In this document: one piece after another, positions 1 to 64,000 of the stretch | How positions within the stretch are numbered: position 1 is the first letter of the stretch | How the letters are laid out: each line of letters opens with the position of its first letter | DNA from: Shigella phage Sf25 | DNA: 64,000 nucleotides | Reading direction: 5' to 3' (one strand) | Sequence record: MF327009 | Program-made: the position numbers and the translations under genes | Notes under the pieces: model-generated | Seen by the model: only the letters and a program-made list of their open reading frames with translations | Told to the model about the DNA's origin: nothing | The model's database searches: none

Positions 1-546
1 TGCATTATCTACGGTAAAATTATAAGACGGAACAACAGAATCCAAATCATTTGGAAGTTTAATAAGATCTTCAAATTTACCACGACCCAAAAGTGGAGCG
101 ATTTTAAACCCAAATGAATTACAAAACGATTCCATCATGTAATCATCAACATAAGTTACATCACCACTTTCGGTAGTGACAATAATGTCAAATACATAAA
201 AATCTTTATCGCCATAATCAACATTCTTCTGAATGCCAGGTCCAGCGAATTCGCCAAAAACTTGATAAGTCACAACAGCTGAAGTTTCCATAATTTCTTG
301 GACAGCTTTAATAGAATCTTCGTAATTCTTTAAAATAATTTCATAACCGAAGAAATCTTCAGCAGGAAGAATCGGTCCAGTACGTTTAGCGCAAGTTACT
401 TTATCACGCTCAATAATCAATGAGAAATTTGTGCCGTGAATCTTTTCACGAGCTACCCATTCGCCGCCAGTCAATCCTAAGCTATAAAGTTTTTCAATAA
501 ATTTAGAGTTGTAATGATTTTCAAGACTGCTATACTTTTTAAACAT
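1..546 (-). CDS. rnlB: RNA ligase 2 (Rnl2), N-terminal part; the gene runs off the window start
   Basis: Reverse-strand frame starting at ATG 544-546; translation [43 protein letters not shown] with ligase motif I KIHGTN; matches recalled T4 Rnl2 N-terminus. Confidence 0.85.
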
Positions 547-555
547 AATTAATCC

Positions 556-834
556 TCAAAATGTAATTTCTAACCAATCACCATCACGCTGATCACTATT
601 GACTTTAAAGCTGAATCCTTCTTTTCTCAGCCAATCACCAATTTCTTCAGTAATCAATTTATCGCGAGCAGTACAATAATAACTAAAATATGTTTTACCT
701 TGTTCAGCTGCTTTATTAGCAAGTTCTGAAAAATCTTTAATAAAACACTCTAGCTTAAACTGTTTACTTTTTAATGCTTTTTCACGTAATTGATTAGCAA
801 AAGATTCATTTTCATAAAGATCATACTGTTCCAT
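556..834 (-). CDS. hypothetical protein (92 aa), 24.x-like
   Basis: ORF track; tightly packed between rnlB and the next ORF. Confidence 0.5.
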   Translation of the reverse strand: MEQYDLYENESFANQLREKALKSKQFKLECFIKDFSELANKAAEQGKTYFSYYCTARDKLITEEIGDWLRKEGFSFKVNSDQRDGDWLEITF

Positions 835-1036
835 TTTTCACCTTTTTATTGATATGTCTTTTTCTATAGACAACTTTTTCTCGAGTTTCAAATTTATTCT
901 TAGCAGTCATAGCTCGAGCCCATAATACAGCCACTTCTTTCGCCTGTAAGTTTAATTCACGAGCAATTTCAATGAATGACTTTCCAGACTCATGAAGAGT
1001 AAACACCACAACCTCAGTTCTCATAATCAATCTCAT
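821..1036 (-). CDS. hypothetical small protein (71 aa); its 5' end and upstream leader lie inside a 202-bp tandem duplication
   Basis: ORF track; a second copy of its first ~38 codons plus leader is present at 1125-1238. Confidence 0.5.
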   Translation of the reverse strand: MRLIMRTEVVVFTLHESGKSFIEIARELNLQAKEVAVLWARAMTAKNKFETREKVVYRKRHINKKVKNGTV

Positions 1037-1326
1037 GTTATCGAGTTGGTGCCATTATATACATCATTTTCTGATTGTGTTTTGTGTGCTTTCAAAATGA
1101 AGAAAGGGGCCGAAGCCCCTTATGTAATACAGCCACTTCTTTCGCCTGTAAGTTTAATTCACGAGCAATTTCAATGAATGACTTTCCAGACTCATGAAGA
1201 GTAAACACCACAACCTCAGTTCTCATAATCAATCTCATGTTATCGAGTTGGTGCCATTATATACATCATTTTCTGATTGTGTTTTGTGTGCTTTCAAAAT
1301 GAAGAAAGGGGCCGAAGCCCCTTATG
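923..1326. repeat. exact tandem duplication, 2 x 202 bp (923-1124 and 1125-1326)
   Basis: The two units read identically, including the hairpin ggggccgaagcccc and the start codon of the 71-aa ORF. Confidence 0.9.
1090..1119 (-). terminator. rho-independent terminator hairpin (GGGGC-CGAA-GCCCC plus U-run) downstream of hoc; duplicated at 1292-1321
   Basis: GC stem with GNRA-type loop followed on the minus strand by a T-rich run. Confidence 0.55.
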
Positions 1327-1327
1327 A

Positions 1328-2395
1328 TTATGGATAGGTATAGATGATACCAGTTTCTAAAGCAGTTTTATGAATGATGTATCCATTACGTGATTCTTGA
1401 ACATCAACTTCTGGATAGTCTTTCATCATCTTCTGAAGCGTATAACGATGCAAGTAGTATTTACTATCTGGATCGTCAGTTTTCCAATCTTTACCTTCTT
1501 CGGTCATTTTTTGGATTTCATCCATAACCCACCAACCACACCAGATGTAAGCTGAAGTACGATGTGGAAGAGGATGAACATAAGGTAATTCACCTTCTGG
1601 CTCTGGAGCAACTTTATCAGTTACCTGAACTTGACCTTCCGCCGTAATAGTTTTGCTATCATAATCAGCAGCAGTAACAGTTGCAGTAACTTCAATAGTT
1701 TGACTTCCAATAGATGAGGTATCAATGGTATATACATTAGTTGACCCTTCTACAGGAGAAGAATCTTTCTTCCATGAATACGCAATTTGCGCTTCTTCTG
1801 GAGCATCAGTGACATTAGCAGTAAATGTAGCCGAAGCATCTTGTTGAACGTTAATAGAAGGAGGAGTCAATGTAACCTGTGGATTCATTGTCTTCTTATT
1901 AACTGTTAATGATACTTCATTCGAAGTAACTTCCTTTTCATTGTAATTTTCAGCAGTTACTTGGGCTACGCATTTAATTCTTTTTACTCCACTTGTAGTT
2001 GGAGTATAGCTAAATGTAGAGTTAGTTTCTCCACCAACTTGTGAATCATCTACATACCACTGATACGTAGCAGATGCGCCTGATGGCTGCGAAGCCAAAG
2101 CAGCGGTAAATTCAACAGCTGTTCCGATTACTCCTTCCGGAGGACTATTAGGAGTTACGGCTAAGGTAGTCGTCTGTGTCTTATTTTGAACTGTGATAGT
2201 TGTACTAATTTCAGCTGTTTCGGGACTACTATCGGCAACTTGATTTGTTGCAACTACTTTAATAGTCTTTTGACCGGCAGGTCCTTTTAATACATAACTA
2301 AAAGTTGCTTCAGCTCCATCTTGTGGAACATCATCTACAGTCCAAGCATATGTAATAGGTCCATCTCCAGTTTGACCACTGGGCGTAGCAGTAAA
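1328..2395 (-). CDS. hoc: Hoc (highly immunogenic outer capsid protein, Ig-like domains); 5' end missing, no ATG/GTG in the open frame upstream of TTG 2098
   Basis: Frame open from 2395 to 1328; translation ...FTATPSGQTGDGPITYAWTVDDV...ASATYQWYVDDSQ...ELPYVHPLPHR...IIYTYP matches recalled T4 Hoc from about residue 22; a TAA immediately precedes F22. Confidence 0.8.
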   Translation of the reverse strand, partial: FTATPSGQTGDGPITYAWTVDDVPQDGAEATFSYVLKGPAGQKTIKVVATNQVADSSPETAEISTTITVQNKTQTTTLAVTPNSPPEGVIGTAVEFTAALASQPSGASATYQWYVDDSQVGGETNSTFSYTPTTSGVKRIKCVAQVTAENYNEKEVTSNEVSLTVNKKTMNPQVTLTPPSINVQQDASATFTANVTDAPEEAQIAYSWKKDSSPVEGSTNVYTIDTSSIGSQTIEVTATVTAADYDSKTITAEGQVQVTDKVAPEPEGELPYVHPLPHRTSAYIWCGWWVMDEIQKMTEEGKDWKTDDPDSKYYLHRYTLQKMMKDYPEVDVQESRNGYIIHKTALETGIIYTYP

Positions 2396-3015
2396 TTAAT
2401 GTAATAAATTAAGCTAAATAATGTTTGGTGTGCAGAAGCATGCTCAAAACTAGTTGGGTGAGATTTCCAATCCGGAGTTTCAGCGATCCATTGATAAATC
2501 CACCAAGGAACAGTACAGAATCCTGGATTTTTTCCAATCAACTGAAGATTCGGGCTAAAGTTTTCCGGAAGAGTAAATACAGACGGCTTTTCAGATTCAA
2601 TAATCTCAGCTACAGCCTGTTCGAATTTTTCTTCAACAAAAGGAGTATCTTCAATCAAAACATCGGTATTTTCAGGAATTTTATCCGTTTCTACTACTTC
2701 AATTTTAATGTCAGATTTAACTGGAGAATCAATCAAAAGTGCTGCTTCTGGATTGACTTCTTCATCGTCATATTTTAATCCCTCTGCAGCATCAGCAGCA
2801 TCAATTAAGTCTTTAATAGATAACCCATCAGTCTCTGGCATAGGTTCACTAGCGAGCTTCTGGAGAGCTTCTTCAATATCAACAACGATATTATCAAAAG
2901 ATTTATTCTTTTTGACCTTTATACCAAACTGTTCAGCATATTCAGCTAATTTAGCTTTAGCTTCTTTGTTATCATCAAGAGCCTTCAGCTCTGCAATATA
3001 ATCTTTATCTATCAT
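2335..3015 (-). CDS. inh: Inh-like protein (prohead protease inhibitor); 3' end reads about 20 codons into the hoc region in another frame
   Basis: 226-aa ORF starting MIDKDYIAELKALDDNKEAKAK; position between hoc and uvsW as in T4. Confidence 0.6.
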   Translation of the reverse strand: MIDKDYIAELKALDDNKEAKAKLAEYAEQFGIKVKKNKSFDNIVVDIEEALQKLASEPMPETDGLSIKDLIDAADAAEGLKYDDEEVNPEAALLIDSPVKSDIKIEVVETDKIPENTDVLIEDTPFVEEKFEQAVAEIIESEKPSVFTLPENFSPNLQLIGKNPGFCTVPWWIYQWIAETPDWKSHPTSFEHASAHQTLFSLIYYINLLLRPVVKLEMDLLHMLGL

Positions 3016-3028
3016 AATATTTCCTCAG

Positions 3029-3036
3029 TATAAATA
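3029..3036 (+). promoter_or_regulatory. late promoter TATAAATA upstream of uvsW
   Basis: Exact TATAAATA about 30 bp upstream of the uvsW ATG. Confidence 0.55.
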
Positions 3037-3065
3037 TAGATATATTTATTACATGGTATTTAGAC

Positions 3066-4577
3066 ATGACTGACATTAAAGTACATTTTTATGATTTTAG
3101 TCACGTGAGAATTGATTGTGAAGAAAGTACATTTCATGAACTCCGTGATTTCTTTAGCTTTGAAGCTGATGGGTATCGTTTTAATCCGAAATACAAATAT
3201 GGCCACTGGGATGGACGAATCCGTCTTTTAGATTATAATCGTCTTCTTCCATTCGGCTTAGTCGGGCAAATTAAAAAGTTCTGTGATAACTTTGGCTATA
3301 AAGCCTGGATTGACCCACAAATTAACGAAAAAGAAGAATTATCAAGAAAAGATTTTGATGAATGGCTTTCTAAATTAGAAATCTATTCAGGAAATAAAAG
3401 AATTGAACCACACTGGTATCAAAAAGATGCAGTGTTCGAAGGATTAGTCAATCGTCGTAGAATTCTTAATCTTCCAACATCCGCTGGTAAATCGTTAATT
3501 CAAGCTTTGCTTGCGCGATATTATTTGGAAAATTATGAAGGTAAAATTCTTATCATTGTTCCAACAACTGCTCTAACAACTCAGATGGCTGATGACTTCG
3601 TTGACTATCGTTTATTCAGTCATGCAATGATAAAGAAAATTGGTGGCGGAGCATCAAAAGATGATAAATATAAAAATGATGCACCAGTCGTTGTTGGTAC
3701 ATGGCAAACTGTAGTAAAACAACCGAAAGAATGGTTCTCACAGTTTGGAATGATGATGAATGATGAATGCCATCTTGCTACAGGAAAAAGTATTTCATCT
3801 ATCATATCAGGTTTAAATAACTGCATGTTCAAATTTGGTCTATCTGGTTCATTACGTGATGGCAAAGCCAATATCATGCAGTATGTTGGAATGTTTGGTG
3901 AAATATTTAAGCCAGTAACGACTTCTAAGTTAATGGAAGATGGACAAGTAACTGAGCTAAAAATTAATAGTATTTTTCTTCGCTATCCCGATGAGTTCAC
4001 TACTAAATTAAAGGGAAAAACTTATCAAGAAGAAATAAAAATTATTACGGGGCTTAGTAAAAGAAATAAATGGATCGCTAAATTAGCTATTAAGCTTGCG
4101 CAAAAAGATGAAAACGCTTTTGTCATGTTTAAACACGTATCGCACGGTAAAGCTATTTTCGATTTAATTAAAAATGAATACGATAAAGTTTATTACGTAT
4201 CAGGGGAAGTTGATACCGAAACCCGCAATATAATGAAAACCTTAGCTGAAAACGGTAAAGGAATAATTATAGTAGCTAGTTATGGTGTATTTTCTACTGG
4301 TATTTCAGTTAAAAATCTGCATCACGTTGTTTTAGCACACGGTGTTAAATCTAAAATTATTGTATTGCAAACAATAGGTCGCGTATTACGTAAGCATGGT
4401 TCTAAAACAATCGCAACAGTCTGGGACCTCATAGATGATTGCGGTGTTAAGCCAAAATCTGCTAATACGAAAAAGAAATATGTTCATTTGAACTATCTTT
4501 TAAAACACGGCATTGATCGTATTCAGCGCTACGCAGATGAAAAATTCAATTACGTAATGAAAACAGTTAATTTATAA
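3066..4577 (+). CDS. uvsW: UvsW DNA/RNA helicase (SF2)
   Basis: 503-aa ORF; Walker A PTSAGKS and DECH box; matches recalled T4 UvsW. Confidence 0.95.
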   Translation: MTDIKVHFYDFSHVRIDCEESTFHELRDFFSFEADGYRFNPKYKYGHWDGRIRLLDYNRLLPFGLVGQIKKFCDNFGYKAWIDPQINEKEELSRKDFDEWLSKLEIYSGNKRIEPHWYQKDAVFEGLVNRRRILNLPTSAGKSLIQALLARYYLENYEGKILIIVPTTALTTQMADDFVDYRLFSHAMIKKIGGGASKDDKYKNDAPVVVGTWQTVVKQPKEWFSQFGMMMNDECHLATGKSISSIISGLNNCMFKFGLSGSLRDGKANIMQYVGMFGEIFKPVTTSKLMEDGQVTELKINSIFLRYPDEFTTKLKGKTYQEEIKIITGLSKRNKWIAKLAIKLAQKDENAFVMFKHVSHGKAIFDLIKNEYDKVYYVSGEVDTETRNIMKTLAENGKGIIIVASYGVFSTGISVKNLHHVVLAHGVKSKIIVLQTIGRVLRKHGSKTIATVWDLIDDCGVKPKSANTKKKYVHLNYLLKHGIDRIQRYADEKFNYVMKTVNL

Positions 4578-4602
4578 GGGCTTCGGCCCTTTGGAGAAAA
4601 AG

Positions 4603-4833
4603 ATGTTACTAGAATTTAAACAATTTCTTTATGAAGCTTCTATTGATGAATTTATGGGTAAAATTGCCTCTTGTCAAACATTAGAAGGTCTAGAAGAACT
4701 TGAAGCTTATTATAAGAAAAGAGTTAAAGAAACTGAATTAAAAGATACTGATGACATCTCAGTCAGAGATGCTTTGGCAGGAAAAAGAGCTGAATTAGAA
4801 GATTCAGACGATGAAGTAGAAGAAAGCTTTTAA
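4603..4833 (+). CDS. uvsW.1: UvsW.1 small acidic protein
   Basis: 76-aa ORF from ATG 4603 with GGAG ribosome-binding site; position as in T4. Confidence 0.6.
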   Translation: MLLEFKQFLYEASIDEFMGKIASCQTLEGLEELEAYYKKRVKETELKDTDDISVRDALAGKRAELEDSDDEVEESF

Positions 4834-4888
4834 ATTAAAAAAGGCCCAACCAAAAAGGAAGGGCCAAAACTATAGACTAAAGGTCACA

Positions 4889-5056
4889 CTATAGCAAAAG
4901 TTGTGTTTCATTTAATTGTTCTTCCGAACTTTCTGAAACTGGTAGTTCTTTAATGTAATTATAGCAAGGCCCAGGATGTACAGGACCTTTGTCTGTTTCA
5001 ACAACCAATGCAGAATCGATTGGAGTTTTACAGACAACACAAATCTTATCTGACAT
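4889..5056 (-). CDS. small CxxC zinc-ribbon-like protein (55 aa), uvsY.-2-like
   Basis: Manual translation MSDKICVVCKTPIDSALVVETDKGPVHPGPCYNY; not in the ORF track because under 60 aa. Confidence 0.4.
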   Translation of the reverse strand: MSDKICVVCKTPIDSALVVETDKGPVHPGPCYNYIKELPVSESSEEQLNETQLLL

Positions 5057-5082
5057 GATTGTCTCCTCTGAATTATATATCT

Positions 5083-5090
5083 ATTTATAC
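5083..5090 (-). promoter_or_regulatory. possible late promoter (TATAAATA on minus strand) upstream of the 55-aa ORF
   Basis: Plus-strand tatttata about 27 bp upstream of the minus-strand start at 5056. Confidence 0.35.
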
Positions 5091-5309
5091 AACTCTCATA
5101 TGCATATCAATGCCCATATCTTTAGAATAAAAATATTCATCAAGATATCCGGCAAATTTTCCTTTAATATAAAGGACATCTTCACCGCATGGATGGTCGG
5201 CCAGGATACGAATATCCTGACGCTTAAGATTATGCTTTTTCATTAAGAATTGAATTTCCGTTTCAAATTCTTCTTCATAATTAAAAGCATCATCAATGCT
5301 ATATCTCAT
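5085..5309 (-). CDS. hypothetical protein (74 aa), uvsY.-1-like
   Basis: ORF track; start overlaps the uvsY stop. Confidence 0.5.
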   Translation of the reverse strand: MRYSIDDAFNYEEEFETEIQFLMKKHNLKRQDIRILADHPCGEDVLYIKGKFAGYLDEYFYSKDMGIDMHMRVV

Positions 5310-5722
5310 TATTTTCCAGCCTCAAATGCTCGCATGTCTTGAATATGCTTAATAGCAAATCCGCGTGATTTAATAGCATCAAGAGCTCCGCTACAGAAAT
5401 CCAATAAAATTCCCCAATATTGCAATGAAGTATCAACTTTTAAAACATCCTTATCAGCTGATAGAACTGTCTTCATTTCTGATTTCTCATAACGGTCCAT
5501 ACTAAATTCATCACCATCTCCTCGTCCCGAGTAGTAGTCTAATTTAGCTTTAAGAGCAACTTTTTTCTGTGCATCAATTCTAAGCATTTCCTTTTTAATA
5601 CTTGAATGCTTATTGAGCCATTTACTATATAACATCACATTATTAGCTGCTTCATACTGTAATTTAGTCGAATCTATAAACACATCTTTCTTCAATTCTT
5701 CTTGAAGATCTTCTAATCTCAT
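5309..5722 (-). CDS. uvsY: UvsY recombination mediator
   Basis: 137-aa ORF MRLEDLQEELKKDVFIDSTKLQYEAANN; length and sequence match recalled T4 UvsY. Confidence 0.9.
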   Translation of the reverse strand: MRLEDLQEELKKDVFIDSTKLQYEAANNVMLYSKWLNKHSSIKKEMLRIDAQKKVALKAKLDYYSGRGDGDEFSMDRYEKSEMKTVLSADKDVLKVDTSLQYWGILLDFCSGALDAIKSRGFAIKHIQDMRAFEAGK

Positions 5723-5761
5723 ATTGTTCTCTATTCAATTGTTATTGGATGGACTTAGATT

Positions 5762-5788
5762 CATTATACCACGTTTATACGTGAAGCA
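5762..5788 (-). promoter_or_regulatory. MotA-dependent middle promoter for uvsY (MotA box aTGCTTCA plus -10 TATAAT)
   Basis: Minus-strand reading ATGCTTCAcgtataaacgtggTATAAT just upstream of uvsY; fits the T4 middle-promoter consensus. Confidence 0.55.
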
Positions 5789-6187
5789 TTATACTCTATT
5801 ACTGGAAGCCAGTTGCAGTTTTATCTGCTCAATATCATCGGGGTTATCGATGACCGAAAAGCGTATTTCTACTATCAGAGTATAATCATCATAAACTGGT
5901 ATTACATTAACTGCTAATTTATCAATACGTGGCTCGTAGTTTCTTACTGCGCTTTCAATGTTACGCTCAACAGTATCAGCAGTAAGAGGAGTCATATTCT
6001 CAAAAAGCTGATCAGATAAATCGCATCCAAACTCTGGGTCAAATGGCCTTGACCCTTTCCTGGTTGTAATAATTCCTAAAAGGCTATTTTTAATTGACCT
6101 TAATCCAAGAGATCTTGAAACATCTTTGTCCCAATCCATTTTCATTTCTGGGTCAATGTCAGAATAAAGCTTATTAATATTTGCCAT
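5789..6187 (-). CDS. 25: baseplate wedge protein gp25
   Basis: 132-aa ORF, length and position as in T4. Confidence 0.85.
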   Translation of the reverse strand: MANINKLYSDIDPEMKMDWDKDVSRSLGLRSIKNSLLGIITTRKGSRPFDPEFGCDLSDQLFENMTPLTADTVERNIESAVRNYEPRIDKLAVNVIPVYDDYTLIVEIRFSVIDNPDDIEQIKLQLASSNRV

Positions 6188-6813
6188 TACAATAGCTCAA
6201 AGAATTCTTTGAGTCCTCTTATTACATGAGCGTGAGTTTTTCCACACTCTGGACACTTAATTGGAACAGCCAAATAAACAGTAGGCTTTAAAAGCATATC
6301 TTTTATAGCTACAATATCTGACTCTGTGATGATAGAATATAAATCTTCCAGTTCTTTTTCATTTAAGTCTTCAACTGGAATGCTTTCCCCGTTAGCATGA
6401 ATCGTTTCTATGCATGATACTATCATGTGGGCTATATTTTTATCATCAAAAATTTTAGGGTATCGGAATTTAATTTTAATGTCACCCAGTGTATACCAGA
6501 GGTCTTCTGGTGCATCTATTTGTGTATGTAATAGATTTATATGGGTTGGTATTTCAGTTCCACAGGTGCACTTCCAGGAGTTTTCGTGATTAACTTCACC
6601 GAGAGAATGTGCCCATAAATGAATCAACAATAGTTCTGATTCTTGGCGGTTTAAATCTTTTGCATTTGTGCAGTCTTTGATTAGCTTTTTAACAATTACT
6701 TCTACGGAACCATTATTTTTGGCAGTAATAAGTTCTAGATATTCTTTAAGCGTGAATGCGCGACAATTGATTATTTTAGAACCAACTCTCACATCAAATT
6801 TGTATTCATACAT
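6187..6813 (-). CDS. 26: baseplate hub protein gp26
   Basis: 208-aa ORF, length and position as in T4. Confidence 0.8.
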   Translation of the reverse strand: MYEYKFDVRVGSKIINCRAFTLKEYLELITAKNNGSVEVIVKKLIKDCTNAKDLNRQESELLLIHLWAHSLGEVNHENSWKCTCGTEIPTHINLLHTQIDAPEDLWYTLGDIKIKFRYPKIFDDKNIAHMIVSCIETIHANGESIPVEDLNEKELEDLYSIITESDIVAIKDMLLKPTVYLAVPIKCPECGKTHAHVIRGLKEFFELL

Positions 6814-6834
6814 ATTTGAATAAAAGGAGCATCT

Positions 6835-7584
6835 ATGGCAAACATTATTCGTTGTAAATTACCAGATGGTGTTCATCGTTTTAAACCATTTACGGTAGAA
6901 GATTATCGAGATTTTTTGTTAGTTCGAAACGATATAGAACATCGGTCACCACAAGAACAAAAAGAAATAATTACTGATTTAATTGATGATTATTTTGGAG
7001 ACTATCCGAAGACTTGGCAACCATTTATATTTTTGCAGGTATTTGTAGGGTCAATAGGTAAAACTAAAGTACCGGTCACATTTGTATGTCCAAAATGTAA
7101 AAAAGAAAAGACAGTTCCATTTGAAATATATCAAAAAGAATTAAAGGAACCTGTTTTTGATGTAGCTAATGTTAAAATTAAATTAAAGTTTCCTTCTGAG
7201 TTTTATGAAAATAAAGCAAAGATGATTACTGAAAATATTCATTCTGTTCAAGTAGATGAAATATGGTATGATTGGAAGGAAATTAGCGAGTCCAGTCAAA
7301 TAGAACTAGTTGACGCCATCGAGATAGAAACATTAGAAAAAATTCTCGATGCAATGAATCCTATTAATTTAACTCTACATATGTCATGCTGTAATAAGTA
7401 CATTAAAAAATACACTGATATAGTAGACGTGTTTAAGCTATTAGTTAACCCAGATGAGATATTTACTTTTTATCAAATTAATCACACACTCGTAAAAAGT
7501 AATTATAGCTTAAATTCAATAATGAAAATGATTCCTGCTGAGCGCGGATTCGTATTAAAACTGATTGAGAAGGATAAACAATAA
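6835..7584 (+). CDS. 51: baseplate hub assembly protein gp51
   Basis: 249-aa ORF, length and position as in T4. Confidence 0.8.
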
Positions 7585-8759
7585 TGAGTATGTTGCAACG
7601 CCCCGGATATCCAAATCTCAGCGTTAAATTATTTGATAGCTACGACGCTTGGAGTAATAATAGATTTGTTGAATTAGCTGCTACTATTACCACATTAACT
7701 ATGCGGGATTCTCTTTATGGACGAAATGAAGGAATGCTGCAGTTTTATGATTCTAAAAACATCCATACAAAAATGGATGGAAATGAAATAATTCAGATTT
7801 CTGTAGCTAATGCAAATGATATTAATAATGTTAAAACACGAATTTATGGATGTAAGCATTTTTCTGTGTCCGTAGATTCAAAAGGTGATAACATCATTGC
7901 TATTGAATTGGGAACTATTCATTCTATAGAAAATCTTAAATTTGGTAGACCATTTTTCCCTGATGCAGGTGAATCTATAAAAGAAATGCTTGGTGTCATT
8001 TATCAAGATCGCACATTATTAACTCCAGCAATAAATGCTATAAATGCTTATGTTCCTGATATTCCATGGACTAGCACATTTGAAAACTATTTGTCATATG
8101 TAAGAGAAGTTGCTCTAGCTGTAGGAAGCGACAAATTTGTATTTGTATGGCAAGACATCATGGGAGTTAACATGATGGACTATGATATGATGATAAATCA
8201 AGAACCATATCCAATGATTGTCGGTGAGCCATCTTTAATAGGTCAATTTGTCCAAGAATTAAAATATCCATTAGCATATGATTTCGTTTGGTTGACTAAA
8301 TCGAATCCTCACAAACGTGACCCAATGAAAAATGCTACTATCTATGCTCATTCATTTTTAGATTCTTCATTGCCAATGATTACTACGGGAAAGGGCGAAA
8401 ACTCTATTGTAGTGTCAAGGTCAGGTGCTTATTCTGAAATGACTTATAGGAATGGTTATGAAGAAGCTATTCGTCTTCAAACTATGGCGCAATACGATGG
8501 CTATGCTAAATGTTCTACTGTCGGTAATTTTAACTTGACTCCTGGCGTTAAAATTATTTTTAATGATAGTAAAAACCAATTTAAAACAGAATTTTACGTT
8601 GATGAAGTCATCCATGAATTATCCAATAATAATTCAGTAACTCATCTATATATGTTCACTAATGCAACGAAACTGGAAACAATAGACCCAGTTAAGGTTA
8701 AAAATGAATTTAAATCTGATACTACCACTGAAGAAAGTAGTTCTTCCAATAAGCAATAA
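7584..8759 (+). CDS. 27: baseplate hub protein gp27
   Basis: 391-aa ORF, length and position as in T4. Confidence 0.85.
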
Positions 8760-9237
8760 AGAAGTTTCTATTCCTAAAATGGGTCTTAAACACTATAACA
8801 TTTTAAAAGATGTTAAAGGTCCTGATGAAAATTTAAAACTTCTTATTGATTCTATTTGTCCGAATTTATCACCGGCAGAAGTTGATTTCGTTTCTATTCA
8901 TCTATTGGAATTTAATGGAAAGATTAAATCTCGTAAAGAAATAGATGGTTATACTTATGACATTAATGATGTTTATGTATGCCAAAGATTGGAATTTCAA
9001 TACCAAGGAAATACATTTTATTTTAGACCTCCTGGAAAATTTGAACAATTTTTAACTGTAAGCGATATGTTATCCAAATGCTTGCTTAAGGTCAATGATG
9101 AAGTTAAAGAAATTAATTTTCTTGAGATGCCAGCATTCGTTTTAAAATGGGCAAATGATATTTTTACAACTTTAGCAATTCCTGGCCCTAATGGTCCAAT
9201 AACCGGAATTGGCAATATTATTGGATTATTTGAATGA
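8704..9237 (+). CDS. 28: baseplate hub distal protein gp28
   Basis: 177-aa ORF as in T4; start uncertain because it overlaps gene 27 by 56 nt. Confidence 0.7.
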
Positions 9238-11006
9238 AAAAGCCACAAGAAATGCAAACGATGCGTAGAAAAGTTATTTCAGATAATAAACCAACACAGG
9301 AAGCGGCTAAATCCGCTTCCAACACTTTATCTGGACTTAACGATATATCTACGAAATTGGATGATGCTCAAGCTGCTTCTGAATTAATAGCTCAAACTGT
9401 CGAAGAAAAATCGAATGAAATAGTTGGAGCAATTGACAACGTAGAAAGCGCAGTGAGTGATACTACCGCAGGTTCTGAGTTAATTGCCGAAACTGTCGAA
9501 ATTGGCAACAATATTAATAAAGAAATCGGTGAATCACTCGGAAGTAAATTAGATAAATTAACAAGTTTACTAGAGCAAAAAATTCAGACAGCCGGAATTC
9601 AACAAACAGGAACTAGTTTAGCCACGGTTGAAAGCGCTATTCCTGTTAAAGTTGTTGAGGACGATACAGCTGAATCCGTTGGTCCTTTATTACCGGCTCC
9701 TGAAGCAGTTAATAATGATCCTGATGCTGATTTTTTCCCTACTCCTCAGCCAGTTGAACCTAAACAAGAATCGCCAGAAGAAAAACAGAAAAAAGACGCA
9801 TTTAATTTAAAATTATCTCAAGCTTTAGATAAATTAACAAAGACTGTTGATTTTGGATTTAAGAAATCCATTTCAATTACTGATAAAATATCAAGCATGT
9901 TATTTAAGTACACCATCAGTGCTGCTATTGAAGCTGCTAAAATGACTGCAATGATATTGGCTGTTGTTGTTGGAATAGACCTGTTGATGGTTCATTTTAA
10001 ATACTGGTCAGATAAATTTTCAAAAGCCTGGGATTTATTTAGTACTGATTTTACTAAATTCTCTAGCGAAACCGGAACATGGGGTCCTTTATTACAGAGC
10101 ATCTTTGATTCTATTGATAAAATTAAACAACTTTGGGAAGCGGGAGATTGGGGTGGATTGACAGCAGCTATCATAGAAGGACTCGGAAGTGTTCTTTTTA
10201 ATTTAGGAGAGCTTATTCAATTAGGTATGGCTAAATTATCTGCTGCAATTCTTCGAGTCATTCCTGGCATGAAAGACACTGCTGATGAAGTAGAAGGAAG
10301 AGCACTGGAAAATTTCCAAAATACTACTGGAGCATCTCTCAATAAAGAAGACCAGGAAAAAGTTGCAAATTATCAGTACAAAAGAATGAATGGAGACCTT
10401 GGCCCGATAGCAAAAGGATTAGATAAAATTGCTAATTGGAAAACTCGTGCATCTAATTGGATTCGTGGAGTTGATAATAAAGAAGCACTAACAACTGATG
10501 AAGAGAGAGCAGAGGAAGAAGAAAAATTAAAGCAGCTTTCTCCAGAGGAAGCTAAAATTGCTTTAATGAAAGCTAATGAAGCTCGTGCTGCTATGAATCG
10601 TTTTGAAAAATATGCCGATTCAGCTGATATGAGTAAAGACTCAACGGTTAAATCAGTTGAATCTGCCTATGAAGACCTTAAAAAACGGATGGATGACCCG
10701 GATTTAAATAATTCACCGGCGGTTAAAAAAGAACTTGCTGCTAGATTTTCTAAAATTGATGCTACTTATCAAGAGCTCAAGAAGAATCAGCCTAATGCCA
10801 AACCTGAAACTTCTGCTAAATCGCCAGAAGCAAAACAAGTCCAGGTAATAGAAAAGAACAAAGCACAGCAAGCTCCTGTTCAACAAGCATCTCCTTCAAT
10901 CAACAATACTAATAATGTTATTAAGAAAAATACTGTCGTTCATAATATGACACCTGTCACAAGCACAACTGCTCCTGGTGTATTTGATGCGACTGGGGTT
11001 AATTAA
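9234..11006 (+). CDS. 29: baseplate hub / tail-length determining protein gp29
   Basis: 590-aa ORF with ATGA overlap to gene 28; length and position as in T4. Confidence 0.85.
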   Translation: MKKPQEMQTMRRKVISDNKPTQEAAKSASNTLSGLNDISTKLDDAQAASELIAQTVEEKSNEIVGAIDNVESAVSDTTAGSELIAETVEIGNNINKEIGESLGSKLDKLTSLLEQKIQTAGIQQTGTSLATVESAIPVKVVEDDTAESVGPLLPAPEAVNNDPDADFFPTPQPVEPKQESPEEKQKKDAFNLKLSQALDKLTKTVDFGFKKSISITDKISSMLFKYTISAAIEAAKMTAMILAVVVGIDLLMVHFKYWSDKFSKAWDLFSTDFTKFSSETGTWGPLLQSIFDSIDKIKQLWEAGDWGGLTAAIIEGLGSVLFNLGELIQLGMAKLSAAILRVIPGMKDTADEVEGRALENFQNTTGASLNKEDQEKVANYQYKRMNGDLGPIAKGLDKIANWKTRASNWIRGVDNKEALTTDEERAEEEEKLKQLSPEEAKIALMKANEARAAMNRFEKYADSADMSKDSTVKSVESAYEDLKKRMDDPDLNNSPAVKKELAARFSKIDATYQELKKNQPNAKPETSAKSPEAKQVQVIEKNKAQQAPVQQASPSINNTNNVIKKNTVVHNMTPVTSTTAPGVFDATGVN

Positions 11007-11014
11007 GGAATAAT

Positions 11015-12109
11015 ATGGCAATTGTTAAAGAAATAACTGCTGATTTAATTAAAAAGTCCGGTGAGAAAATTTCAGCCGGACAGAGTACTAAATCAGAAGT
11101 AGGAACTAAAACATACACAGCCCAGTTTCCAACTGGGCGTGCTAGTGGTAATGACACTACAGGGGACTTCCAGGTAACAGATCTATATAAGAATGGATTA
11201 TTATTTACTGCATACAATATGTCATCTAGGGATTCTGGAAGTCTTAGATCGATGAGATCTAACTACTCTTCTTCATCTTCGAGTATTTTACGTACAGCCA
11301 GAAACACTATCAGTAATACAGTATCAAAACTGTCAAATGGATTAATATCAGATAATAATTCAGGAACAATAAGTAAAGCCCCTGTTGCAAATATTCTTTT
11401 ACCAAGATCTAAATCCGATGTTGATACATCATCACATAGATTTAATGATGTTCAAGAAAGTCTTATCAGCAGAGGAGGAGGTACTGCTACTGGTGTGCTA
11501 AGTAATATTGCTTCAACTGCAGTATTTGGGGCACTGGAAAGTATAACACAAGGTATAATGGCTGATAATAATGAACAGATTTATACGACAGCCAGAAGTA
11601 TGTATGGTGGTGCTGAAAATAGAACTAAAGTGTTTACTTGGGATTTGACTCCACGTTCAACAGAAGATTTAATGGCTATTATTAATATCTATCAATATTT
11701 TAACTATTTTTCTTATGGTGAAACTGGTAAATCTCAATATGCTGCTGAAATAAAGGGGTATTTAGATGATTGGTATCGTTCTACGTTAATTGAACCTTTA
11801 TCTCCGGAAGACGCAGCTAAAAATAAAACACTATTTGAGAAAATGACATCGAGTTTAACTAACGTTCTAGTGGTTTCAAACCCGACAATTTGGATGGTGA
11901 AAAACTTTGGTGCAACATCTAAGTTTGATGGAAAAACGGAAATATTCGGTCCATGTCAAATCCAGAGTATCAGATTTGATAAAACACCTAATGGTAACTT
12001 TAACGGATTAGCTATTGCTCCAAACCTCCCTAGTACATTTACTCTTGAGATTACTATGAGAGAAATTATCACGTTAAACCGTGCTTCTTTATATGCGGGG
12101 ACTTTTTAA
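11015..12109 (+). CDS. 48: baseplate-tail tube junction protein gp48
   Basis: 364-aa ORF, length and position as in T4. Confidence 0.85.
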   Translation: MAIVKEITADLIKKSGEKISAGQSTKSEVGTKTYTAQFPTGRASGNDTTGDFQVTDLYKNGLLFTAYNMSSRDSGSLRSMRSNYSSSSSSILRTARNTISNTVSKLSNGLISDNNSGTISKAPVANILLPRSKSDVDTSSHRFNDVQESLISRGGGTATGVLSNIASTAVFGALESITQGIMADNNEQIYTTARSMYGGAENRTKVFTWDLTPRSTEDLMAIINIYQYFNYFSYGETGKSQYAAEIKGYLDDWYRSTLIEPLSPEDAAKNKTLFEKMTSSLTNVLVVSNPTIWMVKNFGATSKFDGKTEIFGPCQIQSIRFDKTPNGNFNGLAIAPNLPSTFTLEITMREIITLNRASLYAGTF

Positions 12110-13074
12110 TGTATTCTTTAGAGGAATTTAATAATCAAGCAATAAACGCAGATTTCCAACGTAATAATATGTTTAGCTGCGTTTTTGCGACAACTCCATC
12201 AACTAAAAGCTCTTCGTTGATAAGTTCAATTAGCAACTTTTCTTATAATAACTTGGGCCTAAATTCAGATTGGTTAGGATTGACTCAAGGTGATATTAAT
12301 CAGGGAATTACCACGCTAATTACTGCTGGCACACAAAAACTGATAAGAAAATCAGGGGTTAGTAAATATCTTATTGGTGCCATGAGTCAACGTACAGTTC
12401 AAAGTTTATTAGGCTCATTTACAGTTGGTACATATTTAATTGACTTCTTTAACATGGCATATAACTCATCTGGATTGATGATATACTCTGTAAAAATGCC
12501 AGAGAATAGATTATCCTATGAAACTGACTGGAACTATAATTCTCCTAATATTCGTATAACTGGGAGAGAATTAGACCCTTTGGTTATTTCATTTAGAATG
12601 GATTCAGAAGCTTGTAACTATCGTGCAATGCAAGACTGGGTTAACTCCGTTCAAGACCCAGTAACTGGATTACGCGCTTTGCCACAAGATGTCGAGGCAG
12701 ATATTCAGGTTAATCTTCATGCTCGTAATGGATTACCTCATACTGCGGTGATGTTCACCGGATGCATTCCAGTGTCAGTGAGCGCTCCTGAGTTATCATA
12801 TGATGGAGATAACCAAATAACTACATTTGATGTTACTTTTGCGTATAGAGTCATGCAGGCTGGGTCGGTTGATAGACAAGCTGCGCTTGAGTGGCTTGAA
12901 TCTGCTGCTATAAATGGCATTCAAAGCGTTCTCGGAAATAGTGGAGGTGTTACTGGACTATCTAATTCGCTTTCACGACTCAGTAGATTAGGGGGAACTG
13001 CAGGAAGCATTTCAAACATTAATACTATGACAGGAATTGTCAATTCGCAAAGTAAAATATTAGGAGCAATATAA
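12109..13074 (+). CDS. 54: baseplate-tail tube initiator gp54
   Basis: 321-aa ORF, length and position as in T4. Confidence 0.85.
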   Translation: MYSLEEFNNQAINADFQRNNMFSCVFATTPSTKSSSLISSISNFSYNNLGLNSDWLGLTQGDINQGITTLITAGTQKLIRKSGVSKYLIGAMSQRTVQSLLGSFTVGTYLIDFFNMAYNSSGLMIYSVKMPENRLSYETDWNYNSPNIRITGRELDPLVISFRMDSEACNYRAMQDWVNSVQDPVTGLRALPQDVEADIQVNLHARNGLPHTAVMFTGCIPVSVSAPELSYDGDNQITTFDVTFAYRVMQAGSVDRQAALEWLESAAINGIQSVLGNSGGVTGLSNSLSRLSRLGGTAGSISNINTMTGIVNSQSKILGAI

Positions 13075-13078
13075 CAAT

Positions 13079-13108
13079 GGGGACCGAAAGGTCCCCATAT
13101 TTTTATTT
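13079..13108 (+). terminator. rho-independent terminator after gene 54 (GGGGACC-GAAA-GGTCCCC plus T-run)
   Basis: Perfect stem with GAAA loop followed by atatttttattt. Confidence 0.6.
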
Positions 13109-13393
13109 ACGGAATGAAATAAAAGCAGCAACTGAAGCAACTAAACTGTCTTCAATATAAACTTCAATTTTTACCGGAGCTTCTGACTCAAATTTACCTG
13201 TTACTACACCTTGGAAAATGCTTTCAGTCTGCTGTGGCTTTGAAAAATTTTCAGAAGGAAAAATTCCGAACTTTTTATCTGTTCCAAAAATTTTGATAAA
13301 TTCATCATAAACTGCTTCATTAAAAGCGTTATCAGCAGGAATAACGCCTTCAACTACAAGTTCTTGACCTAAAAAGCGTAAAGAAGATTTCAT
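13103..13393 (-). CDS. hypothetical protein (96 aa), alt-neighbourhood
   Basis: ORF track; preceded by an early-promoter cassette and ribosome-binding site. Confidence 0.5.
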   Translation of the reverse strand: MKSSLRFLGQELVVEGVIPADNAFNEAVYDEFIKIFGTDKKFGIFPSENFSKPQQTESIFQGVVTGKFESEAPVKIEVYIEDSLVASVAAFISFRK

Positions 13394-13400
13394 TTTGTGT

Positions 13401-13454
13401 TCCTCATGTTATGTCAGTAAGATTACTATAACACAACACGAGGGACTTGTAAAC
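13401..13454 (-). promoter_or_regulatory. early-promoter cassette (-35 GTTTAC, -10 TATAGT, RBS); 54 bp identical to 29491-29544
   Basis: Minus-strand GTTTACaag(18 nt)TATAGT then GAGGA; exact copy upstream of alc. Confidence 0.5.
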
Positions 13455-15511
13455 TACATCTTGAACTTTTTAGACATTCCGTTGATGTTAACCAAAGAAG
13501 CCAAGATTTGAGAAACTTCGTTTTCCTCTTCTTTTGATTCTTCTACGAGGAATTGATTAAACCCAGCCATTGGACGAACTTCGCCAGTTTCCATTAGATG
13601 ATCGCCATCATATACCGATTCTTCTAATTGTTCAGAAGGAGGAACGATTGTGCCTTCGATTAGATACTTGTTATAAGCAGTTTCTTTCATCATGTACGTG
13701 CTTACTTTATTAATCTTCAACAAAATTCCACGCGGTAGAATAACTTCAGCTTCTGATGGAAATCCTGATAAATGACCTGGAACGATAACTTTGATTCGCT
13801 CAGCTCCTTTAATTACCATACCCACGCTAGTTTCAGCATCTTCATTAGCATATGTAGAATGACTACCCATATGCATCAAATCTTCTGCATCAATGGAACC
13901 TTCTCCTTCACCAGAAAATACTGCGCCGGAATCATCTAGAGCCATATAGTTTTTACCATGCTCACCGAAGATATTTGGTTTAAGCGATGTTGATACGAAG
14001 TTCTTGAAATAGAACATTTTATTTTCAATGTTATGACGCAAAGTTTTAAAGGTAACTTCTTGCCCACGATAAAGAGTAGTTCCTGGAGGAAGAACTGAAC
14101 CTTTAGCAAATGCAGAATCCAACGTCTCGATGTGTTTAATAGCTCGTTCCATATATTCTTCACGGGTAGAATCAGGTTTACCTAAAAGGAACGAGTTCAT
14201 TTCAACATATGAATCTGCACAATAATCTTCAATTACATCAGACTCAGCCTGAGTTAATCCTTTTGGAGTTACTTCAGTGCTTGCGTATTCATATGCCTGA
14301 GCGGCAGATTCATTAATCAATTTATAAATGCCATTCATGACAAATTGAATAATAGCTGTCTTTTCATCTGGTGTAGCTTTAGAACCTTTAACTAAATCAT
14401 TGATAATTTTCTTAATAACATCAAAGCTATTAGAAATATTAATGTCAGCAAGATCGCTTAAAATTTTATCAGTTTTATAATCAAAGAATTCTTTATTCTT
14501 TAAATATTCTTGAGAACCTTGATATGTTATATCGCTCTGCAACTTGATAGATGGATCACGTAAACGTGCATGGGCTAATGCAATATGATTTCGGAAACTT
14601 TCTAGTTCATAATCGTTAGATTTAAAACGAGAAGCACTTCTCATACCACCGATAGCTCCTTTGCTAAAGTTTGAACCAATCTGAATAACGCCAGAGTTCA
14701 TCGGACCTTCTGCTTTATATACCGGAACTTTAGATTCAAACTCTTGATATTTCTTAGCAGCGAAGCTATCACCCTGAAGTGAAGCATCAACAGTAGAATA
14801 TTGAGCTTGTGCTGCTAATCGACGACTAATTTTAGTTTTCTGAATAACAGCTTGATCCGTGCGCTTATCATTTTCTAAAGCAATAGAAGCAGCAACAGCG
14901 ACAGCTTTAGGAACAGCATTACCTGTTTTAACGTCTACATAAACATCACCAACCTTTGATTCAACTTTTGTGAATAACTCAGTTGAAATAGGAGGTACAC
15001 CTGGAATGTCTTCTAAATTGGCATTTTTACGGTAAACCATAATATATGCATATTTCTTATCATAGTCCCAGATTTCCTTTAAAAGAACATATCGACCTGC
15101 TCCTTTAGTACGTACTAAACGGTCAGCAATAACTTGCATTTGACGAGCAGCGCCATTTGTTTTACTCTTTAGTACGCGGAATAAGCATGCATCAATTTTA
15201 TACTGTTTCATTGTTTGAAGAGCAGTATCAAAAACAGCATTAATGACGCCAATTGGATTTCCACCCAAGTTTTTAAGCTTGACTAACGATAATTTCTCGT
15301 TGACACCTATCATTACGATATGCATCATTTTGTCGCCTGGCTTAACGTTTTTATTCGTATCACCGCCAGAGGTGTATGTACAAAATCTAAATCCAGGAAG
15401 CACGCTTTCTTCACCGGCTTGAATAGCAAAAATTTGTGGTATTTTATGCTTAGGATTTAAGTTAACAACCGGCGCCGAAGCGCCGTCAAATAATTCTGTA
15501 ATAAGTTCCAT
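13454..15511 (-). CDS. Alt-like ADP-ribosyltransferase paralog (685 aa)
   Basis: N-terminus MELITELFDGASAPVVNLNPKHKIPQIF parallels the adjacent Alt; diverged over the whole length, so not a recent duplication. Confidence 0.7.
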   Translation of the reverse strand: MELITELFDGASAPVVNLNPKHKIPQIFAIQAGEESVLPGFRFCTYTSGGDTNKNVKPGDKMMHIVMIGVNEKLSLVKLKNLGGNPIGVINAVFDTALQTMKQYKIDACLFRVLKSKTNGAARQMQVIADRLVRTKGAGRYVLLKEIWDYDKKYAYIMVYRKNANLEDIPGVPPISTELFTKVESKVGDVYVDVKTGNAVPKAVAVAASIALENDKRTDQAVIQKTKISRRLAAQAQYSTVDASLQGDSFAAKKYQEFESKVPVYKAEGPMNSGVIQIGSNFSKGAIGGMRSASRFKSNDYELESFRNHIALAHARLRDPSIKLQSDITYQGSQEYLKNKEFFDYKTDKILSDLADINISNSFDVIKKIINDLVKGSKATPDEKTAIIQFVMNGIYKLINESAAQAYEYASTEVTPKGLTQAESDVIEDYCADSYVEMNSFLLGKPDSTREEYMERAIKHIETLDSAFAKGSVLPPGTTLYRGQEVTFKTLRHNIENKMFYFKNFVSTSLKPNIFGEHGKNYMALDDSGAVFSGEGEGSIDAEDLMHMGSHSTYANEDAETSVGMVIKGAERIKVIVPGHLSGFPSEAEVILPRGILLKINKVSTYMMKETAYNKYLIEGTIVPPSEQLEESVYDGDHLMETGEVRPMAGFNQFLVEESKEEENEVSQILASLVNINGMSKKFKM

Positions 15512-15514
15512 GAT

Positions 15515-17608
15515 TTATCCTTGAACGAACTTGTAAGGCATGTTTGTAATATCTATGCAAGACGCAATAATTCCAAGAGATGATTCTACTTTCTGTTTAA
15601 CGTTTGATGAAACAAATGATGCAAAGTCAACTCTGTCTTCTATTTCAATATCACCTGTCATTGCAACTACTTCGCCGGTTTCCATTAAATGGTCTCCATC
15701 ATAGATTACCGATTCGGTGAGCTCTTCCGTGGTCATAACTTCAGCTTGAATGAGTTTTGTATTATTAGACGTGGTTCCGTCATTATTAGAAGCATCAGTT
15801 ATTTTATTAACTTTGACCATCAATCCGCGCGGTAGAATAACTTCAGCTTCTGTTGCTATTCCGAGACTTCCTGGATATACAACATTAACTTTATGAGCTC
15901 CATCAATTGCCCATCCTATTTGAACTTTAACGTATTCAGGATTTTCTTTATACGCTCTTATTTCGTTTGGATTAATAGTTATTCCTTCTTCATTTTTATC
16001 AACTGTTAATTCATTGCGAGCTTCTGGTTCTAAAAGACCAATACCAGCATGTGTAATTCCAAAACGTCCAAAAATGATAGGAGTTAAAGAAGTAGATACA
16101 AAATTTCTGAAATAGAACACTTTATTTTTAACTAGTGCTTCGTATATAGGAGCAGTCATACTTTGAGCACGATAAACTGTGATGCCTTCCGGTATGCGGT
16201 CACCATTTTCAAAAGCTGAATCTAAGTTATTTATAGCAGATTCAATTTCTTTTTCACTCATTACATCATATCGTTCTGGATTGTAACGACCTAAAAGAAG
16301 ATTATTGATGTCAGTATATCCTGAACCGCAATATTCTCTAATGCCACGCTTTTGTGATGGAGTATATTTAGAACCATCGCGGGCAATAGTAATATCAATC
16401 ATTGGACCAGCACCAATTCCAGAAAAACTGTAAATCATTCGTTTGAGGAATTTAGTTTTTGCTGCGTTCCAGGAATTTTTAGTTATTTCTTCCCAGACTT
16501 CATCTGGTTGTCCTTTACGATTTTTATTATGATTAGCAAGCCATTTATCTTTATAATCTTCAAAGAATTGATTTACAGCTGCTGCGTATTTCTCTAAACA
16601 TTTTATTGAAGTAGTTGGTTCATTTTTAATTGCATTAAAAATTACTTCTTTAATTTTTTCTGAAACTTCACCGACTTGACTCATTGGAAAGAATTTATAA
16701 TCATAGTGAAGTTCATCTGCCGTTCCTTCGGCAATAATTTTTGCTGCCTTAGTTTTAGAAGCTAATGAATTAATTCCAAGCTTCATTTCTTCTGCTTCGG
16801 GAATTAAAGGTGCAGTAGTTGGTTTATTAAAATTAGCTGCTGTAGATTCATACTTCTGGAATAATTCACTTTCAAATCTAGAAGATTCCAATGACTGACT
16901 TTGTGCAATTGCTCTACGGGAAATTTTAACTTTAACGATTACAGCTTGGTCAGAACGTTTATCGTTTTCTTGTGCAATAGATGCTGCAATTGCCTCATTT
17001 TTAGTTACTTGAGCTCCAGTATCTTTATTGATATAAACATCGCCAACTTTCGATTCAACTTTAGTAAAGAGCTCGGTACTAATTTCCGGAACTCCTGGAA
17101 TGTCTTCTAGCGATACATTTTTGCGATGTATAAGAATATATGCATACTTTTTATCATAATCCCAGAGTTCCTTAAGAAGGACGTATCTGCCACCTGAACG
17201 ACTACGGATAAGTCTATCAGCAATAACTTGAATTTGTCGAGCTTGACCAGCGGTTTTAGACTTAAGAATACGAAGCATACAAGCATCAATTTTATACTGA
17301 CGCATTGTTTGCATTGCAACAGTAAAAACTGAATTGATATAATTAATTGGGCTTGGACCAAGACCTTTTAATTTAGCAATTGAACCTTTAGCAGTTAATG
17401 TAAAAGGAACAATATGCATCATTTTATCGCCCATTTTTAAATCGCGATTAGTATCACCTCCAGATGTATAGGTACATAAACGAAAGCCTGGCTGTTCAAT
17501 TGCATCATCAACGTGAACTGAAAAAATTTGCGGTATTTTCTTCTTTGGATTTAAGTTTGTAATCGGAAGAGTAGTATCTTCGTCAAATAATTCTGTAATG
17601 AGTTCCAT
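15515..17608 (-). CDS. alt: Alt ADP-ribosyltransferase (packaged, injected with the DNA)
   Basis: ORF begins (M)MELITELFDEDTTLPITNLNPKKKIPQIF, matching recalled T4 Alt N-terminus; sits next to gene 30. Confidence 0.8.
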   Translation of the reverse strand: MELITELFDEDTTLPITNLNPKKKIPQIFSVHVDDAIEQPGFRLCTYTSGGDTNRDLKMGDKMMHIVPFTLTAKGSIAKLKGLGPSPINYINSVFTVAMQTMRQYKIDACMLRILKSKTAGQARQIQVIADRLIRSRSGGRYVLLKELWDYDKKYAYILIHRKNVSLEDIPGVPEISTELFTKVESKVGDVYINKDTGAQVTKNEAIAASIAQENDKRSDQAVIVKVKISRRAIAQSQSLESSRFESELFQKYESTAANFNKPTTAPLIPEAEEMKLGINSLASKTKAAKIIAEGTADELHYDYKFFPMSQVGEVSEKIKEVIFNAIKNEPTTSIKCLEKYAAAVNQFFEDYKDKWLANHNKNRKGQPDEVWEEITKNSWNAAKTKFLKRMIYSFSGIGAGPMIDITIARDGSKYTPSQKRGIREYCGSGYTDINNLLLGRYNPERYDVMSEKEIESAINNLDSAFENGDRIPEGITVYRAQSMTAPIYEALVKNKVFYFRNFVSTSLTPIIFGRFGITHAGIGLLEPEARNELTVDKNEEGITINPNEIRAYKENPEYVKVQIGWAIDGAHKVNVVYPGSLGIATEAEVILPRGLMVKVNKITDASNNDGTTSNNTKLIQAEVMTTEELTESVIYDGDHLMETGEVVAMTGDIEIEDRVDFASFVSSNVKQKVESSLGIIASCIDITNMPYKFVQG

Positions 17609-17644
17609 CATATCCTCTCTAGTGTTTATTCTATTTATAAAATT

Positions 17645-17662
17645 AAAGGCCCGAAGGCCTTT
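17645..17662 (-). terminator. hairpin terminator (AAAGGCC-CGAA-GGCCTTT)
   Basis: Perfect stem-loop; T-rich on the minus strand downstream. Confidence 0.5.
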
Positions 17663-17849
17663 AATAATCTATTGGTAAGAGAGTACGATATATTTCAAAC
17701 TTTGGACCTTTTTCATAGGCATCAAATGTTTCTGTGAATTTATTATAAGCATATGCATCTATAAATTCAATCATAATTTGTGATACAGAAGTAGAAACAT
17801 CTCCACCTTCTTTTTGAGCCACGACAATTGTTTCTAAGTAAGCTTTCAT
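17661..17849 (-). CDS. hypothetical protein (62 aa)
   Basis: ORF track; overlaps the gene 30 stop. Confidence 0.45.
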   Translation of the reverse strand: MKAYLETIVVAQKEGGDVSTSVSQIMIEFIDAYAYNKFTETFDAYEKGPKFEIYRTLLPIDY

Positions 17850-19309
17850 AGACCAGTTACCTCATGAAAATCACCAAATACATCCTCGAATGTATTAGCT
17901 TTAGTTTTATCTTCACGTAAACGAATCGCAATCGGAAGAAATAATTTAACGTAATCGGTGCGGCCATCAGATTTTAACCAACCATTGCATTCGCACTCTA
18001 GAATTTTTCCAATATAATAATTTTGGTTTTCCATAATGCGAGTACGGTCAAGTTCATGCGATTTTACACCGGCTTTATCTTTTAAGCCTGAACCAGCATT
18101 TACTTTAATTTTTCCACACTCTGATTCAAGAATAAATCCACCCGCTTTAGTAGGGTCTTTACGGTGAGGATAAATTCCTACAATTTTTAAATCAACATCA
18201 ATTACTTCTTTAAATTTATAAAGATTTTTTGAACGAGCATTTTCCCATAATCCATCGATATTTTTGAGAATAATACCTTCAAGACCTTGGTCAATATACT
18301 TTTTATAAATTACCTTAGCTTCATCTAGGTTATTTACTACCTGGTTTTCAATTAAAATTACTTTATCATATCCTGATGTCATTTGTTCTAGTTTAGAAAA
18401 ACGTACATCATATTTTAAACGAAACGCCGGAAGACCGTATATTTCTACCAACGGGACATAATCCCAAACCTGAAACTTCATGCATTGAGCTTCTTTTTCA
18501 GAAATGGTTCCTTTTAAGGATTTATTGGCGATTCCATTAGAAGTAGTACGAGATTCCGCTACTTCGGCGAATTCTTTAGCTTTACTAATTTCAGGATAAG
18601 CATCAAAAAGAAAATCTAGGCCTTCTGGTTCCTTTTTAACTTGCTCATGGTATACCAATTCGCCATCAATTAACACACCTTCTGGATGAATCTGGCGGGC
18701 TTCAGCAGTCATTTTGATTAACTCTTCCTTAAGAAGATCTAATCCTAGATATTCATTACCAGCTCGTGATAAAAGACGAACATCATCTAATTCATCGCCT
18801 CGGACTTCAGCAAAACACCGGGCTCCATCTGCTTTTAACTGCGCAAAGGCTGGAAACTTGATATTCTTACTAATGCCCTTTTCATCATAAGAACTTGCCA
18901 GCATTTGAGGTTGTTCAGGAATTAAACCTGGCCAAACTTTGTTTGCAATAGATACTGAAGCACCGCATTCAAGGTCTCGCATCATCACTCGACGCAAAAC
19001 TTCAACATCATCCTTTTTACCATCAGTGATATATCCAGTTAATTCCTCAATTGCAGCATTTCCAGTCAATTTCCGAGTAGCTAACGTGAATTCAATGAAA
19101 TCAAGCATATCGGTAATGGTCAGCATTCCAAAACTCTGGGTAGCAATACCAGGTTTAGGCCATTTCTTGATATAATACTGTAACCCACGAGAATAAGTCA
19201 GACGATATACTCGTTTAAGCAATTCATTATCTTTATTCTTTTCAAGAATTGCTTGCTTCTGCTTAGTTGATCCAATAGATGCTATTTCATTCAGAATTTT
19301 AAGAATCAT
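17846..19309 (-). CDS. 30: ATP-dependent DNA ligase gp30
   Basis: 487-aa ORF; adenylation motif KADGAR; matches recalled T4 ligase. Confidence 0.9.
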   Translation of the reverse strand: MILKILNEIASIGSTKQKQAILEKNKDNELLKRVYRLTYSRGLQYYIKKWPKPGIATQSFGMLTITDMLDFIEFTLATRKLTGNAAIEELTGYITDGKKDDVEVLRRVMMRDLECGASVSIANKVWPGLIPEQPQMLASSYDEKGISKNIKFPAFAQLKADGARCFAEVRGDELDDVRLLSRAGNEYLGLDLLKEELIKMTAEARQIHPEGVLIDGELVYHEQVKKEPEGLDFLFDAYPEISKAKEFAEVAESRTTSNGIANKSLKGTISEKEAQCMKFQVWDYVPLVEIYGLPAFRLKYDVRFSKLEQMTSGYDKVILIENQVVNNLDEAKVIYKKYIDQGLEGIILKNIDGLWENARSKNLYKFKEVIDVDLKIVGIYPHRKDPTKAGGFILESECGKIKVNAGSGLKDKAGVKSHELDRTRIMENQNYYIGKILECECNGWLKSDGRTDYVKLFLPIAIRLREDKTKANTFEDVFGDFHEVTGL

Positions 19310-19573
19310 TGTTCATCCTTCAGAGTTTGATTTACAGCTCTATTATAAATCAATTCATCATTAAGCTCAGTTAAAGACCTATGATATGTAGTTCTAACTT
19401 TATTTCCTTGCATCCAGTGCTTGATATAAATGAAACCTTGCTCTACACATTTTTAAAAATTCGTTCGTCTTTTTGAGCTCGGAATTCTGGATTGCATCTA
19501 AAGAATTGATTTACGTGACCGTAATCACGCGTAGTATTACCTTCATTTTCATAAATAGTGTGAACGACAAACA

Positions 19574-19762
19574 TTAGAATGCTCCTTGGAAAATATTATC
19601 ACCACAAGTAGGTCTATTATACAAATACTCTATGCCACCAGGTTTAATATAGTTCCATGTCTGAAACGGATGTGTCTGATATGGATGATATAGATGATTA
19701 TAAGGATTAAACCCAGGAGTTCTCCAGGTAGTGTTCCAACGAAAAGAATCATTTTTAATCAT
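19574..19762 (-). CDS. hypothetical protein (62 aa), 30.x
   Basis: ORF track. Confidence 0.4.
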   Translation of the reverse strand: MIKNDSFRWNTTWRTPGFNPYNHLYHPYQTHPFQTWNYIKPGGIEYLYNRPTCGDNIFQGAF

Positions 19763-19779
19763 CTTTTCAATTACATCTT

Positions 19780-20412
19780 TTATAGCTTTTTCACTATCAA
19801 AACTTTCTTTATTTTCCTTCGGTGAAAAAGTTTATTTTCTACATCATTCCATGTATAAACTCGCTGCGCAGTTTTTGGAATATTGTCACGCTCTCCTCGA
19901 GCCATCCAATAAACAGGAACATTTAATATTTCACTCGCATGATCGCAATGATGCGCGAGATCGTCAATATAACAAATTACGTTATATTTCTCTTTTGCCT
20001 TTTTGAACAACTCTTCTTTTGAAGAATCATGACCACACATCATTACTTCCGAGAAGGCGCCAGGAAAAAGAGCATTCAAATTAAATTGACGATTCAACAG
20101 AGCGTCAATAGAATCACCCAATGCTGTAACAGCTACAAAATTATAATCTTCTTTTAGTTTGTTAATTACACACAGGGCATCTTTATATGGAGACAAGTAA
20201 CGAATAAAATCTGATCGATTATATTTTTCAATTAACTTGACACCAAGTTCTTCATCACAATTAAAGAGTTTACCTGGAGAAATAAATTTCTCATCTTGGA
20301 TCATTTTTAAAATATGTTCTAACGGAAGATTATATTTCTGAGCAAAATAAGGAAGACCTGATTGCCAGCTTAAACAAACTCCATCAATATCAGTTAAAAT
20401 AGTAGGCTTCAT
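19780..20412 (-). CDS. HAD-superfamily phosphatase-like protein (210 aa), 30.2-like
   Basis: N-terminal DIDGV matches the HAD motif I pattern DxDx(T/V). Confidence 0.5.
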   Translation of the reverse strand: MKPTILTDIDGVCLSWQSGLPYFAQKYNLPLEHILKMIQDEKFISPGKLFNCDEELGVKLIEKYNRSDFIRYLSPYKDALCVINKLKEDYNFVAVTALGDSIDALLNRQFNLNALFPGAFSEVMMCGHDSSKEELFKKAKEKYNVICYIDDLAHHCDHASEILNVPVYWMARGERDNIPKTAQRVYTWNDVENKLFHRRKIKKVLIVKKL

Positions 20413-20873
20413 AGAGAGTCTCTTAATAGGTTTAACACATCAATAAATTCAGCTTCGGTTAATATTGTATCATCTTTTGTTAGACCACTAGCCATGCTGT
20501 GCTTCAAAACTTTTCCTTTCGAGGCTTGTAATGCATCGCGAAAGCCCCTGTTTTGGAACGCTGCTTCAAAATATGCATTTGTGTATAATTCTTTCCACGC
20601 TGGGGAGTATCTTGAAAACGGAACTCCAAGCCAAAAGAGGGTCCCACGGTCCTGAGCTCTAGCATAAGACCTTCCAGCTTGTTGGGCGGCAAGCCCGGAT
20701 AACCCAAATATACGTCTTTGCTGTTCAACATTTTTCACCTTACATCCTTGGAGGAATCCTTCGAGACCTCCAAATTGGATACCATCCATAACAAAAGGCC
20801 ATTGGGCGAAATTACTTAATGCGCATGATGGCCATTTAAAATTGCTTCTAATCTCTAACTCAGACATTTTCAA
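20409..20873 (-). CDS. NADAR / DUF1768 (YbiA-like) domain protein (154 aa), 30.3-like
   Basis: Contains the LSNF-type motif (WPSCALSNFAQWPF) typical of YbiA/NADAR proteins; assignment by motif recollection only. Confidence 0.45.
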   Translation of the reverse strand: MKMSELEIRSNFKWPSCALSNFAQWPFVMDGIQFGGLEGFLQGCKVKNVEQQRRIFGLSGLAAQQAGRSYARAQDRGTLFWLGVPFSRYSPAWKELYTNAYFEAAFQNRGFRDALQASKGKVLKHSMASGLTKDDTILTEAEFIDVLNLLRDSL

Positions 20874-21066
20874 TACTTATAATTTCAACATCAGCCCAAT
20901 GACCATAGCAAGGAAGACGAAATTCAACTGGCCAGTTAGGGTCCTTTTCTAATATAATAGACTGAACTTGTGGCTCTTCATATTCATCGGTATACGGACC
21001 TTTATACGTTACTTTATATGTGACCTTAATATGCTGAATTCCAAAAATCTTATTAATTATATTCAT
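20860..21066 (-). CDS. hypothetical protein (68 aa), 30.x
   Basis: ORF track. Confidence 0.4.
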   Translation of the reverse strand: MNIINKIFGIQHIKVTYKVTYKGPYTDEYEEPQVQSIILEKDPNWPVEFRLPCYGHWADVEIISIENV

Positions 21067-21260
21067 ACTAATTCCTTTAATCCGTAAATAGGAGATAATT
21101 CATCGCCCATACGAAGGTCTTCATTTCCATCTACCCAGGAAACAATATAAGCCTCTTTTATTTGAATACCACTCCATTTAAATGGAGGTAGAACCTTAGA
21201 AATTAATCCAGGTATACCAACTCCCTTTAATTCAACAGTTTGACCTAAAAAGAATTTCAT
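21063..21260 (-). CDS. hypothetical protein (65 aa), 30.x
   Basis: ORF track. Confidence 0.4.
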   Translation of the reverse strand: MKFFLGQTVELKGVGIPGLISKVLPPFKWSGIQIKEAYIVSWVDGNEDLRMGDELSPIYGLKELV

Positions 21261-21547
21261 TAGAACCTCATCTGAAAACCGTGCGATTTAACATTACCGC
21301 CACCAATATCAGAGATATTAATTTCGCGCGCAATTGAAGGGTCAATGTCAATTTCACGATTGAGTTTAGTGATAGCTAAAGTATCGCGCCCATTTACAGT
21401 ACGGAACTCTAAAGGACATACTACATTAACGTAGTTTTTAATCGATTCACTGGTAGGTTGCAAATGAACAGGAAGGTCTTTAGGCGCCTTTGAGAAAACC
21501 ACTTCACAGAAATTTTTGCGGGTATCAAAATAAGTAGTCATAAACAT
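21260..21547 (-). CDS. hypothetical protein (95 aa), 30.x
   Basis: ORF track. Confidence 0.45.
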   Translation of the reverse strand: MFMTTYFDTRKNFCEVVFSKAPKDLPVHLQPTSESIKNYVNVVCPLEFRTVNGRDTLAITKLNREIDIDPSIAREINISDIGGGNVKSHGFQMRF

Positions 21548-21588
21548 AGTATTTTCCTCAGTAAGGGGCCGAAGCCCCTCATTTTATT

Positions 21589-21954
21589 TTAAATATCAAA
21601 TTCGTTAAGAACTACATCAAAGATTGCTTCAAGATGCTCAGGTTTAGCTCTGTTACTCAGAATATGACGAATCCAAGTTTTAACCAGAAGCTTGCGATTA
21701 ACGCCATTCCAGCAAGGATGAGTCCCTAAATCGCGTTGACGAAAATCATCATCCAAAGCGATTTTGAAGTTGGAACCTTCCATTGTGATTGAAACCGTGA
21801 TGCCATTTTCAAATCGCATATAAACGTAGTTAGGAGTCATATACTGTTCAATTTCGCATACTGATCCATTTTGATGTTTCCAAAGGCAAATAGTATCAAT
21901 AGAACCTGCAATACCATTAGAAACATATTTACGTTCAAAGTTGATGTAGTTCAT
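21589..21954 (-). CDS. hypothetical protein (121 aa), 30.x
   Basis: ORF track. Confidence 0.45.
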   Translation of the reverse strand: MNYINFERKYVSNGIAGSIDTICLWKHQNGSVCEIEQYMTPNYVYMRFENGITVSITMEGSNFKIALDDDFRQRDLGTHPCWNGVNRKLLVKTWIRHILSNRAKPEHLEAIFDVVLNEFDI

Positions 21955-22022
21955 TTTTATTCTCCGAGATGTTTAATTGCGGTACAGGTATATAATATCA
22001 TATCCTGTACCAAAGTAAACAA

Positions 22023-22355
22023 TTATTTTACTACTTTCCAGTGCTTCATGTCAAGTTTACCAACTTTTTTCATCTTCTCAATTAAGCGTTCGGCACGTTG
22101 GCGAGCTGTAACATAATACCATTCACCTAATTCATTTTGTTCAATTTTTCCAACGATTACTGTATTCAATTCATAAATCCAACCAGTAAAGAAATTATGA
22201 ACTTGAATTGTAAAGGTGAAATCTGTTCCCATACCTTCTGTTGTTTCTACTTCAATAATATCACCTTCAACTGCCATTAAGAACCACATAGTTTCATCAT
22301 ATTTACCATTGAAGCATTTAGTTTTAACTGCAGCGTTCAGATTAATCGTTTTCAT
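22023..22355 (-). CDS. hypothetical protein (110 aa), 30.x
   Basis: ORF track; early-promoter-like GTTTAC/TATTAT upstream at about 22385-22420. Confidence 0.45.
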   Translation of the reverse strand: MKTINLNAAVKTKCFNGKYDETMWFLMAVEGDIIEVETTEGMGTDFTFTIQVHNFFTGWIYELNTVIVGKIEQNELGEWYYVTARQRAERLIEKMKKVGKLDMKHWKVVK

Positions 22356-22442
22356 TTTATTCTCCTTTGTTTCTGTAAGATAATACTAACACAAAGGAAC
22401 CATACTGTAAACAACTTTGTGCAATCTTTGGAAAATAAAAAA

Positions 22443-22460
22443 GGACTCCCGAAGGAGTCC
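22443..22460 (-). terminator. hairpin terminator (GGACTCC-CGAA-GGAGTCC plus U-run)
   Basis: Perfect stem-loop followed on the minus strand by a T-run. Confidence 0.55.
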
Positions 22461-22465
22461 TCAAC

Positions 22466-22807
22466 TTATGCTTTCTGCTTACCAAAACGAGAAGCATCAT
22501 CTCGAAGAACCGCACGTGCTCGGCGCATGATCTTCTCAACAGTTTGATTGATACGAGAGTTCGACCCACGCTTGTAGCCAGCGCGTTTAGAATCACCAAC
22601 TTTCTTTTCAACTGCTTTCTTTGCTTTAGCTTGTTTTTTCTGCTTACCAAAACGAGAAGCATCATCTCGAAGAACCGCACGTGCTCGGCGCATGATCTTC
22701 TCAACAGTTTGATTGATACGAGAGTTCGACCCACGCTTGTAGCCAGCGCGTTTAGAATCACCAACTTTCTTTTCAACTGCTTTCTTTGCTTTAGCTTGTT
22801 TTGCCAT
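22466..22807 (-). CDS. small highly basic protein, expanded from about 58 to 113 aa by an in-frame 165-bp tandem duplication
   Basis: Translation MAKQAKAKKAVEKKVGDSKRAGYKRGSNSRINQTVEKIMRRARAVLRDDASRF with the 55-aa block repeated exactly. Confidence 0.55.
   Translation of the reverse strand: MAKQAKAKKAVEKKVGDSKRAGYKRGSNSRINQTVEKIMRRARAVLRDDASRFGKQKKQAKAKKAVEKKVGDSKRAGYKRGSNSRINQTVEKIMRRARAVLRDDASRFGKQKA
22472..22801. repeat. exact tandem duplication, 2 x 165 bp (22472-22636 and 22637-22801), in-frame
   Basis: Identical nucleotide units; boundary ambiguous by 1 bp. Confidence 0.9.
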
Positions 22808-23095
22808 TATAAATTCTCTTTTAAATGAAAATGCAGGACTTATTGGCATTGCCTGCGCAAGCCCTCAAGGGGAACATAGGTTTTTGGATATTTAACGACC
22901 AGGATAACCATAAACCCGTCATCATACCACCAAGACTTACACAGATAACACTTTTCTGACGCATGATAGTAACATTCAAGAGGTACACCGTAAAACTGCC
23001 GGGGTCTTGAAACTATAATGATTCGCAAATCATTAATCAGACAGTTCGACGGCTCCTCGATTTAGCTCACACTAAGGCAGTGAATCTCCAATAAA

Positions 23096-23344
23096 TTACT
23101 TCAATGTTACCACAAAGTGACGAACTGCTTTTCGTGCAGCAGAAGCCAGAGGCTTAGCATACTTAAGTTCATCTTTTTCCTGGAGCTCAGCAGCTAATGC
23201 AGTTTGAGCAGGATTCAGATGTTTGAAATAACGCAGGATTTCAAGAGCTTCGGCTTCAACATCAATAGATGCGCCATAGTTTTCGTGACCATTATTCCAT
23301 GCGTTTCGTTGCAGTTCAAGAGCGTGTTGTAATTGTTTAATCAT
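23096..23344 (-). CDS. rIII: rIII lysis-inhibition accessory protein
   Basis: 82-aa ORF MIKQLQHALELQRNAWNNGHENYG; length matches T4 rIII. Confidence 0.85.
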   Translation of the reverse strand: MIKQLQHALELQRNAWNNGHENYGASIDVEAEALEILRYFKHLNPAQTALAAELQEKDELKYAKPLASAARKAVRHFVVTLK

Positions 23345-23428
23345 TTAAAAATTCTCGTTAGAGATTAAAACTCGGTAGTCACGTTCTTCTGAATTTCATC
23401 TTCTTTCGACAGATCTCTCAGTTGTAGA

Positions 23429-23734
23429 CTAACAGGTAACGAATTTTTGTTTAATTTCTTTTGGCTGCTTAAGACCCAGAGCTACAAAAGGGTGTGGAAC
23501 GTTTCGAATTTGACCAACTGGAAGAGAAGTCAAATCACCAACTTCACAGAAACCTTCAGGAACATCAGGACCAACAGAGTGAACTACACACAGTTCAGGA
23601 ACTTCACCTTGAACACGTTTACCGATAATAAGTCCTGATTCTGTAACTTCTTCATCACCGGCTTGTGCAGGTTCAGAAACTAAAATAACATATTCACCGA
23701 CAGCACGAATTGGTAGCTGTTGTACTTCAGACAT
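23429..23734 (-). CDS. 31: gp31 co-chaperonin (GroES-like); ORF is 101 aa versus 111 aa recalled for T4
   Basis: [44 protein letters not shown] matches recalled gp31; ends at ...KFVTC. Confidence 0.8.
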
Positions 23735-23790
23735 CGTTTTTCCTTTTTGTTAGCAGATGAATTAATAATAACAAATAATTCTTAAAGCAT

Positions 23791-24099
23791 TTATTTACCA
23801 ATAAATTGAAGCAAATGCTCAACTTTCATACCATTAACGGAAATCAATTTGTCAATAGAAAAACCTCGCCATGCACCAAGCTCAACATCAAATACTGGAA
23901 TCATATCAGTAGATTCTTTCCGAGCAGATTCAGTCAATTTACCAGTTTGCATGGTTGGCATAAAGTCCGCATCACGAGTGCCTTTCATAGTACGAATAGT
24001 ACCATCAGACTTTTCAAAAACTACGTTTGAAATACCCATGGACAATTTAGTTTTCAAAATTTCACGAATTGCTACTTTCTGTTCAGTTGTCAGTTTCAT
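23791..24099 (-). CDS. hypothetical protein (102 aa), 31.1-like
   Basis: ORF track. Confidence 0.45.
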   Translation of the reverse strand: MKLTTEQKVAIREILKTKLSMGISNVVFEKSDGTIRTMKGTRDADFMPTMQTGKLTESARKESTDMIPVFDVELGAWRGFSIDKLISVNGMKVEHLLQFIGK

Positions 24100-24336
24100 T
24101 TATTTACCTATTACAGTTTTAATATGGGTTGTTCCACGTTCTTTAAGAGTGGAAAGCAATTTTTGGCATTTTTCTAAATCAGATTTCCAACTATACGGCC
24201 TATCAATACAAACCCATTCTGACTTATAATACTGCTTCCATTTAGAGAAAAAATATTTCTTATACTCTACAGCAAATGAAATGTTCTCGTTAGAATAAGA
24301 ACTAATTGCTGTGAGCTGTACCAAACGAAATTTCAT
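24100..24336 (-). CDS. hypothetical protein (78 aa), 31.2-like
   Basis: ORF track. Confidence 0.45.
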   Translation of the reverse strand: MKFRLVQLTAISSYSNENISFAVEYKKYFFSKWKQYYKSEWVCIDRPYSWKSDLEKCQKLLSTLKERGTTHIKTVIGK

Positions 24337-24917
24337 TATTCACCACAGAATTCGTTGATATTTTCCCAATTTAACTTATTTAAGTTTTTCTTAGGAACAT
24401 TAAACACTTCAATACCTGCATTTCGCAGAATATCATCCCAGCCAGGTTTATTTTTATCGTATGTTTCACAATAAACCAACTTTTTAATTCCAGATTGAGC
24501 TATCGCTTTTGCACAATCTGAGCAAGGAGAAAGTGTTACATACATAGTAGCACCTTCAATTGAAGAACCGTTTCGTGCAGCAAACAAAATCGCATTTAGT
24601 TCAGCATGAATTTCATTTTTAGACGACCATTCAGAGTGAGCGCTACGGTGTTCTTTCGCCAAGACAAAACGATCAGTTGAACCAAACGATACGCATTCAG
24701 GCTTATTACCTTGAATGATAGTATGTTTAGGCTTATTCAGCAACCAACCTTGCTCAGCAGCATAATCACAACAGTTCACACCACCAGCAGGTGAACCATT
24801 ATATCCGGTAGAAATAATACGTCCATTCTTTTCAATTACTGCTCCTACCTTCCAGGAGCAACATTTTGATTCCTGCGATACTAAATATGCAATTTGAAGT
24901 ACTGTACTCGCTTTCAT
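24336..24917 (-). CDS. cd: dCMP deaminase
   Basis: 193-aa ORF; zinc-binding deaminase motifs HAELNAI and PCSDCA. Confidence 0.9.
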   Translation of the reverse strand: MKASTVLQIAYLVSQESKCCSWKVGAVIEKNGRIISTGYNGSPAGGVNCCDYAAEQGWLLNKPKHTIIQGNKPECVSFGSTDRFVLAKEHRSAHSEWSSKNEIHAELNAILFAARNGSSIEGATMYVTLSPCSDCAKAIAQSGIKKLVYCETYDKNKPGWDDILRNAGIEVFNVPKKNLNKLNWENINEFCGE

Positions 24918-25252
24918 TTCATAATCACCAGATAAGCAGATTTAGCAGTTTCAACACGATAAATTTCGTGACGAAGTTTAGTTATACTTTTAATAACAGA
25001 ACTAATTATATTCTGCCCATCTTTAAAGCGGTTTTTCTTATCAATAAAAATTGCGCCAACCATCTTTTTGTGAAGCTCAACTGGATACTTCGTCACAATA
25101 ATAGCATCATATACGGAAGGATGAATACTATTTACTAGAGTGTCATTCATTAAAGTTATTCTAATGAACTGTGCTGTTTCAGAGTCAAGCGCTCTATGAT
25201 CACCAGTATCATTTTCAAGACAATTATCAATTATATCAGTTAAATTCATCAT
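24914..25252 (-). CDS. hypothetical protein (112 aa), cd.1-like
   Basis: ORF track. Confidence 0.45.
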   Translation of the reverse strand: MMNLTDIIDNCLENDTGDHRALDSETAQFIRITLMNDTLVNSIHPSVYDAIIVTKYPVELHKKMVGAIFIDKKNRFKDGQNIISSVIKSITKLRHEIYRVETAKSAYLVIMK

Positions 25253-25485
25253 AGTACGCCATACACCCTTTGTGCTTCAACTAATCCATCAAAATCCAGT
25301 TTAAGATGTGTTATTTGATCACCATCACCTGGATTCACAATTACTAATACTGAACGAGGAGTTTCGGTAATAACACGAACCGATGTTTCAGGAAATCGTT
25401 CAGAAACCTTATTTACCAATTCCTGAGCAAATAGTTTAACTTTTTCTTGGAATTCTTTAACAGTAATTGGTTTTTCACTTAGCAT
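25249..25485 (-). CDS. hypothetical protein (78 aa), cd.2-like
   Basis: ORF track. Confidence 0.45.
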   Translation of the reverse strand: MLSEKPITVKEFQEKVKLFAQELVNKVSERFPETSVRVITETPRSVLVIVNPGDGDQITHLKLDFDGLVEAQRVYGVL

Positions 25486-26006
25486 GTTGATCCCAGCTCC
25501 TTACTTTCAACGTTTTTAACTAATTTGACAGAAACTAATTCGGCATCTTGGGTAATCATTACCGGGCCTTCTTCATACTCTTCAAGATATTCTAGAGCTT
25601 TCTTTTTAGCTTCTTCCTTCGTATCAGTTTGAGCATAGATATAGAACATACAACCAGTAATACCTACTACTTTCCACTTAATTTCTTTATCAGTTTTAAT
25701 TTCAAATTTACTGATAGAGTCATCTTTTTGAACTTCTTCGAAAAAATAATATTCTGACATATAAGTAATTGAAAATAACGGGCTATCTTTATAAGATTCG
25801 CCCATTACATCAACAGCTTTATACCAGCAGTCATCAATTTCACGTTTAATGCTAATAACATTTTTCGCAGAATCTATTTTTACTTTAAATGAATTTTCCC
25901 CAATAAACTTGGCAATTCGTTTATTAGCCCCGCAAGTTTCATTAAAAATATCTTTATATCCAGCTTTAAAGCGATAAACCTTATCTTCTTCAAACCATTT
26001 GCTCAT
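25479..26006 (-). CDS. hypothetical protein (175 aa), cd.3-like
   Basis: ORF track. Confidence 0.45.
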   Translation of the reverse strand: MSKWFEEDKVYRFKAGYKDIFNETCGANKRIAKFIGENSFKVKIDSAKNVISIKREIDDCWYKAVDVMGESYKDSPLFSITYMSEYYFFEEVQKDDSISKFEIKTDKEIKWKVVGITGCMFYIYAQTDTKEEAKKKALEYLEEYEEGPVMITQDAELVSVKLVKNVESKELGSTC

Positions 26007-26068
26007 TTCAATTTCCTCATTTGTTTTGGTAGAGCTATAATATCACAACTCTACCGTAAAGTAAACTG

Positions 26069-26344
26069 TTAAATTGCCTTGAATTCTGATGTCTGTGATT
26101 CAAAACGAATATCGCCTTTGATGACTAGCTCAGCATCAAGACCGAATACGACAATGATATGTGCGGAACCTGGATACAGCGTAATGGCAATAGAATCAAC
26201 CTGGTCTGGAAGCAAAGTATTCAATACATGAGTCACTTGAGCATGAATTCGAAGCTCGGCTGCGTTATCAAGCTTTTCAAACATATTATTAGCGATAATT
26301 TGGCTAAACACTACTTCTACGATTTTAGAATAAGTCGGAAACAT
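26069..26344 (-). CDS. hypothetical protein (91 aa), cd.4-like
   Basis: ORF track. Confidence 0.45.
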   Translation of the reverse strand: MFPTYSKIVEVVFSQIIANNMFEKLDNAAELRIHAQVTHVLNTLLPDQVDSIAITLYPGSAHIIVVFGLDAELVIKGDIRFESQTSEFKAI

Positions 26345-26346
26345 AT

Positions 26347-26547
26347 TTACCTCACATAATTTTCTTCAAGCCAATCAATAACATCCAACGCATTATCAAA
26401 AGTTGAACCATCTACTTTATCTTCTGTTTCATAATCAAGAACATCTAAGCCTACTCTTCCATCAACAATAGGCCATAAACAAAATAGATATTTCTTTTCT
26501 TTTTCAATTTTATCACAAAGACGATAAATCTTTTCTATATTATTCAT
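26347..26547 (-). CDS. hypothetical protein (66 aa), cd.5-like
   Basis: ORF track. Confidence 0.4.
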   Translation of the reverse strand: MNNIEKIYRLCDKIEKEKKYLFCLWPIVDGRVGLDVLDYETEDKVDGSTFDNALDVIDWLEENYVR

Positions 26548-26736
26548 AAGTTTTCCATGGTAAAGGCAGTTTAGTTTTCTTTACTGTTAGTTCAATATCA
26601 GGATTCTTTTCTCTTAATTTAAGGCATTCCTCCCAAGCTCTGATTTCACTAGTGAATACACAAAATTGCCCATTACTAGTACCAACTAAACCACTATTTA
26701 CAATAACAATAGACCAAGTTTCATGATGCCACGCCA

Positions 26737-26737
<1 letters not shown>
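26540..26737 (-). CDS. hypothetical protein (65 aa)
   Basis: ORF track. Confidence 0.4.
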
Positions 26738-27962
<1,225 letters not shown>

Positions 27963-27965
27963 TTA

Positions 27966-28196
27966 TTATTTCTCAACCAATGATTGAATATAATCATGCA
28001 GGTCTTTAGATGCTTTACCCCACTTATTTTGGTATTCATTTTTAAGATTAGCCCGAGATTGAGCTAATAAAACATCATTAGTTGGAGGTAAAGATTCTAA
28101 CCGTTGAATCTGGCGTCCATAAATCATTGCAGCCATCTCGGATTCATAAATCAATCCTTTGAGATGTTCAAATTGATGCCATGAAATCATTTGCAT
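27966..28196 (-). CDS. hypothetical protein (76 aa), pseT.2-like
   Basis: ORF track. Confidence 0.45.
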   Translation of the reverse strand: MQMISWHQFEHLKGLIYESEMAAMIYGRQIQRLESLPPTNDVLLAQSRANLKNEYQNKWGKASKDLHDYIQSLVEK

Positions 28197-28639
28197 TTAT
28201 CCTCTTTTAACTCTTGACGATAATAACATATCATAGTTTTCTGATCATGTACATATCGTTTTACATCATTAAGCCAAATGCGAAATTCCTGGGAATCTTC
28301 AAATGGCATACCGACCCAAGCTTTACCATCAATAACTTTAACTTGCCAGGATAGTTTAGCTTCATCGTATGACTTTATTTGTACTGGCCAATTAGGATGA
28401 ACTGTTTCTTTCTTTACTTCTAGAGGCTTTGTCGAACAACCAACTAGAAGACCAATAGATAATATTACCCAAGCTTTACCATCAATAACTTTAACTTGCC
28501 AGGATAGTTTAGCTTCATCGTATGACTTTATTTGTACTGGCCAATTAGGATGAACTGTTTCTTTCTTTACTTCTAGAGGCTTTGTCGAACAACCAACTAG
28601 AAGACCAATAGATAATATTACTGCTGATAGTTTAATCAT
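28187..28639 (-). CDS. putative lipoprotein, expanded from about 99 to 150 aa by an in-frame 153-bp tandem duplication
   Basis: Signal/lipobox-like LSIGLLVGC-S; the 51-aa block ILSIGLLVGCSTKPLEVKK...DGKAWV is repeated exactly, giving two lipobox copies. Confidence 0.5.
   Translation of the reverse strand: MIKLSAVILSIGLLVGCSTKPLEVKKETVHPNWPVQIKSYDEAKLSWQVKVIDGKAWVILSIGLLVGCSTKPLEVKKETVHPNWPVQIKSYDEAKLSWQVKVIDGKAWVGMPFEDSQEFRIWLNDVKRYVHDQKTMICYYRQELKEDKCK
28314..28619. repeat. exact tandem duplication, 2 x 153 bp (28314-28466 and 28467-28619), in-frame
   Basis: Identical nucleotide units. Confidence 0.9.
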
Positions 28640-28989
28640 TTAGAAAGGTCCTGGATGTCTTCTGCGAACTTGTTGAAGGAGTTGTTGATTTGTTTTTCAA
28701 CCAATCCTGGCTTACTAGCCACCACATCCGCCTTCTTTGCGTCTTTGCGCAGCTTTTCATTTTCACGCTCAATAGCAGCAATTGCCTCACGATTTTTATT
28801 ATTCATTGCATCAATATAATTATATTGATTTTTTAAATCATTTAATGCTAAAGCATTTTCATTAGCAGTTTTTGTAATTTCTACGACAGACGTTTCTAAT
28901 CTTTCAATTTTGTGTTTTAAAACTAAAGAAGTTCCGCCCAATATAATTACAATTAATAGTAAACCTGCTGTAGTATTACTTAATTGCAT
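28636..28989 (-). CDS. hypothetical membrane-anchored protein (117 aa)
   Basis: ORF track; N-terminal hydrophobic segment LLLIVIILGGTSLVL. Confidence 0.45.
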   Translation of the reverse strand: MQLSNTTAGLLLIVIILGGTSLVLKHKIERLETSVVEITKTANENALALNDLKNQYNYIDAMNNKNREAIAAIERENEKLRKDAKKADVVASKPGLVEKQINNSFNKFAEDIQDLSK

Positions 28990-29483
28990 AAAGTTTTAAT
29001 AACCTCTATAATATCGTCTTGAGAAAGACCGTTAATTAAAATATGATGTTCAGCTGGAGATTTAGAAATTTTAAAGCATGCCGCAACATCTTCTGCCATA
29101 TCTGATGCACTACGATTTGGATTACTAATTCCAAGACGATGCTTTCCAGTCAAAGGATTAACGATGATATAGCATTTGCAGCTATTGATATGAACATTAG
29201 GCTGAGTCTGATTAATGAATACTTCGCACTCATACTTAGCGAGTTGATTTTCTAAAAAGACTTTCATCTCCTCAACCGCATCAGGAAGCATATCACGGGC
29301 TTGCTCAAGACGACGATTTCGATATTCTTTAATGGTCGTTTTCCGCTTGACTTGCTTAGCTAAATCTTTCTTAAGATCGGTGATATATCCAACTCGACGA
29401 TTTCCTTTAAATACAGAAATCCCATCTGTAGTATCACCGTATGCTTCAACGACCATCTCAGTAGTAATAAGCTGCAAATCCAT
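28980..29483 (-). CDS. alc: Alc (inhibitor of host transcription on cytosine DNA)
   Basis: 167 aa from the second Met; position between pseT.x and rnlA as in T4. Confidence 0.7.
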   Translation of the reverse strand: MDLQLITTEMVVEAYGDTTDGISVFKGNRRVGYITDLKKDLAKQVKRKTTIKEYRNRRLEQARDMLPDAVEEMKVFLENQLAKYECEVFINQTQPNVHINSCKCYIIVNPLTGKHRLGISNPNRSASDMAEDVAACFKISKSPAEHHILINGLSQDDIIEVIKTLCN

Positions 29484-29490
29484 CATAAAG

Positions 29491-29544
29491 TCCTCATGTT
29501 ATGTCAGTAAGATTACTATAACACAACACGAGGGACTTGTAAAC
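29491..29544 (-). promoter_or_regulatory. early-promoter cassette upstream of alc; 54 bp identical to 13401-13454
   Basis: Same -35/-10/RBS cassette as at 13401-13454. Confidence 0.5.
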
Positions 29545-29547
29545 AGC

Positions 29548-31135
<1,588 letters not shown>

Positions 31136-31162
31136 AATAAAATGGGCCTTGTGGCCCACTCC

Positions 31163-32332
31163 TTAAAAATATTTTTTAAAACTCATCATAACTTTATCAT
31201 CAACATCATTATCAATCTGTGCTACAAGGTAAGATGACAGTTCTACTTCTTGTGGCGCGGATTGAACATTATCAGAATTAAGATATTCACGAATCCAAGG
31301 ATACGGATGTTTAACCGGAGCATCAGTAATTGGGCATGGAAGACCGCACTGTTTCATACGAGATACAGTTAAGTAATCAATAAAGCTCCACATGCTATTT
31401 GTATTTAATCCAGGAACATCGCCATCTTTAAATAAATGAACTGCCCAGTCTTTTTCTTGACGGTTAACTTCCATGAAAATATCAACTGCTTCTTGTTCAC
31501 ACTCTTGGGCAATTTTAACCCATTCATCACCATCAGTGCCAAGTTGAAGTTGACGAATAATATATTGGGTGCCTTTAAGGTGAAGCTGCTCATCACGTGC
31601 AATGAACTTCATAATCTTGGCATTACCTTCCATGATTTCCATGTTTTTATGGAAGTTAAAGGTACATGCGAAAGATACATAAAAACGAATAGCTTCCAAT
31701 GCGTTGATTACATGCAAGCAGAGGTAAAGAGATTTCATTAGCGCTCGTTTAGTACATTCAACAACTTTGCCTAGCTCTTCTTTACGAAATCCTTCTGATA
31801 AAATTCCTTCATAATCTTCAACCGCATTCTGGTATTCACGAGTCTTAACTAGAACATCATCGTAATAGCGACCAATGGACTCGGCACGTTTCATAATAGC
31901 TTTATCTAATACAATCTCATCAAACACCTTTGACGGATCAGTATAAAGATTTCGCATGATATGAGTATATGAACGACTGTGAATAGTTTCACTAAAAGTC
32001 CATGTAGCAACCCATGTATCAAGGCTTGGATCTGAAATTAATGACATAAGTACAGCAGACGGTGCACGACCCTGAATGCTATCCAAAAGTGATTGATACT
32101 TCAGGTTATTAGTAAAAATATCTTGCTGATATTGAGGAAGCTTGTTAAATTGTGCAGCATCCATCATCAAGTTTACTTCTTCAGGACGCCAGAAAAATGA
32201 CAATTGCTTTTCGGTTAAATCTTCAAAAACTTTATGGCGTTGAATATCATAACGCGCAATACCAAGACCTGAACCGAAGAACATAGGTTCTTTTAAAACA
32301 TCAACTGGATTTGTATTAAAAACTGTGCTCAT
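31163..32332 (-). CDS. nrdB: ribonucleotide reductase small subunit, uninterrupted (no intron)
   Basis: Continuous 389-aa ORF MSTVFNTNPVDVLKEPMFF...; ferritin-like di-iron protein. Confidence 0.9.
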   Translation of the reverse strand: MSTVFNTNPVDVLKEPMFFGSGLGIARYDIQRHKVFEDLTEKQLSFFWRPEEVNLMMDAAQFNKLPQYQQDIFTNNLKYQSLLDSIQGRAPSAVLMSLISDPSLDTWVATWTFSETIHSRSYTHIMRNLYTDPSKVFDEIVLDKAIMKRAESIGRYYDDVLVKTREYQNAVEDYEGILSEGFRKEELGKVVECTKRALMKSLYLCLHVINALEAIRFYVSFACTFNFHKNMEIMEGNAKIMKFIARDEQLHLKGTQYIIRQLQLGTDGDEWVKIAQECEQEAVDIFMEVNRQEKDWAVHLFKDGDVPGLNTNSMWSFIDYLTVSRMKQCGLPCPITDAPVKHPYPWIREYLNSDNVQSAPQEVELSSYLVAQIDNDVDDKVMMSFKKYF

Positions 32333-32383
32333 AAATTTTCCGCTTAGTTAATAGATAGTGACTCGTCCGTGAGTCAAATTATA

Positions 32384-34897
32384 TCATAATTTACAGGATG
32401 AACAATCTTCAGCTTTTGGAGTTTCTATTTCATAATCATCAGTACCAGAACCGTCACGGGTATTATGATAATAGAAATTTTTTCCGCCAAAATACCAAAA
32501 ATATAAAAGGTCATCAATCATTATTGACATTGGAACCTTTCCTTTTGGAAAAATCTGCGGGTCATAATATGTATTAGCTGAAGCTGATTGACATACCCAT
32601 TTCAGCATAATAGCTACTTGCGTAAGATAAGGTTTATTGCCTTTCTTAGCTAATTTCCACGTATAATCATAGAGGTCTATGTTATGCTCAATATTGGGCA
32701 CGACTTGATTAAAGGAACCCTCTTTTGATTCTTTAACAGAGACTGGTCCACGTGGAGGCTCGATACCGTTTGTACTGTTAGAAACTTGGGAAGATGACTC
32801 ACATGGCATAAGTGCTGATAATGTGCTATTACGGATGCCAAAGAGCTTAAGGTCTTCCCGCAGCGACGACCAGTCACAAACGTATTTTGGAGCTGCGATT
32901 TGGTCAATCTTTTTATTGTACCAGTCGATAGGTAATTCGCCTCGAGACCAACGAGTGTCTGAATAATATTCGCAAGGTCCTTTTTCTTTGGCGAGCTTAA
33001 TGGATGCTTTAATGAGTCCATACTGTAATCTCTCAAATAGTTCATGTGTTAAATCGTTAGCATCTTCATAAGAAGCAAAATTACTTGCCAGCCAAGCTGC
33101 ATAGTTAGTAACACCTACACCAAGATTTCGACGCTTTTTAGCTTTTTCTGCTTCAGGAACTGGATATCCTTGGTAATCCAAAAGATTATCAAGAGCACGA
33201 ACTTGGACTTCTGCCAATTCATTAATTTTATCTTGGTCTTGCCAATCAAAGTTATCTAACACAAATGCAGATAACGTACACAATCCAATTTCAGCATCAG
33301 GACTATTCACATCATTTGTTGGAATAGCAATTTCACAGCACAAGTTGCTCTGACGAATAGGTGCCTTTTCACGAATAAACGGAGTATAGTTATTCGTATT
33401 ATCTATGAACTGTACATAAATCCTTGCTGTTCCTGAGCGTTCAGTCATGAGCAATTCAAATAGTTCACGGGCTTTAATACGCTTTTTACGAATATTAGGG
33501 TCTTTTTCTGCTGCTTCGTATAATTCACGGAAACGGTCTTGGTCTTTAAAATAAGAATAATAAAGCTCGCCACCCATTTCATGCGGACTGAACAAAGTAA
33601 TGTAATCGTTCTTTCCGAATCGTTCCATCATCAAATCATTCAGCTGAACACCATAATCCATATGACGGATACGGTTTTCTTCTACACCTTTGTTATTTTT
33701 CAAAACGAGAAGATTTTCAACTTCCAAATGCCAAATAGGATAATAAGCAGTAGCAGCGCCGCCACGAATTCCACCCTGTGAGCATGATTTAACAGCAGTC
33801 TGAAAATGTTTCCAAAAAGGAATAACACCAGTATGGCGTACTTCACCTGTGCCAATCTTAGAACCTTCGGCACGAATCATACCAACGTTAATACCAATTC
33901 CATAATCCATATGACGGATACGGTTTTCTTCTACACCTTTGTTATTTTTCAAAACGAGAAGATTTTCAACTTCCAAATGCCAAATAGGATAATAAGCAGT
34001 AGCAGCGCCGCCACGAATTCCACCCTGTGAGCATGATTTAACAGCAGTCTGAAAATGTTTCCAAAAAGGAATAACACCAGTATGGCGTACTTCACCTGTG
34101 CCAATCTTAGAACCTTCGGCACGAATCATACCAACGTTAATACCAATTCCAGCGCGTTTGGAGATATATTCAACAATTGAAGCAGAAGCCTTATTGATAG
34201 ACTTTAATGAATCACCTGCTTCAATAACAACGCATGAACTAAACTGCCGAGTTGGAGTACGGCAACCAGCCATAATAGGAGTTGGCAGTGAAATCTGTCG
34301 AGTAGATACTGCTTCATAAAAACGGATAACGTGTTTTAATCTATCAACAGGTTCATCTTGATGCAATGCCATTCCAATAGTCATAAATGCAAACTGTGGA
34401 GTTTCATAAATTTGACCAGTGGTTTTATCTTTAACTAGATATTTTTCTTTTAATTGCATCGCCCCGGAATAAGTAAATTCCATATCCCGCTCGTGCTTAA
34501 TTTTTGATTCTAAAAATGTAATTTCTTCGGCAGAATATTTTGACAACAATTCAGGGTCATATTTACCTTCATTTACACAGTAAGAAATGTGGTCAATAAA
34601 TGAACGTGGTTCATACTGCCCATAAACATGCTTACGAAGAGCGAACATTAAACAGCGTGCAGCTACATATTGATAATCAGGCTCTTCAACTGAAATAGAA
34701 TTCGCAGCAGCCTTAATTACAATGGTTTGAATGTCATCAGTTGTCATTCCATCACGGAGATATGATTTAATATTTTCATATAATTCATAAGGATCTACAG
34801 ATGTTCCTTCAGCTGCCCAAGATAAAACTTTAATAATTTTTTGCGGGTCAAAGCTCTGAGAAACACCACTACTTTTGATAACATTAATTAATTGCAT
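32384..34897 (-). CDS. nrdA: ribonucleotide reductase large subunit carrying an in-frame 249-bp tandem duplication (837 aa versus 754 aa expected)
   Basis: MQLINVIKSSGVSQSFDPQKI...; 83-aa block GIGINVGMIRAEGSKIG...NRIRHMDY repeated exactly. Confidence 0.9.
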   Translation of the reverse strand: MQLINVIKSSGVSQSFDPQKIIKVLSWAAEGTSVDPYELYENIKSYLRDGMTTDDIQTIVIKAAANSISVEEPDYQYVAARCLMFALRKHVYGQYEPRSFIDHISYCVNEGKYDPELLSKYSAEEITFLESKIKHERDMEFTYSGAMQLKEKYLVKDKTTGQIYETPQFAFMTIGMALHQDEPVDRLKHVIRFYEAVSTRQISLPTPIMAGCRTPTRQFSSCVVIEAGDSLKSINKASASIVEYISKRAGIGINVGMIRAEGSKIGTGEVRHTGVIPFWKHFQTAVKSCSQGGIRGGAATAYYPIWHLEVENLLVLKNNKGVEENRIRHMDYGIGINVGMIRAEGSKIGTGEVRHTGVIPFWKHFQTAVKSCSQGGIRGGAATAYYPIWHLEVENLLVLKNNKGVEENRIRHMDYGVQLNDLMMERFGKNDYITLFSPHEMGGELYYSYFKDQDRFRELYEAAEKDPNIRKKRIKARELFELLMTERSGTARIYVQFIDNTNNYTPFIREKAPIRQSNLCCEIAIPTNDVNSPDAEIGLCTLSAFVLDNFDWQDQDKINELAEVQVRALDNLLDYQGYPVPEAEKAKKRRNLGVGVTNYAAWLASNFASYEDANDLTHELFERLQYGLIKASIKLAKEKGPCEYYSDTRWSRGELPIDWYNKKIDQIAAPKYVCDWSSLREDLKLFGIRNSTLSALMPCESSSQVSNSTNGIEPPRGPVSVKESKEGSFNQVVPNIEHNIDLYDYTWKLAKKGNKPYLTQVAIMLKWVCQSASANTYYDPQIFPKGKVPMSIMIDDLLYFWYFGGKNFYYHNTRDGSGTDDYEIETPKAEDCSSCKL
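33651..34148. repeat. exact tandem duplication, 2 x 249 bp (33651-33899 and 33900-34148), in-frame within nrdA
   Basis: Identical nucleotide units; boundary ambiguous by 3 bp. Confidence 0.9.
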
Positions 34898-34915
34898 AAG
34901 TCCTCAACTTGAAAA

Positions 34916-35271
34916 TCGTCTTTAAACAATCGGTTAACTATATGAGCTATTATATCACCATGACACGGCTTTGGTTTACATGTGCATCCTAGCCTCATTC
35001 CACGTAAAGGCTCTAAATGTGCTTTAGTTATTTCTCCGGATTTAATTCGACGTATAAAATCTTTTTTGAATAATTCAATGGCAGCCTCCCGGCTCGTCTT
35101 TAAACAATCGGTTAACTATATGAGCTATTATATCACCATGACACGGCTTTGGTTTACATGTGCATCCTAGCCTCATTCCACGTAAAGGCTCTAAATGTGC
35201 TTTAGTTATTTCTCCGGATTTAATTCGACGTATAAAATCTTTTTTGAATAATTCAATGGCAGCCTCCCGGC
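34916..35271. repeat. exact tandem duplication, 2 x 178 bp (34916-35093 and 35094-35271), just upstream of the nrdA start
   Basis: Identical units; unit length not a multiple of 3; replaces the 3' end of the upstream ORF. Confidence 0.9.
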
Positions 35272-35392
35272 TGCCAGCATCTTTACCGACGTAATTTCCC
35301 CAAAATGTACCACGGTGAATATTAACATCAAAGTCGGATTTATATTTATTCACTACCCGGCATAGACGGCCCGCGCGGTTGTAGGTGTTCAT
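35075..35392 (-). CDS. hypothetical protein (nrdA.1-like); C-terminus altered by the 178-bp duplication
   Basis: ORF track; without the second copy the frame would end ...NRLFKDDFQVEDLCN overlapping the nrdA ATG. Confidence 0.45.
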
Positions 35393-35609
35393 ATTGTTCT
35401 TCCGTTAAAACAGTAATATCGTAGTAACAGTCAGAAGAAGTTTTAACTGTGGAAATTTTATTATCAAAATACTCACGAGTCATTTTATGAGTATAGTATT
35501 TTTTACCATAAATGGTAATAGGCTGTTCTGGTCCTGGAACTTCTAACTCGCTTGGGTTAGGAAGTGTAAAAAGAACGGCACCAGAAGTATCTTTAAATCG
35601 TAAAATCAT
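35346..35609 (-). CDS. hypothetical protein (87 aa)
   Basis: ORF track. Confidence 0.4.
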
Positions 35610-36466
35610 ATTGCCATTTTCCCTTTAATTGCTGGATGCGATTCATAATTTTCAAGGATAAAATCTTTCGGTTTCATGTATTCAGTTAACCAGTAAAGCT
35701 GTGTTTCGGTGTCACAATTTCCAAACTCTATAGGCCAATCAATTTTAAGTTCACACAGTTCTTTAGGCTCACGACGTAAAATTTCTTTACATTGCTCAGT
35801 ATGATTCATATAGATGTGAGTATTACCACCAGAAAATATCAAATCTCCTGGGATAAGATTACACATCTTAGCCACAATATGCGTCAAGGCAGCGTACGAG
35901 GCAATGTTGAATGGCAAGCCCAAGAAAACATCTACACTTCTTTGGTACCATTGTAAATCAAGATAACCATTACGCACATTAAACTGATAGAACATATGAC
36001 AGGGCGGTAATGCCATTTGATTGATTTCAGCTGGATTCCATGCTGAAACGATTTGACGTCGATCAGTTGGTAATTTTTTAATACGATCAATAGTTTCAAC
36101 TAATTGATCCACACCACCGAAATCACGCCATTGTTTACCGTATATAGGACCAAGTTCACCACTATGATATCCTAGGTCTTTAGCTTGGTTTTCATAATTG
36201 TCATCCCAGATAGTTTTACCTTGAATAAGACTACCGTGAGTAAGAAGACGTAAATCATTAACATTGGTAGAACCGGAAATAAACCATAAAAGCTCAGCAA
36301 TGCATGCATTCCAGGCGAGCTTCTTAGTTGTTACTGCAGGAAAACCTTTGGTTAAATCCCATCGTAATTTAGTACCGAACAAAGCAATTGTTCCTGTGCC
36401 CGTTCGGTCATCGGTTTCATAGCCATTTTCAAAAATGTCTTTAATTAAATCTTGGTATTGTTTCAT
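35606..36466 (-). CDS. td: thymidylate synthase, uninterrupted (no intron)
   Basis: Continuous 286-aa [28 protein letters not shown] with catalytic PPCH; same length as spliced T4 Td. Confidence 0.9.
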
Positions 36467-36511
36467 TTAGTACCTTATATAAATTATAATACATTTTATG
36501 AAGCTAAATAA

Positions 36512-36859
36512 TCAATACGGTTTAGCATCAAATTTTCTCTCAATTTCAGGTGTGAAATATAATTCTTTACCGCGTTTGGAAAAGCGACCAATAATATGAT
36601 AATTATTCTCATCAAACGTGATATTACCAATATCCATAGCTTTCAACCAAATATCGATATTTCTATCCAGCTTTATATCAAAATTCCAATACGGAGAACT
36701 ATTACCGAAAATACTACAAGCGGATTCAGTGAAACAGCTACTATAAATCTTGTCTTTAGGAACTACTAATTGATAGACACCTTTAATAAACTGAGGACCT
36801 TGCCATTTTGGCTGTTTCTCGTCTTTTTCTAACAGAATAGGGTAATAATTAAAATTCAT
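36512..36859 (-). CDS. hypothetical protein (115 aa)
   Basis: ORF track. Confidence 0.45.
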   Translation of the reverse strand: MNFNYYPILLEKDEKQPKWQGPQFIKGVYQLVVPKDKIYSSCFTESACSIFGNSSPYWNFDIKLDRNIDIWLKAMDIGNITFDENNYHIIGRFSKRGKELYFTPEIERKFDAKPY

Positions 36860-36878
36860 ATTTCCGCCACGCGTTATT

Positions 36879-37705
<827 letters not shown>

Positions 37706-37716
37706 ATTATCTCCTA

Positions 37717-38049
37717 TTAAAAAGGATCAGGAACATATCCGCTAGCTTTAATCATTTTAATTAACGTTAACATTCCTTTGTTAACTGCTCGGGAGATTTC
37801 ATCAAAAACTTCATCACTAAAAAGTTCTAACACGCCCTTCTGAACTTTTAATTTACAGCCAACAATTTCTTCATCGCCTATAGTAAATTCATTACCACCA
37901 ATTCCACCGAAAAACTTAATTACACCAGTTAACTGTCTTCCACGAGAATATGGGTCGTGTGATAAAGTAATATGAGTCACCCCGGGTACAGTTTTAAATT
38001 GGCAGCGAATATTTACTTGTGAAATTCCAGTTACATGAATGTCAGACAT
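37717..38049 (-). CDS. hypothetical protein (110 aa), frd.2-like
   Basis: ORF track. Confidence 0.45.
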   Translation of the reverse strand: MSDIHVTGISQVNIRCQFKTVPGVTHITLSHDPYSRGRQLTGVIKFFGGIGGNEFTIGDEEIVGCKLKVQKGVLELFSDEVFDEISRAVNKGMLTLIKMIKASGYVPDPF

Positions 38050-38059
38050 AATATTTTCC

Positions 38060-38302
38060 TCAAATAGACTTTTTCACAATTTTCCAATCAGCTTTAAACT
38101 GATCGACGTCAGAGTGATAAATCCAGAATCCTGCGCTTTCACCGTCTTCATAAAGCGGACACCCATCACATTCATCTTCCCATCCCATGCCACGTAAAAG
38201 GTGTTCAGCTTTTTCAACAAGTTCAGAATCTTTACCGATGATATTAAAATACCATTTACCTCTAACTTCTGAATCTTTGATGCTCTGGCGTTGTAATCTC
38301 AT
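38060..38302 (-). CDS. hypothetical protein (80 aa), frd.3-like
   Basis: ORF track. Confidence 0.45.
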   Translation of the reverse strand: MRLQRQSIKDSEVRGKWYFNIIGKDSELVEKAEHLLRGMGWEDECDGCPLYEDGESAGFWIYHSDVDQFKADWKIVKKSI

Positions 38303-38440
38303 TTTATTCTCCTTAGCAAGCTTTAATCAAAAGATATAAACAGACCAACATAACTGCTGCCATAATATAAGGTGCGAACATTTTCTTTTCTCCATTAGTT
38401 TTGATAGGGTAATAGTATCACACTACTACCCTTCTGTAAA

Positions 38441-38887
38441 CTACTTTTTGAAAGTTTTTCGCAAAAGTTCAATGATTTCATCTACATTGTTTTCGTCAAC
38501 AATGCAGTGAATTTTTGTTACGCCAGAAACCTTGTCTATGACTTCATCTACATTGTTTTCGTCAACAATGCAGTGAATTTTTGTTACGCCAGAAACCTTG
38601 TCTTTGACTTCATCTTCTTCAGAAGTCGGTTCTTTATACTCACGAAAACAATGAAATTCATCTTCGCAAATTTCTAAAAGTCTATCTTTGAGGTAAAAAT
38701 GCTTTCCATTTGCGCATTCAATGTGTTTTACTGCTTTATATCCATTAGCGACGGAAACTTCTTTAACTTCAAACCATCCGCCATTATCTCGAATAGCTTT
38801 AACGATTGATGAATTAGAACGTGGGCTATAATTAATAAATGTATCAATAAGTCTTGGAACAAGTTCATACTTTTTGCCAATATACAT
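38441..38887 (-). CDS. hypothetical protein (148 aa) with an internal 22-aa tandem repeat
   Basis: ORF track; ...VKDKVSGVTKIHCIVDENNVDE VIDKVSGVTKIHCIVDENNVDE.... Confidence 0.45.
   Translation of the reverse strand: MYIGKKYELVPRLIDTFINYSPRSNSSIVKAIRDNGGWFEVKEVSVANGYKAVKHIECANGKHFYLKDRLLEICEDEFHCFREYKEPTSEEDEVKDKVSGVTKIHCIVDENNVDEVIDKVSGVTKIHCIVDENNVDEIIELLRKTFKK
38472..38615. repeat. near-exact tandem repeat, 66-bp unit, about 2.2 copies, 2 mismatches
   Basis: Position i matches i+66 across 38472-38549 except at 38476 and 38538. Confidence 0.8.
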
Positions 38888-38930
38888 TACGTTTCCTCAT
38901 TTTGATAGGGGCTTGATAGCCCCTTGATAA

Positions 38931-39158
38931 TTATTGTTCAATCAGTCCCATGTAAAATTCTGCGTCTTCGGCATCCATGCCATCACAATATTCATTAGCC
39001 ATAAAGCGGGTGAGGTCTTCAAGAGGACCTTCAACAACAATTTGAATACTCCAAAATTTAGAATCTTGCACACTTGTGATACTAAGTTCAGGATAACGAT
39101 TACGAATAATCTCTTCAATATATTCAAAATCAACAATGTCAATATCAACTTTAGCCAT
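38931..39158 (-). CDS. hypothetical protein (75 aa from [11 protein letters not shown]), 32.1-like
   Basis: ORF track 38931-39221, trimmed to the internal Met that follows an RBS and the early promoter at 39201-39230. Confidence 0.45.
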
Positions 39159-39200
39159 ATTATTTTCCTCTTTAATCATCAGCAGTATTGCCGATAGTTG

Positions 39201-39230
39201 TATAGTACCATGGAAGGACAAGGATGTAAA
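39201..39230 (-). promoter_or_regulatory. early promoter (-35 GTTTAC, -10 TACTAT) with AT-rich upstream element
   Basis: Minus-strand GGTTTACatccttgtccttccatggTACTAT; cassette recurs at 55870-55899 and 59253-59282. Confidence 0.5.
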
Positions 39231-39244
39231 CCGTTTTGTGAAAA

Positions 39245-39281
39245 AAATTTTTGAAATAAAAAGGGGACCTCTAGGGTCCCC
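39245..39281 (-). terminator. rho-independent terminator after gene 32 (GGGGACC-CTAGA-GGTCCCC plus U-run)
   Basis: Strong stem-loop followed on the minus strand by ttttatttcaaaaattttttt. Confidence 0.65.
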
Positions 39282-39303
39282 AATTAATTAGTAATATAAT
39301 CTA

Positions 39304-40212
39304 TTAAAGGTCATTCAAAAGGTCATCCAGGTCCGTGTCATCAGCACTAGATGAACTGCCAGAGCTTGAGCTCATAAAATCATCTTCAGTTTTTGTATTG
39401 AAGTCATCAACATTGAATGCATCCAAATCATCAGCAACTTTATCAGCTTTCTTAGCGGCAGTTGCTGCGGCACCGCCCATCACAGCAGTTCCCATAACTT
39501 GACCGAATTTAGTGCTCAGTTCTTCAAACGATTTGAATTTATCTTTAGAAGTCATTTCAGAAAGGTCAACCATTTGTTCGAACAGTTCTTTCTGGAAAGA
39601 TTCATCATCAATGTTTGGAATCGCAGATTGATTCAGGAATTTAGATTCATCGTAGTTACTAAATCCAGAAACCTGTTTAACTTTCAGTACAAAGTTAGCA
39701 CCTTCCCACGGACAAGTTACATCAACCGGAGTTTCACCCATTTCAACATCAACCGCAATCATCGCGTTGATTTTATCCCAGATTTTCTTACCGAAACGAT
39801 ATTTAAATACTTTACCTTCATTTTCTGGAGCAGCTGGGTCTTTTACAACAAGAATATTAGCCCAGTAAGAAGTTTTACGTTTAACAAGACTGTACTCTTT
39901 ATTGTCAGTGTTATACAGATCATTTTTACTAATGTATTGACATACTGGGCAAGAATCGTAATCACCGTGGGTAGATGAACAATTTTCGATATACCATTTA
40001 CCATTTTTCTTGAAACCGTGATTTACAAGAATTGCGAATGGTGCTTGTTCATCATTTTTAGACGGAAGAAAACGAATTACTGCTTGACCGTTACCCGCAT
40101 TGTCGAGTTTCAGTTTCCACTCGCCTTTATCTTCAGAAGAAAAACCACCTTTATTTCCAGCCAGTTTAGCCATTTGTGCAGCGAGTTCAGCAGTAGATTT
40201 ACGTTTAAACAT
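39304..40212 (-). CDS. 32: single-stranded DNA-binding protein gp32
   Basis: [50 protein letters not shown]; acidic C-terminal tail; matches recalled T4 gp32. Confidence 0.95.
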
Positions 40213-40310
40213 TTTTATTTCCTTTTTAATTTAATTAACAGTTGGTGCTATGACGATGTATGACCTCATAGCTGGTCAGTGAGATAATTATAATCTATTT
40301 ATAATAAGCA
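40213..40310 (-). promoter_or_regulatory. gene 32 5' leader: AU-rich translational operator (UUAAAUUAAAAAGGAAAUAAAA-AUG) and a TATAAATA late-promoter match at 40296-40303
   Basis: Sequence read directly; gp32 autoregulation through such an operator is established for T4. Confidence 0.5.
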
Positions 40311-40311
40311 A

Positions 40312-40809
40312 TTAATACTTGCAAGATTTCACAGTTTCAATAAAAACTTTTTTAGCTTCCTGTGAATCAATATTTAAAATTTTTCTATAAGCCTTTAACT
40401 TTATAGAATAATTATTCCAAACTAAATTATCAGTTTGTTGATCATGTTTATCAATTATATTTAAAAACGAATCAAGCAAGATAAACGTCTCAAACGAAAT
40501 TATGTTCGATTGCAGAAGTTTAAAAATATAACTTGACTGAACTTTTGGATTATACTCAAAAATTTCTTTAAAAGCAGAAACTTCAACTTTTTTACTAAAA
40601 TAATAAATGTTGCGAATATCTTCTTCAAACTTAAATTTAATTTGCTTTAAGCGTCCGATATATTCACGATAAAACACAAGTGCATCAGCGTCAGAGATGT
40701 CACCAATCCAAGCATCTTGGTTAGCAACCAAATTGCTTATAAAGATTAAAGCAAGTTCCTTTAATTTATATTTTTCTGATAACTTCTGGAAAAAATACTT
40801 ATCCCTTCG
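40312..40809 (-). CDS. 59: gp59 helicase loader, C-terminal 165 residues only (about residues 53-217), fused in-frame to gene 33
   Basis: RRDKYFFQKLSEKYKLKELALIFISNLVANQDAW...ETVKSCKY matches recalled T4 gp59; the N-terminal about 52 residues are absent. Confidence 0.75.
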   Translation of the reverse strand, partial: RRDKYFFQKLSEKYKLKELALIFISNLVANQDAWIGDISDADALVFYREYIGRLKQIKFKFEEDIRNIYYFSKKVEVSAFKEIFEYNPKVQSSYIFKLLQSNIISFETFILLDSFLNIIDKHDQQTDNLVWNNYSIKLKAYRKILNIDSQEAKKVFIETVKSCKY

Positions 40810-41127
40810 ATTAGTTTTTTCACAACGAACAACAGAAGGACGTAAAAGATTTTCGTCGATAGCTTCTGACTGAATTTTTTCAATTATACCCGAAGGAATA
40901 AATTTAGCAAATTGAGTTTCAGGAATAGAATTTTCTTCTAAGAACGCTGTTGTAGCTTCAAGATAACTCATTCCAAACTCTTCTACCATTTTTTCAATAA
41001 TAAATCCATTTTCTTGGCGGTCAAGAAGCTTTGCTATTTCATCCTTTTCTTTCTTAATTGAAAGTTCTTTTTCTGAAAGACCGGTCTCATCGACCGGACG
41101 AATATCATTTAGAGAAAACTGTGTCAT
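40810..41127 (-). CDS. 33: gp33 late-transcription co-activator, residues 1-106, lacking its last about 6 codons and stop, fused in-frame to gene 59
   Basis: MTQFSLNDIRPVDETGLSEKELSIKKEKDEIAKLLDRQENGFII...VVRCEKTN continues directly into the gp59 sequence. Confidence 0.75.
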
Positions 41128-41374
41128 AAAGTTCAACTACCTCTTCAGTTTCAGCTTCAAACACATCACGGTTATCTTTATGATACAAAGCTAACAGACG
41201 ATTAAACATCTTACCATCAACGCCAAGTTCATCTTTGGCACGAATTCGAATATCTTTAATCAATTCATTATAACCAGAAATTTTCAGTTTATGATCAGAT
41301 GCTTCTTTAATAAATTTAGCTAAGTCTTCGCCATGGATAGCTTCATCAAATTCAACCATTTCTTTTTTAGCCAT
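41105..41374 (-). CDS. dsbA: DsbA double-stranded DNA-binding protein
   Basis: 89-aa ORF; position between rnh and 33 as in T4. Confidence 0.75.
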   Translation of the reverse strand: MAKKEMVEFDEAIHGEDLAKFIKEASDHKLKISGYNELIKDIRIRAKDELGVDGKMFNRLLALYHKDNRDVFEAETEEVVELYDTVFSK

Positions 41375-41382
41375 TATTCACC

Positions 41383-42300
41383 TCAAAATTCATTAATGCT
41401 ATTAGTTAATTTAGAAAGACCCGCTTTTACAAAATATGAATAAATTTTGCCACGCGGTGGTAATTTATATGAATTATAGTAATTCACAATGTTTGAAGCA
41501 ATATTATCAGGAATATAATCAAAATCAATTAGAACTAAATTTTCTTTATAACGATTATATTCAGATTCAGTGAGAAGCACCTTAGCTTGCTCACGGTCAT
41601 TAGCAATAGCTTCAACAATAGAGGTTTTCATTGAAGGAGTTCGTTCACCTTCAACTCTAGTAAACCAAAAGTCAGACCGTACTTTAACTGAAGCAACGTT
41701 ATCCTTTTTGTCACCTTTAAGGATTTTAGTCATACAGTCAATTTCAGCAGAACCGCTTTTAATTTTAACCCATTTCTTGTGCATCGGTGACCATTGCTTA
41801 ACATTTGGGTATTTATGAAGTTGAGTAAAGTCACCATCCGATGAAATGATTAAAATCTTGTGTCCTTCTAAAGAGAACTTTTTAACAAGAACAGCAATAT
41901 GGTCATCTGCTTCATACTTATCAATATCCATAACAATGTATGGCATATAAGCTTTCAATTCATCTATAACTTTATGACTGGATTCAAAATAACCTTCCCA
42001 GTCCCAAGTAGATTCTTCTCGTGCTTTTCCACGGTTTTTCTTATAATAATAAGCAAAATCACGACGCCAATATCCAGATTTCGCGTTATCAATACACAAT
42101 ACAATTTTAGTGTATCCAAGAGCTTTTGCTTTTTTGACATTAAACTTAATTGAGTTCAATATCAAATGACGAACCATTGATAAATTAATTTTTTCTTTAT
42201 CTGGAAAGTTTACCAAAGCAGTTGAAAGCGCAATTTGACTAAAGTCAATTAAGCAGATTCCTTCTTTGTAATCTTCATCCAGCATCATTTCTAAATCCAT
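41383..42300 (-). CDS. rnh: RNase H (5'-3' exonuclease, FEN-1 family)
   Basis: 305 aa from MDLEMMLDEDYKEGICLIDFSQIALS; matches recalled T4 RNase H. Confidence 0.9.
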   Translation of the reverse strand: MDLEMMLDEDYKEGICLIDFSQIALSTALVNFPDKEKINLSMVRHLILNSIKFNVKKAKALGYTKIVLCIDNAKSGYWRRDFAYYYKKNRGKAREESTWDWEGYFESSHKVIDELKAYMPYIVMDIDKYEADDHIAVLVKKFSLEGHKILIISSDGDFTQLHKYPNVKQWSPMHKKWVKIKSGSAEIDCMTKILKGDKKDNVASVKVRSDFWFTRVEGERTPSMKTSIVEAIANDREQAKVLLTESEYNRYKENLVLIDFDYIPDNIASNIVNYYNSYKLPPRGKIYSYFVKAGLSKLTNSINEF

Positions 42301-42362
42301 ATGAACCTCGTTCAATTAGTGAGATTTCTATTATATACCATCCGAATCTTAAAGTAAACAAG

Positions 42363-42370
42363 TATAAATA
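42363..42370 (+). promoter_or_regulatory. late promoter TATAAATA upstream of gene 34
   Basis: Exact TATAAATA about 35 bp upstream of the gene 34 ATG. Confidence 0.65.
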
Positions 42371-42404
42371 CTTATTATTGAAAACACAATAGGAGCCCGG
42401 GAGA

Positions 42405-45400
42405 ATGGCCGAGATTAAAAGAAAGTTCAGAGCAGAAGATGGTCTGGACGCAGGTGGTGATAAAATAATCAACGTAGCTTTAGCTGATCGTACCGTAGGA
42501 ACTGACGGTGTTAACGTTGATTACTTAATTCAAGAAAACACAGTTCAACAATATGATCCAACTCGTGGATATTTAAAAGATTTTGTAATCATTTATGATA
42601 ACCGCTTTTGGGCTGCTATAAATGATATTCCAAAACCGGCAGGAGCTTTTAATAGCGGACGCTGGAGAGCATTACGTACCGATGCTAACTGGATTACAGT
42701 CTCATCTGGTTCATATCAATTAAAATCTGGTGAAGCTATTTCGGTTAACACTGCAGCTGGTAATGATATTACATTTACTTTACCATCTACTCCAATTGAC
42801 GGTGATACTATCGTTCTCCAAGATATTGGAGGAAAACCTGGAGTTAACCAAGTTTTAATTGTAGCTCCAGTACAAAGTATTGTAAACTTTAGAGGTGAAC
42901 AGGTACGTTCAGTACTAATGACTCATCCAAAGTCACAGCTAGTTTTAATTTTTAGTAATCGTCTGTGGCAAATGTATGTTGCTGATTATAGTAGAGAAGC
43001 TATAGTTGTAACACCAGCAAGTCTCTATCAGGCGCAATCTAATGATTTTATCGTACGTAGATTTACTTCTGCTGCACCAATTAATGTTAAACTTCCAAGA
43101 TTTGCTAATCATGGCGATATTATTAATTTCGTTGATTTAGATAAACTGAATCCACTTTATCATACAATTGTTACTACATACGATGAAACGACTTCAGTAC
43201 AAGAAGTTGGAACTCATTCCATTGAAGGCCGTACATCGATTGACGGTTTCTTGATGTTTGATGATAATGAGAAATTGTGGAGATTGTTTGACGGGGATAG
43301 TAAAGCACGTTTACGTATCATAACGACTAATTCAAATATTCGTCCAAACGAAGAAGTTATGGTATTTGGTGCAAATAACGGAACAACTCAAACGATTGAG
43401 CTTCAGCTTCCAACTAATATTTCTGTTGGTGATACTGTTAAAATTTCCATGAATTACATGAGAAAAGGACAAACAGTTAAAATCAAAGCTGCAGGTGAAG
43501 ATAAAATTGCTTCTTCAGTTCAATTGCTGCAATTCCCAAAACGTTCAGAATATCCGCCTGAAGCTGAGTGGGTTACAGTTCAAGAATTAGTTTTTAACGG
43601 TGAAACTAATTATGTTCCAGTTTTACAGCTTGCTTATATAGAAGATTCTGATGGAAAATACTGGGTTGTACAGCAAAATGTTCCAACCGTAGAAAGAGTA
43701 GATTCTTTAAATGATTCTACTAGAGCAAGATTAGGCGTGATTGCTTTAGCTACACAAGCGCAAGCTAATGTCGATTTAGAAAATTCTCCGCAAAAAGAAT
43801 TAGCAATTACTCCAGAAACATTAGCTAACCGTACTGCTACAGAAACTCGTAGAGGTATCGCAAGAATAGCAACTACTGCTCAAGTGAATCAGAACACCAC
43901 ATTCTCTTTTGCTGATGATATTATCATTACTCCTAAAAAGCTGAATGAAAGAACTGCTACAGAAACTCGTAGAGGTGTTGCTGAAATTGCTACGCAACAG
44001 GAAACTAATGCAGGTACTGATGATACTACAATCATCACTCCTAAAAAGCTTCAAGCTCGACAAGGTTCTGAATCATTATCAGGTATTGTAACCTTTGTAT
44101 CTACCGCGGGAGCTACTCCAGCTTCTAGTCGTGAATTAAATGGTACAAACGTTTATAATAAAAACACTAATAATTTAGTTGTTTCGCCTAAAGCTCTAGA
44201 TCAGTATAAAGCTACTCCAACGCAGCAAGGTGCAGTAATTTTAGCAGTTGAAAGTGAAGTAATTGCTGGACAGAGCCAAGAAGGATGGGCAAATGCGGTT
44301 GTAACGCCAGAAACGTTACATAAAAAGACATCAACTGATGGAAGAATTGGATTAATTGAAATTGCTACACAGTCTGAAGTTAATACAGGAACTGATTATA
44401 CTCGTGCAGTCACTCCTAAAACTTTAAATGATCGTAAAGCAACTGAAAGTTTAAGTGGTATAGCAGAAATAGCAACACAAGTTGAATTCGACGCAGGCGT
44501 CGACGATACTCGTATCTCTACACCATTAAAAATTAAAACCAGATTTAATAGTACTGATCGTACTTCTGTTGTTGCTCTATCTGGATTAGTTGAATCAGGA
44601 ACTCTCTGGGACCATTATACCCTTAATATTCTTGAAGCAAATGAGACACAGCGTGGTACACTTCGTGTGGCTACACAAGTTGAAGCTGCTGCAGGAACAT
44701 TAGATAATGTTTTAATAACTCCTAAAAAGCTTTTAGGTACTAAATCTACCGAATCGCAGGAAGGTGTTATTAAAGTTGCAACACAAACTGAAACTGTTGC
44801 TGGTACATCATCTAATACTGCTGTATCTCCAAAGAATTTAAAATGGATCGTGCAGAGCGAACCTACTTGGGCAGCTACAACGGCTATAAGAGGATTTGTT
44901 AAAACTTCTTCTGGTTCTATTACTTTCGTTGGTAATGATACTGTTGGTTCAACACAACCTTTAGAATCATATGAAAAAAATAGCTATGCTATATCTCCAT
45001 ATGAATTAAACAGAGTATTAGCTAACTATTTACCATTAAAAGCCAAAGCAGTTGATAGTAATTTACTCGATGGTCTAGATTCACTCCAGTTCATTCGTAG
45101 GGACATCGCCCAGACAGTTAATGGATCACTAACCTTAACGCAACAAACGAATCTGAGTGCCCCTCTTGTATCATCTAGTACTGCTACGTTTGGTGGATCA
45201 GTTTCTGCTAATAGTACATTGACTATTTCTAACACAGGAACAGCTACTCGACTGATTTTTGAAAAAGGACCTCAGACTGGAACAAATCCGGCTCAAACGA
45301 TGACTATCAGAGTTTGGGGAAATGAGTTTGGAGGTGGTTCTGATACATCACGTTCAACTGTATTTGAAGTTGGTGATGAAACGTCTAATCACTTCTATTC

Positions 45401-46274
45401 GCAACGTAATAAAGCTGGTAATATTGTTTTCAGTATTAATGGTACTGTAATGCCAATAAATGTGAATGCTTCGGGTTCATTGAATGCTAATGGTGTTGCA
45501 ACATTTGGTAGTTCTGTTACTGCTAATGGTGAATTCATCAGTAAATCAGCAAATGCTTTTAGAGCAATAAATGGTGATTACGGATTCTTCATTCGTAATG
45601 ATGGTGGAAACACCTATTTCATGTTAACTGCTTCTGGTGATCAAACTGGTGGATTTAATGGATTAAGACCTTTAGCAATAAACAATACATCAGGTCAAGT
45701 TACAATCGGTGAAGGATTAATTGCAGCAAAAGGTGTTACGATAAATTCTGGTGGTTTGACTGTTAACTCGAGAATTCGTTCTCAAGGTTCTAAAACTGCT
45801 GATTTATATACTCGTGCTCCTACTGCTGATACAGTCGGATTCTGGTCAATTGACATTAATGATTCAGCTACATACAACCAATTCCCTGGTTATTTTAAAA
45901 TGGTTGAAAAAACTAATGAAGTGACTGGGCTTCCATACTTAGAACGTGGTGAAGAAGTTAAATCTCCTGGTACTTTGACTCAGTTTGGTAATACTCTTGA
46001 TTCACTTTACCAAGATTGGATTACTTATCCAATAACTCCTGAAGCACGTACAACCCGTTGGACACGTACTTGGCAGAAGAATAAAAATTCATGGTCAAGT
46101 TTTGTCCAAGTATTTGATGGTGGAAACCCTCCTCAACCTTCTGATATTGGTGCTTTACCTTCTGATAATGCAATAATCGGAAACTTGACAATAAGAGATT
46201 TCTTAAGGATTGGTAACGTCCGCATTATTCCAGATCCTGTGACTAAATCAGTTAAATTCGAGTGGATTGAATAA
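42405..46274 (+). CDS. 34: long tail fibre proximal subunit gp34
   Basis: 1289-aa ORF; recurring ITPKKL...TETRRG...IATQ motifs; length matches T4 gp34. Confidence 0.95.
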   Translation: MAEIKRKFRAEDGLDAGGDKIINVALADRTVGTDGVNVDYLIQENTVQQYDPTRGYLKDFVIIYDNRFWAAINDIPKPAGAFNSGRWRALRTDANWITVSSGSYQLKSGEAISVNTAAGNDITFTLPSTPIDGDTIVLQDIGGKPGVNQVLIVAPVQSIVNFRGEQVRSVLMTHPKSQLVLIFSNRLWQMYVADYSREAIVVTPASLYQAQSNDFIVRRFTSAAPINVKLPRFANHGDIINFVDLDKLNPLYHTIVTTYDETTSVQEVGTHSIEGRTSIDGFLMFDDNEKLWRLFDGDSKARLRIITTNSNIRPNEEVMVFGANNGTTQTIELQLPTNISVGDTVKISMNYMRKGQTVKIKAAGEDKIASSVQLLQFPKRSEYPPEAEWVTVQELVFNGETNYVPVLQLAYIEDSDGKYWVVQQNVPTVERVDSLNDSTRARLGVIALATQAQANVDLENSPQKELAITPETLANRTATETRRGIARIATTAQVNQNTTFSFADDIIITPKKLNERTATETRRGVAEIATQQETNAGTDDTTIITPKKLQARQGSESLSGIVTFVSTAGATPASSRELNGTNVYNKNTNNLVVSPKALDQYKATPTQQGAVILAVESEVIAGQSQEGWANAVVTPETLHKKTSTDGRIGLIEIATQSEVNTGTDYTRAVTPKTLNDRKATESLSGIAEIATQVEFDAGVDDTRISTPLKIKTRFNSTDRTSVVALSGLVESGTLWDHYTLNILEANETQRGTLRVATQVEAAAGTLDNVLITPKKLLGTKSTESQEGVIKVATQTETVAGTSSNTAVSPKNLKWIVQSEPTWAATTAIRGFVKTSSGSITFVGNDTVGSTQPLESYEKNSYAISPYELNRVLANYLPLKAKAVDSNLLDGLDSLQFIRRDIAQTVNGSLTLTQQTNLSAPLVSSSTATFGGSVSANSTLTISNTGTATRLIFEKGPQTGTNPAQTMTIRVWGNEFGGGSDTSRSTVFEVGDETSNHFYSQRNKAGNIVFSINGTVMPINVNASGSLNANGVATFGSSVTANGEFISKSANAFRAINGDYGFFIRNDGGNTYFMLTASGDQTGGFNGLRPLAINNTSGQVTIGEGLIAAKGVTINSGGLTVNSRIRSQGSKTADLYTRAPTADTVGFWSIDINDSATYNQFPGYFKMVEKTNEVTGLPYLERGEEVKSPGTLTQFGNTLDSLYQDWITYPITPEARTTRWTRTWQKNKNSWSSFVQVFDGGNPPQPSDIGALPSDNAIIGNLTIRDFLRIGNVRIIPDPVTKSVKFEWIE

Positions 46275-46282
46275 GAGGTATT

Positions 46283-47398
46283 ATGGAAAAATTTATGGCA
46301 GAGTTTGGACAAGGATATGTCCAAACTCCATTTTTATCGGAAAGCAATTCAGTAAGATATAAAATAAGTATAGCGGGTTCTTGCCCGCTTTCTACTGCAG
46401 GGCCTTATGTTAAATTTCAAGATAATCCTATTGGAAGTCAAACATTTAATGCAGGTCTTCATTTGAGAGTTTTTGATCCTACATCAGGGGCGTTAGTCGA
46501 TAGTAAATCATATGCATTTTCATCATCTAACGATACGACATCAGCTGCTTTTATTGATTTTATGAATTCAATTTCATCTAATAGAATAGTTGCTATATTA
46601 ACAAGTGGAAAAGTTAATTTCCCTCCTGAAGTAGTTTCTTGGTTAAGAACAGCAGGAACATCTGCTTTTCCATCTGATGCTATATTATCTAGATTTGATG
46701 TTTCATACGCAGCTTTTTACACTTCAGTAAAACGGGCAATCGCGTTAGAACACGTTAAATTAAGTAATAGAAAAAGCACAGATGATTATCAAACTATACT
46801 AGATGTAGTATTTGATAGCATAGAAGATGTTGGAGCAACAGGTTTTCCAAAAAGAACTTATGAAAGCGTTGAACAATTTATGTCAGCAGTTGGTGGAACA
46901 AATAATGAAATAGCGCGTTTACCTACTTCAGCCGCAATAAGTAAACTTTCTGACTACAATTTAATTCCTGGCGATGTTCTTTATCTTAAAGCACAGTTAT
47001 ATGCTGACGCAGATTTATTAGCATTAGGAACTACTAATATTTCAATTCGTTTTTATAACTCATCAAACGGATATATTTCTTCAACCCAAGCTGAATTTAC
47101 AGGACAGGCTGGATCTTGGGAATTAAAAGAGGATTATGTGGTTGTTCCAGAAAATGCAGTTGGATTTACGATATATGCACAGAGAACTGCTCAAGCAGGA
47201 CAAGGCGGCATGCGAAATTTAAGCTTTTCTGAAGTATCAAGAAATGGTGGAATTTCAAAACCCGCCGAGTTTGGTGTTAATGGTATTAGAGTTAATTATG
47301 TCTGTGAATCTGCTTCACCTCCTGATATAATGGTACTTCCAACACAATCGTCTACAAATACTGGAAAAGTTTTTGGACAAGAATTTAGAGAAGTTTAA
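46283..47398 (+). CDS. 35: long tail fibre hinge connector gp35
   Basis: 371-aa ORF; position and length as in T4. Confidence 0.9.
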   Translation: MEKFMAEFGQGYVQTPFLSESNSVRYKISIAGSCPLSTAGPYVKFQDNPIGSQTFNAGLHLRVFDPTSGALVDSKSYAFSSSNDTTSAAFIDFMNSISSNRIVAILTSGKVNFPPEVVSWLRTAGTSAFPSDAILSRFDVSYAAFYTSVKRAIALEHVKLSNRKSTDDYQTILDVVFDSIEDVGATGFPKRTYESVEQFMSAVGGTNNEIARLPTSAAISKLSDYNLIPGDVLYLKAQLYADADLLALGTTNISIRFYNSSNGYISSTQAEFTGQAGSWELKEDYVVVPENAVGFTIYAQRTAQAGQGGMRNLSFSEVSRNGGISKPAEFGVNGIRVNYVCESASPPDIMVLPTQSSTNTGKVFGQEFREV

Positions 47399-47403
47399 AC
47401 TGA

Positions 47404-47430
47404 GGGAGCCTTCGGGTTCCCTTTTTCTTT
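47404..47430 (+). terminator. rho-independent terminator after gene 35 (GGGAGCC-TTCG-GGTTCCC plus T-run)
   Basis: Stem-loop followed by tttttcttt. Confidence 0.65.
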
Positions 47431-47437
47431 ATAAATA
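47430..47437 (+). promoter_or_regulatory. late promoter TATAAATA upstream of gene 36
   Basis: Exact TATAAATA about 24 bp upstream of the gene 36 ATG. Confidence 0.65.
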
Positions 47438-47460
47438 CTATTAAAATAAAGGGGCATACA

Positions 47461-48126
47461 ATGGCTGATTTAAAAGTAGGTTCAACAACTGGAGGCTCTG
47501 TCATTTGGCATCAAGGAAATTTTCCATTGAATCCAGCCGGTGACGATGTACTCTATAAATCATTTAAAATATATACAGAATATAATAAACCACAAGCAGC
47601 TGATAACGATTTCGTTTCTAAAGCTAATGGTGGTACTTACGCTTCAAAGGTAACATTTAACGGTGGCGTGCAAATACCATATGCTATAAACAATACAAAC
47701 CAAAGCGGTATTTTTCCTGGTAATGGTGATGCTGCTACTTTTGCTACAGCAAATATTGATATTGTTTCATGGTATGGCATTGGTTTTAAATCATCACAAG
47801 GATCTGCAGGTAGAACTGTAGTAATTAATGCACGTAATGGCGATATTAGCACAAAAGGCGTTGTATCTGCTTCAGGACAAGTAAGAAGCGATATGACTGC
47901 TCCAGTTGCAGCAAATGATCTCACAAGAAAAGATTATGTTGATGGAGCAATAAATATTGTTACGGATAACGCAAATTCACGTGTATTGCGTAGAGGCGAT
48001 ACTATGACTGGAAATTTAACAGCTCCAAACTTTTTCTCACAGAATCCAGCGTCTCAACCTTCACATGTTCCACGATTTGATCAAATTGTTATTAAGGATT
48101 CTGTTCAAGATTTCGGCTATTATTAA
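47461..48126 (+). CDS. 36: long tail fibre distal connector gp36
   Basis: 221-aa ORF; length matches T4 gp36. Confidence 0.9.
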   Translation: MADLKVGSTTGGSVIWHQGNFPLNPAGDDVLYKSFKIYTEYNKPQAADNDFVSKANGGTYASKVTFNGGVQIPYAINNTNQSGIFPGNGDAATFATANIDIVSWYGIGFKSSQGSAGRTVVINARNGDISTKGVVSASGQVRSDMTAPVAANDLTRKDYVDGAINIVTDNANSRVLRRGDTMTGNLTAPNFFSQNPASQPSHVPRFDQIVIKDSVQDFGYY

Positions 48127-48134
48127 GAGGACTT

Positions 48135-51100
48135 ATGGCTACTTTAAAACAAATACAATTTAAAAGAAGCAAAACTGCAGGTCAACGTCCTGCTGCTTCA
48201 GTATTAGCCGAAGGTGAATTGGCTATAAACTTAAAAGACCGTACTCTTTTTACTAAAGATGACTCGGGAAATATTATTGATTTAAGCATTTCTGCCGGTG
48301 GTAACATTAGTGGAAATATCACTCAAAATGGTGATTATTTACAAAACGGCACGTATAATCTTAATGGAAATCAGTTTGTTTATGCAGGAAAGTATATTGA
48401 ATTCTTGCCAAAAACTGCTGGAAATGGTGCTTGGGCAAATCAGCACACAAATAAAGCTCCAATTTTCACCGATTTGAGTTCAACTACTTCAACTTCTGAA
48501 TATCATCCGCTAATTAAACAACGTTATAAAGATGGAACGTTTTCATTAGGGACTTTAGTTTCTGAAGGCTCAATGAAGATACACTATATCGATGAAACTG
48601 GCACTTCAAAATATTGGACTTTCCGACGTGATGGTGGTTTTGTTGTTGATAGTGGTAGTTTAACTGTTACTGCTGGAAACATATCTGCTTCAGGCAATAT
48701 TAATTCGGCATCAGGGGTTGTTTCAGCTCCTCAAATTAATACAAAAACCATTGTTTTAGATACAAAAGCATTTGGACAATATGATTCGCAGTCATTAGTT
48801 CAGTATGTTTATCCTGGCACTGGCGAAACAAACGGTATAAACTATCTTCGTAAAGTTCGCGCAAAATCAGGTGGTACAATTTATCATGAAATAGCTTCAG
48901 CTCAAAGTGGAAAAAGCGATGAAATTTCGTGGTGGACTGGAAATACAGCCGTTAATAAACAAATGGGTCTTCGTAATGATGGTGCAATGGTATTACGTCG
49001 TTCACTTGCTATTGGCACAATTACTACAGATGAAAACGTAAATAACTATGGATCTGCTGGAGCAATGGGAGAAAAATACATTGTTCTTGGAGATGCGTCA
49101 ACTGGACTAGCTTATAAAAAGACAGGAGTTTATGACTTAGTTGGTAGTGGTTTATCTGTTGCTTCTATCACTCCCGACAGTTTTCGTAGTACCCGTAAAG
49201 CAATTTTTGGACGTTCTGAAGACCAAGGCGGTACATGGCTTCTTCCTGGTCAAAACGCTGCTCTTCTTTCAGTTCGTACAGATATTGATCAAAATAATAA
49301 CGGTGATGGTCAAACTCATATTGGATATAATAGTAACAGCAAGTTTTATCATTATTTTAGAGGCAGAGGCCGAATGGCTGTTGGAATGGCTGAAGGTCTT
49401 ATTGTTGAGCCTGGAATTTTAGATATTAAAACTGGTTCAAATACTGTTTCTATTAGAGCTGATGGCGGAATTTCATCTACTCAGCGTCTTTCATTGCAGA
49501 ATGGTATATTTTTATCTTCTGACGGAAATAACAACGGTATATCGTTTAAAGCTTCTAGCAGTATAGATGGAACTAAAACTCTTAATTGGGATGCTGGTAC
49601 TCGTGCAGGTCAAAACAAAAATACAGTAATTTTAAAAGCATGGGGAAATTCATTTAATACAAGTGGTGGAACTGATAGACATACTGTATTTGAAGTTTCT
49701 GATTCGCAAGGATACTACTTTTATGCTCAACGTACTACCCCTGCATCCGGTCAAACAGTAGGTCCTATTAATTTTAAATTTAATGGTACTGTAGAAACCG
49801 GTCATATCAATGGATTAGGTAATATTACTTTATCTGGGGCAGTTATAGCAGATTCTGCTAATATTAAAGGACCGCTAAAAATATCTAATGCTAATACAGC
49901 TGATGCTTTTAGAATATGGAACGCTGAATATGGAGCCATTTTCCGTCGTTCAGAAACATCATTGCATATTATTCCTACACTTAAAGATGCAGGGGAAAAT
50001 GGTGGAATAAGTAATCTTCGCCCATTAAGTATTGATCTTTCAAACGGATTTGTGCAAATGCATCATTCTCTTTCTGTGGGGAATACAGTAAGAACGAATG
50101 GATTGTTTGCTGTGGATACTTCAGCTGCTCTTGTTGCAATTAACAGATGTTCCTATTGTGAAACAAAGATACGTTCAAGGGAATAGCACCTATTCATTAG
50201 GTACTTTAATTAATGGTGGTGATTTCCGTTTACATTACCATGAAGGCGGTGACAGTTCTTCAACAGGTGCAGTTATAAAAGATATTTCCTGGGAATTTAA
50301 ACGTAATGGTGATTTCTATTCGCCAGGTCGTTTACGTACAGGAAATATCTATATTGGAACTGATGGTAATATCACGGGTGGTTCTGGTAACTTTGCTAAC
50401 TTGAATACAACTTTAAACCGTAAAGTTAATTCTGGTTTTATTACTTATGGAGCAACTGCAGGTTGGTACAAGTTTGCAACAGTAACAATGCCTCAAGCTA
50501 CATCAACCGTTTCAATTACAGTCACTGGCGGAAATGGATTTAATTCTGGATCATTTAATCAGTGTGCAATTTCTGAAATTGTTCTTCGTACAGGAAACAA
50601 TAATCCTCTGGTGATACATATGACATTTATGTTAATATGGGAACATATGCTAATCAGTTGATATTTAACTATAGTTCTGTTGATAATGCCACAGTTCAAA
50701 TTATTGGCGCATTCAGTTCAGCTCAAAATCCTGTTGATGCATTGCCAGAAACATATGTTAAAGGTCAGGTAGCAGATGTATTGACTAACTTAGTTGATTC
50801 TGGAAAAACGAAGCGTTTTGTTGCTGAATCTGAAATAGCTATTAATAATCAAACTGGATTACGTATTACGAGTAATGGTGATAAATCTGGTTCAAATTCA
50901 GTATTATTCAGAAATGATGGATCAGCGTTTTATATTCTTTTAACAGATAAAAACGCAGCAGATGGAAATACGACTGCCACAGAAGGAGATTGGAATGGTA
51001 AACGTCCTTTCCAAATTAATATGACTTCTGGTGAAGTAACATTCGGAAATAATATTAATATTTCTGGAAACGGAAGCATTACTTGGACAAAAGCCGGAGC

Positions 51101-51770
51101 AAACCCTAGAAATATGAGAATATTTCATGCAGGTGATGCTTCTCGTGGTAACCGTATTGAAATCGCAGATGATACTAATTATATTGCTTACTTTGAAAAA
51201 ACTCCAGGTGGAGCTAACCGCTTTGTAGTTAATGGTGCTACTGTAGCTGGTGTTAATCAAATGAATTCATTTGGTATTAACATCAATAACGCGCTTGGTG
51301 GAAATAGTATAGCATTTGGTGATAATGACACGGGTATTAAGCAAAACGGCGATGGATTATTAGACATTTATGCGAATGGTGTGCAAACGTTCCGTTTCCA
51401 AAACGGTGATTTGTACTCATATAAAAATATAAATGCCCCAAACGTTTATATTCGTTCTGATATTCGCTTAAAATCTAATTTCAAACCTATCGAAAATGCA
51501 CTTGATAAAGTTGAAAAACTCAATGGTGTCATTTATGATAAAGCTGAATATATCGGTGGAGAGGCAATTGAAACTGAAGCGGGTATTGTGGCTCAAACGT
51601 TACAAGACGTTTTACCAGAAGCCGTCCGTGAAACAGAAGACAGCAAGGGTAATAAAATACTCACTGTTTCTTCTCAAGCCCAGATTGCTCTTCTGGTTGA
51701 AGCTGTGAAAACGCTTTCTTCTCGTGTAAAAGAACTTGAATCTAAACTTCTTGAATCTAAACTTATGTAA
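48135..51770 (+). CDS. 37: long tail fibre distal subunit gp37, T2-type with C-terminal intramolecular chaperone domain; reading frame broken twice (about 50140-50160 and 50604-50615)
   Basis: Three consecutive ORFs in three frames (48135-50186, 50098-50661, 50637-51770), all gp37-like: [37 protein letters not shown]...; [34 protein letters not shown]; C-terminal SDIRLKSNF...VKELESKL. Confidence 0.8.
51456..51767 (+). other. peptidase S74-type intramolecular chaperone / self-cleavage domain at the gp37 C-terminus
   Basis: Motif RSDIRLK followed by a coiled-coil-like tail; domain assignment by recollection of the family. Confidence 0.55.
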
Positions 51771-51772
51771 AA

Positions 51773-51792
51773 GAGGGCTTCGGCCCTCTAAG
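51773..51792 (+). terminator. hairpin after gene 37 (AGAGGGC-TTCG-GCCCTCT)
   Basis: Perfect stem-loop followed by aaggattttt. Confidence 0.45.
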
Positions 51793-51800
51793 GATTTTTA

Positions 51801-52498
51801 ATGGCAATTGTAGGTGTTCCTGGCTGGATTGGTGAATCTGCCGTGAATGAAACAGGACAGCGTTGGATGGATGCTGCAATGAGAGCAGTCCGTGTTTCAG
51901 TTCCCGGTTGGATGAGCTCAATGGCCGGACAATCTAAAGAAGTATATTATAGCATTGGTGCTAGTAATTCTTATAATAAAGATACATTAATAAACTGAAT
52001 GCATACGTGACACTTAATATCAATTCAGGCGTGCATGTTTGGGGCCGTGGCGGGAATGGCGGAAATAACTCTGCCGGTGGAGCAGGAGGAACTGCAATAA
52101 ATAATGGAATTGGAACTAGATTGCGTATTAACAACAATGGTGTTATCGCAGGAGGCGGTGGCGGCGGTGGAGGCGGATATTATTCTCCTTTTTCACAAAT
52201 GAAATTGACTTTTGGCGGTGGCGGCGGTCGTCCATTTGGTGCTGCTGGCGGGTCTGCTAATATGGAACAGGGCGCTACTGCTGGTACTATTTCTGCACCT
52301 GGTAAAGGGTCTGTCAATGGTATCTATAATGGCGGGAATGGCGGTGATGCTGGTGCCGCAGGTGGTAAATGTAATATTCGTGGGCAAGGATCAGAATATA
52401 ACGGCGGTGCGGCCGGTAAAGCTGTTACTGGTAATGCTCCAACTTGGACTAAGGTTGGTACAATATATGGCCCTCTGATATTCTATTTGGTGTTCTAG
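51801..52498 (+). CDS. 38: gp38 receptor-recognising adhesin (T2-type, glycine-rich islands); split by a frameshift near 51980-51996
   Basis: ORF 51801-51998 (MAIVGVPGWIGESAVNETGQRWM...) and ORF 52007-52498 in another frame with GGGGGGGGG islands; the second frame is open back to 51980. Confidence 0.75.
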
Positions 52499-53100
52499 AT
52501 CGCTTGTTCAAAGATAACGCTACCGGGAAAGTTCTTGCTTCCCGGGTAGCTGTCGTAATTCTTTTATTTATGATGGCGATTGTTTGGTATAGGGGAGATA
52601 GTTTCTTTGAGTACTATAAGCAATCAAAGTATGAAACATACAGTGAAATTATTGAAAAGGAAAGAAATGCACGCTTTGAATCTGTCGCCCTGGAACAACT
52701 CCAGATAGTTCATATATCATCTGAGGCAGACTTTAGTGCGGTGTATTCTTTCCGCCCTAAAAACTTAAACTATTTTGTTGATATTATAGCATACGAAGGA
52801 AGATTACCTTCAACAATAACTGAAAAATCACTTGGAGGATATCCTGTTGATAAAACTATGGATGAATATATAGTTCATTTAAATGGACGTCATTATTATT
52901 CTGACTCAAAATTTGCTTTTTTACCAACTAAAAAGCCTACTCCCGAAATAAACTACATGTACAGTTGTCCATATTTTAATTTGGATAATATCTATGCTGG
53001 AACGATAACCATGTACTGGTATAGAAATGATCATATAAGTAATGACCGCCTTGAATCAATATGTGCTCAGGCGGCCAGAATATTAGGAAGGGCTAAATAA
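52467..53100 (+). CDS. t: holin T; the ATG at 52467 is out of frame with the body (in-frame body 52453-53100, first canonical start TTG 52504)
   Basis: Body (WPS)DILFGVLDRLFKDNATGKVLASRVAVVILLFMMAIVWYRGDSFFEYY matches recalled T4 T residues 11-218; ATG GCC is followed by a stop in its own frame. Confidence 0.75.
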
Positions 53101-53373
53101 TTATTTGTTTGTATACATCTCTAGATATCGATATACACCCTCAAAACCCTCGTTGAATTCGTCGATGAGGGTTTTCTTATCTTCTTGAGTTAATTCAGAA
53201 ACAATTTTACGGAATGAATTCTGATTTAATTTTCTACCTTCATGCGTTACTCCAATCTCATTCAAAAATGCAATAAAATTAGCACGATTTTCAACAATAT
53301 CTTCTCTGGAAAATTTAATCAAAATAGACGCAACAGTAATAATTTCACGAACTGTATCAATGTTTTTATTCAT
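53101..53373 (-). CDS. asiA: AsiA anti-sigma70 factor
   Basis: 90-aa ORF MNKNIDTVREIITVASILIKFSREDIVENRANFIAFLNEIGVTHEG; matches recalled T4 AsiA. Confidence 0.9.
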   Translation of the reverse strand: MNKNIDTVREIITVASILIKFSREDIVENRANFIAFLNEIGVTHEGRKLNQNSFRKIVSELTQEDKKTLIDEFNEGFEGVYRYLEMYTNK

Positions 53374-53385
53374 TAACTATACCAC

Positions 53386-53538
53386 TCAATTAGTTGACTT
53401 TGTTATAATATCATCAGACGCTTGATTTGTAAACTGGTCTGTGTTATTTTCTTCAAAAATTTTTTCTACGAATTCCTTGAACGACTCGCGTTCCTGAGCT
53501 ACATTATGCTCGATTACCTTTTCAAGATTATGACTCAT
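53386..53538 (-). CDS. small hypothetical protein (50 aa)
   Basis: Manual translation MSHNLEKVIEHNVAQERESFKEF; start overlaps the arn stop (ATGA). Confidence 0.35.
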   Translation of the reverse strand: MSHNLEKVIEHNVAQERESFKEFVEKIFEENNTDQFTNQASDDIITKSTN

Positions 53539-53813
53539 TCGAAATAATCTTCAATTTCGTAATCATGGACGTAAATCATTATAGTTTTTAATACATCATC
53601 AATACTTTTTCCTGGAGCTGGAATTACGTAAAAATATCCTGCTTTTGAGAGGTCTTTATAAGTTCCAATCAAGAAATCATTATTCTCAAGATGTAGTTCT
53701 TCAACTAATTCATTAACAATTGAGTGGTATAAATTTGGTAGAAACTTATATAGCTTTTCTAGAATATCAATTTTGATTGTATATTGAACCACGGACTGAG
53801 AATCAATAATCAT
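53535..53813 (-). CDS. arn: Arn anti-restriction protein
   Basis: 92-aa ORF; length and position between asiA and motA as in T4. Confidence 0.75.
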   Translation of the reverse strand: MIIDSQSVVQYTIKIDILEKLYKFLPNLYHSIVNELVEELHLENNDFLIGTYKDLSKAGYFYVIPAPGKSIDDVLKTIMIYVHDYEIEDYFE

Positions 53814-53896
53814 AGACCTTCCCCTTATGTTTCTGTTTGCGATTAGATTCTTTAAACGCTTTCTTCTTATCTTTATGAACAGAAGCTTTATTAAAA

Positions 53897-54115
53897 TTAT
53901 GTTTTGCGACTAAATTGTTCATAGTGCTGAATTACCTCTCTTAAACATTTGCATGTGAATGAAAACTTTTTAGCTACACCACATTCAAATATATGTTCTC
54001 TTAAATCGCGTGTATCGGTATATCCCATCTCAACAATAAAGTGCCTTATCAGATTTTTATCTTTATCATTCAGAGAGTTAAAATAATCAGATTTTGAATT
54101 AATTTCCCTGGCCAA
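53897..54115 (-). CDS. hypothetical protein (72 aa)
   Basis: ORF track. Confidence 0.4.
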   Translation of the reverse strand: MAREINSKSDYFNSLNDKDKNLIRHFIVEMGYTDTRDLREHIFECGVAKKFSFTCKCLREVIQHYEQFSRKT

Positions 54116-54395
54116 ATTGAATCACCTTCAGTTGACGTTTTAATTCTTTTATCATTTCTTCGTTCATCGCAATATAAAGATCGCGTAAAGCAGGTTTTAG
54201 CATGTCATTTATTATAGAACTAAATGGACACACATAATCTTTTCCTACAAGCTTTTTGGTGAATTCCATATCACAGAACTTAAATCCCGGCTCATTGGCA
54301 TAAATTCCCCAATTAGTTGACATCATTTTATTAGCATATTCCAGTGCCTGGATTTGATTCATAATTCCATCAATTTGAAACTTTTTAATATTCAT
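54099..54395 (-). CDS. hypothetical protein (98 aa)
   Basis: ORF track. Confidence 0.45.
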   Translation of the reverse strand: MNIKKFQIDGIMNQIQALEYANKMMSTNWGIYANEPGFKFCDMEFTKKLVGKDYVCPFSSIINDMLKPALRDLYIAMNEEMIKELKRQLKVIQFGQGN

Positions 54396-54856
54396 TAGTA
54401 AAGGTCCTCAGAGTAAAGTTCTTTTTCACTACCACCACGTTCAATACGTACTTGTCCAGCGTAAGTTGCAATAATCATTGCTTCTTCACGTGTCCAATAA
54501 TTACTATATTGGTCAATAAACCCTTGGTCATCATCACAAACTTGTTGAGTAACTAATTGAGGTTTAACTACATCTAAAACTTCTGCCATATCTTTAGAAT
54601 AATGACGAGCACCTGGAATAATAAGAGTTCGTCCATCTTTTAATTTAAAACGGTTGGCTGCACAGACAATTCGTCGTTGATACTTTTGGTTTTCATCCCA
54701 ATATGCAGGCTGCCAACAGATTTCAGGAACTTCTTTCAGAATATCTTCTTCTGTGCATTTATAACCATGCGCTTTAAATTTTTCAACAAGACTTTCTGGA
54801 GTTTCACGAGATAAAGGAACATTCAGCATTTTTAAACGATTAATAAATGGGTTCAT
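54395..54856 (-). CDS. hypothetical protein (153 aa)
   Basis: ORF track. Confidence 0.45.
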
Positions 54857-55182
54857 TTAAACCATCCTTTAATACGTTGCCACAAAGTTTTCTGCTGAGC
54901 TTTGTTAACACCAATTGAACGAATAACCGGTTGAGATTCCTGGAATTCTTTATAATCGGCAAGGTAAATTTCGTAAGCTGCATCCGTAAATGAACTTATC
55001 GCTGCCATAAAATTATTGCGAATACCTACTGGAGCATCTTTACTTTCACGAATAATCATGTATTTACCAGTCTTAATCTTTACGATAGTTCCAAGATAAG
55101 CTCCGTGGTACCAAATATCCCAACCCTCTTGAGTAGGTTCTGCGCAACGACGAAGTTCATTAACAATTTCTAACTTGTTCAT
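54853..55182 (-). CDS. hypothetical protein (109 aa)
   Basis: ORF track. Confidence 0.45.
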
Positions 55183-55192
55183 TATTTATTCC

Positions 55193-55828
55193 TCACAGTT
55201 CAGATGCTACAGTGATTACAGCTTCAATGTTTTCTGCCGAGCGTTTAATGTCAAGATACACATTACCGTTTTTAGCGATTTTACATGACATTCCGATGTC
55301 AGTAAATTTCTGAATATGATGTTCCATCATTTTGTATCCAAAAATTCGCATGTTTCCATTGTTGTTAATTTCAAAATTGCGAATTCCGTGAGTGCGTTTT
55401 TCTAAAATAGCGAGATAGTTACTGCGATAAGTTTCAACCTTTTTAAGAACAAATCCATTTTCATCTAAAAGTTTTAACATGAGGTCTTTATCTTCTTCCA
55501 TATCGGAAGTAATCTCGCGAGCTTTACGAGTTGCTCGTTTTTTCAGTAGTTCCGGAGCATTTTCTTGTGCGTATAAAGTTGCTGCATTTGAAATAATATC
55601 CTGAGCTTCACCAGTAATGATTAATCCATCACCAGATTTCTCCACCAGGCCTTTTTTAATCAATACCCCAATATTACTATTAACTACTGCGTTACCTAAA
55701 TCTGGATGCACCTCACGAACTTCTGCGGCTGTAATGAAATCTTTCTTAGCAATAGTAATTAAAATCGCAGCTGTTTTTTCATTCAGAACATCGTTAGAAG
55801 CTTTGATGATGTAAGTTACTTTAGACAT
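55193..55828 (-). CDS. motA: MotA middle-transcription activator
   Basis: 211-aa ORF MSKVTYIIKASNDVLNEKTAAILITIAKKDFITAAEVREVHPDLGNAVV; matches recalled T4 MotA. Confidence 0.9.
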   Translation of the reverse strand: MSKVTYIIKASNDVLNEKTAAILITIAKKDFITAAEVREVHPDLGNAVVNSNIGVLIKKGLVEKSGDGLIITGEAQDIISNAATLYAQENAPELLKKRATRKAREITSDMEEDKDLMLKLLDENGFVLKKVETYRSNYLAILEKRTHGIRNFEINNNGNMRIFGYKMMEHHIQKFTDIGMSCKIAKNGNVYLDIKRSAENIEAVITVASEL

Positions 55829-55869
55829 TTTCTAATCTCCGTAATTCTGTATCAGTAGTTGATAGTTGT

Positions 55870-55899
55870 ATAGTACCACAGTATGCTTTGGTTGTAAAC
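55870..55899 (-). promoter_or_regulatory. early promoter for motA (-35 GTTTAC, -10 TACTAT)
   Basis: Minus-strand GGTTTACaaccaaagcatactgtggTACTAT with AT-rich upstream element; motA is an immediate-early gene in T4. Confidence 0.55.
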
Positions 55900-55930
55900 C
55901 GTTTTGTGAAAAAATTTTTGAAATAAAAAA

Positions 55931-55950
55931 GGGAGAGCCGAGGCTCTCCC
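55931..55950 (-). terminator. rho-independent terminator (GGGAGAGCC-GA-GGCTCTCCC plus U-run)
   Basis: Strong stem-loop; minus-strand T-run follows. Confidence 0.65.
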
Positions 55951-55955
55951 TAAAA

Positions 55956-56105
55956 TTACTGCTCAAACACGATAACTATCATGATAACACGTTGAATTCC
56001 GAACGCAAGAAGACCTCCTGCTACGGCTGGAACAACACCTAAACCAGCCAGTAAAATGCTACCGGATACTAATGCAGCGCTTGTAATACCTATGAATGGA
56101 CTCAT
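55956..56105 (-). CDS. small hydrophobic membrane protein (49 aa)
   Basis: Manual translation MSPFIGITSAALVSGSILLAGLGVVPAVAGGLLAFGIQRVIMIVIVFEQ; overlaps the gene 52 stop. Confidence 0.4.
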   Translation of the reverse strand: MSPFIGITSAALVSGSILLAGLGVVPAVAGGLLAFGIQRVIMIVIVFEQ

Positions 56106-57430
56106 TTGATTTCCTCTAAATCTTTGGTGTATTCTGTAACTACATCAGTAGTTTTCCAATATTCGTTTTCTTCTTTTTTAGCTTTAGCTTCTTCAGCAAG
56201 TTTCTTTGCTTCATCAGAAGTCATATGAAAAATATTCATACCAACTAGTTTATCAACATAAGAAGAATACATATCAATTTTAGAAAGTTCTTCTGTCAGT
56301 TCTTTACGAGTTTTACCTTGTACAACAATTTCACCTGAAATTACTTTCTTAATGAAATGTGCCTTGGCAAAGGCTAAACGAAATGCTGATTCAGTTTCTT
56401 TGATTTTGTTATCAATTCGTTTTTGGACATAAGTTTTACGAATTTCAACAAAGTCTTTAATTAAATCGACTACGTTATCGTAAACTTGTAGTTTTCCTTT
56501 CTCATTAATAACCGTAATATTCTGAGAACGACGCTCAATCAACCCGAAGTCTTTCATAATTTTTGCATGGCGTTCTTCTTCATTATCGCTCAAAGAATAT
56601 TCTTTACGGAATTTAACTTTAAAGCCAAAACCATGCTCACCACAAGCATCATCCCATGTAATGAAGCCTTTATCTTCAAGTGGGTCTAAGATTTTACTCA
56701 CATAAGTTTCACGATCATACTTATACGGAATCTCAGTGATATGCATTTGAGTTCGTGAAGTAAACTTATATGTTCCACGAATTTCATATTGCCCATCAAT
56801 TTCAACGACTTCACCACGAAATTCTGGGAATTCTACCTTCGGTTTAGTTACTTTCTTTCCTTGAAGAGCTTGTAGTACAGCTTTCTTGACAGAAGAAACG
56901 CTATGAGGAAGAATGTAAGTTGCATAACCAGTTGCAATACCGGAAACGCCATTAAGAAGAACAGTAGGAATAATAGGCAAATAGAAAGCAGGCGGAATGT
57001 GTTCTTTATCTTGATGTACCGGAGCATATTCAGTATCTTTATATACGTTATAGAAATTTTTACTTACACGAGCAAAAATATAACGACTTGCTGCTGCTTT
57101 TTGGACGGTACGAGAACCAAAGTTTCCTTGACCATCTAACAGAGGAAAGTTATTATTCCAAGTATTAGCCATCAAAGCACCTGCGTCTTGTGCAGAGTTT
57201 TCACCATGATGATATCCAAGGTCTGCTACACCACCTGCAATAGAAGCGAGTTTGTGAAACTTATCTTTATTTCCTCGTGCCAAATCAAGAGCTCGAGAAA
57301 TAACAAATCGTTGAACTGGCTTAAATCCATCAATCATATTTGGGATAGCACGATTTTCAACCGTGTACATAGCATAAGCCAATGCTTCATTATCAATGAT
57401 ACTTTTTAAATCGCGATTATTCAGTTGCAT
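56102..57430 (-). CDS. 52: DNA topoisomerase II medium subunit gp52 (GyrA-like)
   Basis: 442-aa ORF MQLNNRDLKSIIDNEALAYAMYTVENRAIPNMIDGFKPVQRFV; matches recalled T4 gp52. Confidence 0.9.
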   Translation of the reverse strand: MQLNNRDLKSIIDNEALAYAMYTVENRAIPNMIDGFKPVQRFVISRALDLARGNKDKFHKLASIAGGVADLGYHHGENSAQDAGALMANTWNNNFPLLDGQGNFGSRTVQKAAASRYIFARVSKNFYNVYKDTEYAPVHQDKEHIPPAFYLPIIPTVLLNGVSGIATGYATYILPHSVSSVKKAVLQALQGKKVTKPKVEFPEFRGEVVEIDGQYEIRGTYKFTSRTQMHITEIPYKYDRETYVSKILDPLEDKGFITWDDACGEHGFGFKVKFRKEYSLSDNEEERHAKIMKDFGLIERRSQNITVINEKGKLQVYDNVVDLIKDFVEIRKTYVQKRIDNKIKETESAFRLAFAKAHFIKKVISGEIVVQGKTRKELTEELSKIDMYSSYVDKLVGMNIFHMTSDEAKKLAEEAKAKKEENEYWKTTDVVTEYTKDLEEIK

Positions 57431-57434
57431 AAAT

Positions 57435-57575
57435 TTACCATACTAGTGAATGTAGTGCCATAATAACATCAGAAATGAAAAGCACGACTTGAATTAATCC
57501 GAACATTACTCCATAATATAGTGCTACCAATAAAGTAGCAAGGGCTAATGAATAGCCCAAGATTTTCTTAATCAT
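57435..57575 (-). CDS. ac: small membrane protein (46 aa), ac-like
   Basis: Manual translation MIKKILGYSLALATLLVALYYGVMFGLIQVVLF; position as T4 ac; T4 Ac recalled as 51 aa. Confidence 0.4.
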   Translation of the reverse strand: MIKKILGYSLALATLLVALYYGVMFGLIQVVLFISDVIMALHSLVW

Positions 57576-57620
57576 TAGTAGATAACAACACAAATGTTAA
57601 ATATGCACACATACCCTGGG

Positions 57621-57680
57621 CTAAAGCTTGAAATTATTACGATAGAACTGCATCACATGTTCGTTATGGAAATTACTCAT
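57621..57680 (-). CDS. stp: Stp-like peptide (19 aa; T4 Stp is 26 aa)
   Basis: Manual translation [19 protein letters not shown]; first 16 residues match recalled T4 Stp. Confidence 0.4.
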   Translation of the reverse strand: MSNFHNEHVMQFYRNNFKL

Positions 57681-58138
57681 TAATATGCCTGCAAAACAAA
57701 TTTAAAGTTATCAGCCAACATACGGTTCATTTCTTCAAGTGTTTGATACTCAGAATGATGATTACGAGTAAACGCTAAAGCTAACTGTCCTTTTCCAAAT
57801 CCCGTCGTCAGAGGTTTCATCTTAGAAGCAGGCAGATAAAATACTGTGTATACCATATTGTTATTTGCAATAGTACGTGCAAGCTGAGACCGACGTTGAC
57901 GAATATGACTTAGAACTGCACTGAATCCTTGCTTAGAACGCTGATTACCTACATAAAATCGTGCAGACACACATGGATTACTAAATGGACGACCATCTAA
58001 TTTACTTACTAAAAAGTAAAATCCAGGTTTAGATAAAATATCTTTATGCGGAGTTCCCAAAAACCACTCACCACCCTTGATTGTACCAATAACAGTTGCG
58101 CCTGCATTATTCAGATCAGTAACAGTCATATATTTCAT
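57680..58138 (-). CDS. ndd: Ndd nucleoid disruption protein
   Basis: 152 aa from [28 protein letters not shown]; position as in T4. Confidence 0.75.
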
Positions 58139-58198
58139 ATTAATTTCCTCTAAATTATTTTCTACTCCAAGGCCGCATGAATACACGCGGCCATTAAA

Positions 58199-58414
58199 TT
58201 AATCGTCGCAGTCGACGCTCAATTCCCAAAACTCTTCTACGGTATAAGTTTCAGTATCATTTTCAATACAAAAACGTTCATTACTGTTATTTGCTAAAGT
58301 AGCATTAACTGTCGGTTTCTCGCTAGTGCTCTTAAGAGGTGAAATGCGAATTAACTGATCACCGTTATCTAAACAGAAAATTTCACCAACTTTTACATCT
58401 TTAAAACTTTTCAT
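58199..58414 (-). CDS. hypothetical protein (71 aa), ndd.x
   Basis: ORF track. Confidence 0.4.
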   Translation of the reverse strand: MKSFKDVKVGEIFCLDNGDQLIRISPLKSTSEKPTVNATLANNSNERFCIENDTETYTVEEFWELSVDCDD

Positions 58415-58529
58415 AATTCACCTCAAGGAGTATAAAATCCAAATGCAGTTGTTGACCATCCCATCCAATATGGAAAATTTGCACCAATGTAAAACATAAG
58501 AATATAAAACCAAATGTTTAGTAAATTCA

Positions 58530-58718
58530 TTATTTTACACCATTCCAAATTGTTTCAACTACAGATTTTAAGCCATTTTGATGAATGTCCATTCCGACTA
58601 CCGCCATCAAATAGATTCCAACTACGTTTAACATATCAATCATTAAAACGATTGGGAATATACTCAAAACTACTAGTATTATAACTACATTCCATATAGC
58701 TTTAATAATCTTTTTCAT
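58530..58718 (-). CDS. small membrane protein (about 62 aa from MKKIIKAIWNVVIIL)
   Basis: ORF track 58530-58853, trimmed to the internal Met preceded by GGAGG and an early promoter at 58746-58776. Confidence 0.4.
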   Translation of the reverse strand: MKKIIKAIWNVVIILVVLSIFPIVLMIDMLNVVGIYLMAVVGMDIHQNGLKSVVETIWNGVK

Positions 58719-58961
58719 TTTCTGTTCCTCCGTAGTTGATAGGGTAATAATACCACAGAGGAACAGTCTTGTAAACAACTTTTTTAAAAATATTCGTAAT
58801 AAATGTGAATACCAACTACTACTGCTGAAACTTGCACAACCCACCACGCACAAGCAATAAGCACAGAATTCAAAATTTTCATAATAACCTCATCACAAAA
58901 GTAAATGTTAAACAAATTAATGGAATACTAATTAACCAAACGAAACACCACCATAATGAAC

Positions 58962-59225
58962 TCATAGTTCAATCTCAGCGATTTCCAAGTGTTTTTGTTT
59001 TATTGCCTTTTTAACACAATCATGGACTAAATATGACCATGAATCATTATATTCTCCATTAACTAATCGTTGGAGATCTTCACGTGATGATAAGTAAGGT
59101 TGATCTGATTCCCATTTTGATAAAAATACTGCAGTAAAAATATCTCCTTCATCTGTAGTTGAAGTCGTAAATGCAATAAATTCACCGGTAATTTTATGTT
59201 TAGCGTAATAAAATTTAAATTTCAT
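58962..59225 (-). CDS. hypothetical protein (87 aa)
   Basis: ORF track; early promoter at 59253-59282 and GGAGG ribosome-binding site upstream. Confidence 0.45.
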   Translation of the reverse strand: MKFKFYYAKHKITGEFIAFTTSTTDEGDIFTAVFLSKWESDQPYLSSREDLQRLVNGEYNDSWSYLVHDCVKKAIKQKHLEIAEIEL

Positions 59226-59252
59226 TTTCCGCTCCTCCGTAGTTGATAGTTA

Positions 59253-59282
59253 TATAGTACCACGGTCCTTGTGGTATGTAAA
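59253..59282 (-). promoter_or_regulatory. early promoter (-35 GTTTAC, -10 TACTAT)
   Basis: Same cassette as at 39201-39230 and 55870-55899. Confidence 0.5.
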
Positions 59283-59299
59283 CCGTTTTGTGAAAATTT

Positions 59300-59857
59300 T
59301 TAAATGGAAAGATACCATCCGTTGTAGTTGCTTTTTCTTACAACCTTACGAAGGTCTTCTCTATCACCGATGAACTTCGGAGTGTACTGGATGACACCTG
59401 GGTGAATTTCTTTAGTGTTGAATATAATTATACAGTCAGCGACCTGATGATTCAGAATGGGCCCTAGATTTATTCCAGAACCATATGGATACTCTCCGCT
59501 GCATCCTGTTGTTACAGAAATCCAACGTGAGTCAGTTTGATGTGTCTTAACTTCTACACGAAGCCCGCAGTATCTTGGATGCGCCAATACATCCCATGCG
59601 TATGTATACGGGTCATTAACATCCTCTTGGCCTTTGTTAACATATCCGCTTAGCCAATCTGCTACAAAAAACTCTGCGTACACCGCGATACGACATCTTT
59701 CAATAACTTCTGCTTTATCCTGATTTGGATTTTGTTTTAAAGAGTATCTTGCTGTATCAGCAATTTTGACCTTCATTTCACTAGTCAAGTCATTGTTCGA
59801 TAGGGTAAATGTCGGAATCTGAAATAGTCTCTGTAAACCCGGATTCGTTTTCTGCAT
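59300..59857 (-). CDS. denB: endonuclease IV
   Basis: 185-aa ORF MQKTNPGLQRLFQIPTFTLSNNDL; length as T4 EndoIV. Confidence 0.8.
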   Translation of the reverse strand: MQKTNPGLQRLFQIPTFTLSNNDLTSEMKVKIADTARYSLKQNPNQDKAEVIERCRIAVYAEFFVADWLSGYVNKGQEDVNDPYTYAWDVLAHPRYCGLRVEVKTHQTDSRWISVTTGCSGEYPYGSGINLGPILNHQVADCIIIFNTKEIHPGVIQYTPKFIGDREDLRKVVRKSNYNGWYLSI

Positions 59858-60119
59858 TTAGACTTTCCTTTTTACCGCTGAGATAAGCGTTATACACTTT
59901 AAGAGTACCGTAGTAAATTCGGTCATTTTCATCTAAAGACACACGGTCAAGTTCATCAAGTTCCTTTTTATCCATGACTATAACATCATTGCAATAAAGA
60001 AACCCAAGTTTTTCGTGACCAAACTCAAATTTATTACAGTACACAATATTAGCGTGATGATTTCCGTGCAGTTTAATCTCTTTTATGTCGGAATCACCGA
60101 TATTCATACAATAAATCAT
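59790..60119 (-). CDS. hypothetical protein (109 aa); overlaps the denB start by 68 nt
   Basis: ORF track; the long overlap is atypical and makes the 3' boundary uncertain. Confidence 0.4.
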   Translation of the reverse strand: MIYCMNIGDSDIKEIKLHGNHHANIVYCNKFEFGHEKLGFLYCNDVIVMDKKELDELDRVSLDENDRIYYGTLKVYNAYLSGKKESLNAENESGFTETISDSDIYPIEQ

Positions 60120-60137
60120 AATTTTTCCTTAAAACAA

Positions 60138-60153
60138 AAGGGCCGAAGCCCTT
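60138..60153. terminator. hairpin (AAGGGCC-GAAG-CCCTT) with flanking T-runs on both strands
   Basis: Stem-loop between two minus-strand ORFs. Confidence 0.4.
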
Positions 60154-60157
60154 TATT

Positions 60158-60352
60158 TTACTTGAATTGTGCAATTCTTTTCTCTAGACATTCAGCATAA
60201 GATTTCATTGAGATGAACTGTGAAAGCAGCAGTTCTTGCTCAACTGCACTAACCGTTAGAAACTTTGTGCTTTCTAAAAATTTGCTCAGTGCATTAATTT
60301 TGAGCATTAATTGATCGTATTCTTCTTTTACTCGTGCTTGATAACCTAACAT
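60158..60352 (-). CDS. hypothetical protein (64 aa), rIIB.1-like
   Basis: ORF track. Confidence 0.45.
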   Translation of the reverse strand: MLGYQARVKEEYDQLMLKINALSKFLESTKFLTVSAVEQELLLSQFISMKSYAECLEKRIAQFK

Positions 60353-60380
60353 AATTTTCCTTAGTTAAGGGCCGAAGCCC

Positions 60381-61319
60381 TTATTTAAATTGCTCAGTAA
60401 CGTCTTCAACTACTTCGTATTGGCAAGTACGCATTTTAGCATCGTTGTAATCAATCGGAATTGATACTACATCACGCGGATGTACTTTAACTTTTACAAC
60501 TCGGCTAGTTGAACTACCAAAGTGACGAATATAAGATTTAGAACACACATGCAGACCACGAGAACAAGTTTGTGTATCATCGTCGTTCACACGAGTACGT
60601 GGCATTTTAACTACTTTACCAGGACTGTTATCAAAGGTATTTGAGTGACAATCAAAGTAATTGCTACGAACTACTTTCCAAGCATAGAAGTAACCATCTT
60701 CTGTAATTTCAATATCGTTTGCTACCAAGAAATCAAAGAGTCGAGATACCGCTTTTTGGCTTGGGTTTTCCAGCAGATTTTCCAAGAACGGAAAATAAAA
60801 TTCAAAGTTTTCACCTTTTTCCATCGAATCGAGAATACGATCAACTAAACCAGACCGTAATTCGATATTTTGATAGAACAAGCTTCCGCCTTCAATTCGA
60901 ACATCGCCGGAAATATATTTTTCAACAGCGCGACGAACATTAATTTTTTGTGCAGCTTCTTCCAGCTTATCCGCTACAAGCAGATTAAGAATTTCCTGGA
61001 AGTTTGAATGAGTATTAGGTGTTGCGTTATAAGTTACACCGTCGACAGTAATTGAAATGAATTTTTTAGATGCATTCCAAATAATGTCAGATTTAGCAAC
61101 TGGAGCAATAACTGCATCGCTATTAACTTTAACTGTAATATCACCGCTAATAGTAACTTTAGGGCGTTTAGCTTCTTCAGCATTTTTCAAAACACGACGG
61201 ATTGTATCAACCGATACATCCTTCCAATAAGCCAATTCCTGTTGGGTGTAATTACCGCTTGAATACAGTTTAACAATTTCAGCTTGTTCGTTTTTGGTCA
61301 GGCATTTAATATTGTACAT
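60381..61319 (-). CDS. rIIB: rIIB membrane-associated protein
   Basis: 312-aa ORF MYNIKCLTKNEQAEIVKLYSSGNYTQQELAYWKDVS; matches recalled T4 rIIB. Confidence 0.9.
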   Translation of the reverse strand: MYNIKCLTKNEQAEIVKLYSSGNYTQQELAYWKDVSVDTIRRVLKNAEEAKRPKVTISGDITVKVNSDAVIAPVAKSDIIWNASKKFISITVDGVTYNATPNTHSNFQEILNLLVADKLEEAAQKINVRRAVEKYISGDVRIEGGSLFYQNIELRSGLVDRILDSMEKGENFEFYFPFLENLLENPSQKAVSRLFDFLVANDIEITEDGYFYAWKVVRSNYFDCHSNTFDNSPGKVVKMPRTRVNDDDTQTCSRGLHVCSKSYIRHFGSSTSRVVKVKVHPRDVVSIPIDYNDAKMRTCQYEVVEDVTEQFK

Positions 61320-61330
61320 AATTTTCCTTA

Positions 61331-63757
61331 TTAGGCCGCAAGGGCCTTCATAGTTTTAGCGATTTGAGAAACTTCATCATCACTTAAAGAGTTGCGATAA
61401 CCGATGAAGTCGGAAACAATACGGAATTTCTTGGTAAACTCAGCAACCATTTTATCACTGTTTTTTGAAGCATTATTTGATAATACATCAAAAAGATTAG
61501 TTACTGTCCAGATGTCATGACCGATGGTACCTTTTCCACCGTTGAAATATACGCCCCGCAATGAACTAACTATATTAGCGAGTCGTGTATATTCTTCAGA
61601 AACTTCATCTGTACTGAAGTACTTCATCATAAAATCTAGTTCAGGATACTTGATAATTTTATCAATATATCGTTGAGCTGAACTTGAATAACCTACGTAC
61701 TTATCATAATCTACATCATCAAAAGCATCTACATATAAATCACGCAGAGTTTCAAAAATACATTGGCACTGACCGAGTTCTTTTACCTTTTTCTGCAAAA
61801 GCGGACGAATAACATAAAATTCATTAATGCCAATAAGATTAGCCATACGAATCAAAATATTCATAGATGGATGACAAAGAGATGTAGTACCATCCATAGA
61901 GAAAATATCAGAACGATGCATATACGCTACATAACCAGTAATTTCATCTGCTTCTGATGTGAGCGTAAACAGTTCCTCTTTTTCCCATCGCCCATCTTTA
62001 ATTTCAAACTTAAATGCTGTAGCAGCTTTAGGACGAGGAGCTTTACTTTTAACTACCTTTGGAATATAGCTTTTAACTAAAGCTTCAATTTCTGACAAAT
62101 AATGAATGTTAACTTCATCACTTTCAAACATCGCCATAATATCAGGAAGTAAATCAATCTGCGATTCTACTTCTGGATTAATAAACAGAAGACGCTCATT
62201 GTGATGAATATTCAAAGTGTTATTAAATTCACTATCATCTAACGCATGTGCTAATCCACGAACAATATTAACACGATTTTTAATATTATCAATAACGATA
62301 TTAATTTTTGTTGTATTAATACCAAACAGACGATAACTTGATGCAACGGCTGAAGTTTCATGACTTTGCTTAATGCGTTTCAGTCGAGGGTCAAGATTTA
62401 CTTCATACACAACTCCTGCATTGCATAACTTACTGTCAGGTTCAAACATGCTCTGCATCTTTTTATATGACAGATTTTTAGTCGTGAATTTGACTGAATT
62501 ACTAATCATATAATCTCGAGCAGAATATCCCATCTTCATCAATTCACGATATGTGTGACGAGGAGATGTAGATTCTTTAAATCGTTTTACATCTTCATTG
62601 AATGCCTTCTCACTAAGCTCTTTAACACGCTCAATAATATTTTTACGAGTACGATCATCTAGTGAAAGAGCTTCGCGTGATGGAGCAATATCAAGTGAAC
62701 CCATTGGAAACTTAATGTAATTCACTTCATTGCGAATGCTTAGCCAGTTACGGTCTCTAATAACACCATCGATAGGATAAACAATACCGCCATAGATAGC
62801 ATATAATCCACCACGATCAGGCCAGTATCTTTCTGGATTTACACCATAATAATCATCAAAATCAGGAAAATAATCAATTTCAATAATATTTTTACGAGTA
62901 CGATCATCTAGTGAAAGAGCTTCGCGTGATGGAGCAATATCAAGTGAACCCATTGGAAACTTAATGTAATTCACTTCATTGCGAATGCTTAGCCAGTTAC
63001 GGTCTCTAATAACACCATCGATAGGATAAACAATACCGCCATAGATAGCATATAATCCACCACGATCAGGCCAGTATCTTTCTGGATTTACACCATAATA
63101 ATCATCAAAATCAGGAAAATAATCAATTTCGCGGTCAAGACCATTAATGATAGCCAAATCTTTGAACGGTCGCATGATATAAGAAACTTCATAAGCAAAG
63201 TTTCTAAAGTCTTTTTCTTCAACTGGAACTACGATTTCAATACCAGTTTTATCATCTGGACCCATTTCTTTTACGAATGTAGGTTTAATCTGTGGGCCAT
63301 CACCATCCATGTAAGCTACATAACCACGAATTTCACCTTTATGATACGAAGTAATACTAAACGTATCAGTATAACTAAACGGAGATTTAGAACCTAAACC
63401 AAATCCGCCAATAAAGTCATTAGATTCAGCCTTAGATGAACTGAAGTATGAATTATACAGCCCAGGAGAATTATCATCACCCTGAATATCAAAATCACTC
63501 ATACCCGGACCAAAATCTCGACAAACAAATCGTGGATCTAATCGTCCTGGAACTTGAATGATAAATTTTTCAGGATTTCCATTAAGTGCATGAGCATCAA
63601 TCATGTTAGTAATCAATTCACGGACTACTGCGCGAATCTTGTTTGTATACAAATCAGATGACAGAATTTTAAATACTTTAGGATTTGCTGCGATGCTAAA
63701 TGCTTTTGATTTAGAACCATTGCCAAGAATTGTTTCTTTTTCAGTGGTGATAATCAT
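61331..63757 (-). CDS. rIIA: rIIA protein carrying an in-frame 249-bp tandem duplication (808 aa versus 725 aa expected)
   Basis: [20 protein letters not shown]...; 83-aa block [24 protein letters not shown]...TRKNIIE repeated exactly. Confidence 0.9.
62631..63128. repeat. exact tandem duplication, 2 x 249 bp (62631-62879 and 62880-63128), in-frame within rIIA
   Basis: Identical nucleotide units. Confidence 0.9.
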
Positions 63758-63767
63758 AATTTCCTCA

Positions 63768-63971
63768 TTAATTCATATTACGCTTAATAACTTCAGCAAC
63801 TTCTAGTAGTTCATCTTTAGTTGCAGTGTCGGATTGAATTTTATCTCTAATATCTTTAAAGCGGTTTTTAAATTCTTCGGCTTCTCCCATATCGAAAAAG
63901 CGTTGAATGATTCTATATTCTCGATGAACTGCTTTATCAAAAAGTTCTAAATTTACTTTATATGATTTCAT
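63768..63971 (-). CDS. hypothetical protein (67 aa), rIIA.1-like
   Basis: ORF track; immediately upstream of rIIA. Confidence 0.45.
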
Positions 63972-64000
63972 TTCAATATCCTCATTTGCCCAATTAATTA

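Follow-up and report, generated by a model that had tools for sequence, protein, structure and literature searches.

The split adhesin gene 38 of Shigella phage Sf25 is one of fifteen clean lesions in its sequence record and probably an artefact of sequence reconstruction

In the deposited record of Shigella phage Sf25 (MF327009), the T2-type adhesin gene 38 is interrupted by a clean 103-nt deletion, one of 15 lesions specific to the 64,000-nt stretch that was analysed (hereafter the window). We regard this split as an artefact of sequence reconstruction rather than as phage biology, with a probability of about 0.8. Because the lesions are numerous, recent to judge from their identical duplicate copies, blind to reading frame and gene importance, without the direct repeats that slippage usually leaves, and unique among the public sequences searched, the window as written does not represent the genome of a replicating phage; taken together, the 15 lesions cannot be reconciled with a replicating, viable phage. 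The same 15 lesions, with gene 37 broken twice among them, make a host-range or any other biological reading of the split unlikely.

The window is a segment of a Tequatrovirus (T4-like) genome, with Shigella phage Sf24 as its best overall relative (96-99.7%). Its tail-fibre region comprises g36 (47461-48126), g37 (48135-51770), g38 (51801-52498) and the holin gene t (to 53100), beyond which asiA, arn, motA and gene 52 follow on the opposite strand. A first-pass annotation had described gene 38 as a T2-type adhesin in two halves lying in different frames, and this description is borne out to the nucleotide. By direct reading of the sequence, the N-terminal fragment (51801-51998, plus strand; attachment domain and linker) starts with ATG at 51801 and runs for 65 codons to a TGA at 51996-51998. 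The glycine-rich body occupies a second frame, the one in phase with 51998 and 52007; its closest upstream stop is the TAA at 51977-51979, such that the frame is open back to 51980, as had been annotated, and the ORF as listed spans 52007-52498. The two ORFs share 19 nt (51980-51998). Searches against Pfam matched PF21721 (Gp38_N) to residues 1-42 of the N-terminal piece (E = 3e-19) and PF05268 (GP38) to the body piece at profile positions 59-216 of 218 (E = 3e-42), with profile positions 1-58 missing; both pieces are thus identified as gp38.

Two of the domains expected of gp38 are present. The N-terminal attachment domain, which docks onto the tip of gp37, is retained, with residues 1-65 identical to those of JK1 and Sf24. 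Also retained are the glycine-rich motifs alternating with hypervariable segments that constitute the polyglycine-II sandwich domain, carried by the body fragment (Asn101-Gly258; 51998-52498, plus strand); its residues 101-258 are identical to JK1 and align to the solved gp38 structure of Salmonella phage S16 (PDB 6F45_D). This fragment lacks a start codon and ribosome-binding site of its own, is out of frame with the N-terminus, and ends in eight foreign codons (PLIFYLVF) read inside t. The beta-helix domain is incomplete, with residues 66-99 and the last three residues deleted. In a published domain scheme (PMC12032242), the C-terminus and the stretch that follows the linker jointly make up the beta-helix domain; since residues 66-99 follow the attachment domain and linker in that scheme, they belong to the beta-helix domain and represent its first part. 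The position between g37 and t is as expected for gene 38, but no single continuous ORF of ~260 aa is found there, the gene being divided between 51801-51998 and 51998-52498 in different frames. With this sequence the locus could yield no functional adhesin, just the 65-residue attachment-domain fragment.

The nature of the interruption was resolved by comparison with the closest relatives in this region, JK1, slur02/04 and teqsoen, which are 99.2-99.6% identical (JK1, 99.6% over a 1-kb stretch). With a 1,001-nt query around the site, each of the best 30 matches comprised four pieces distributed over about 1,160 nt, and the alignment to JK1 differs in three places: 15 nt are duplicated at the end of g37, and deletions of 103 and 72 nt lie at 51997|51998 and 52470|52471, respectively. 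The 103-nt deletion (51997..51998, plus strand; 0 nt of microhomology) removes gene 38 positions 198-300, i.e. 34 codons plus 1 nt, corresponding to residues 66-99 and one further nucleotide. The TGA that terminates the N-terminal ORF exists because the deletion junction itself creates it, joining the TG of Trp66 to the A of Asn101. The residues lost, WIKAQGSTPVVITITGNIVSQSTGVPCLDFPSSLT, align with the S16 structure, and the event is therefore a loss in the window rather than an insertion in its relatives. The first-pass annotation had attributed the split to an indel of 1-2 nt; such a change would formally fuse the two ORFs, but the actual cause is the 103-nt deletion. It also missed the lesion at 52470|52471 and drew no link to the double break in g37 or to the set of 15 similar lesions across the window.

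The second deletion at this locus (52470..52471, plus strand; 1 nt of positional ambiguity) takes three terminal codons and the stop from gene 38, all 32 nt of the intergenic region, which includes the Shine-Dalgarno sequence AAGGAGG, and codons 1-9 of t. The truncated holin gene (52471-53100, plus strand) consequently retains codons 10-218, matching PF11031 at profile positions 18-233, without a start codon or ribosome-binding site. Both deletions are apparent against every reference with a T2-type gene 38 at this position, namely Sf24, teqsoen, PinkRuby and loci L009-L012; in one further locus, L013, they merge into a single unaligned gap. When 70-nt queries were placed across each junction, every match to a phage record fell into two pieces, separated in that record by 103 or 72 additional bases, and neither junction was present in any of 50,697 phage records. 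Furthermore, IMG/VR contained neither the g38/t junction nor a 34-mer spanning the gene 38 junction, and this 34-mer was also missing from JGI metagenomes and GTDB genomes. An exact-protein look-up across 153 billion gene positions found none of the broken products (gp38 fragments, the nrdA duplication product and the gp33-gp59 fusion) on record, except for two unrelated contigs that end after gp38 codon 65, although the intact gp34 likewise had no exact protein match.

Among relatives, gp38 is one continuous ORF of 261 aa in five T2-type loci and in all four annotated relatives. The T2-type gp38 proteins of Tequatrovirus (JK1 QXN68337, slur02/04, teqsoen, Sf24 AUV63110) occupy the same place between g37 and t and share the PF21721 and PF05268 domains, and the portions retained in the window are 100% identical to them over the N-terminal 65 residues and about 99-100% identical over the body (101-258). 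In contrast to these proteins, the window copy lacks residues 66-99 and the last three, is divided between two frames with a body that has no start, and cannot yield the single monomer of ~261 aa that defines the family.

Gene 37, encoding the distal long tail fibre (48135-51770, plus strand), is likewise broken, into three frame pieces, by deletions of 173 nt at 50146|50147 and 70 nt at 50606|50607 that together leave 50147-50606 out of frame. Two further features of this gene were observed. Within the bracketed segment, a 184-nt patch (50175-50358) shares only ~71% identity with each of the seven g37 references, and these references agree with one another at 97% or more there; substitutions in the segment are biased toward third codon positions (31:15:8) and its frame is open. 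The patch resembles a tract acquired from an unsampled lineage by natural recombination, and lies in the distal fibre's receptor-proximal part. At the gp37 C-terminus, a 15-nt in-frame tandem duplication (51735-51749; LESKL) was considered as a member of the lesion set and rejected as a natural polymorphism, being shared with ENA contig ERZ17808082 NODE_42.

To place these breaks in context, the whole window was compared with Sf24, teqsoen, PinkRuby, TadeuszReichstein, JK1, and six further loci with identical gp36. This comparison identified 15 window-specific lesions in 64 kb, comprising six tandem duplications and nine deletions of 70-249 nt each, all absent from every one of the 2-10 references covering each site. 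The duplications, with copies 100% identical in all six cases, affect the 24.3 / hoc 3' region (923-1326; 202-nt unit), gene 30.9 (22472-22802; 165-nt period), pseT.2, annotated as o-spanin in relatives (28314-28621; 153-nt period), nrdA (33651-34151; 249-nt period), nrdA.1 (34916-35272; 178-nt period) and rIIA (62631-63130; 249-nt period). In nrdA and rIIA the duplication adds 83 codons, producing in nrdA an ORF of 837 aa compared with 754, and in nrdA.1 it shifts the frame.

The deletions measure, in order along the window, 133, 72, 173, 173, 70, 103, 72, about 134 and 130 nt, of which the two in g37, the one in g38 and the one at the g38/t boundary are described above; the other five lie in minus-strand genes. 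At 2395..2396, 133 nt comprising the start of hoc (codons 1-21) and the C-terminus and stop of inh are removed, and at 23431..23432 gene 31, which encodes the co-chaperonin, loses its stop and the ~10 preceding codons to a 72-nt deletion. The 173-nt deletion at 40809..40810 removes the C-terminal residues of gp33 together with its stop (three codons by protein match) and codons 1-52 of gp59. At this site gp33 is fused in frame to gp59 from residue 53, generating a chimeric ORF of 274 aa (40312-41136, minus strand) found nowhere on record. The N-terminal ~32 codons of ac are lost in the deletion of about 134 nt at 57630..57633, and 130 nt are missing across the ndd.2a / ndd.4 boundary at 58625..58626. 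The genes struck thus comprise gene 31, 33/59, g37 (twice), g38, t, hoc/inh, nrdA, nrdA.1, rIIA, ac, the ndd region, 30.9 and pseT.2.

Outside these sites the sequence is of high quality. A gene-by-gene check found about 85 other genes intact, mostly at 98-100% amino-acid identity, and broken genes map to the 15 lesions, barring homopolymer deletions in 30.1 and 30.2, Sf24-side or in-frame length variants, and natural presence/absence differences (segG, a 521-nt ORF and Sf24 gp113). As a control, perfect tandem duplications were sought in 335 kb of relatives, where one was found, the Sf24 gp121/gp122 repeat, against six in the 64 kb of the window. Errors typical of noisy long reads were considered as a source of the broken genes and rejected, given the number of intact genes and the presence of only two 1-nt homopolymer frameshifts. 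These two frameshifts, at 19449 (T6 to T5) and 19824 (A6 to A5) relative to Sf24 and TadeuszReichstein, split 30.1 and 30.2, respectively, and could represent sequencing errors or the natural pseudogenisation of non-essential genes.

The lesions bear no mark of selection on frame or gene importance. Lengths divisible by three account for 6 of the 15, equal to the chance expectation, and microhomology, scorable at eight of the deletion junctions, amounts to 0-2 nt. The lesions are paired, with 7 of 14 gaps shorter than 1.4 kb (p about 0.04), and tend to bracket the variable cassettes hoc, g37 and g38. Of the inter-breakpoint segments, the four with the greatest divergence from Sf24 are short and bracketed: hoc (91.4%), 30.9-rIII (93.6%), g37 (88.3%) and g38 (92.4%). 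Most duplications, on the other hand, lie in ordinary conserved genes and not at variable cassettes. A strain chimera, in which the closest relative would switch exactly at the breakpoints, was also considered and largely rejected: JK1 remains about 99.6% identical on either side of 51997 once the 15-nt indel is discounted, and the divergent patch in g37 lies inside its bracketed segment and not at the edges. All that survives of this idea is the weaker association of short bracketed segments with the highest divergence.

Several findings match what is expected when separately obtained pieces of sequence are joined, namely identical duplicate copies, lesions confined to the window, placement blind to gene function, and enrichment where assemblies break. 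Under such a scheme, pieces would have been concatenated in such a way that unmerged overlaps became perfect duplications and gaps closed without sequence became deletions; the gp38 hypervariable region (51998-52470) and other variable cassettes would have entered as short separate pieces. A natural genome altered in silico would bear identical marks and would be inseparable from stitching, with the same verdict that the split is not biological. Two independent metagenome contigs, Logan ERR15093704_1526 and ENA ERZ10551885 k141_16600, end exactly after gp38 codon 65; assemblies therefore do fragment at the boundary between the conserved and variable parts of gene 38, which these contig ends mark as a place where assemblies of mixed T4-like populations break repeatedly. 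Assembly and finishing artefacts in other deposited phage genomes resemble the lesions in the window in their perfect duplications, clean deletions, absence of microhomology, high base accuracy, and clustering at hypervariable loci. The window differs from these in its unusually high density of lesions (15 in 64 kb) and in overlap sizes that vary while some recur.

Two aspects of lesion size fit stitching less readily. De Bruijn assemblers would generate overlaps of constant k, whereas the duplications range from 153 to 249 nt. In addition, the sizes 249 (both 83-codon in-frame duplications, in nrdA and rIIA), 173 and 72 nt each occur twice (simulated p about 0.02 under uniform sizes); simple stitching does not account for these repeated equal sizes, which hint at another generating process.

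The principal alternative is that the lesions exist in a real DNA molecule, either a defective or non-viable T4-like genome, carried for example by a co-infecting wild type, or a laboratory construct or mutant lacking functional gp38. In its favour are the high base-level quality and cleanness of the lesions, their clustering around tail-fibre and host-range cassettes, and the capacity of T-even phages to generate both deletions and tandem duplications through illegitimate recombination. Nonetheless we consider this explanation unlikely. The 15 lesions would disable gp31, gp33/gp59, g37, g38 and t simultaneously, and in T4 genetics the loss of most of these is individually lethal; no sign of selection on frame or gene importance is seen. 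Short direct repeats are usual at the end points of slippage and illegitimate recombination, but the deletion junctions offer microhomology of 2 nt at most, and neither end-point direct repeats nor the sparing of essential genes was found. Furthermore, the duplicate copies have not diverged at all, and every junction tested is without a public counterpart. A more elaborate biological scenario, which we rate as very improbable, invokes a real, multiply rearranged and replication-defective T4-like genome kept by complementation from co-infecting relatives in the manner of a defective-interfering genome, with the hoc, g37 and g38 cassettes swapped in through imprecise, homology-independent joining.

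There is scarcely any probability left for a frameshift of 1-2 nt in an otherwise complete gene 38, whether as a sequencing error, a true point frameshift, or a programmed frameshift or bypass yielding the full adhesin. The 19-nt overlap of the two ORFs and the two genuine homopolymer frameshifts elsewhere in the window lend it some plausibility, but the site contains no homopolymer, 103 nt are missing from the alignment, and a fused product would still fall short by 34 conserved, structurally ordered residues. T4 does use programmed recoding, including the ribosomal bypass of gene 60 and programmed frameshifts, in which a stop likewise cuts the coding sequence and reading resumes downstream in a different register. 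Unlike those cases, the interruption in gene 38 is conserved in no relative, full coding information is not present on both sides because 34 codons are physically absent, and the stop codon simply results from the joining of the deletion end points; the relatives examined with T2-type gp38 all have a continuous ORF, and thus no conserved recoding signal. The notion that the 103 nt represent an insertion in relatives, such as a mobile element or intron, with the window preserving an ancestral shorter gene, is suggested by the length difference alone and deserves next to no credence, as 103 is not a multiple of three and the frame breaks without the segment, which encodes residues aligned with the S16 structure and with GP38 profile positions 1-58 and is present in every relative checked.

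If the lesions were real, the phage would lack its adhesin, distal tail fibre and holin, and would be unable to infect or lyse. With an artefact of sequence reconstruction as the preferred reading, the practical value of these findings is that of a quality flag with little biological weight: annotation, host-range prediction or pseudogene calls based on the record would be misleading at gp38, g37, t, gp31, gp33/gp59, hoc, nrdA and rIIA. JK1, slur or teqsoen, with the retained residues all identical, allow the intact adhesin to be deduced.

A number of other features of the window and its relatives were also noted. An in-frame duplication of 66 nt in frd.2 (38469-38615) has no counterpart in any reference aligned across it; it was rejected as a member of the artefact set since its copies have diverged (96% identical) and are flanked by 15-nt repeats. 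In contrast to the six perfect duplications, it probably arose by natural slippage. A 521-nt segment at 25490-26011 is present here and in PinkRuby and missing from Sf24 and TadeuszReichstein, and the segG homing endonuclease gene, located between 32 and 59 in Sf24 and TadeuszReichstein, is missing here (40276-40310); both are natural gene-content differences. In the Sf24 record (MF327008), a perfect 265-nt tandem duplication at about 92090-92620 (33567-34096 of locus L002), annotated as gp121 and gp122, is lacking in the window and in teqsoen and may itself be an assembly artefact in a deposited genome. Finally, a candidate reciprocal swap of 54 nt between 13401-13454 and 29491-29544 was rejected, as the two sites, 16 kb apart and upstream of alt.-3 and alc, carry a natural intergenic repeat, TCCTCATGTTATGTCAGTAAGATTACTATAACACAACACGAGGGACTTGTAAAC, that is 100% identical between them and kept at both positions in Sf24; this repeat may be a promoter or regulatory element.

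Follow-up and report, generated by a model that had tools for sequence, protein, structure and literature searches.

In the 64,000-nt stretch of Shigella phage Sf25 DNA analyzed here (sequence record MF327009; hereafter the window), the holin gene t has lost its start to a 72-nt deletion at the boundary with the tail-fiber adhesin gene 38. The window carries 15 private structural lesions, of which this deletion is one, and we infer, with a probability of roughly 0.85, that it is, like its 14 companions, a fault of the sequence with a technical rather than a biological cause. The arrangement at the locus is probably not a real feature, and it holds no new mechanism.

The boundary between gene 38 and the holin gene

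The window is that of a Tequatrovirus, T4-like with a T2-type gp38 adhesin, and its nearest phage relative in GenBank is Shigella phage Sf24 (98.5% identity over positions 45,000–60,000; 97.6% over 1–25,000). Direct reading of the letters around 52,440–52,520 (…ACTAAGGTTGGTACAATATATGGCCCTCTGATATTCTATTTGGTGTTCTAGATCGCTTGTTCAAAGAT…) agreed with the original prediction on two points: ATG GCC followed by CTC TGA occupies positions 52467–52478 and translates as MAL and a stop, and the frame that carries the body of the holin is open only from 52453, after a TAA at 52450–52452, and contains no ATG. This frame reads GWYNIWPSDILFGVLDRLFKDNAT, and its first canonical start is a TTG at 52504, which opens an ORF of 198 aa (52504–53100). 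The third frame extends gene 38 (…PTWTKVGTIYGPLIFYLVF, then a stop) to a TAG at 52496–52498.

Base-level alignment with Sf24 showed one 72-nt gap between window positions 52469 and 52470, with a single ambiguous G; the letters at the junction are ATATATGGCCCTCTG. The sequence on both sides of the gap matches Sf24, slur04, and others at 100% identity, and a 301-nt query across the site returned two pieces spanning 369–373 nt in every top match. Missing from the window are the last 13 nt of gene 38 (in the Sf24 annotation, part of codon G258, the codons for S-R-V, and TAA), the entire 32-nt intergenic region, including the Shine-Dalgarno sequence AAAGGAGGG and a late-promoter-like box, and the ATG of t with codons 1–9 (MAAPRISFS). 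In an alignment with T4 and two other relatives, the lost intergenic stretch holds TATAAATA in T4, which is the T4 late-promoter consensus, and AATAAATA in Sf24-type phages.

The single 72-nt deletion fuses gene 38, at codon G258, to codon 10 of t. Because the stop of gene 38 is deleted, the gene now reads nine codons into t (…TIYG-PLIFYLVF, then a stop), and its C-terminal SRV and stop are replaced by PLIFYLVF and a stop taken from t codons 10–18. Relative to the normal gene 38–t junction of T4, T2, Sf24, and about 500 Tequatrovirus records, the window retains the gene order 37–38–t–asiA and t codons 10–218, which are 100% identical to Sf24 (209 of 209 residues, P10 to K218), but it lacks the ribosome-binding site, the ATG, codons 1–9, and the late-promoter-like box.

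The alignment also overturned the view, put forward in the original prediction, that the ATG at 52467 is the surviving start of t and is followed after codon 2 by a frame-shifting gap of about 23 nt, or roughly eight codons. This ATG is an out-of-frame triplet within gene 38 codons …ACA ATA TAT GGx, and intact relatives have the same triplet (ATATATGGTTCAAG in Sf24); the real ATG of t lies inside the deletion, and 72 nt are absent. The GCC that follows it consists of the junction's ambiguous G and the first two bases of t codon 10 (CCC), and the likeness of ATG GCC to the beginning of a holin (MA…) is a coincidence of the junction.

The intact Sf24 stretch of 125 nt that covers the intergenic region, the ATG, and t codons 1–31 is uninterrupted in 496 of the 498 phage records that match it, T4 and T2 among them, and a 70-nt probe for the window's junction is interrupted by an insert of 71–72 nt in all 20 GenBank phage records that cover it. 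The junction probes used for GenBank phages and E. coli (70 nt and 141 nt) had no match in 5,426 complete E. coli genomes, an exact 26-mer of the junction had none in IMG/VR, GTDB genomes (one per species), or JGI metagenomes, and an index of 153 billion genes held no product equal to either of the junction-specific ORFs. A search with the window's ndd protein led to ten relatives in NCBI and ENA assemblies; each has a holin of 218 aa and aligns to the window from exactly 52470 onward. The original prediction named related phages with the same 5' arrangement as what would refute it, and no record shows that arrangement (0 of about 500). The 72-nt deletion is not an evolved arrangement. We also considered that it might mark the boundary between T2-type and T4-type gene 38 modules, a possibility that we rejected because both types share the intergenic region and the 5' end of t, and the deletion cuts both.

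Lesions private to the window and their origin

We compared the window with itself, with Sf24 and TadeuszReichstein, and with another 20 loci (from NCBI, ENA, and Logan) that each span a portion of it; the 20 loci were retrieved via ndd and a 175-aa accessory ORF and are about 95–97% identical. The relatives compared reach at best 97.6–98.5% identity and include no intact copy of the same strain. The 15 structural lesions private to the window consist of nine deletions of 70–173 nt and six tandem duplications of 155–252 nt (Table 1). Each lesion was compared with 4 to 12 relatives, and its breakpoint is the same against all of them. The deletion junctions show 0–1 nt of microhomology, about what random breakpoints give, and the copies of all six tandem duplications are 100% identical in the self-comparison, the duplications being absent from the relatives compared there. 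Junction probes for four other lesions were split in every listed GenBank record. The junction of the 103-nt deletion in gene 38 was split into two pieces in all 12 listed of 17 covering records, and that of the 173-nt deletion in gene 37 was split in all four covering records.

Table 1. Coordinates of the features at the gene 38–t junction and of the private lesions; a slash separates the two positions that flank a deletion
Feature	Position	Strand	Basis or remark
Tandem duplication, 202 nt per copy: 5' part of 24.3 and intergenic region before hoc	923–1326		
133-nt deletion: hoc codons 1–21, last 19 codons of inh	2394/2395	-	relatives, tblastn
Tandem duplication, 166 nt per copy: gene 30.9	22472–22802		
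~72-nt deletion: last 10 codons and stop of gene 31 (co-chaperonin)	23431/23432	-	relatives, tblastn
Tandem duplication, 155 nt per copy: pseT.2 (o-spanin)	28314–28621		
Tandem duplication, 252 nt per copy: inside nrdA	33651–34151		
Tandem duplication, 179 nt per copy: nrdA.1	34916–35272		
173-nt deletion: gp59 codons 1–52, 3' end and stop of gene 33	40809/40810	-	relatives, junction probe, tblastn
173-nt deletion, gene 37, frameshift	50146/50147	+	Sf24 alignment; tblastn
70-nt deletion, gene 37, second frameshift	50606/50607	+	Sf24 alignment; tblastn
Gene 38 5' fragment (T2-type tail-fiber adhesin), 65-aa ORF	51801–51998	+	Gp38_N PF21721, E=3e-19; ended by private 103-nt frameshifting deletion
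103-nt deletion, gene 38	51997/51998		Sf24 alignment; tblastn frame change
Gene 38 3' fragment, second frame	52007–52498	+	GP38 PF05268, E=3e-42
Mini-ORF ATG GCC CTC TGA, spurious	52467–52478	+	ATG native to gene 38, out of frame; same ATATATGG in Sf24
72-nt deletion junction, …ATATATG[G]/CCCTCTG…	52469–52471	+	1 nt microhomology; alignments with relatives, Sf24 annotation
Holin gene t remnant, codons 10–218 and TAA, without ribosome-binding site or ATG	52471–53100	+	Sf24 identity, PF11031
TTG, codon L21 of T; only canonical start left upstream of the transmembrane segment	52504–52506	+	5 nt past TAG 52496–52498
~136-nt deletion: 5' part of ac	57630/57633	-	tblastn; same breakpoint against 10 relatives
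~130-nt deletion: ndd.2a/ndd.4	58624/58625	-	relatives, tblastn
Tandem duplication, 251 nt per copy: inside rIIA	62631–63130		

Searches of the window with Sf24 proteins (tblastn) recovered gp37 in three frames and gp38 in two, T without residues 1–9, gp31 without its last 10 residues, gp59 without residues 1–52, and truncated hoc and inh. Genes clear of the lesions are mostly full length and 96–100% identical in the same searches, and the comparison with Sf24 showed no gaps from small indels over 8.9 kb and over 5.2 kb. Gene 37 is left as three ORFs (48135–50186, 50098–50661, and 50637–51770). An intact gp38 is encoded by one continuous ORF of about 260 aa, its N-terminal domain serving attachment and its glycine-rich C-terminal domain binding the receptor; the window has these domains in two frames, and the 3' fragment aligns to Sf24 gp38 residues 104–258 before it diverges. 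The intact essential late genes that would be expected of a viable Tequatrovirus (37, 38, 31, and 33) are not found. With gene 37 in three frames, gene 38 in two, and gp31 and gp33 truncated, such a phage could not form plaques, and the window thus does not faithfully represent the genome of a replicating phage.

Two further observations concern the tail-fiber genes. A 15-nt tandem duplication relative to Sf24 lies in frame at the C-terminus of gene 37 (51735–51749). The last 76 nt of gene 38 (52400–52475) match genes for a "receptor-recognizing protein" on 16 E. coli plasmids of about 106–120 kb at 87–91% identity, which suggests that gp38-type adhesin modules are common to phages and plasmid-borne elements, presumably phage-plasmids.

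Natural differences between the window and its relatives leave ORFs intact. Relative to Sf24, the homing endonuclease gene segG is absent (40275–40311); nrdB has no intron, and TadeuszReichstein has one; and there is an extra gene of 175 aa. This last, an intact ORF between the cd.2 and cd.3 homologues (25479–26006, minus strand) with no Pfam domain on record, is missing from Sf24 and TadeuszReichstein, and many other T4-like contigs encode an identical protein. Unlike the lesions, this ORF is a natural insertion of an accessory gene. We kept several candidates off the list of lesions. A 98-nt difference at about 5089, considered as a deletion in the window, is instead an insertion specific to Sf24, and a 29-nt difference at about 6817 is probably another; segG, the nrdB intron, and a recombination between the gp121 and gp122 paralogues are relative-specific differences. 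A 266-nt loss relative to Sf24 at 60155 is consistent with this recombination between paralogues. Small inversions were sought in divergent patches such as nrdB 31748–31837, and none were found there; this nrdB patch is an in-frame divergent allele relative to Sf24.

Other features of the window stand outside the lesions. Genes 30.1 and 30.2 (about 19455 and about 19800, minus strand) each show a frame change against the Sf24 annotation in tblastn, apparently from single-base differences. The frd.2 region (38469–38615) carries a near-tandem repeat with a 66-nt period that is extra relative to Sf24 and TadeuszReichstein; this repeat may be natural, since its copies are 96% identical and thus differ, unlike those of the six perfect duplications. 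Two distant intergenic regions, one upstream of alt.-3 (13401–13454) and the other between alc and rnlA (29491–29544), share an exact 54-nt repeat, which appears native because it produces no gap against Sf24.

Set among 14 other private lesions, the deletion at t is far more likely a fault at the level of the sequence than a lysis phenotype worth study. The comparisons show directly the lesions, their absence from the relatives, and the damage to reading frames. The lesions may have arisen in mis-assembly, in gap-closing, in amplification (as chimeras), or in a later alteration of the sequence. A counterpoint to a technical origin is that base-calling errors do not typically take the form of clean deletions of 70–173 nt or of perfect duplications; any one of the lesions, considered alone, might in principle also occur in an actual DNA molecule.

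T-even phages package products of illegitimate recombination, and mixed infection can complement defective genomes. Together with the cleanness of the lesions and flanks of otherwise high-quality sequence, this background favors a reading in which the deletion is real and belongs to a defective genome: for example, a non-viable variant or amplification chimera present beside wild type in a lysate or metagenome and caught as a single-molecule or minority assembly, its t null complemented in trans. We consider this unlikely. Natural decay would not leave 15 lesions in 64 kb without accompanying small frameshifts, and perfect short tandem duplications in the nrdA, rIIA, and spanin genes are seen in none of about 500 relatives. 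Spontaneous T4 deletions usually fall between short direct repeats. The deletions in the window resemble those of the rII type in being clean internal losses of tens to hundreds of bases, but their junctions lack such repeats, having only 0–1 nt of homology, and they stand beside perfect tandem duplications.

The holin remnant and its possible expression

By its sequence, the remnant is without doubt that of a T4-type holin, an ordinary member of its family: Phage_holin_T (PF11031) scores 380 bits against a cut-off of 22.2 (E=4.7e-114; profile positions 5–233 of 233), and, as judged from the identity to Sf24, the single transmembrane segment and the periplasmic, RI-binding C-terminal domain are kept. 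A complete ORF with start and ribosome-binding site is not present, and neither ATG nor GTG occurs between the upstream stop (52450–52452) and the transmembrane segment. The cytoplasmic N-terminal amphipathic helix, which ends at F22 and is reported to contact RIII, is not preserved, as residues 1–9 are gone and the product of the canonical start begins at residue 21. This helix is needed for hole formation (PMC12162936). Deletion of the first 22 residues of T abolishes lysis and membrane permeabilization, with propidium iodide entering 1.3% versus 67% of cells (Schwarzkopf et al. 2025, PMC12162936); the variants F22A and R34A show the same loss, and substitutions at D19 and L21 are likewise inactivating (PMC12162936).

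If the sequence is real, t as written is a null allele. To this extent the original prediction was borne out: the gene has lost its start and the part that encodes the cytoplasmic N-terminus, and as written it can give no functional holin. The cytoplasmic antiholin gene rIII, whose product is said to bind the N-terminus of T, is intact in the window (23099–23344, minus strand) and shares 100% identity with rIII of Sf24; the damage here is confined to its target. In the classical T4 t-null (amber) mutants, reportedly described by Josslin in 1970, infected cells are said to fail to lyse and to accumulate phage. A real deletion would resemble these mutants in leaving no functional holin and no timed lysis; it would differ in kind, as the T4 ambers are point nonsense mutations handled on suppressor hosts, whereas the window has a 72-nt deletion across a gene boundary, a changed gp38, and 14 other lesions.

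Termination followed by reinitiation at a nearby UUG or AUG is a known process in E. coli and its phages, and because TTG 52504 lies in frame only 5 nt past the new stop of gene 38, reinitiation is conceivable. In a viable deletion mutant, ribosomes would end at the TAG (52496–52498) and reinitiate at the TTG, giving a T protein of 198 aa without residues 1–20 that would retain its transmembrane and periplasmic domains, would not bind RIII, and would alter lysis timing and lysis inhibition. We regard such a mutant as very unlikely. Gene 38 is frameshifted 470 nt upstream, so that few ribosomes would reach the TAG; the TTG is preceded by a weak GGTG alone, 11 nt upstream; gene 37 in three frames would give no tail fibers, which makes the question of viability moot; and the arrangement occurs in no relative. 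The product would, moreover, have no amphipathic helix, and the 22-residue truncation, F22A, and changes at D19 and L21 are all inactive (PMC12162936). It would represent nearly the same truncation as the engineered one, itself unable to form holes (PMC12162936), with the difference that the latter was a plasmid-expressed mEGFP fusion and the predicted product of the window keeps F22 and has the initiator Met in place of L21. Fainter still is the prospect that a replicating phage carries the 72-nt deletion as a real change and that a reinitiated holin without residues 1–20, the RIII-binding helix, still supports lysis. If true, a natural T-even holin without this helix would contradict the published result for the 22-residue truncation.

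The chance of a programmed +1 frameshift of the prfB type is negligible, although its formal geometry fits: from ATG 52467, ribosomes would read Met-Ala-Leu and slip at CUC-UGA-U to give MAL-DILFGVLDRLFKDN… (MAL-DILFGVLDRLF…), keeping most of the amphipathic helix, and, as at prfB, a Leu codon is followed by UGA, the downstream frame (here the holin frame) is +1 to the start, and the next codon is Asp. The prfB site is CUU UGA C with an upstream Shine-Dalgarno sequence. The site in the window was made by a private deletion and has no Shine-Dalgarno-like or G-rich stimulator before it (the bases are ACAATATATGGCC), and by codon–anticodon rules its CUC tRNA would probably re-pair poorly, with a central mismatch on UCU, in contrast to the step from CUU to UUU in prfB. 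Its ATG is a chance triplet of gene 38 whose sole Shine-Dalgarno-like element is TAAGG, 12 nt upstream, and because the junction that makes the site is found in no other sequence (about 500 relatives and three large collections), the shift site is not conserved.

Consequences for reading the window

Read literally, the locus would invite annotation as a holin with a frameshift or an alternative start, and experiments on lysis timing might follow. A real deletion would amount to an ordinary loss-of-function allele, in a gene that has been studied in detail. Gene-level inference should wait until the whole window has been through quality control, as its tail-fiber, chaperonin, late-transcription, spanin, nrdA, and rII genes are broken, and any feature found at one of the 15 breakpoints should be read as a lesion of the same kind, and as unreliable.

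Follow-up and report, generated by a model that had tools for sequence, protein, structure and literature searches.

Does the exact 249-nt tandem duplication in the rIIA gene analysed here belong to a phage lineage, or did it enter at the level of the sequence? The window, i.e. the whole 64-kb stretch of DNA that was analysed, is a T4-like (Tequatrovirus) segment that is colinear from gene 24.2/hoc through rIIA.1. Its backbone is a natural mosaic in which stretches of 300-600 nt are identical to different public phages, and it diverges from its nearest relatives by 1-3%. Artificial point-mutation noise was considered for this backbone and rejected because of these identical tracts.

The rIIA repeat and its relatives

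The gene lies between rIIB (60381..61319) and rIIA.1 (63768..63971), an order that recurs in six public contigs, and it was assigned to rIIA by the conserved arrangement gene 39 / rIIA.1 / rIIA / rIIB, which holds here. The features of the locus are as follows:

61331..63757, minus strand: rIIA ORF, 808 aa as written, uninterrupted
62631..62879, minus strand: 3′-proximal copy of the duplication, residues 293-375
62880..63128, minus strand: 5′-proximal copy of the duplication, residues 210-292

An earlier note on this DNA had described an exact in-frame 249-bp duplication that lengthens rIIA by 83 residues, to 808 aa instead of 725 aa, and both statements hold. A self-match of the two units (62631-62879 and 62880-63128) returns 100% identity, with s[i]=s[i+249] for i=62631..62881, i.e. 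249 nt plus a 2-nt ambiguity of the boundary at the novel junction 62879|62880. The reading frame stays open throughout, and the repeated block of 83 residues (IDYFPDF...RKNIIE) occupies whole codons at residues 210-292 and again at residues 293-375. An exact repeat of 249 nt cannot be produced by chance.

Comparison with wild-type rIIA, which the note had proposed as a check, points the same way. The intact gene encodes 725 aa in the relatives examined (five of six, as the gene of L002 is split into two ORFs), a length that the window rIIA matches only once one 249-nt copy is removed; this removal also yields a gapless 2751-nt alignment to all six. At the level of identity, the window gene is an ordinary member of its family (97-98.6% identical to the annotated rIIA of GiZh, Sf22, Kha5h and ~490 others).

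The insertion is placed directly after the sole recognisable domain signal of the protein, a GHKL-ATPase-like match to Pfam PF13589 at residues 43-143 that remains below threshold (22.3 bits versus a cut-off of 25), and a PDB sequence search with rIIA matched no solved structure. Taken at face value, an rII-minus protein and phenotype would be the probable result of 83 additional residues at this point, behind the ATPase-like N-terminal region. A real direct repeat of 249 nt would, moreover, be readily lost by T4 homologous recombination, making it unstable in a highly recombinogenic mode of replication.

Whether the repeat is carried by other phages was addressed at several levels. Full-length matches to the rIIA region come from approximately 497 phage records; among the matches listed, the span in the record is 249 nt shorter than in the window. 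Likewise, a 161-nt query centred on the junction aligned as two separate pieces in every record among the matches listed. The 808-aa protein has no entry in an index of 153 billion genes, and neither the exact 40-nt junction nor a SNP-tolerant 34-nt version of it was found in IMG/VR, JGI metagenome contigs or GTDB genome contigs; as a positive control, the wild-type rIIA boundary was recovered from five IMG/VR contigs. Look-ups of the exact gp34 and Frd.2 proteins of the window were likewise negative. The neighbouring rIIB is common to many phages, none of which carries the rIIA duplication.

These data bear directly on the idea that a domain of rIIA was duplicated during evolution, giving rise to a longer natural variant of the protein. 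Such an origin would agree with an in-frame repeat of exactly 83 codons, none of them split. Yet the two copies differ by zero nt in a gene that differs by 1.4-3% from its relatives, and neither the longer protein nor the junction is present in the gene index and contig collections searched, while the intact genes examined encode 725 aa and the full-length matches listed are shorter by precisely one unit. Because of the missing divergence between the copies, together with the fact that none of the relatives listed carries the duplication, this explanation can be regarded as effectively refuted.

Companion duplications and deletions in the window

The rIIA repeat is one of several. Tandem Repeats Finder (TRF) detected six 2.0-copy tandem repeats in the 64 kb, all with 100% identity between the copies and with units of 202, 165, 153, 249, 178 and 249 nt, whereas 235 kb of DNA from related phages, searched with the same settings, contained zero tandem repeats with a period of at least 40. 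The genes concerned were assigned via synteny with KRT47, GiZh and TadeuszReichstein:

923..1326, minus strand: 2 x 202 nt, spacer between hoc and 24.3 (with terminator hairpin) plus 5′ part of 24.3; 0 nt of homology at the junction
22472..22801 (TRF to 22802), minus strand: 2 x 165 nt, gene 30.9, in frame
28314..28619 (TRF to 28621), minus strand: 2 x 153 nt, pseT.2 (o-spanin), in frame, 99 to 150 aa
33651..34148 (TRF to 34151), minus strand: 2 x 249 nt, nrdA, in frame, 754 to 837 aa
34916..35271 (TRF to 35272), minus strand: 2 x 178 nt, nrdA.1, frameshift near the 3′ end
62631..63128 (TRF to 63130), minus strand: 2 x 249 nt, rIIA, in frame

With each duplication collapsed, the proteins regain their canonical lengths, and the frameshift in nrdA.1 costs only the last ~9 codons. 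None of the six pairs shows any divergence between its copies. Natural repeats of the window, such as the promoter families, the gp34 motifs and the alt paralogues, are 60-97% identical, with the exception of a 54-nt module. This exact dispersed repeat (13401 / 29491) is a promoter module common to relatives at both sites; it was considered as a further edit and rejected because GiZh carries both copies.

At the six duplication junctions, homologies of 0, 1, 2, 3, 1 and 2 nt add up to 9 nt, compared to 4.7 +/- 2.6 nt for sites placed at random in the sequence after collapsing (P=0.08). Approximately 18% of random cuts yield at least the 2 nt seen at the rIIA junction. All six duplications fall into non-essential genes or spacers, for which P is about 0.075 under random placement and 0.017 given that 6/15 of all events described here hit essential genes, and four of the five duplications within genes are in frame (binomial P about 0.045).

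A seventh private duplication illustrates what a natural event of this kind looks like in the same DNA. In frd.2, a 66-nt unit is repeated in frame at 38469-38600, with copies that differ at 2 positions, and in single-copy relatives each end of the unit is marked by an imperfect direct repeat of ~12 nt (TGAYTTCATCT), inside which the junction is located. This is the natural anatomy of slipped mispairing, and the six exact duplications are unlike it. The frd.2 and rIIA events have in common that a short two-copy repeat lies in frame in a small or non-essential gene and is private to the window; however, the rIIA repeat has neither the end repeats nor the mismatches between copies.

The window has also lost DNA. 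A census of breakpoints against nine, later ten, related loci uncovered nine clean private deletions of 69-173 nt, for which no strand is assigned:

2396/2397: 133 nt; start and first ~21 codons of hoc, spacer and last ~20 codons of inh lost
23431/23432: 93 nt; final 10 codons of gene 31 (an essential gene) and spacer upstream of rIII lost; junction homology 0 nt
40809/40810: 173 nt; gp33 C-terminal TLDFLL and gp59 residues 1-52 lost; junction homology 0 nt
50146/50147: 173 nt; gp37 (distal tail fibre) frameshifted, leaving the gene in three ORFs
50601..50607: ~69 nt; gp37
51997..52002: ~103 nt; gp38
52469/52470: 72 nt; end of gp38, RBS, start codon (ATG) and first ~9 codons of holin t lost
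57630..57633: 134 nt; ac gene (7/7 relatives in the census)
58620..58630: ~130 nt; ndd.2a region (6/7 relatives in the census)

In the alignments, these deletions appear as blunt cuts, with a homology of 0 nt at both junctions measured (those in gene 31 and between genes 33 and 59). Database searches found none of the nine among the relatives listed, and neither inversions nor deleted pieces re-inserted elsewhere were found in the window.

Several of the genes concerned, namely 31, 33, 37, 38 and t, are indispensable to T4. The cut at 40809/40810 creates a 33-59 fusion ORF (40312..41136) that joins gp33(1-106) to gp59(53-217) and lacks TLDFLL, which in gp33 is the clamp-binding epitope (PMC2988020). 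As written, the window genome cannot make gp33, gp37 or the holin in the way its relatives do. With these lesions in the gp33 tail, in the frame of gp37 and at the start codon of holin t, a phage with the sequence as written would presumably form no plaques.

Together, the six duplications and nine deletions amount to 15 events of 69-249 nt each in 64 kb, with 1196 nt gained and about 1079 nt lost. The earlier note had already pointed to an nrdA duplication of the same unit length as that in rIIA and had called this coincidence unexpected for independent natural events. The nrdA repeat is indeed present at 33651-34148, and the suspicion proved well founded, given six duplications and nine blunt deletions that are all private to the window, with 173 nt as a second length that occurs twice. 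None of the fifteen was found among the matches listed from ~500 public relatives. Essential genes are damaged by 6/15 events, all of them deletions, compared to ~35% expected by chance, a fraction estimated for the window from T4 gene assignments. There is no frame bias, as 7-8 of the 15 lengths are divisible by 3 (P about 0.09-0.2), and the spacing of the events is compatible with uniform placement (P=0.05-0.12). It should be kept in mind for this selection-blind placement that the duplications, if viewed on their own, all avoid essential genes (P=0.017-0.075).

The DNA on either side of the events is 99-100% identical to public phages across hundreds of bases, and the breakpoints are not consistently places where another phage becomes the closest relative; near rIIA, for instance, identity to GiZh rises gradually, starting inside the repeat unit. 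Mis-joined contigs from different strains were rejected as a source of the breakpoints on the grounds that such a consistent switch is missing.

Origin of the events

T4-type phages do form duplications and deletions via illegitimate recombination (PMC9391042), and the earlier note had placed the rIIA repeat in the tradition of the classic tandem duplications of the T4 rII region. The window shares some properties with real T4 REARRANGEMENTS, namely a head-to-tail direct repeat at the rII locus of a T-even genome and, as in evolved T4, gains of DNA accompanied by losses elsewhere. In the evolved T4 described by Srikant et al. (2022; PMC9391042), segmental amplifications cover entire genes (dmd-tifA, for instance) and are bounded by unique microhomologies of typically 6-10 bp, and the compensating deletions reported there measure 0.7-6 kb, are flanked by microhomology and affect none of 62 essential genes. 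For the rII duplications of T4, the same source cites Kumagai et al. (1993) and names homologies of 2-10 bp as the sites of recombination (PMC9391042).

Judged by these examples, the events in the window are of a different kind. Real amplifications span genes and usually arise under selection for dosage or complementation, whereas the 249-nt rIIA unit spans no gene and lies wholly within one. Similarly, real events are flanked by microhomology and spare essential genes, whereas homology at the junctions in the window does not clearly exceed chance, with the 2 nt at rIIA at the lower end of the 2-10 bp range, and genes 33, 37 and t are destroyed by its deletions (69-173 nt). A genuine T4 duplication is expected in a viable genome, which this one presumably is not. 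The analogy drawn in the earlier note is therefore unsupported, for a 249-nt unit in one gene, with 2 nt of homology and with companion lesions in essential genes, does not resemble those duplications; as a whole, the interpretation of the note is partly supported.

A better match is provided by assembly or scaffolding artefacts and by simulated structural variants, which share with the window copies free of mismatches, blunt junctions, a large number of similarly sized events, placement that is blind to function and repeated lengths. The copies in the window are identical and private, events of one size class are numerous and exceed the background of related phages, and they are positioned irrespective of frame and essentiality. 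What does not fit this comparison is that the closest relative remains the same, by and large, on both sides of a breakpoint. In summary, the events exist, they are private, their junctions show chance-level homology where measured, and they are placed regardless of gene function.

We therefore infer, with a probability of roughly 0.88, that the rIIA duplication is a non-biological event at the level of the sequence and belongs to a homogeneous set superimposed on a natural Tequatrovirus backbone. The decisive result is that of the companion deletions: the duplication is one of at least fifteen blunt events that would jointly be lethal to the phage, and for this reason it is judged almost certainly to be an artefact or edit. 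Two routes could lead to such a set. The changes may be deliberate or simulated structural edits made in silico, or they may stem from a faulty assembly or consensus, in which, for example, untrimmed contig overlaps would be retained as duplications and gaps closed to nothing would become deletions. Some observations run counter to a non-biological origin: the duplications alone look tolerable, they share slightly more homology at their junctions than the null predicts, phages of the T4 type do undergo such rearrangements, and the breakpoints give no positive indication that contigs of different strains were mis-joined.

This modest evidence leaves a small probability for a genuine, very recent duplication. 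The rIIA repeat could have arisen at the 2-nt microhomology by illegitimate recombination or template switching and have been tolerated on hosts without a lambda prophage, with the other changes being unrelated artefacts. The repeat is in frame and leaves the ORF intact, rIIA is described as non-essential (PMC9391042), the rII duplications cited in that source include homologies as short as the one found here, and none of the six duplications touches an essential gene. What makes this scenario quite improbable is the company that the rIIA repeat keeps, as its exactness, bluntness and size class, and even its length of 249 nt, are shared with the other fourteen private events, several of which are incompatible with viability. 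The 2 nt are what chance provides, the duplication is absent from ~500 relatives (among the matches listed) as well as from the public collections searched, and dividing one homogeneous set of events into a real and an artefactual part is unparsimonious. Natural events filtered by selection had been another candidate, which was rejected because nine private deletions emerged, six of them in essential genes.

The lethal lesions pose no difficulty if the events occurred in real but defective DNA molecules that never formed a viable lineage, as might be the case for a single long read, a non-clonal consensus or chimeras from multiple displacement amplification (MDA). Events would then be expected to be blunt and blind to selection, and gains and losses alike are smaller than a read. 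Artefacts of MDA are, however, dominated by inverted chimeras, and the lack of any inversion in the window therefore counts against this source. The near-perfect identity of the flanks over hundreds of bases further means that the noise of small indels and substitutions is absent, and fifteen rearrangements per 64-kb molecule lie far above known rates. We consider this explanation to be no more probable than that of a genuine recent duplication. Less probable still is a real T4-like population that underwent a burst of blunt duplications and deletions of 70-250 nt, caused for example by faulty end joining or faulty processing of the lagging strand, and that was captured before selection had removed the lethal variants.

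Consequences for the use of the window

For a non-biological origin, which remains by far the most probable reading, the practical value of the rIIA duplication is that of a quality flag on the sequence of the window. The longer proteins encoded here, i.e. rIIA (808 aa), NrdA (837 aa) and PseT.2 (150 aa), are unsuitable for mining, and so are the gp33-gp59 fusion and the truncated hoc, t and gp37, because all of them result from the same set of non-biological changes. Any other finding in the window calls for the same caution if a duplication, a fusion or a truncation is its basis.

As to the biology of these phages, a real rIIA duplication would represent a minor mutant allele of rII and no new system. 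If, on the other hand, the burst of duplications and deletions were true, it would constitute a mutational mode previously undescribed in T-even phages.

A tandem duplication in frd.2

Besides the six exact duplications (two-copy tandem repeats of 100% identity), the window carries a seventh private tandem duplication, i.e. one not found in the public records compared.

38469-38600, within the minus-strand ORF 38441..38887: frd.2 tandem duplication, 2 x 66 nt

The repeat is in frame and lengthens the product from 126 to 148 aa, and its copies are 97% identical, differing at two positions. In relatives with a single copy, the unit has imperfect direct repeats of ~12 nt (TGAYTTCATCT) at both ends, and the junction of the duplication lies within this repeat. 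The duplication was found neither among the best-matching phage records listed nor in IMG/VR, and the 148-aa Frd.2 protein was not found in the gene index. The anatomy of this duplication is natural, and genuine slipped mispairing in the parent lineage probably produced it.

Mosaicism, repeats and paralogues in the backbone

A comparison of 61300-63900, around rIIA, with L002 and L009 revealed two 600-nt stretches without mismatches inside one gene: 61300-61900 matches the public phage L002, and 63100-63700 matches a different one, GiZh. Such fine-scale mosaicism is typical of T-even recombination and shows that artificial point-mutation noise was not added to the backbone. The N-terminus of rIIA itself (61331..63757) has a weak match, at residues 43-143, to PF13589, a family of GHKL ATPases (E=1.4e-4; 22.3 bits, under the 25-bit cut-off), and a PDB sequence search with the whole protein found no match.

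Two further features concern repeated sequence:

13401-13454 and 29491-29544: dispersed direct repeat of 54 nt, with exact copies that follow alt.-2 and rnlA on their downstream side
13454..15511 and 15515..17611, minus strand: pair of alt-type ADP-ribosyltransferase paralogues in tandem (685 and 698 aa)

The 54-nt repeat, which looks like an early-promoter and RBS module, is natural because GiZh carries it at both sites, with 0 and 1 mismatches. The alt paralogues have 64-nt and 31-nt stretches in common at 80-94% identity and are about 68% identical across ~700 nt. Since relatives share this arrangement (Alt and Alt2 in TadeuszReichstein), the pair is an old natural gene duplication.

Placement and lengths of the private events

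The six exact duplications are all confined to spacers or non-essential genes; by contrast, essential genes are damaged by six of the nine private deletions. With 6/15 events doing so overall, finding 0/6 among the duplications has P=0.017, a contrast that may reflect chance or different placement rules for each event type.

Exact length ties occur among the deletions (173 nt, at 50146/50147 and 40809/40810) and the duplications (249 nt, at 33651-34148 and 62631-63128), 249 nt being the longest duplication length too. The chance of a tie within either event set is about 14% and 29%, so neither is rare; taken together, the two hint that the lengths came from a generator with discrete or capped values.

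One 173-nt deletion gives rise to a fusion ORF:

40312..41136, minus strand: gp33(1-106) + gp59(53-217), in frame

This ORF risks being misread as a novel fusion protein.
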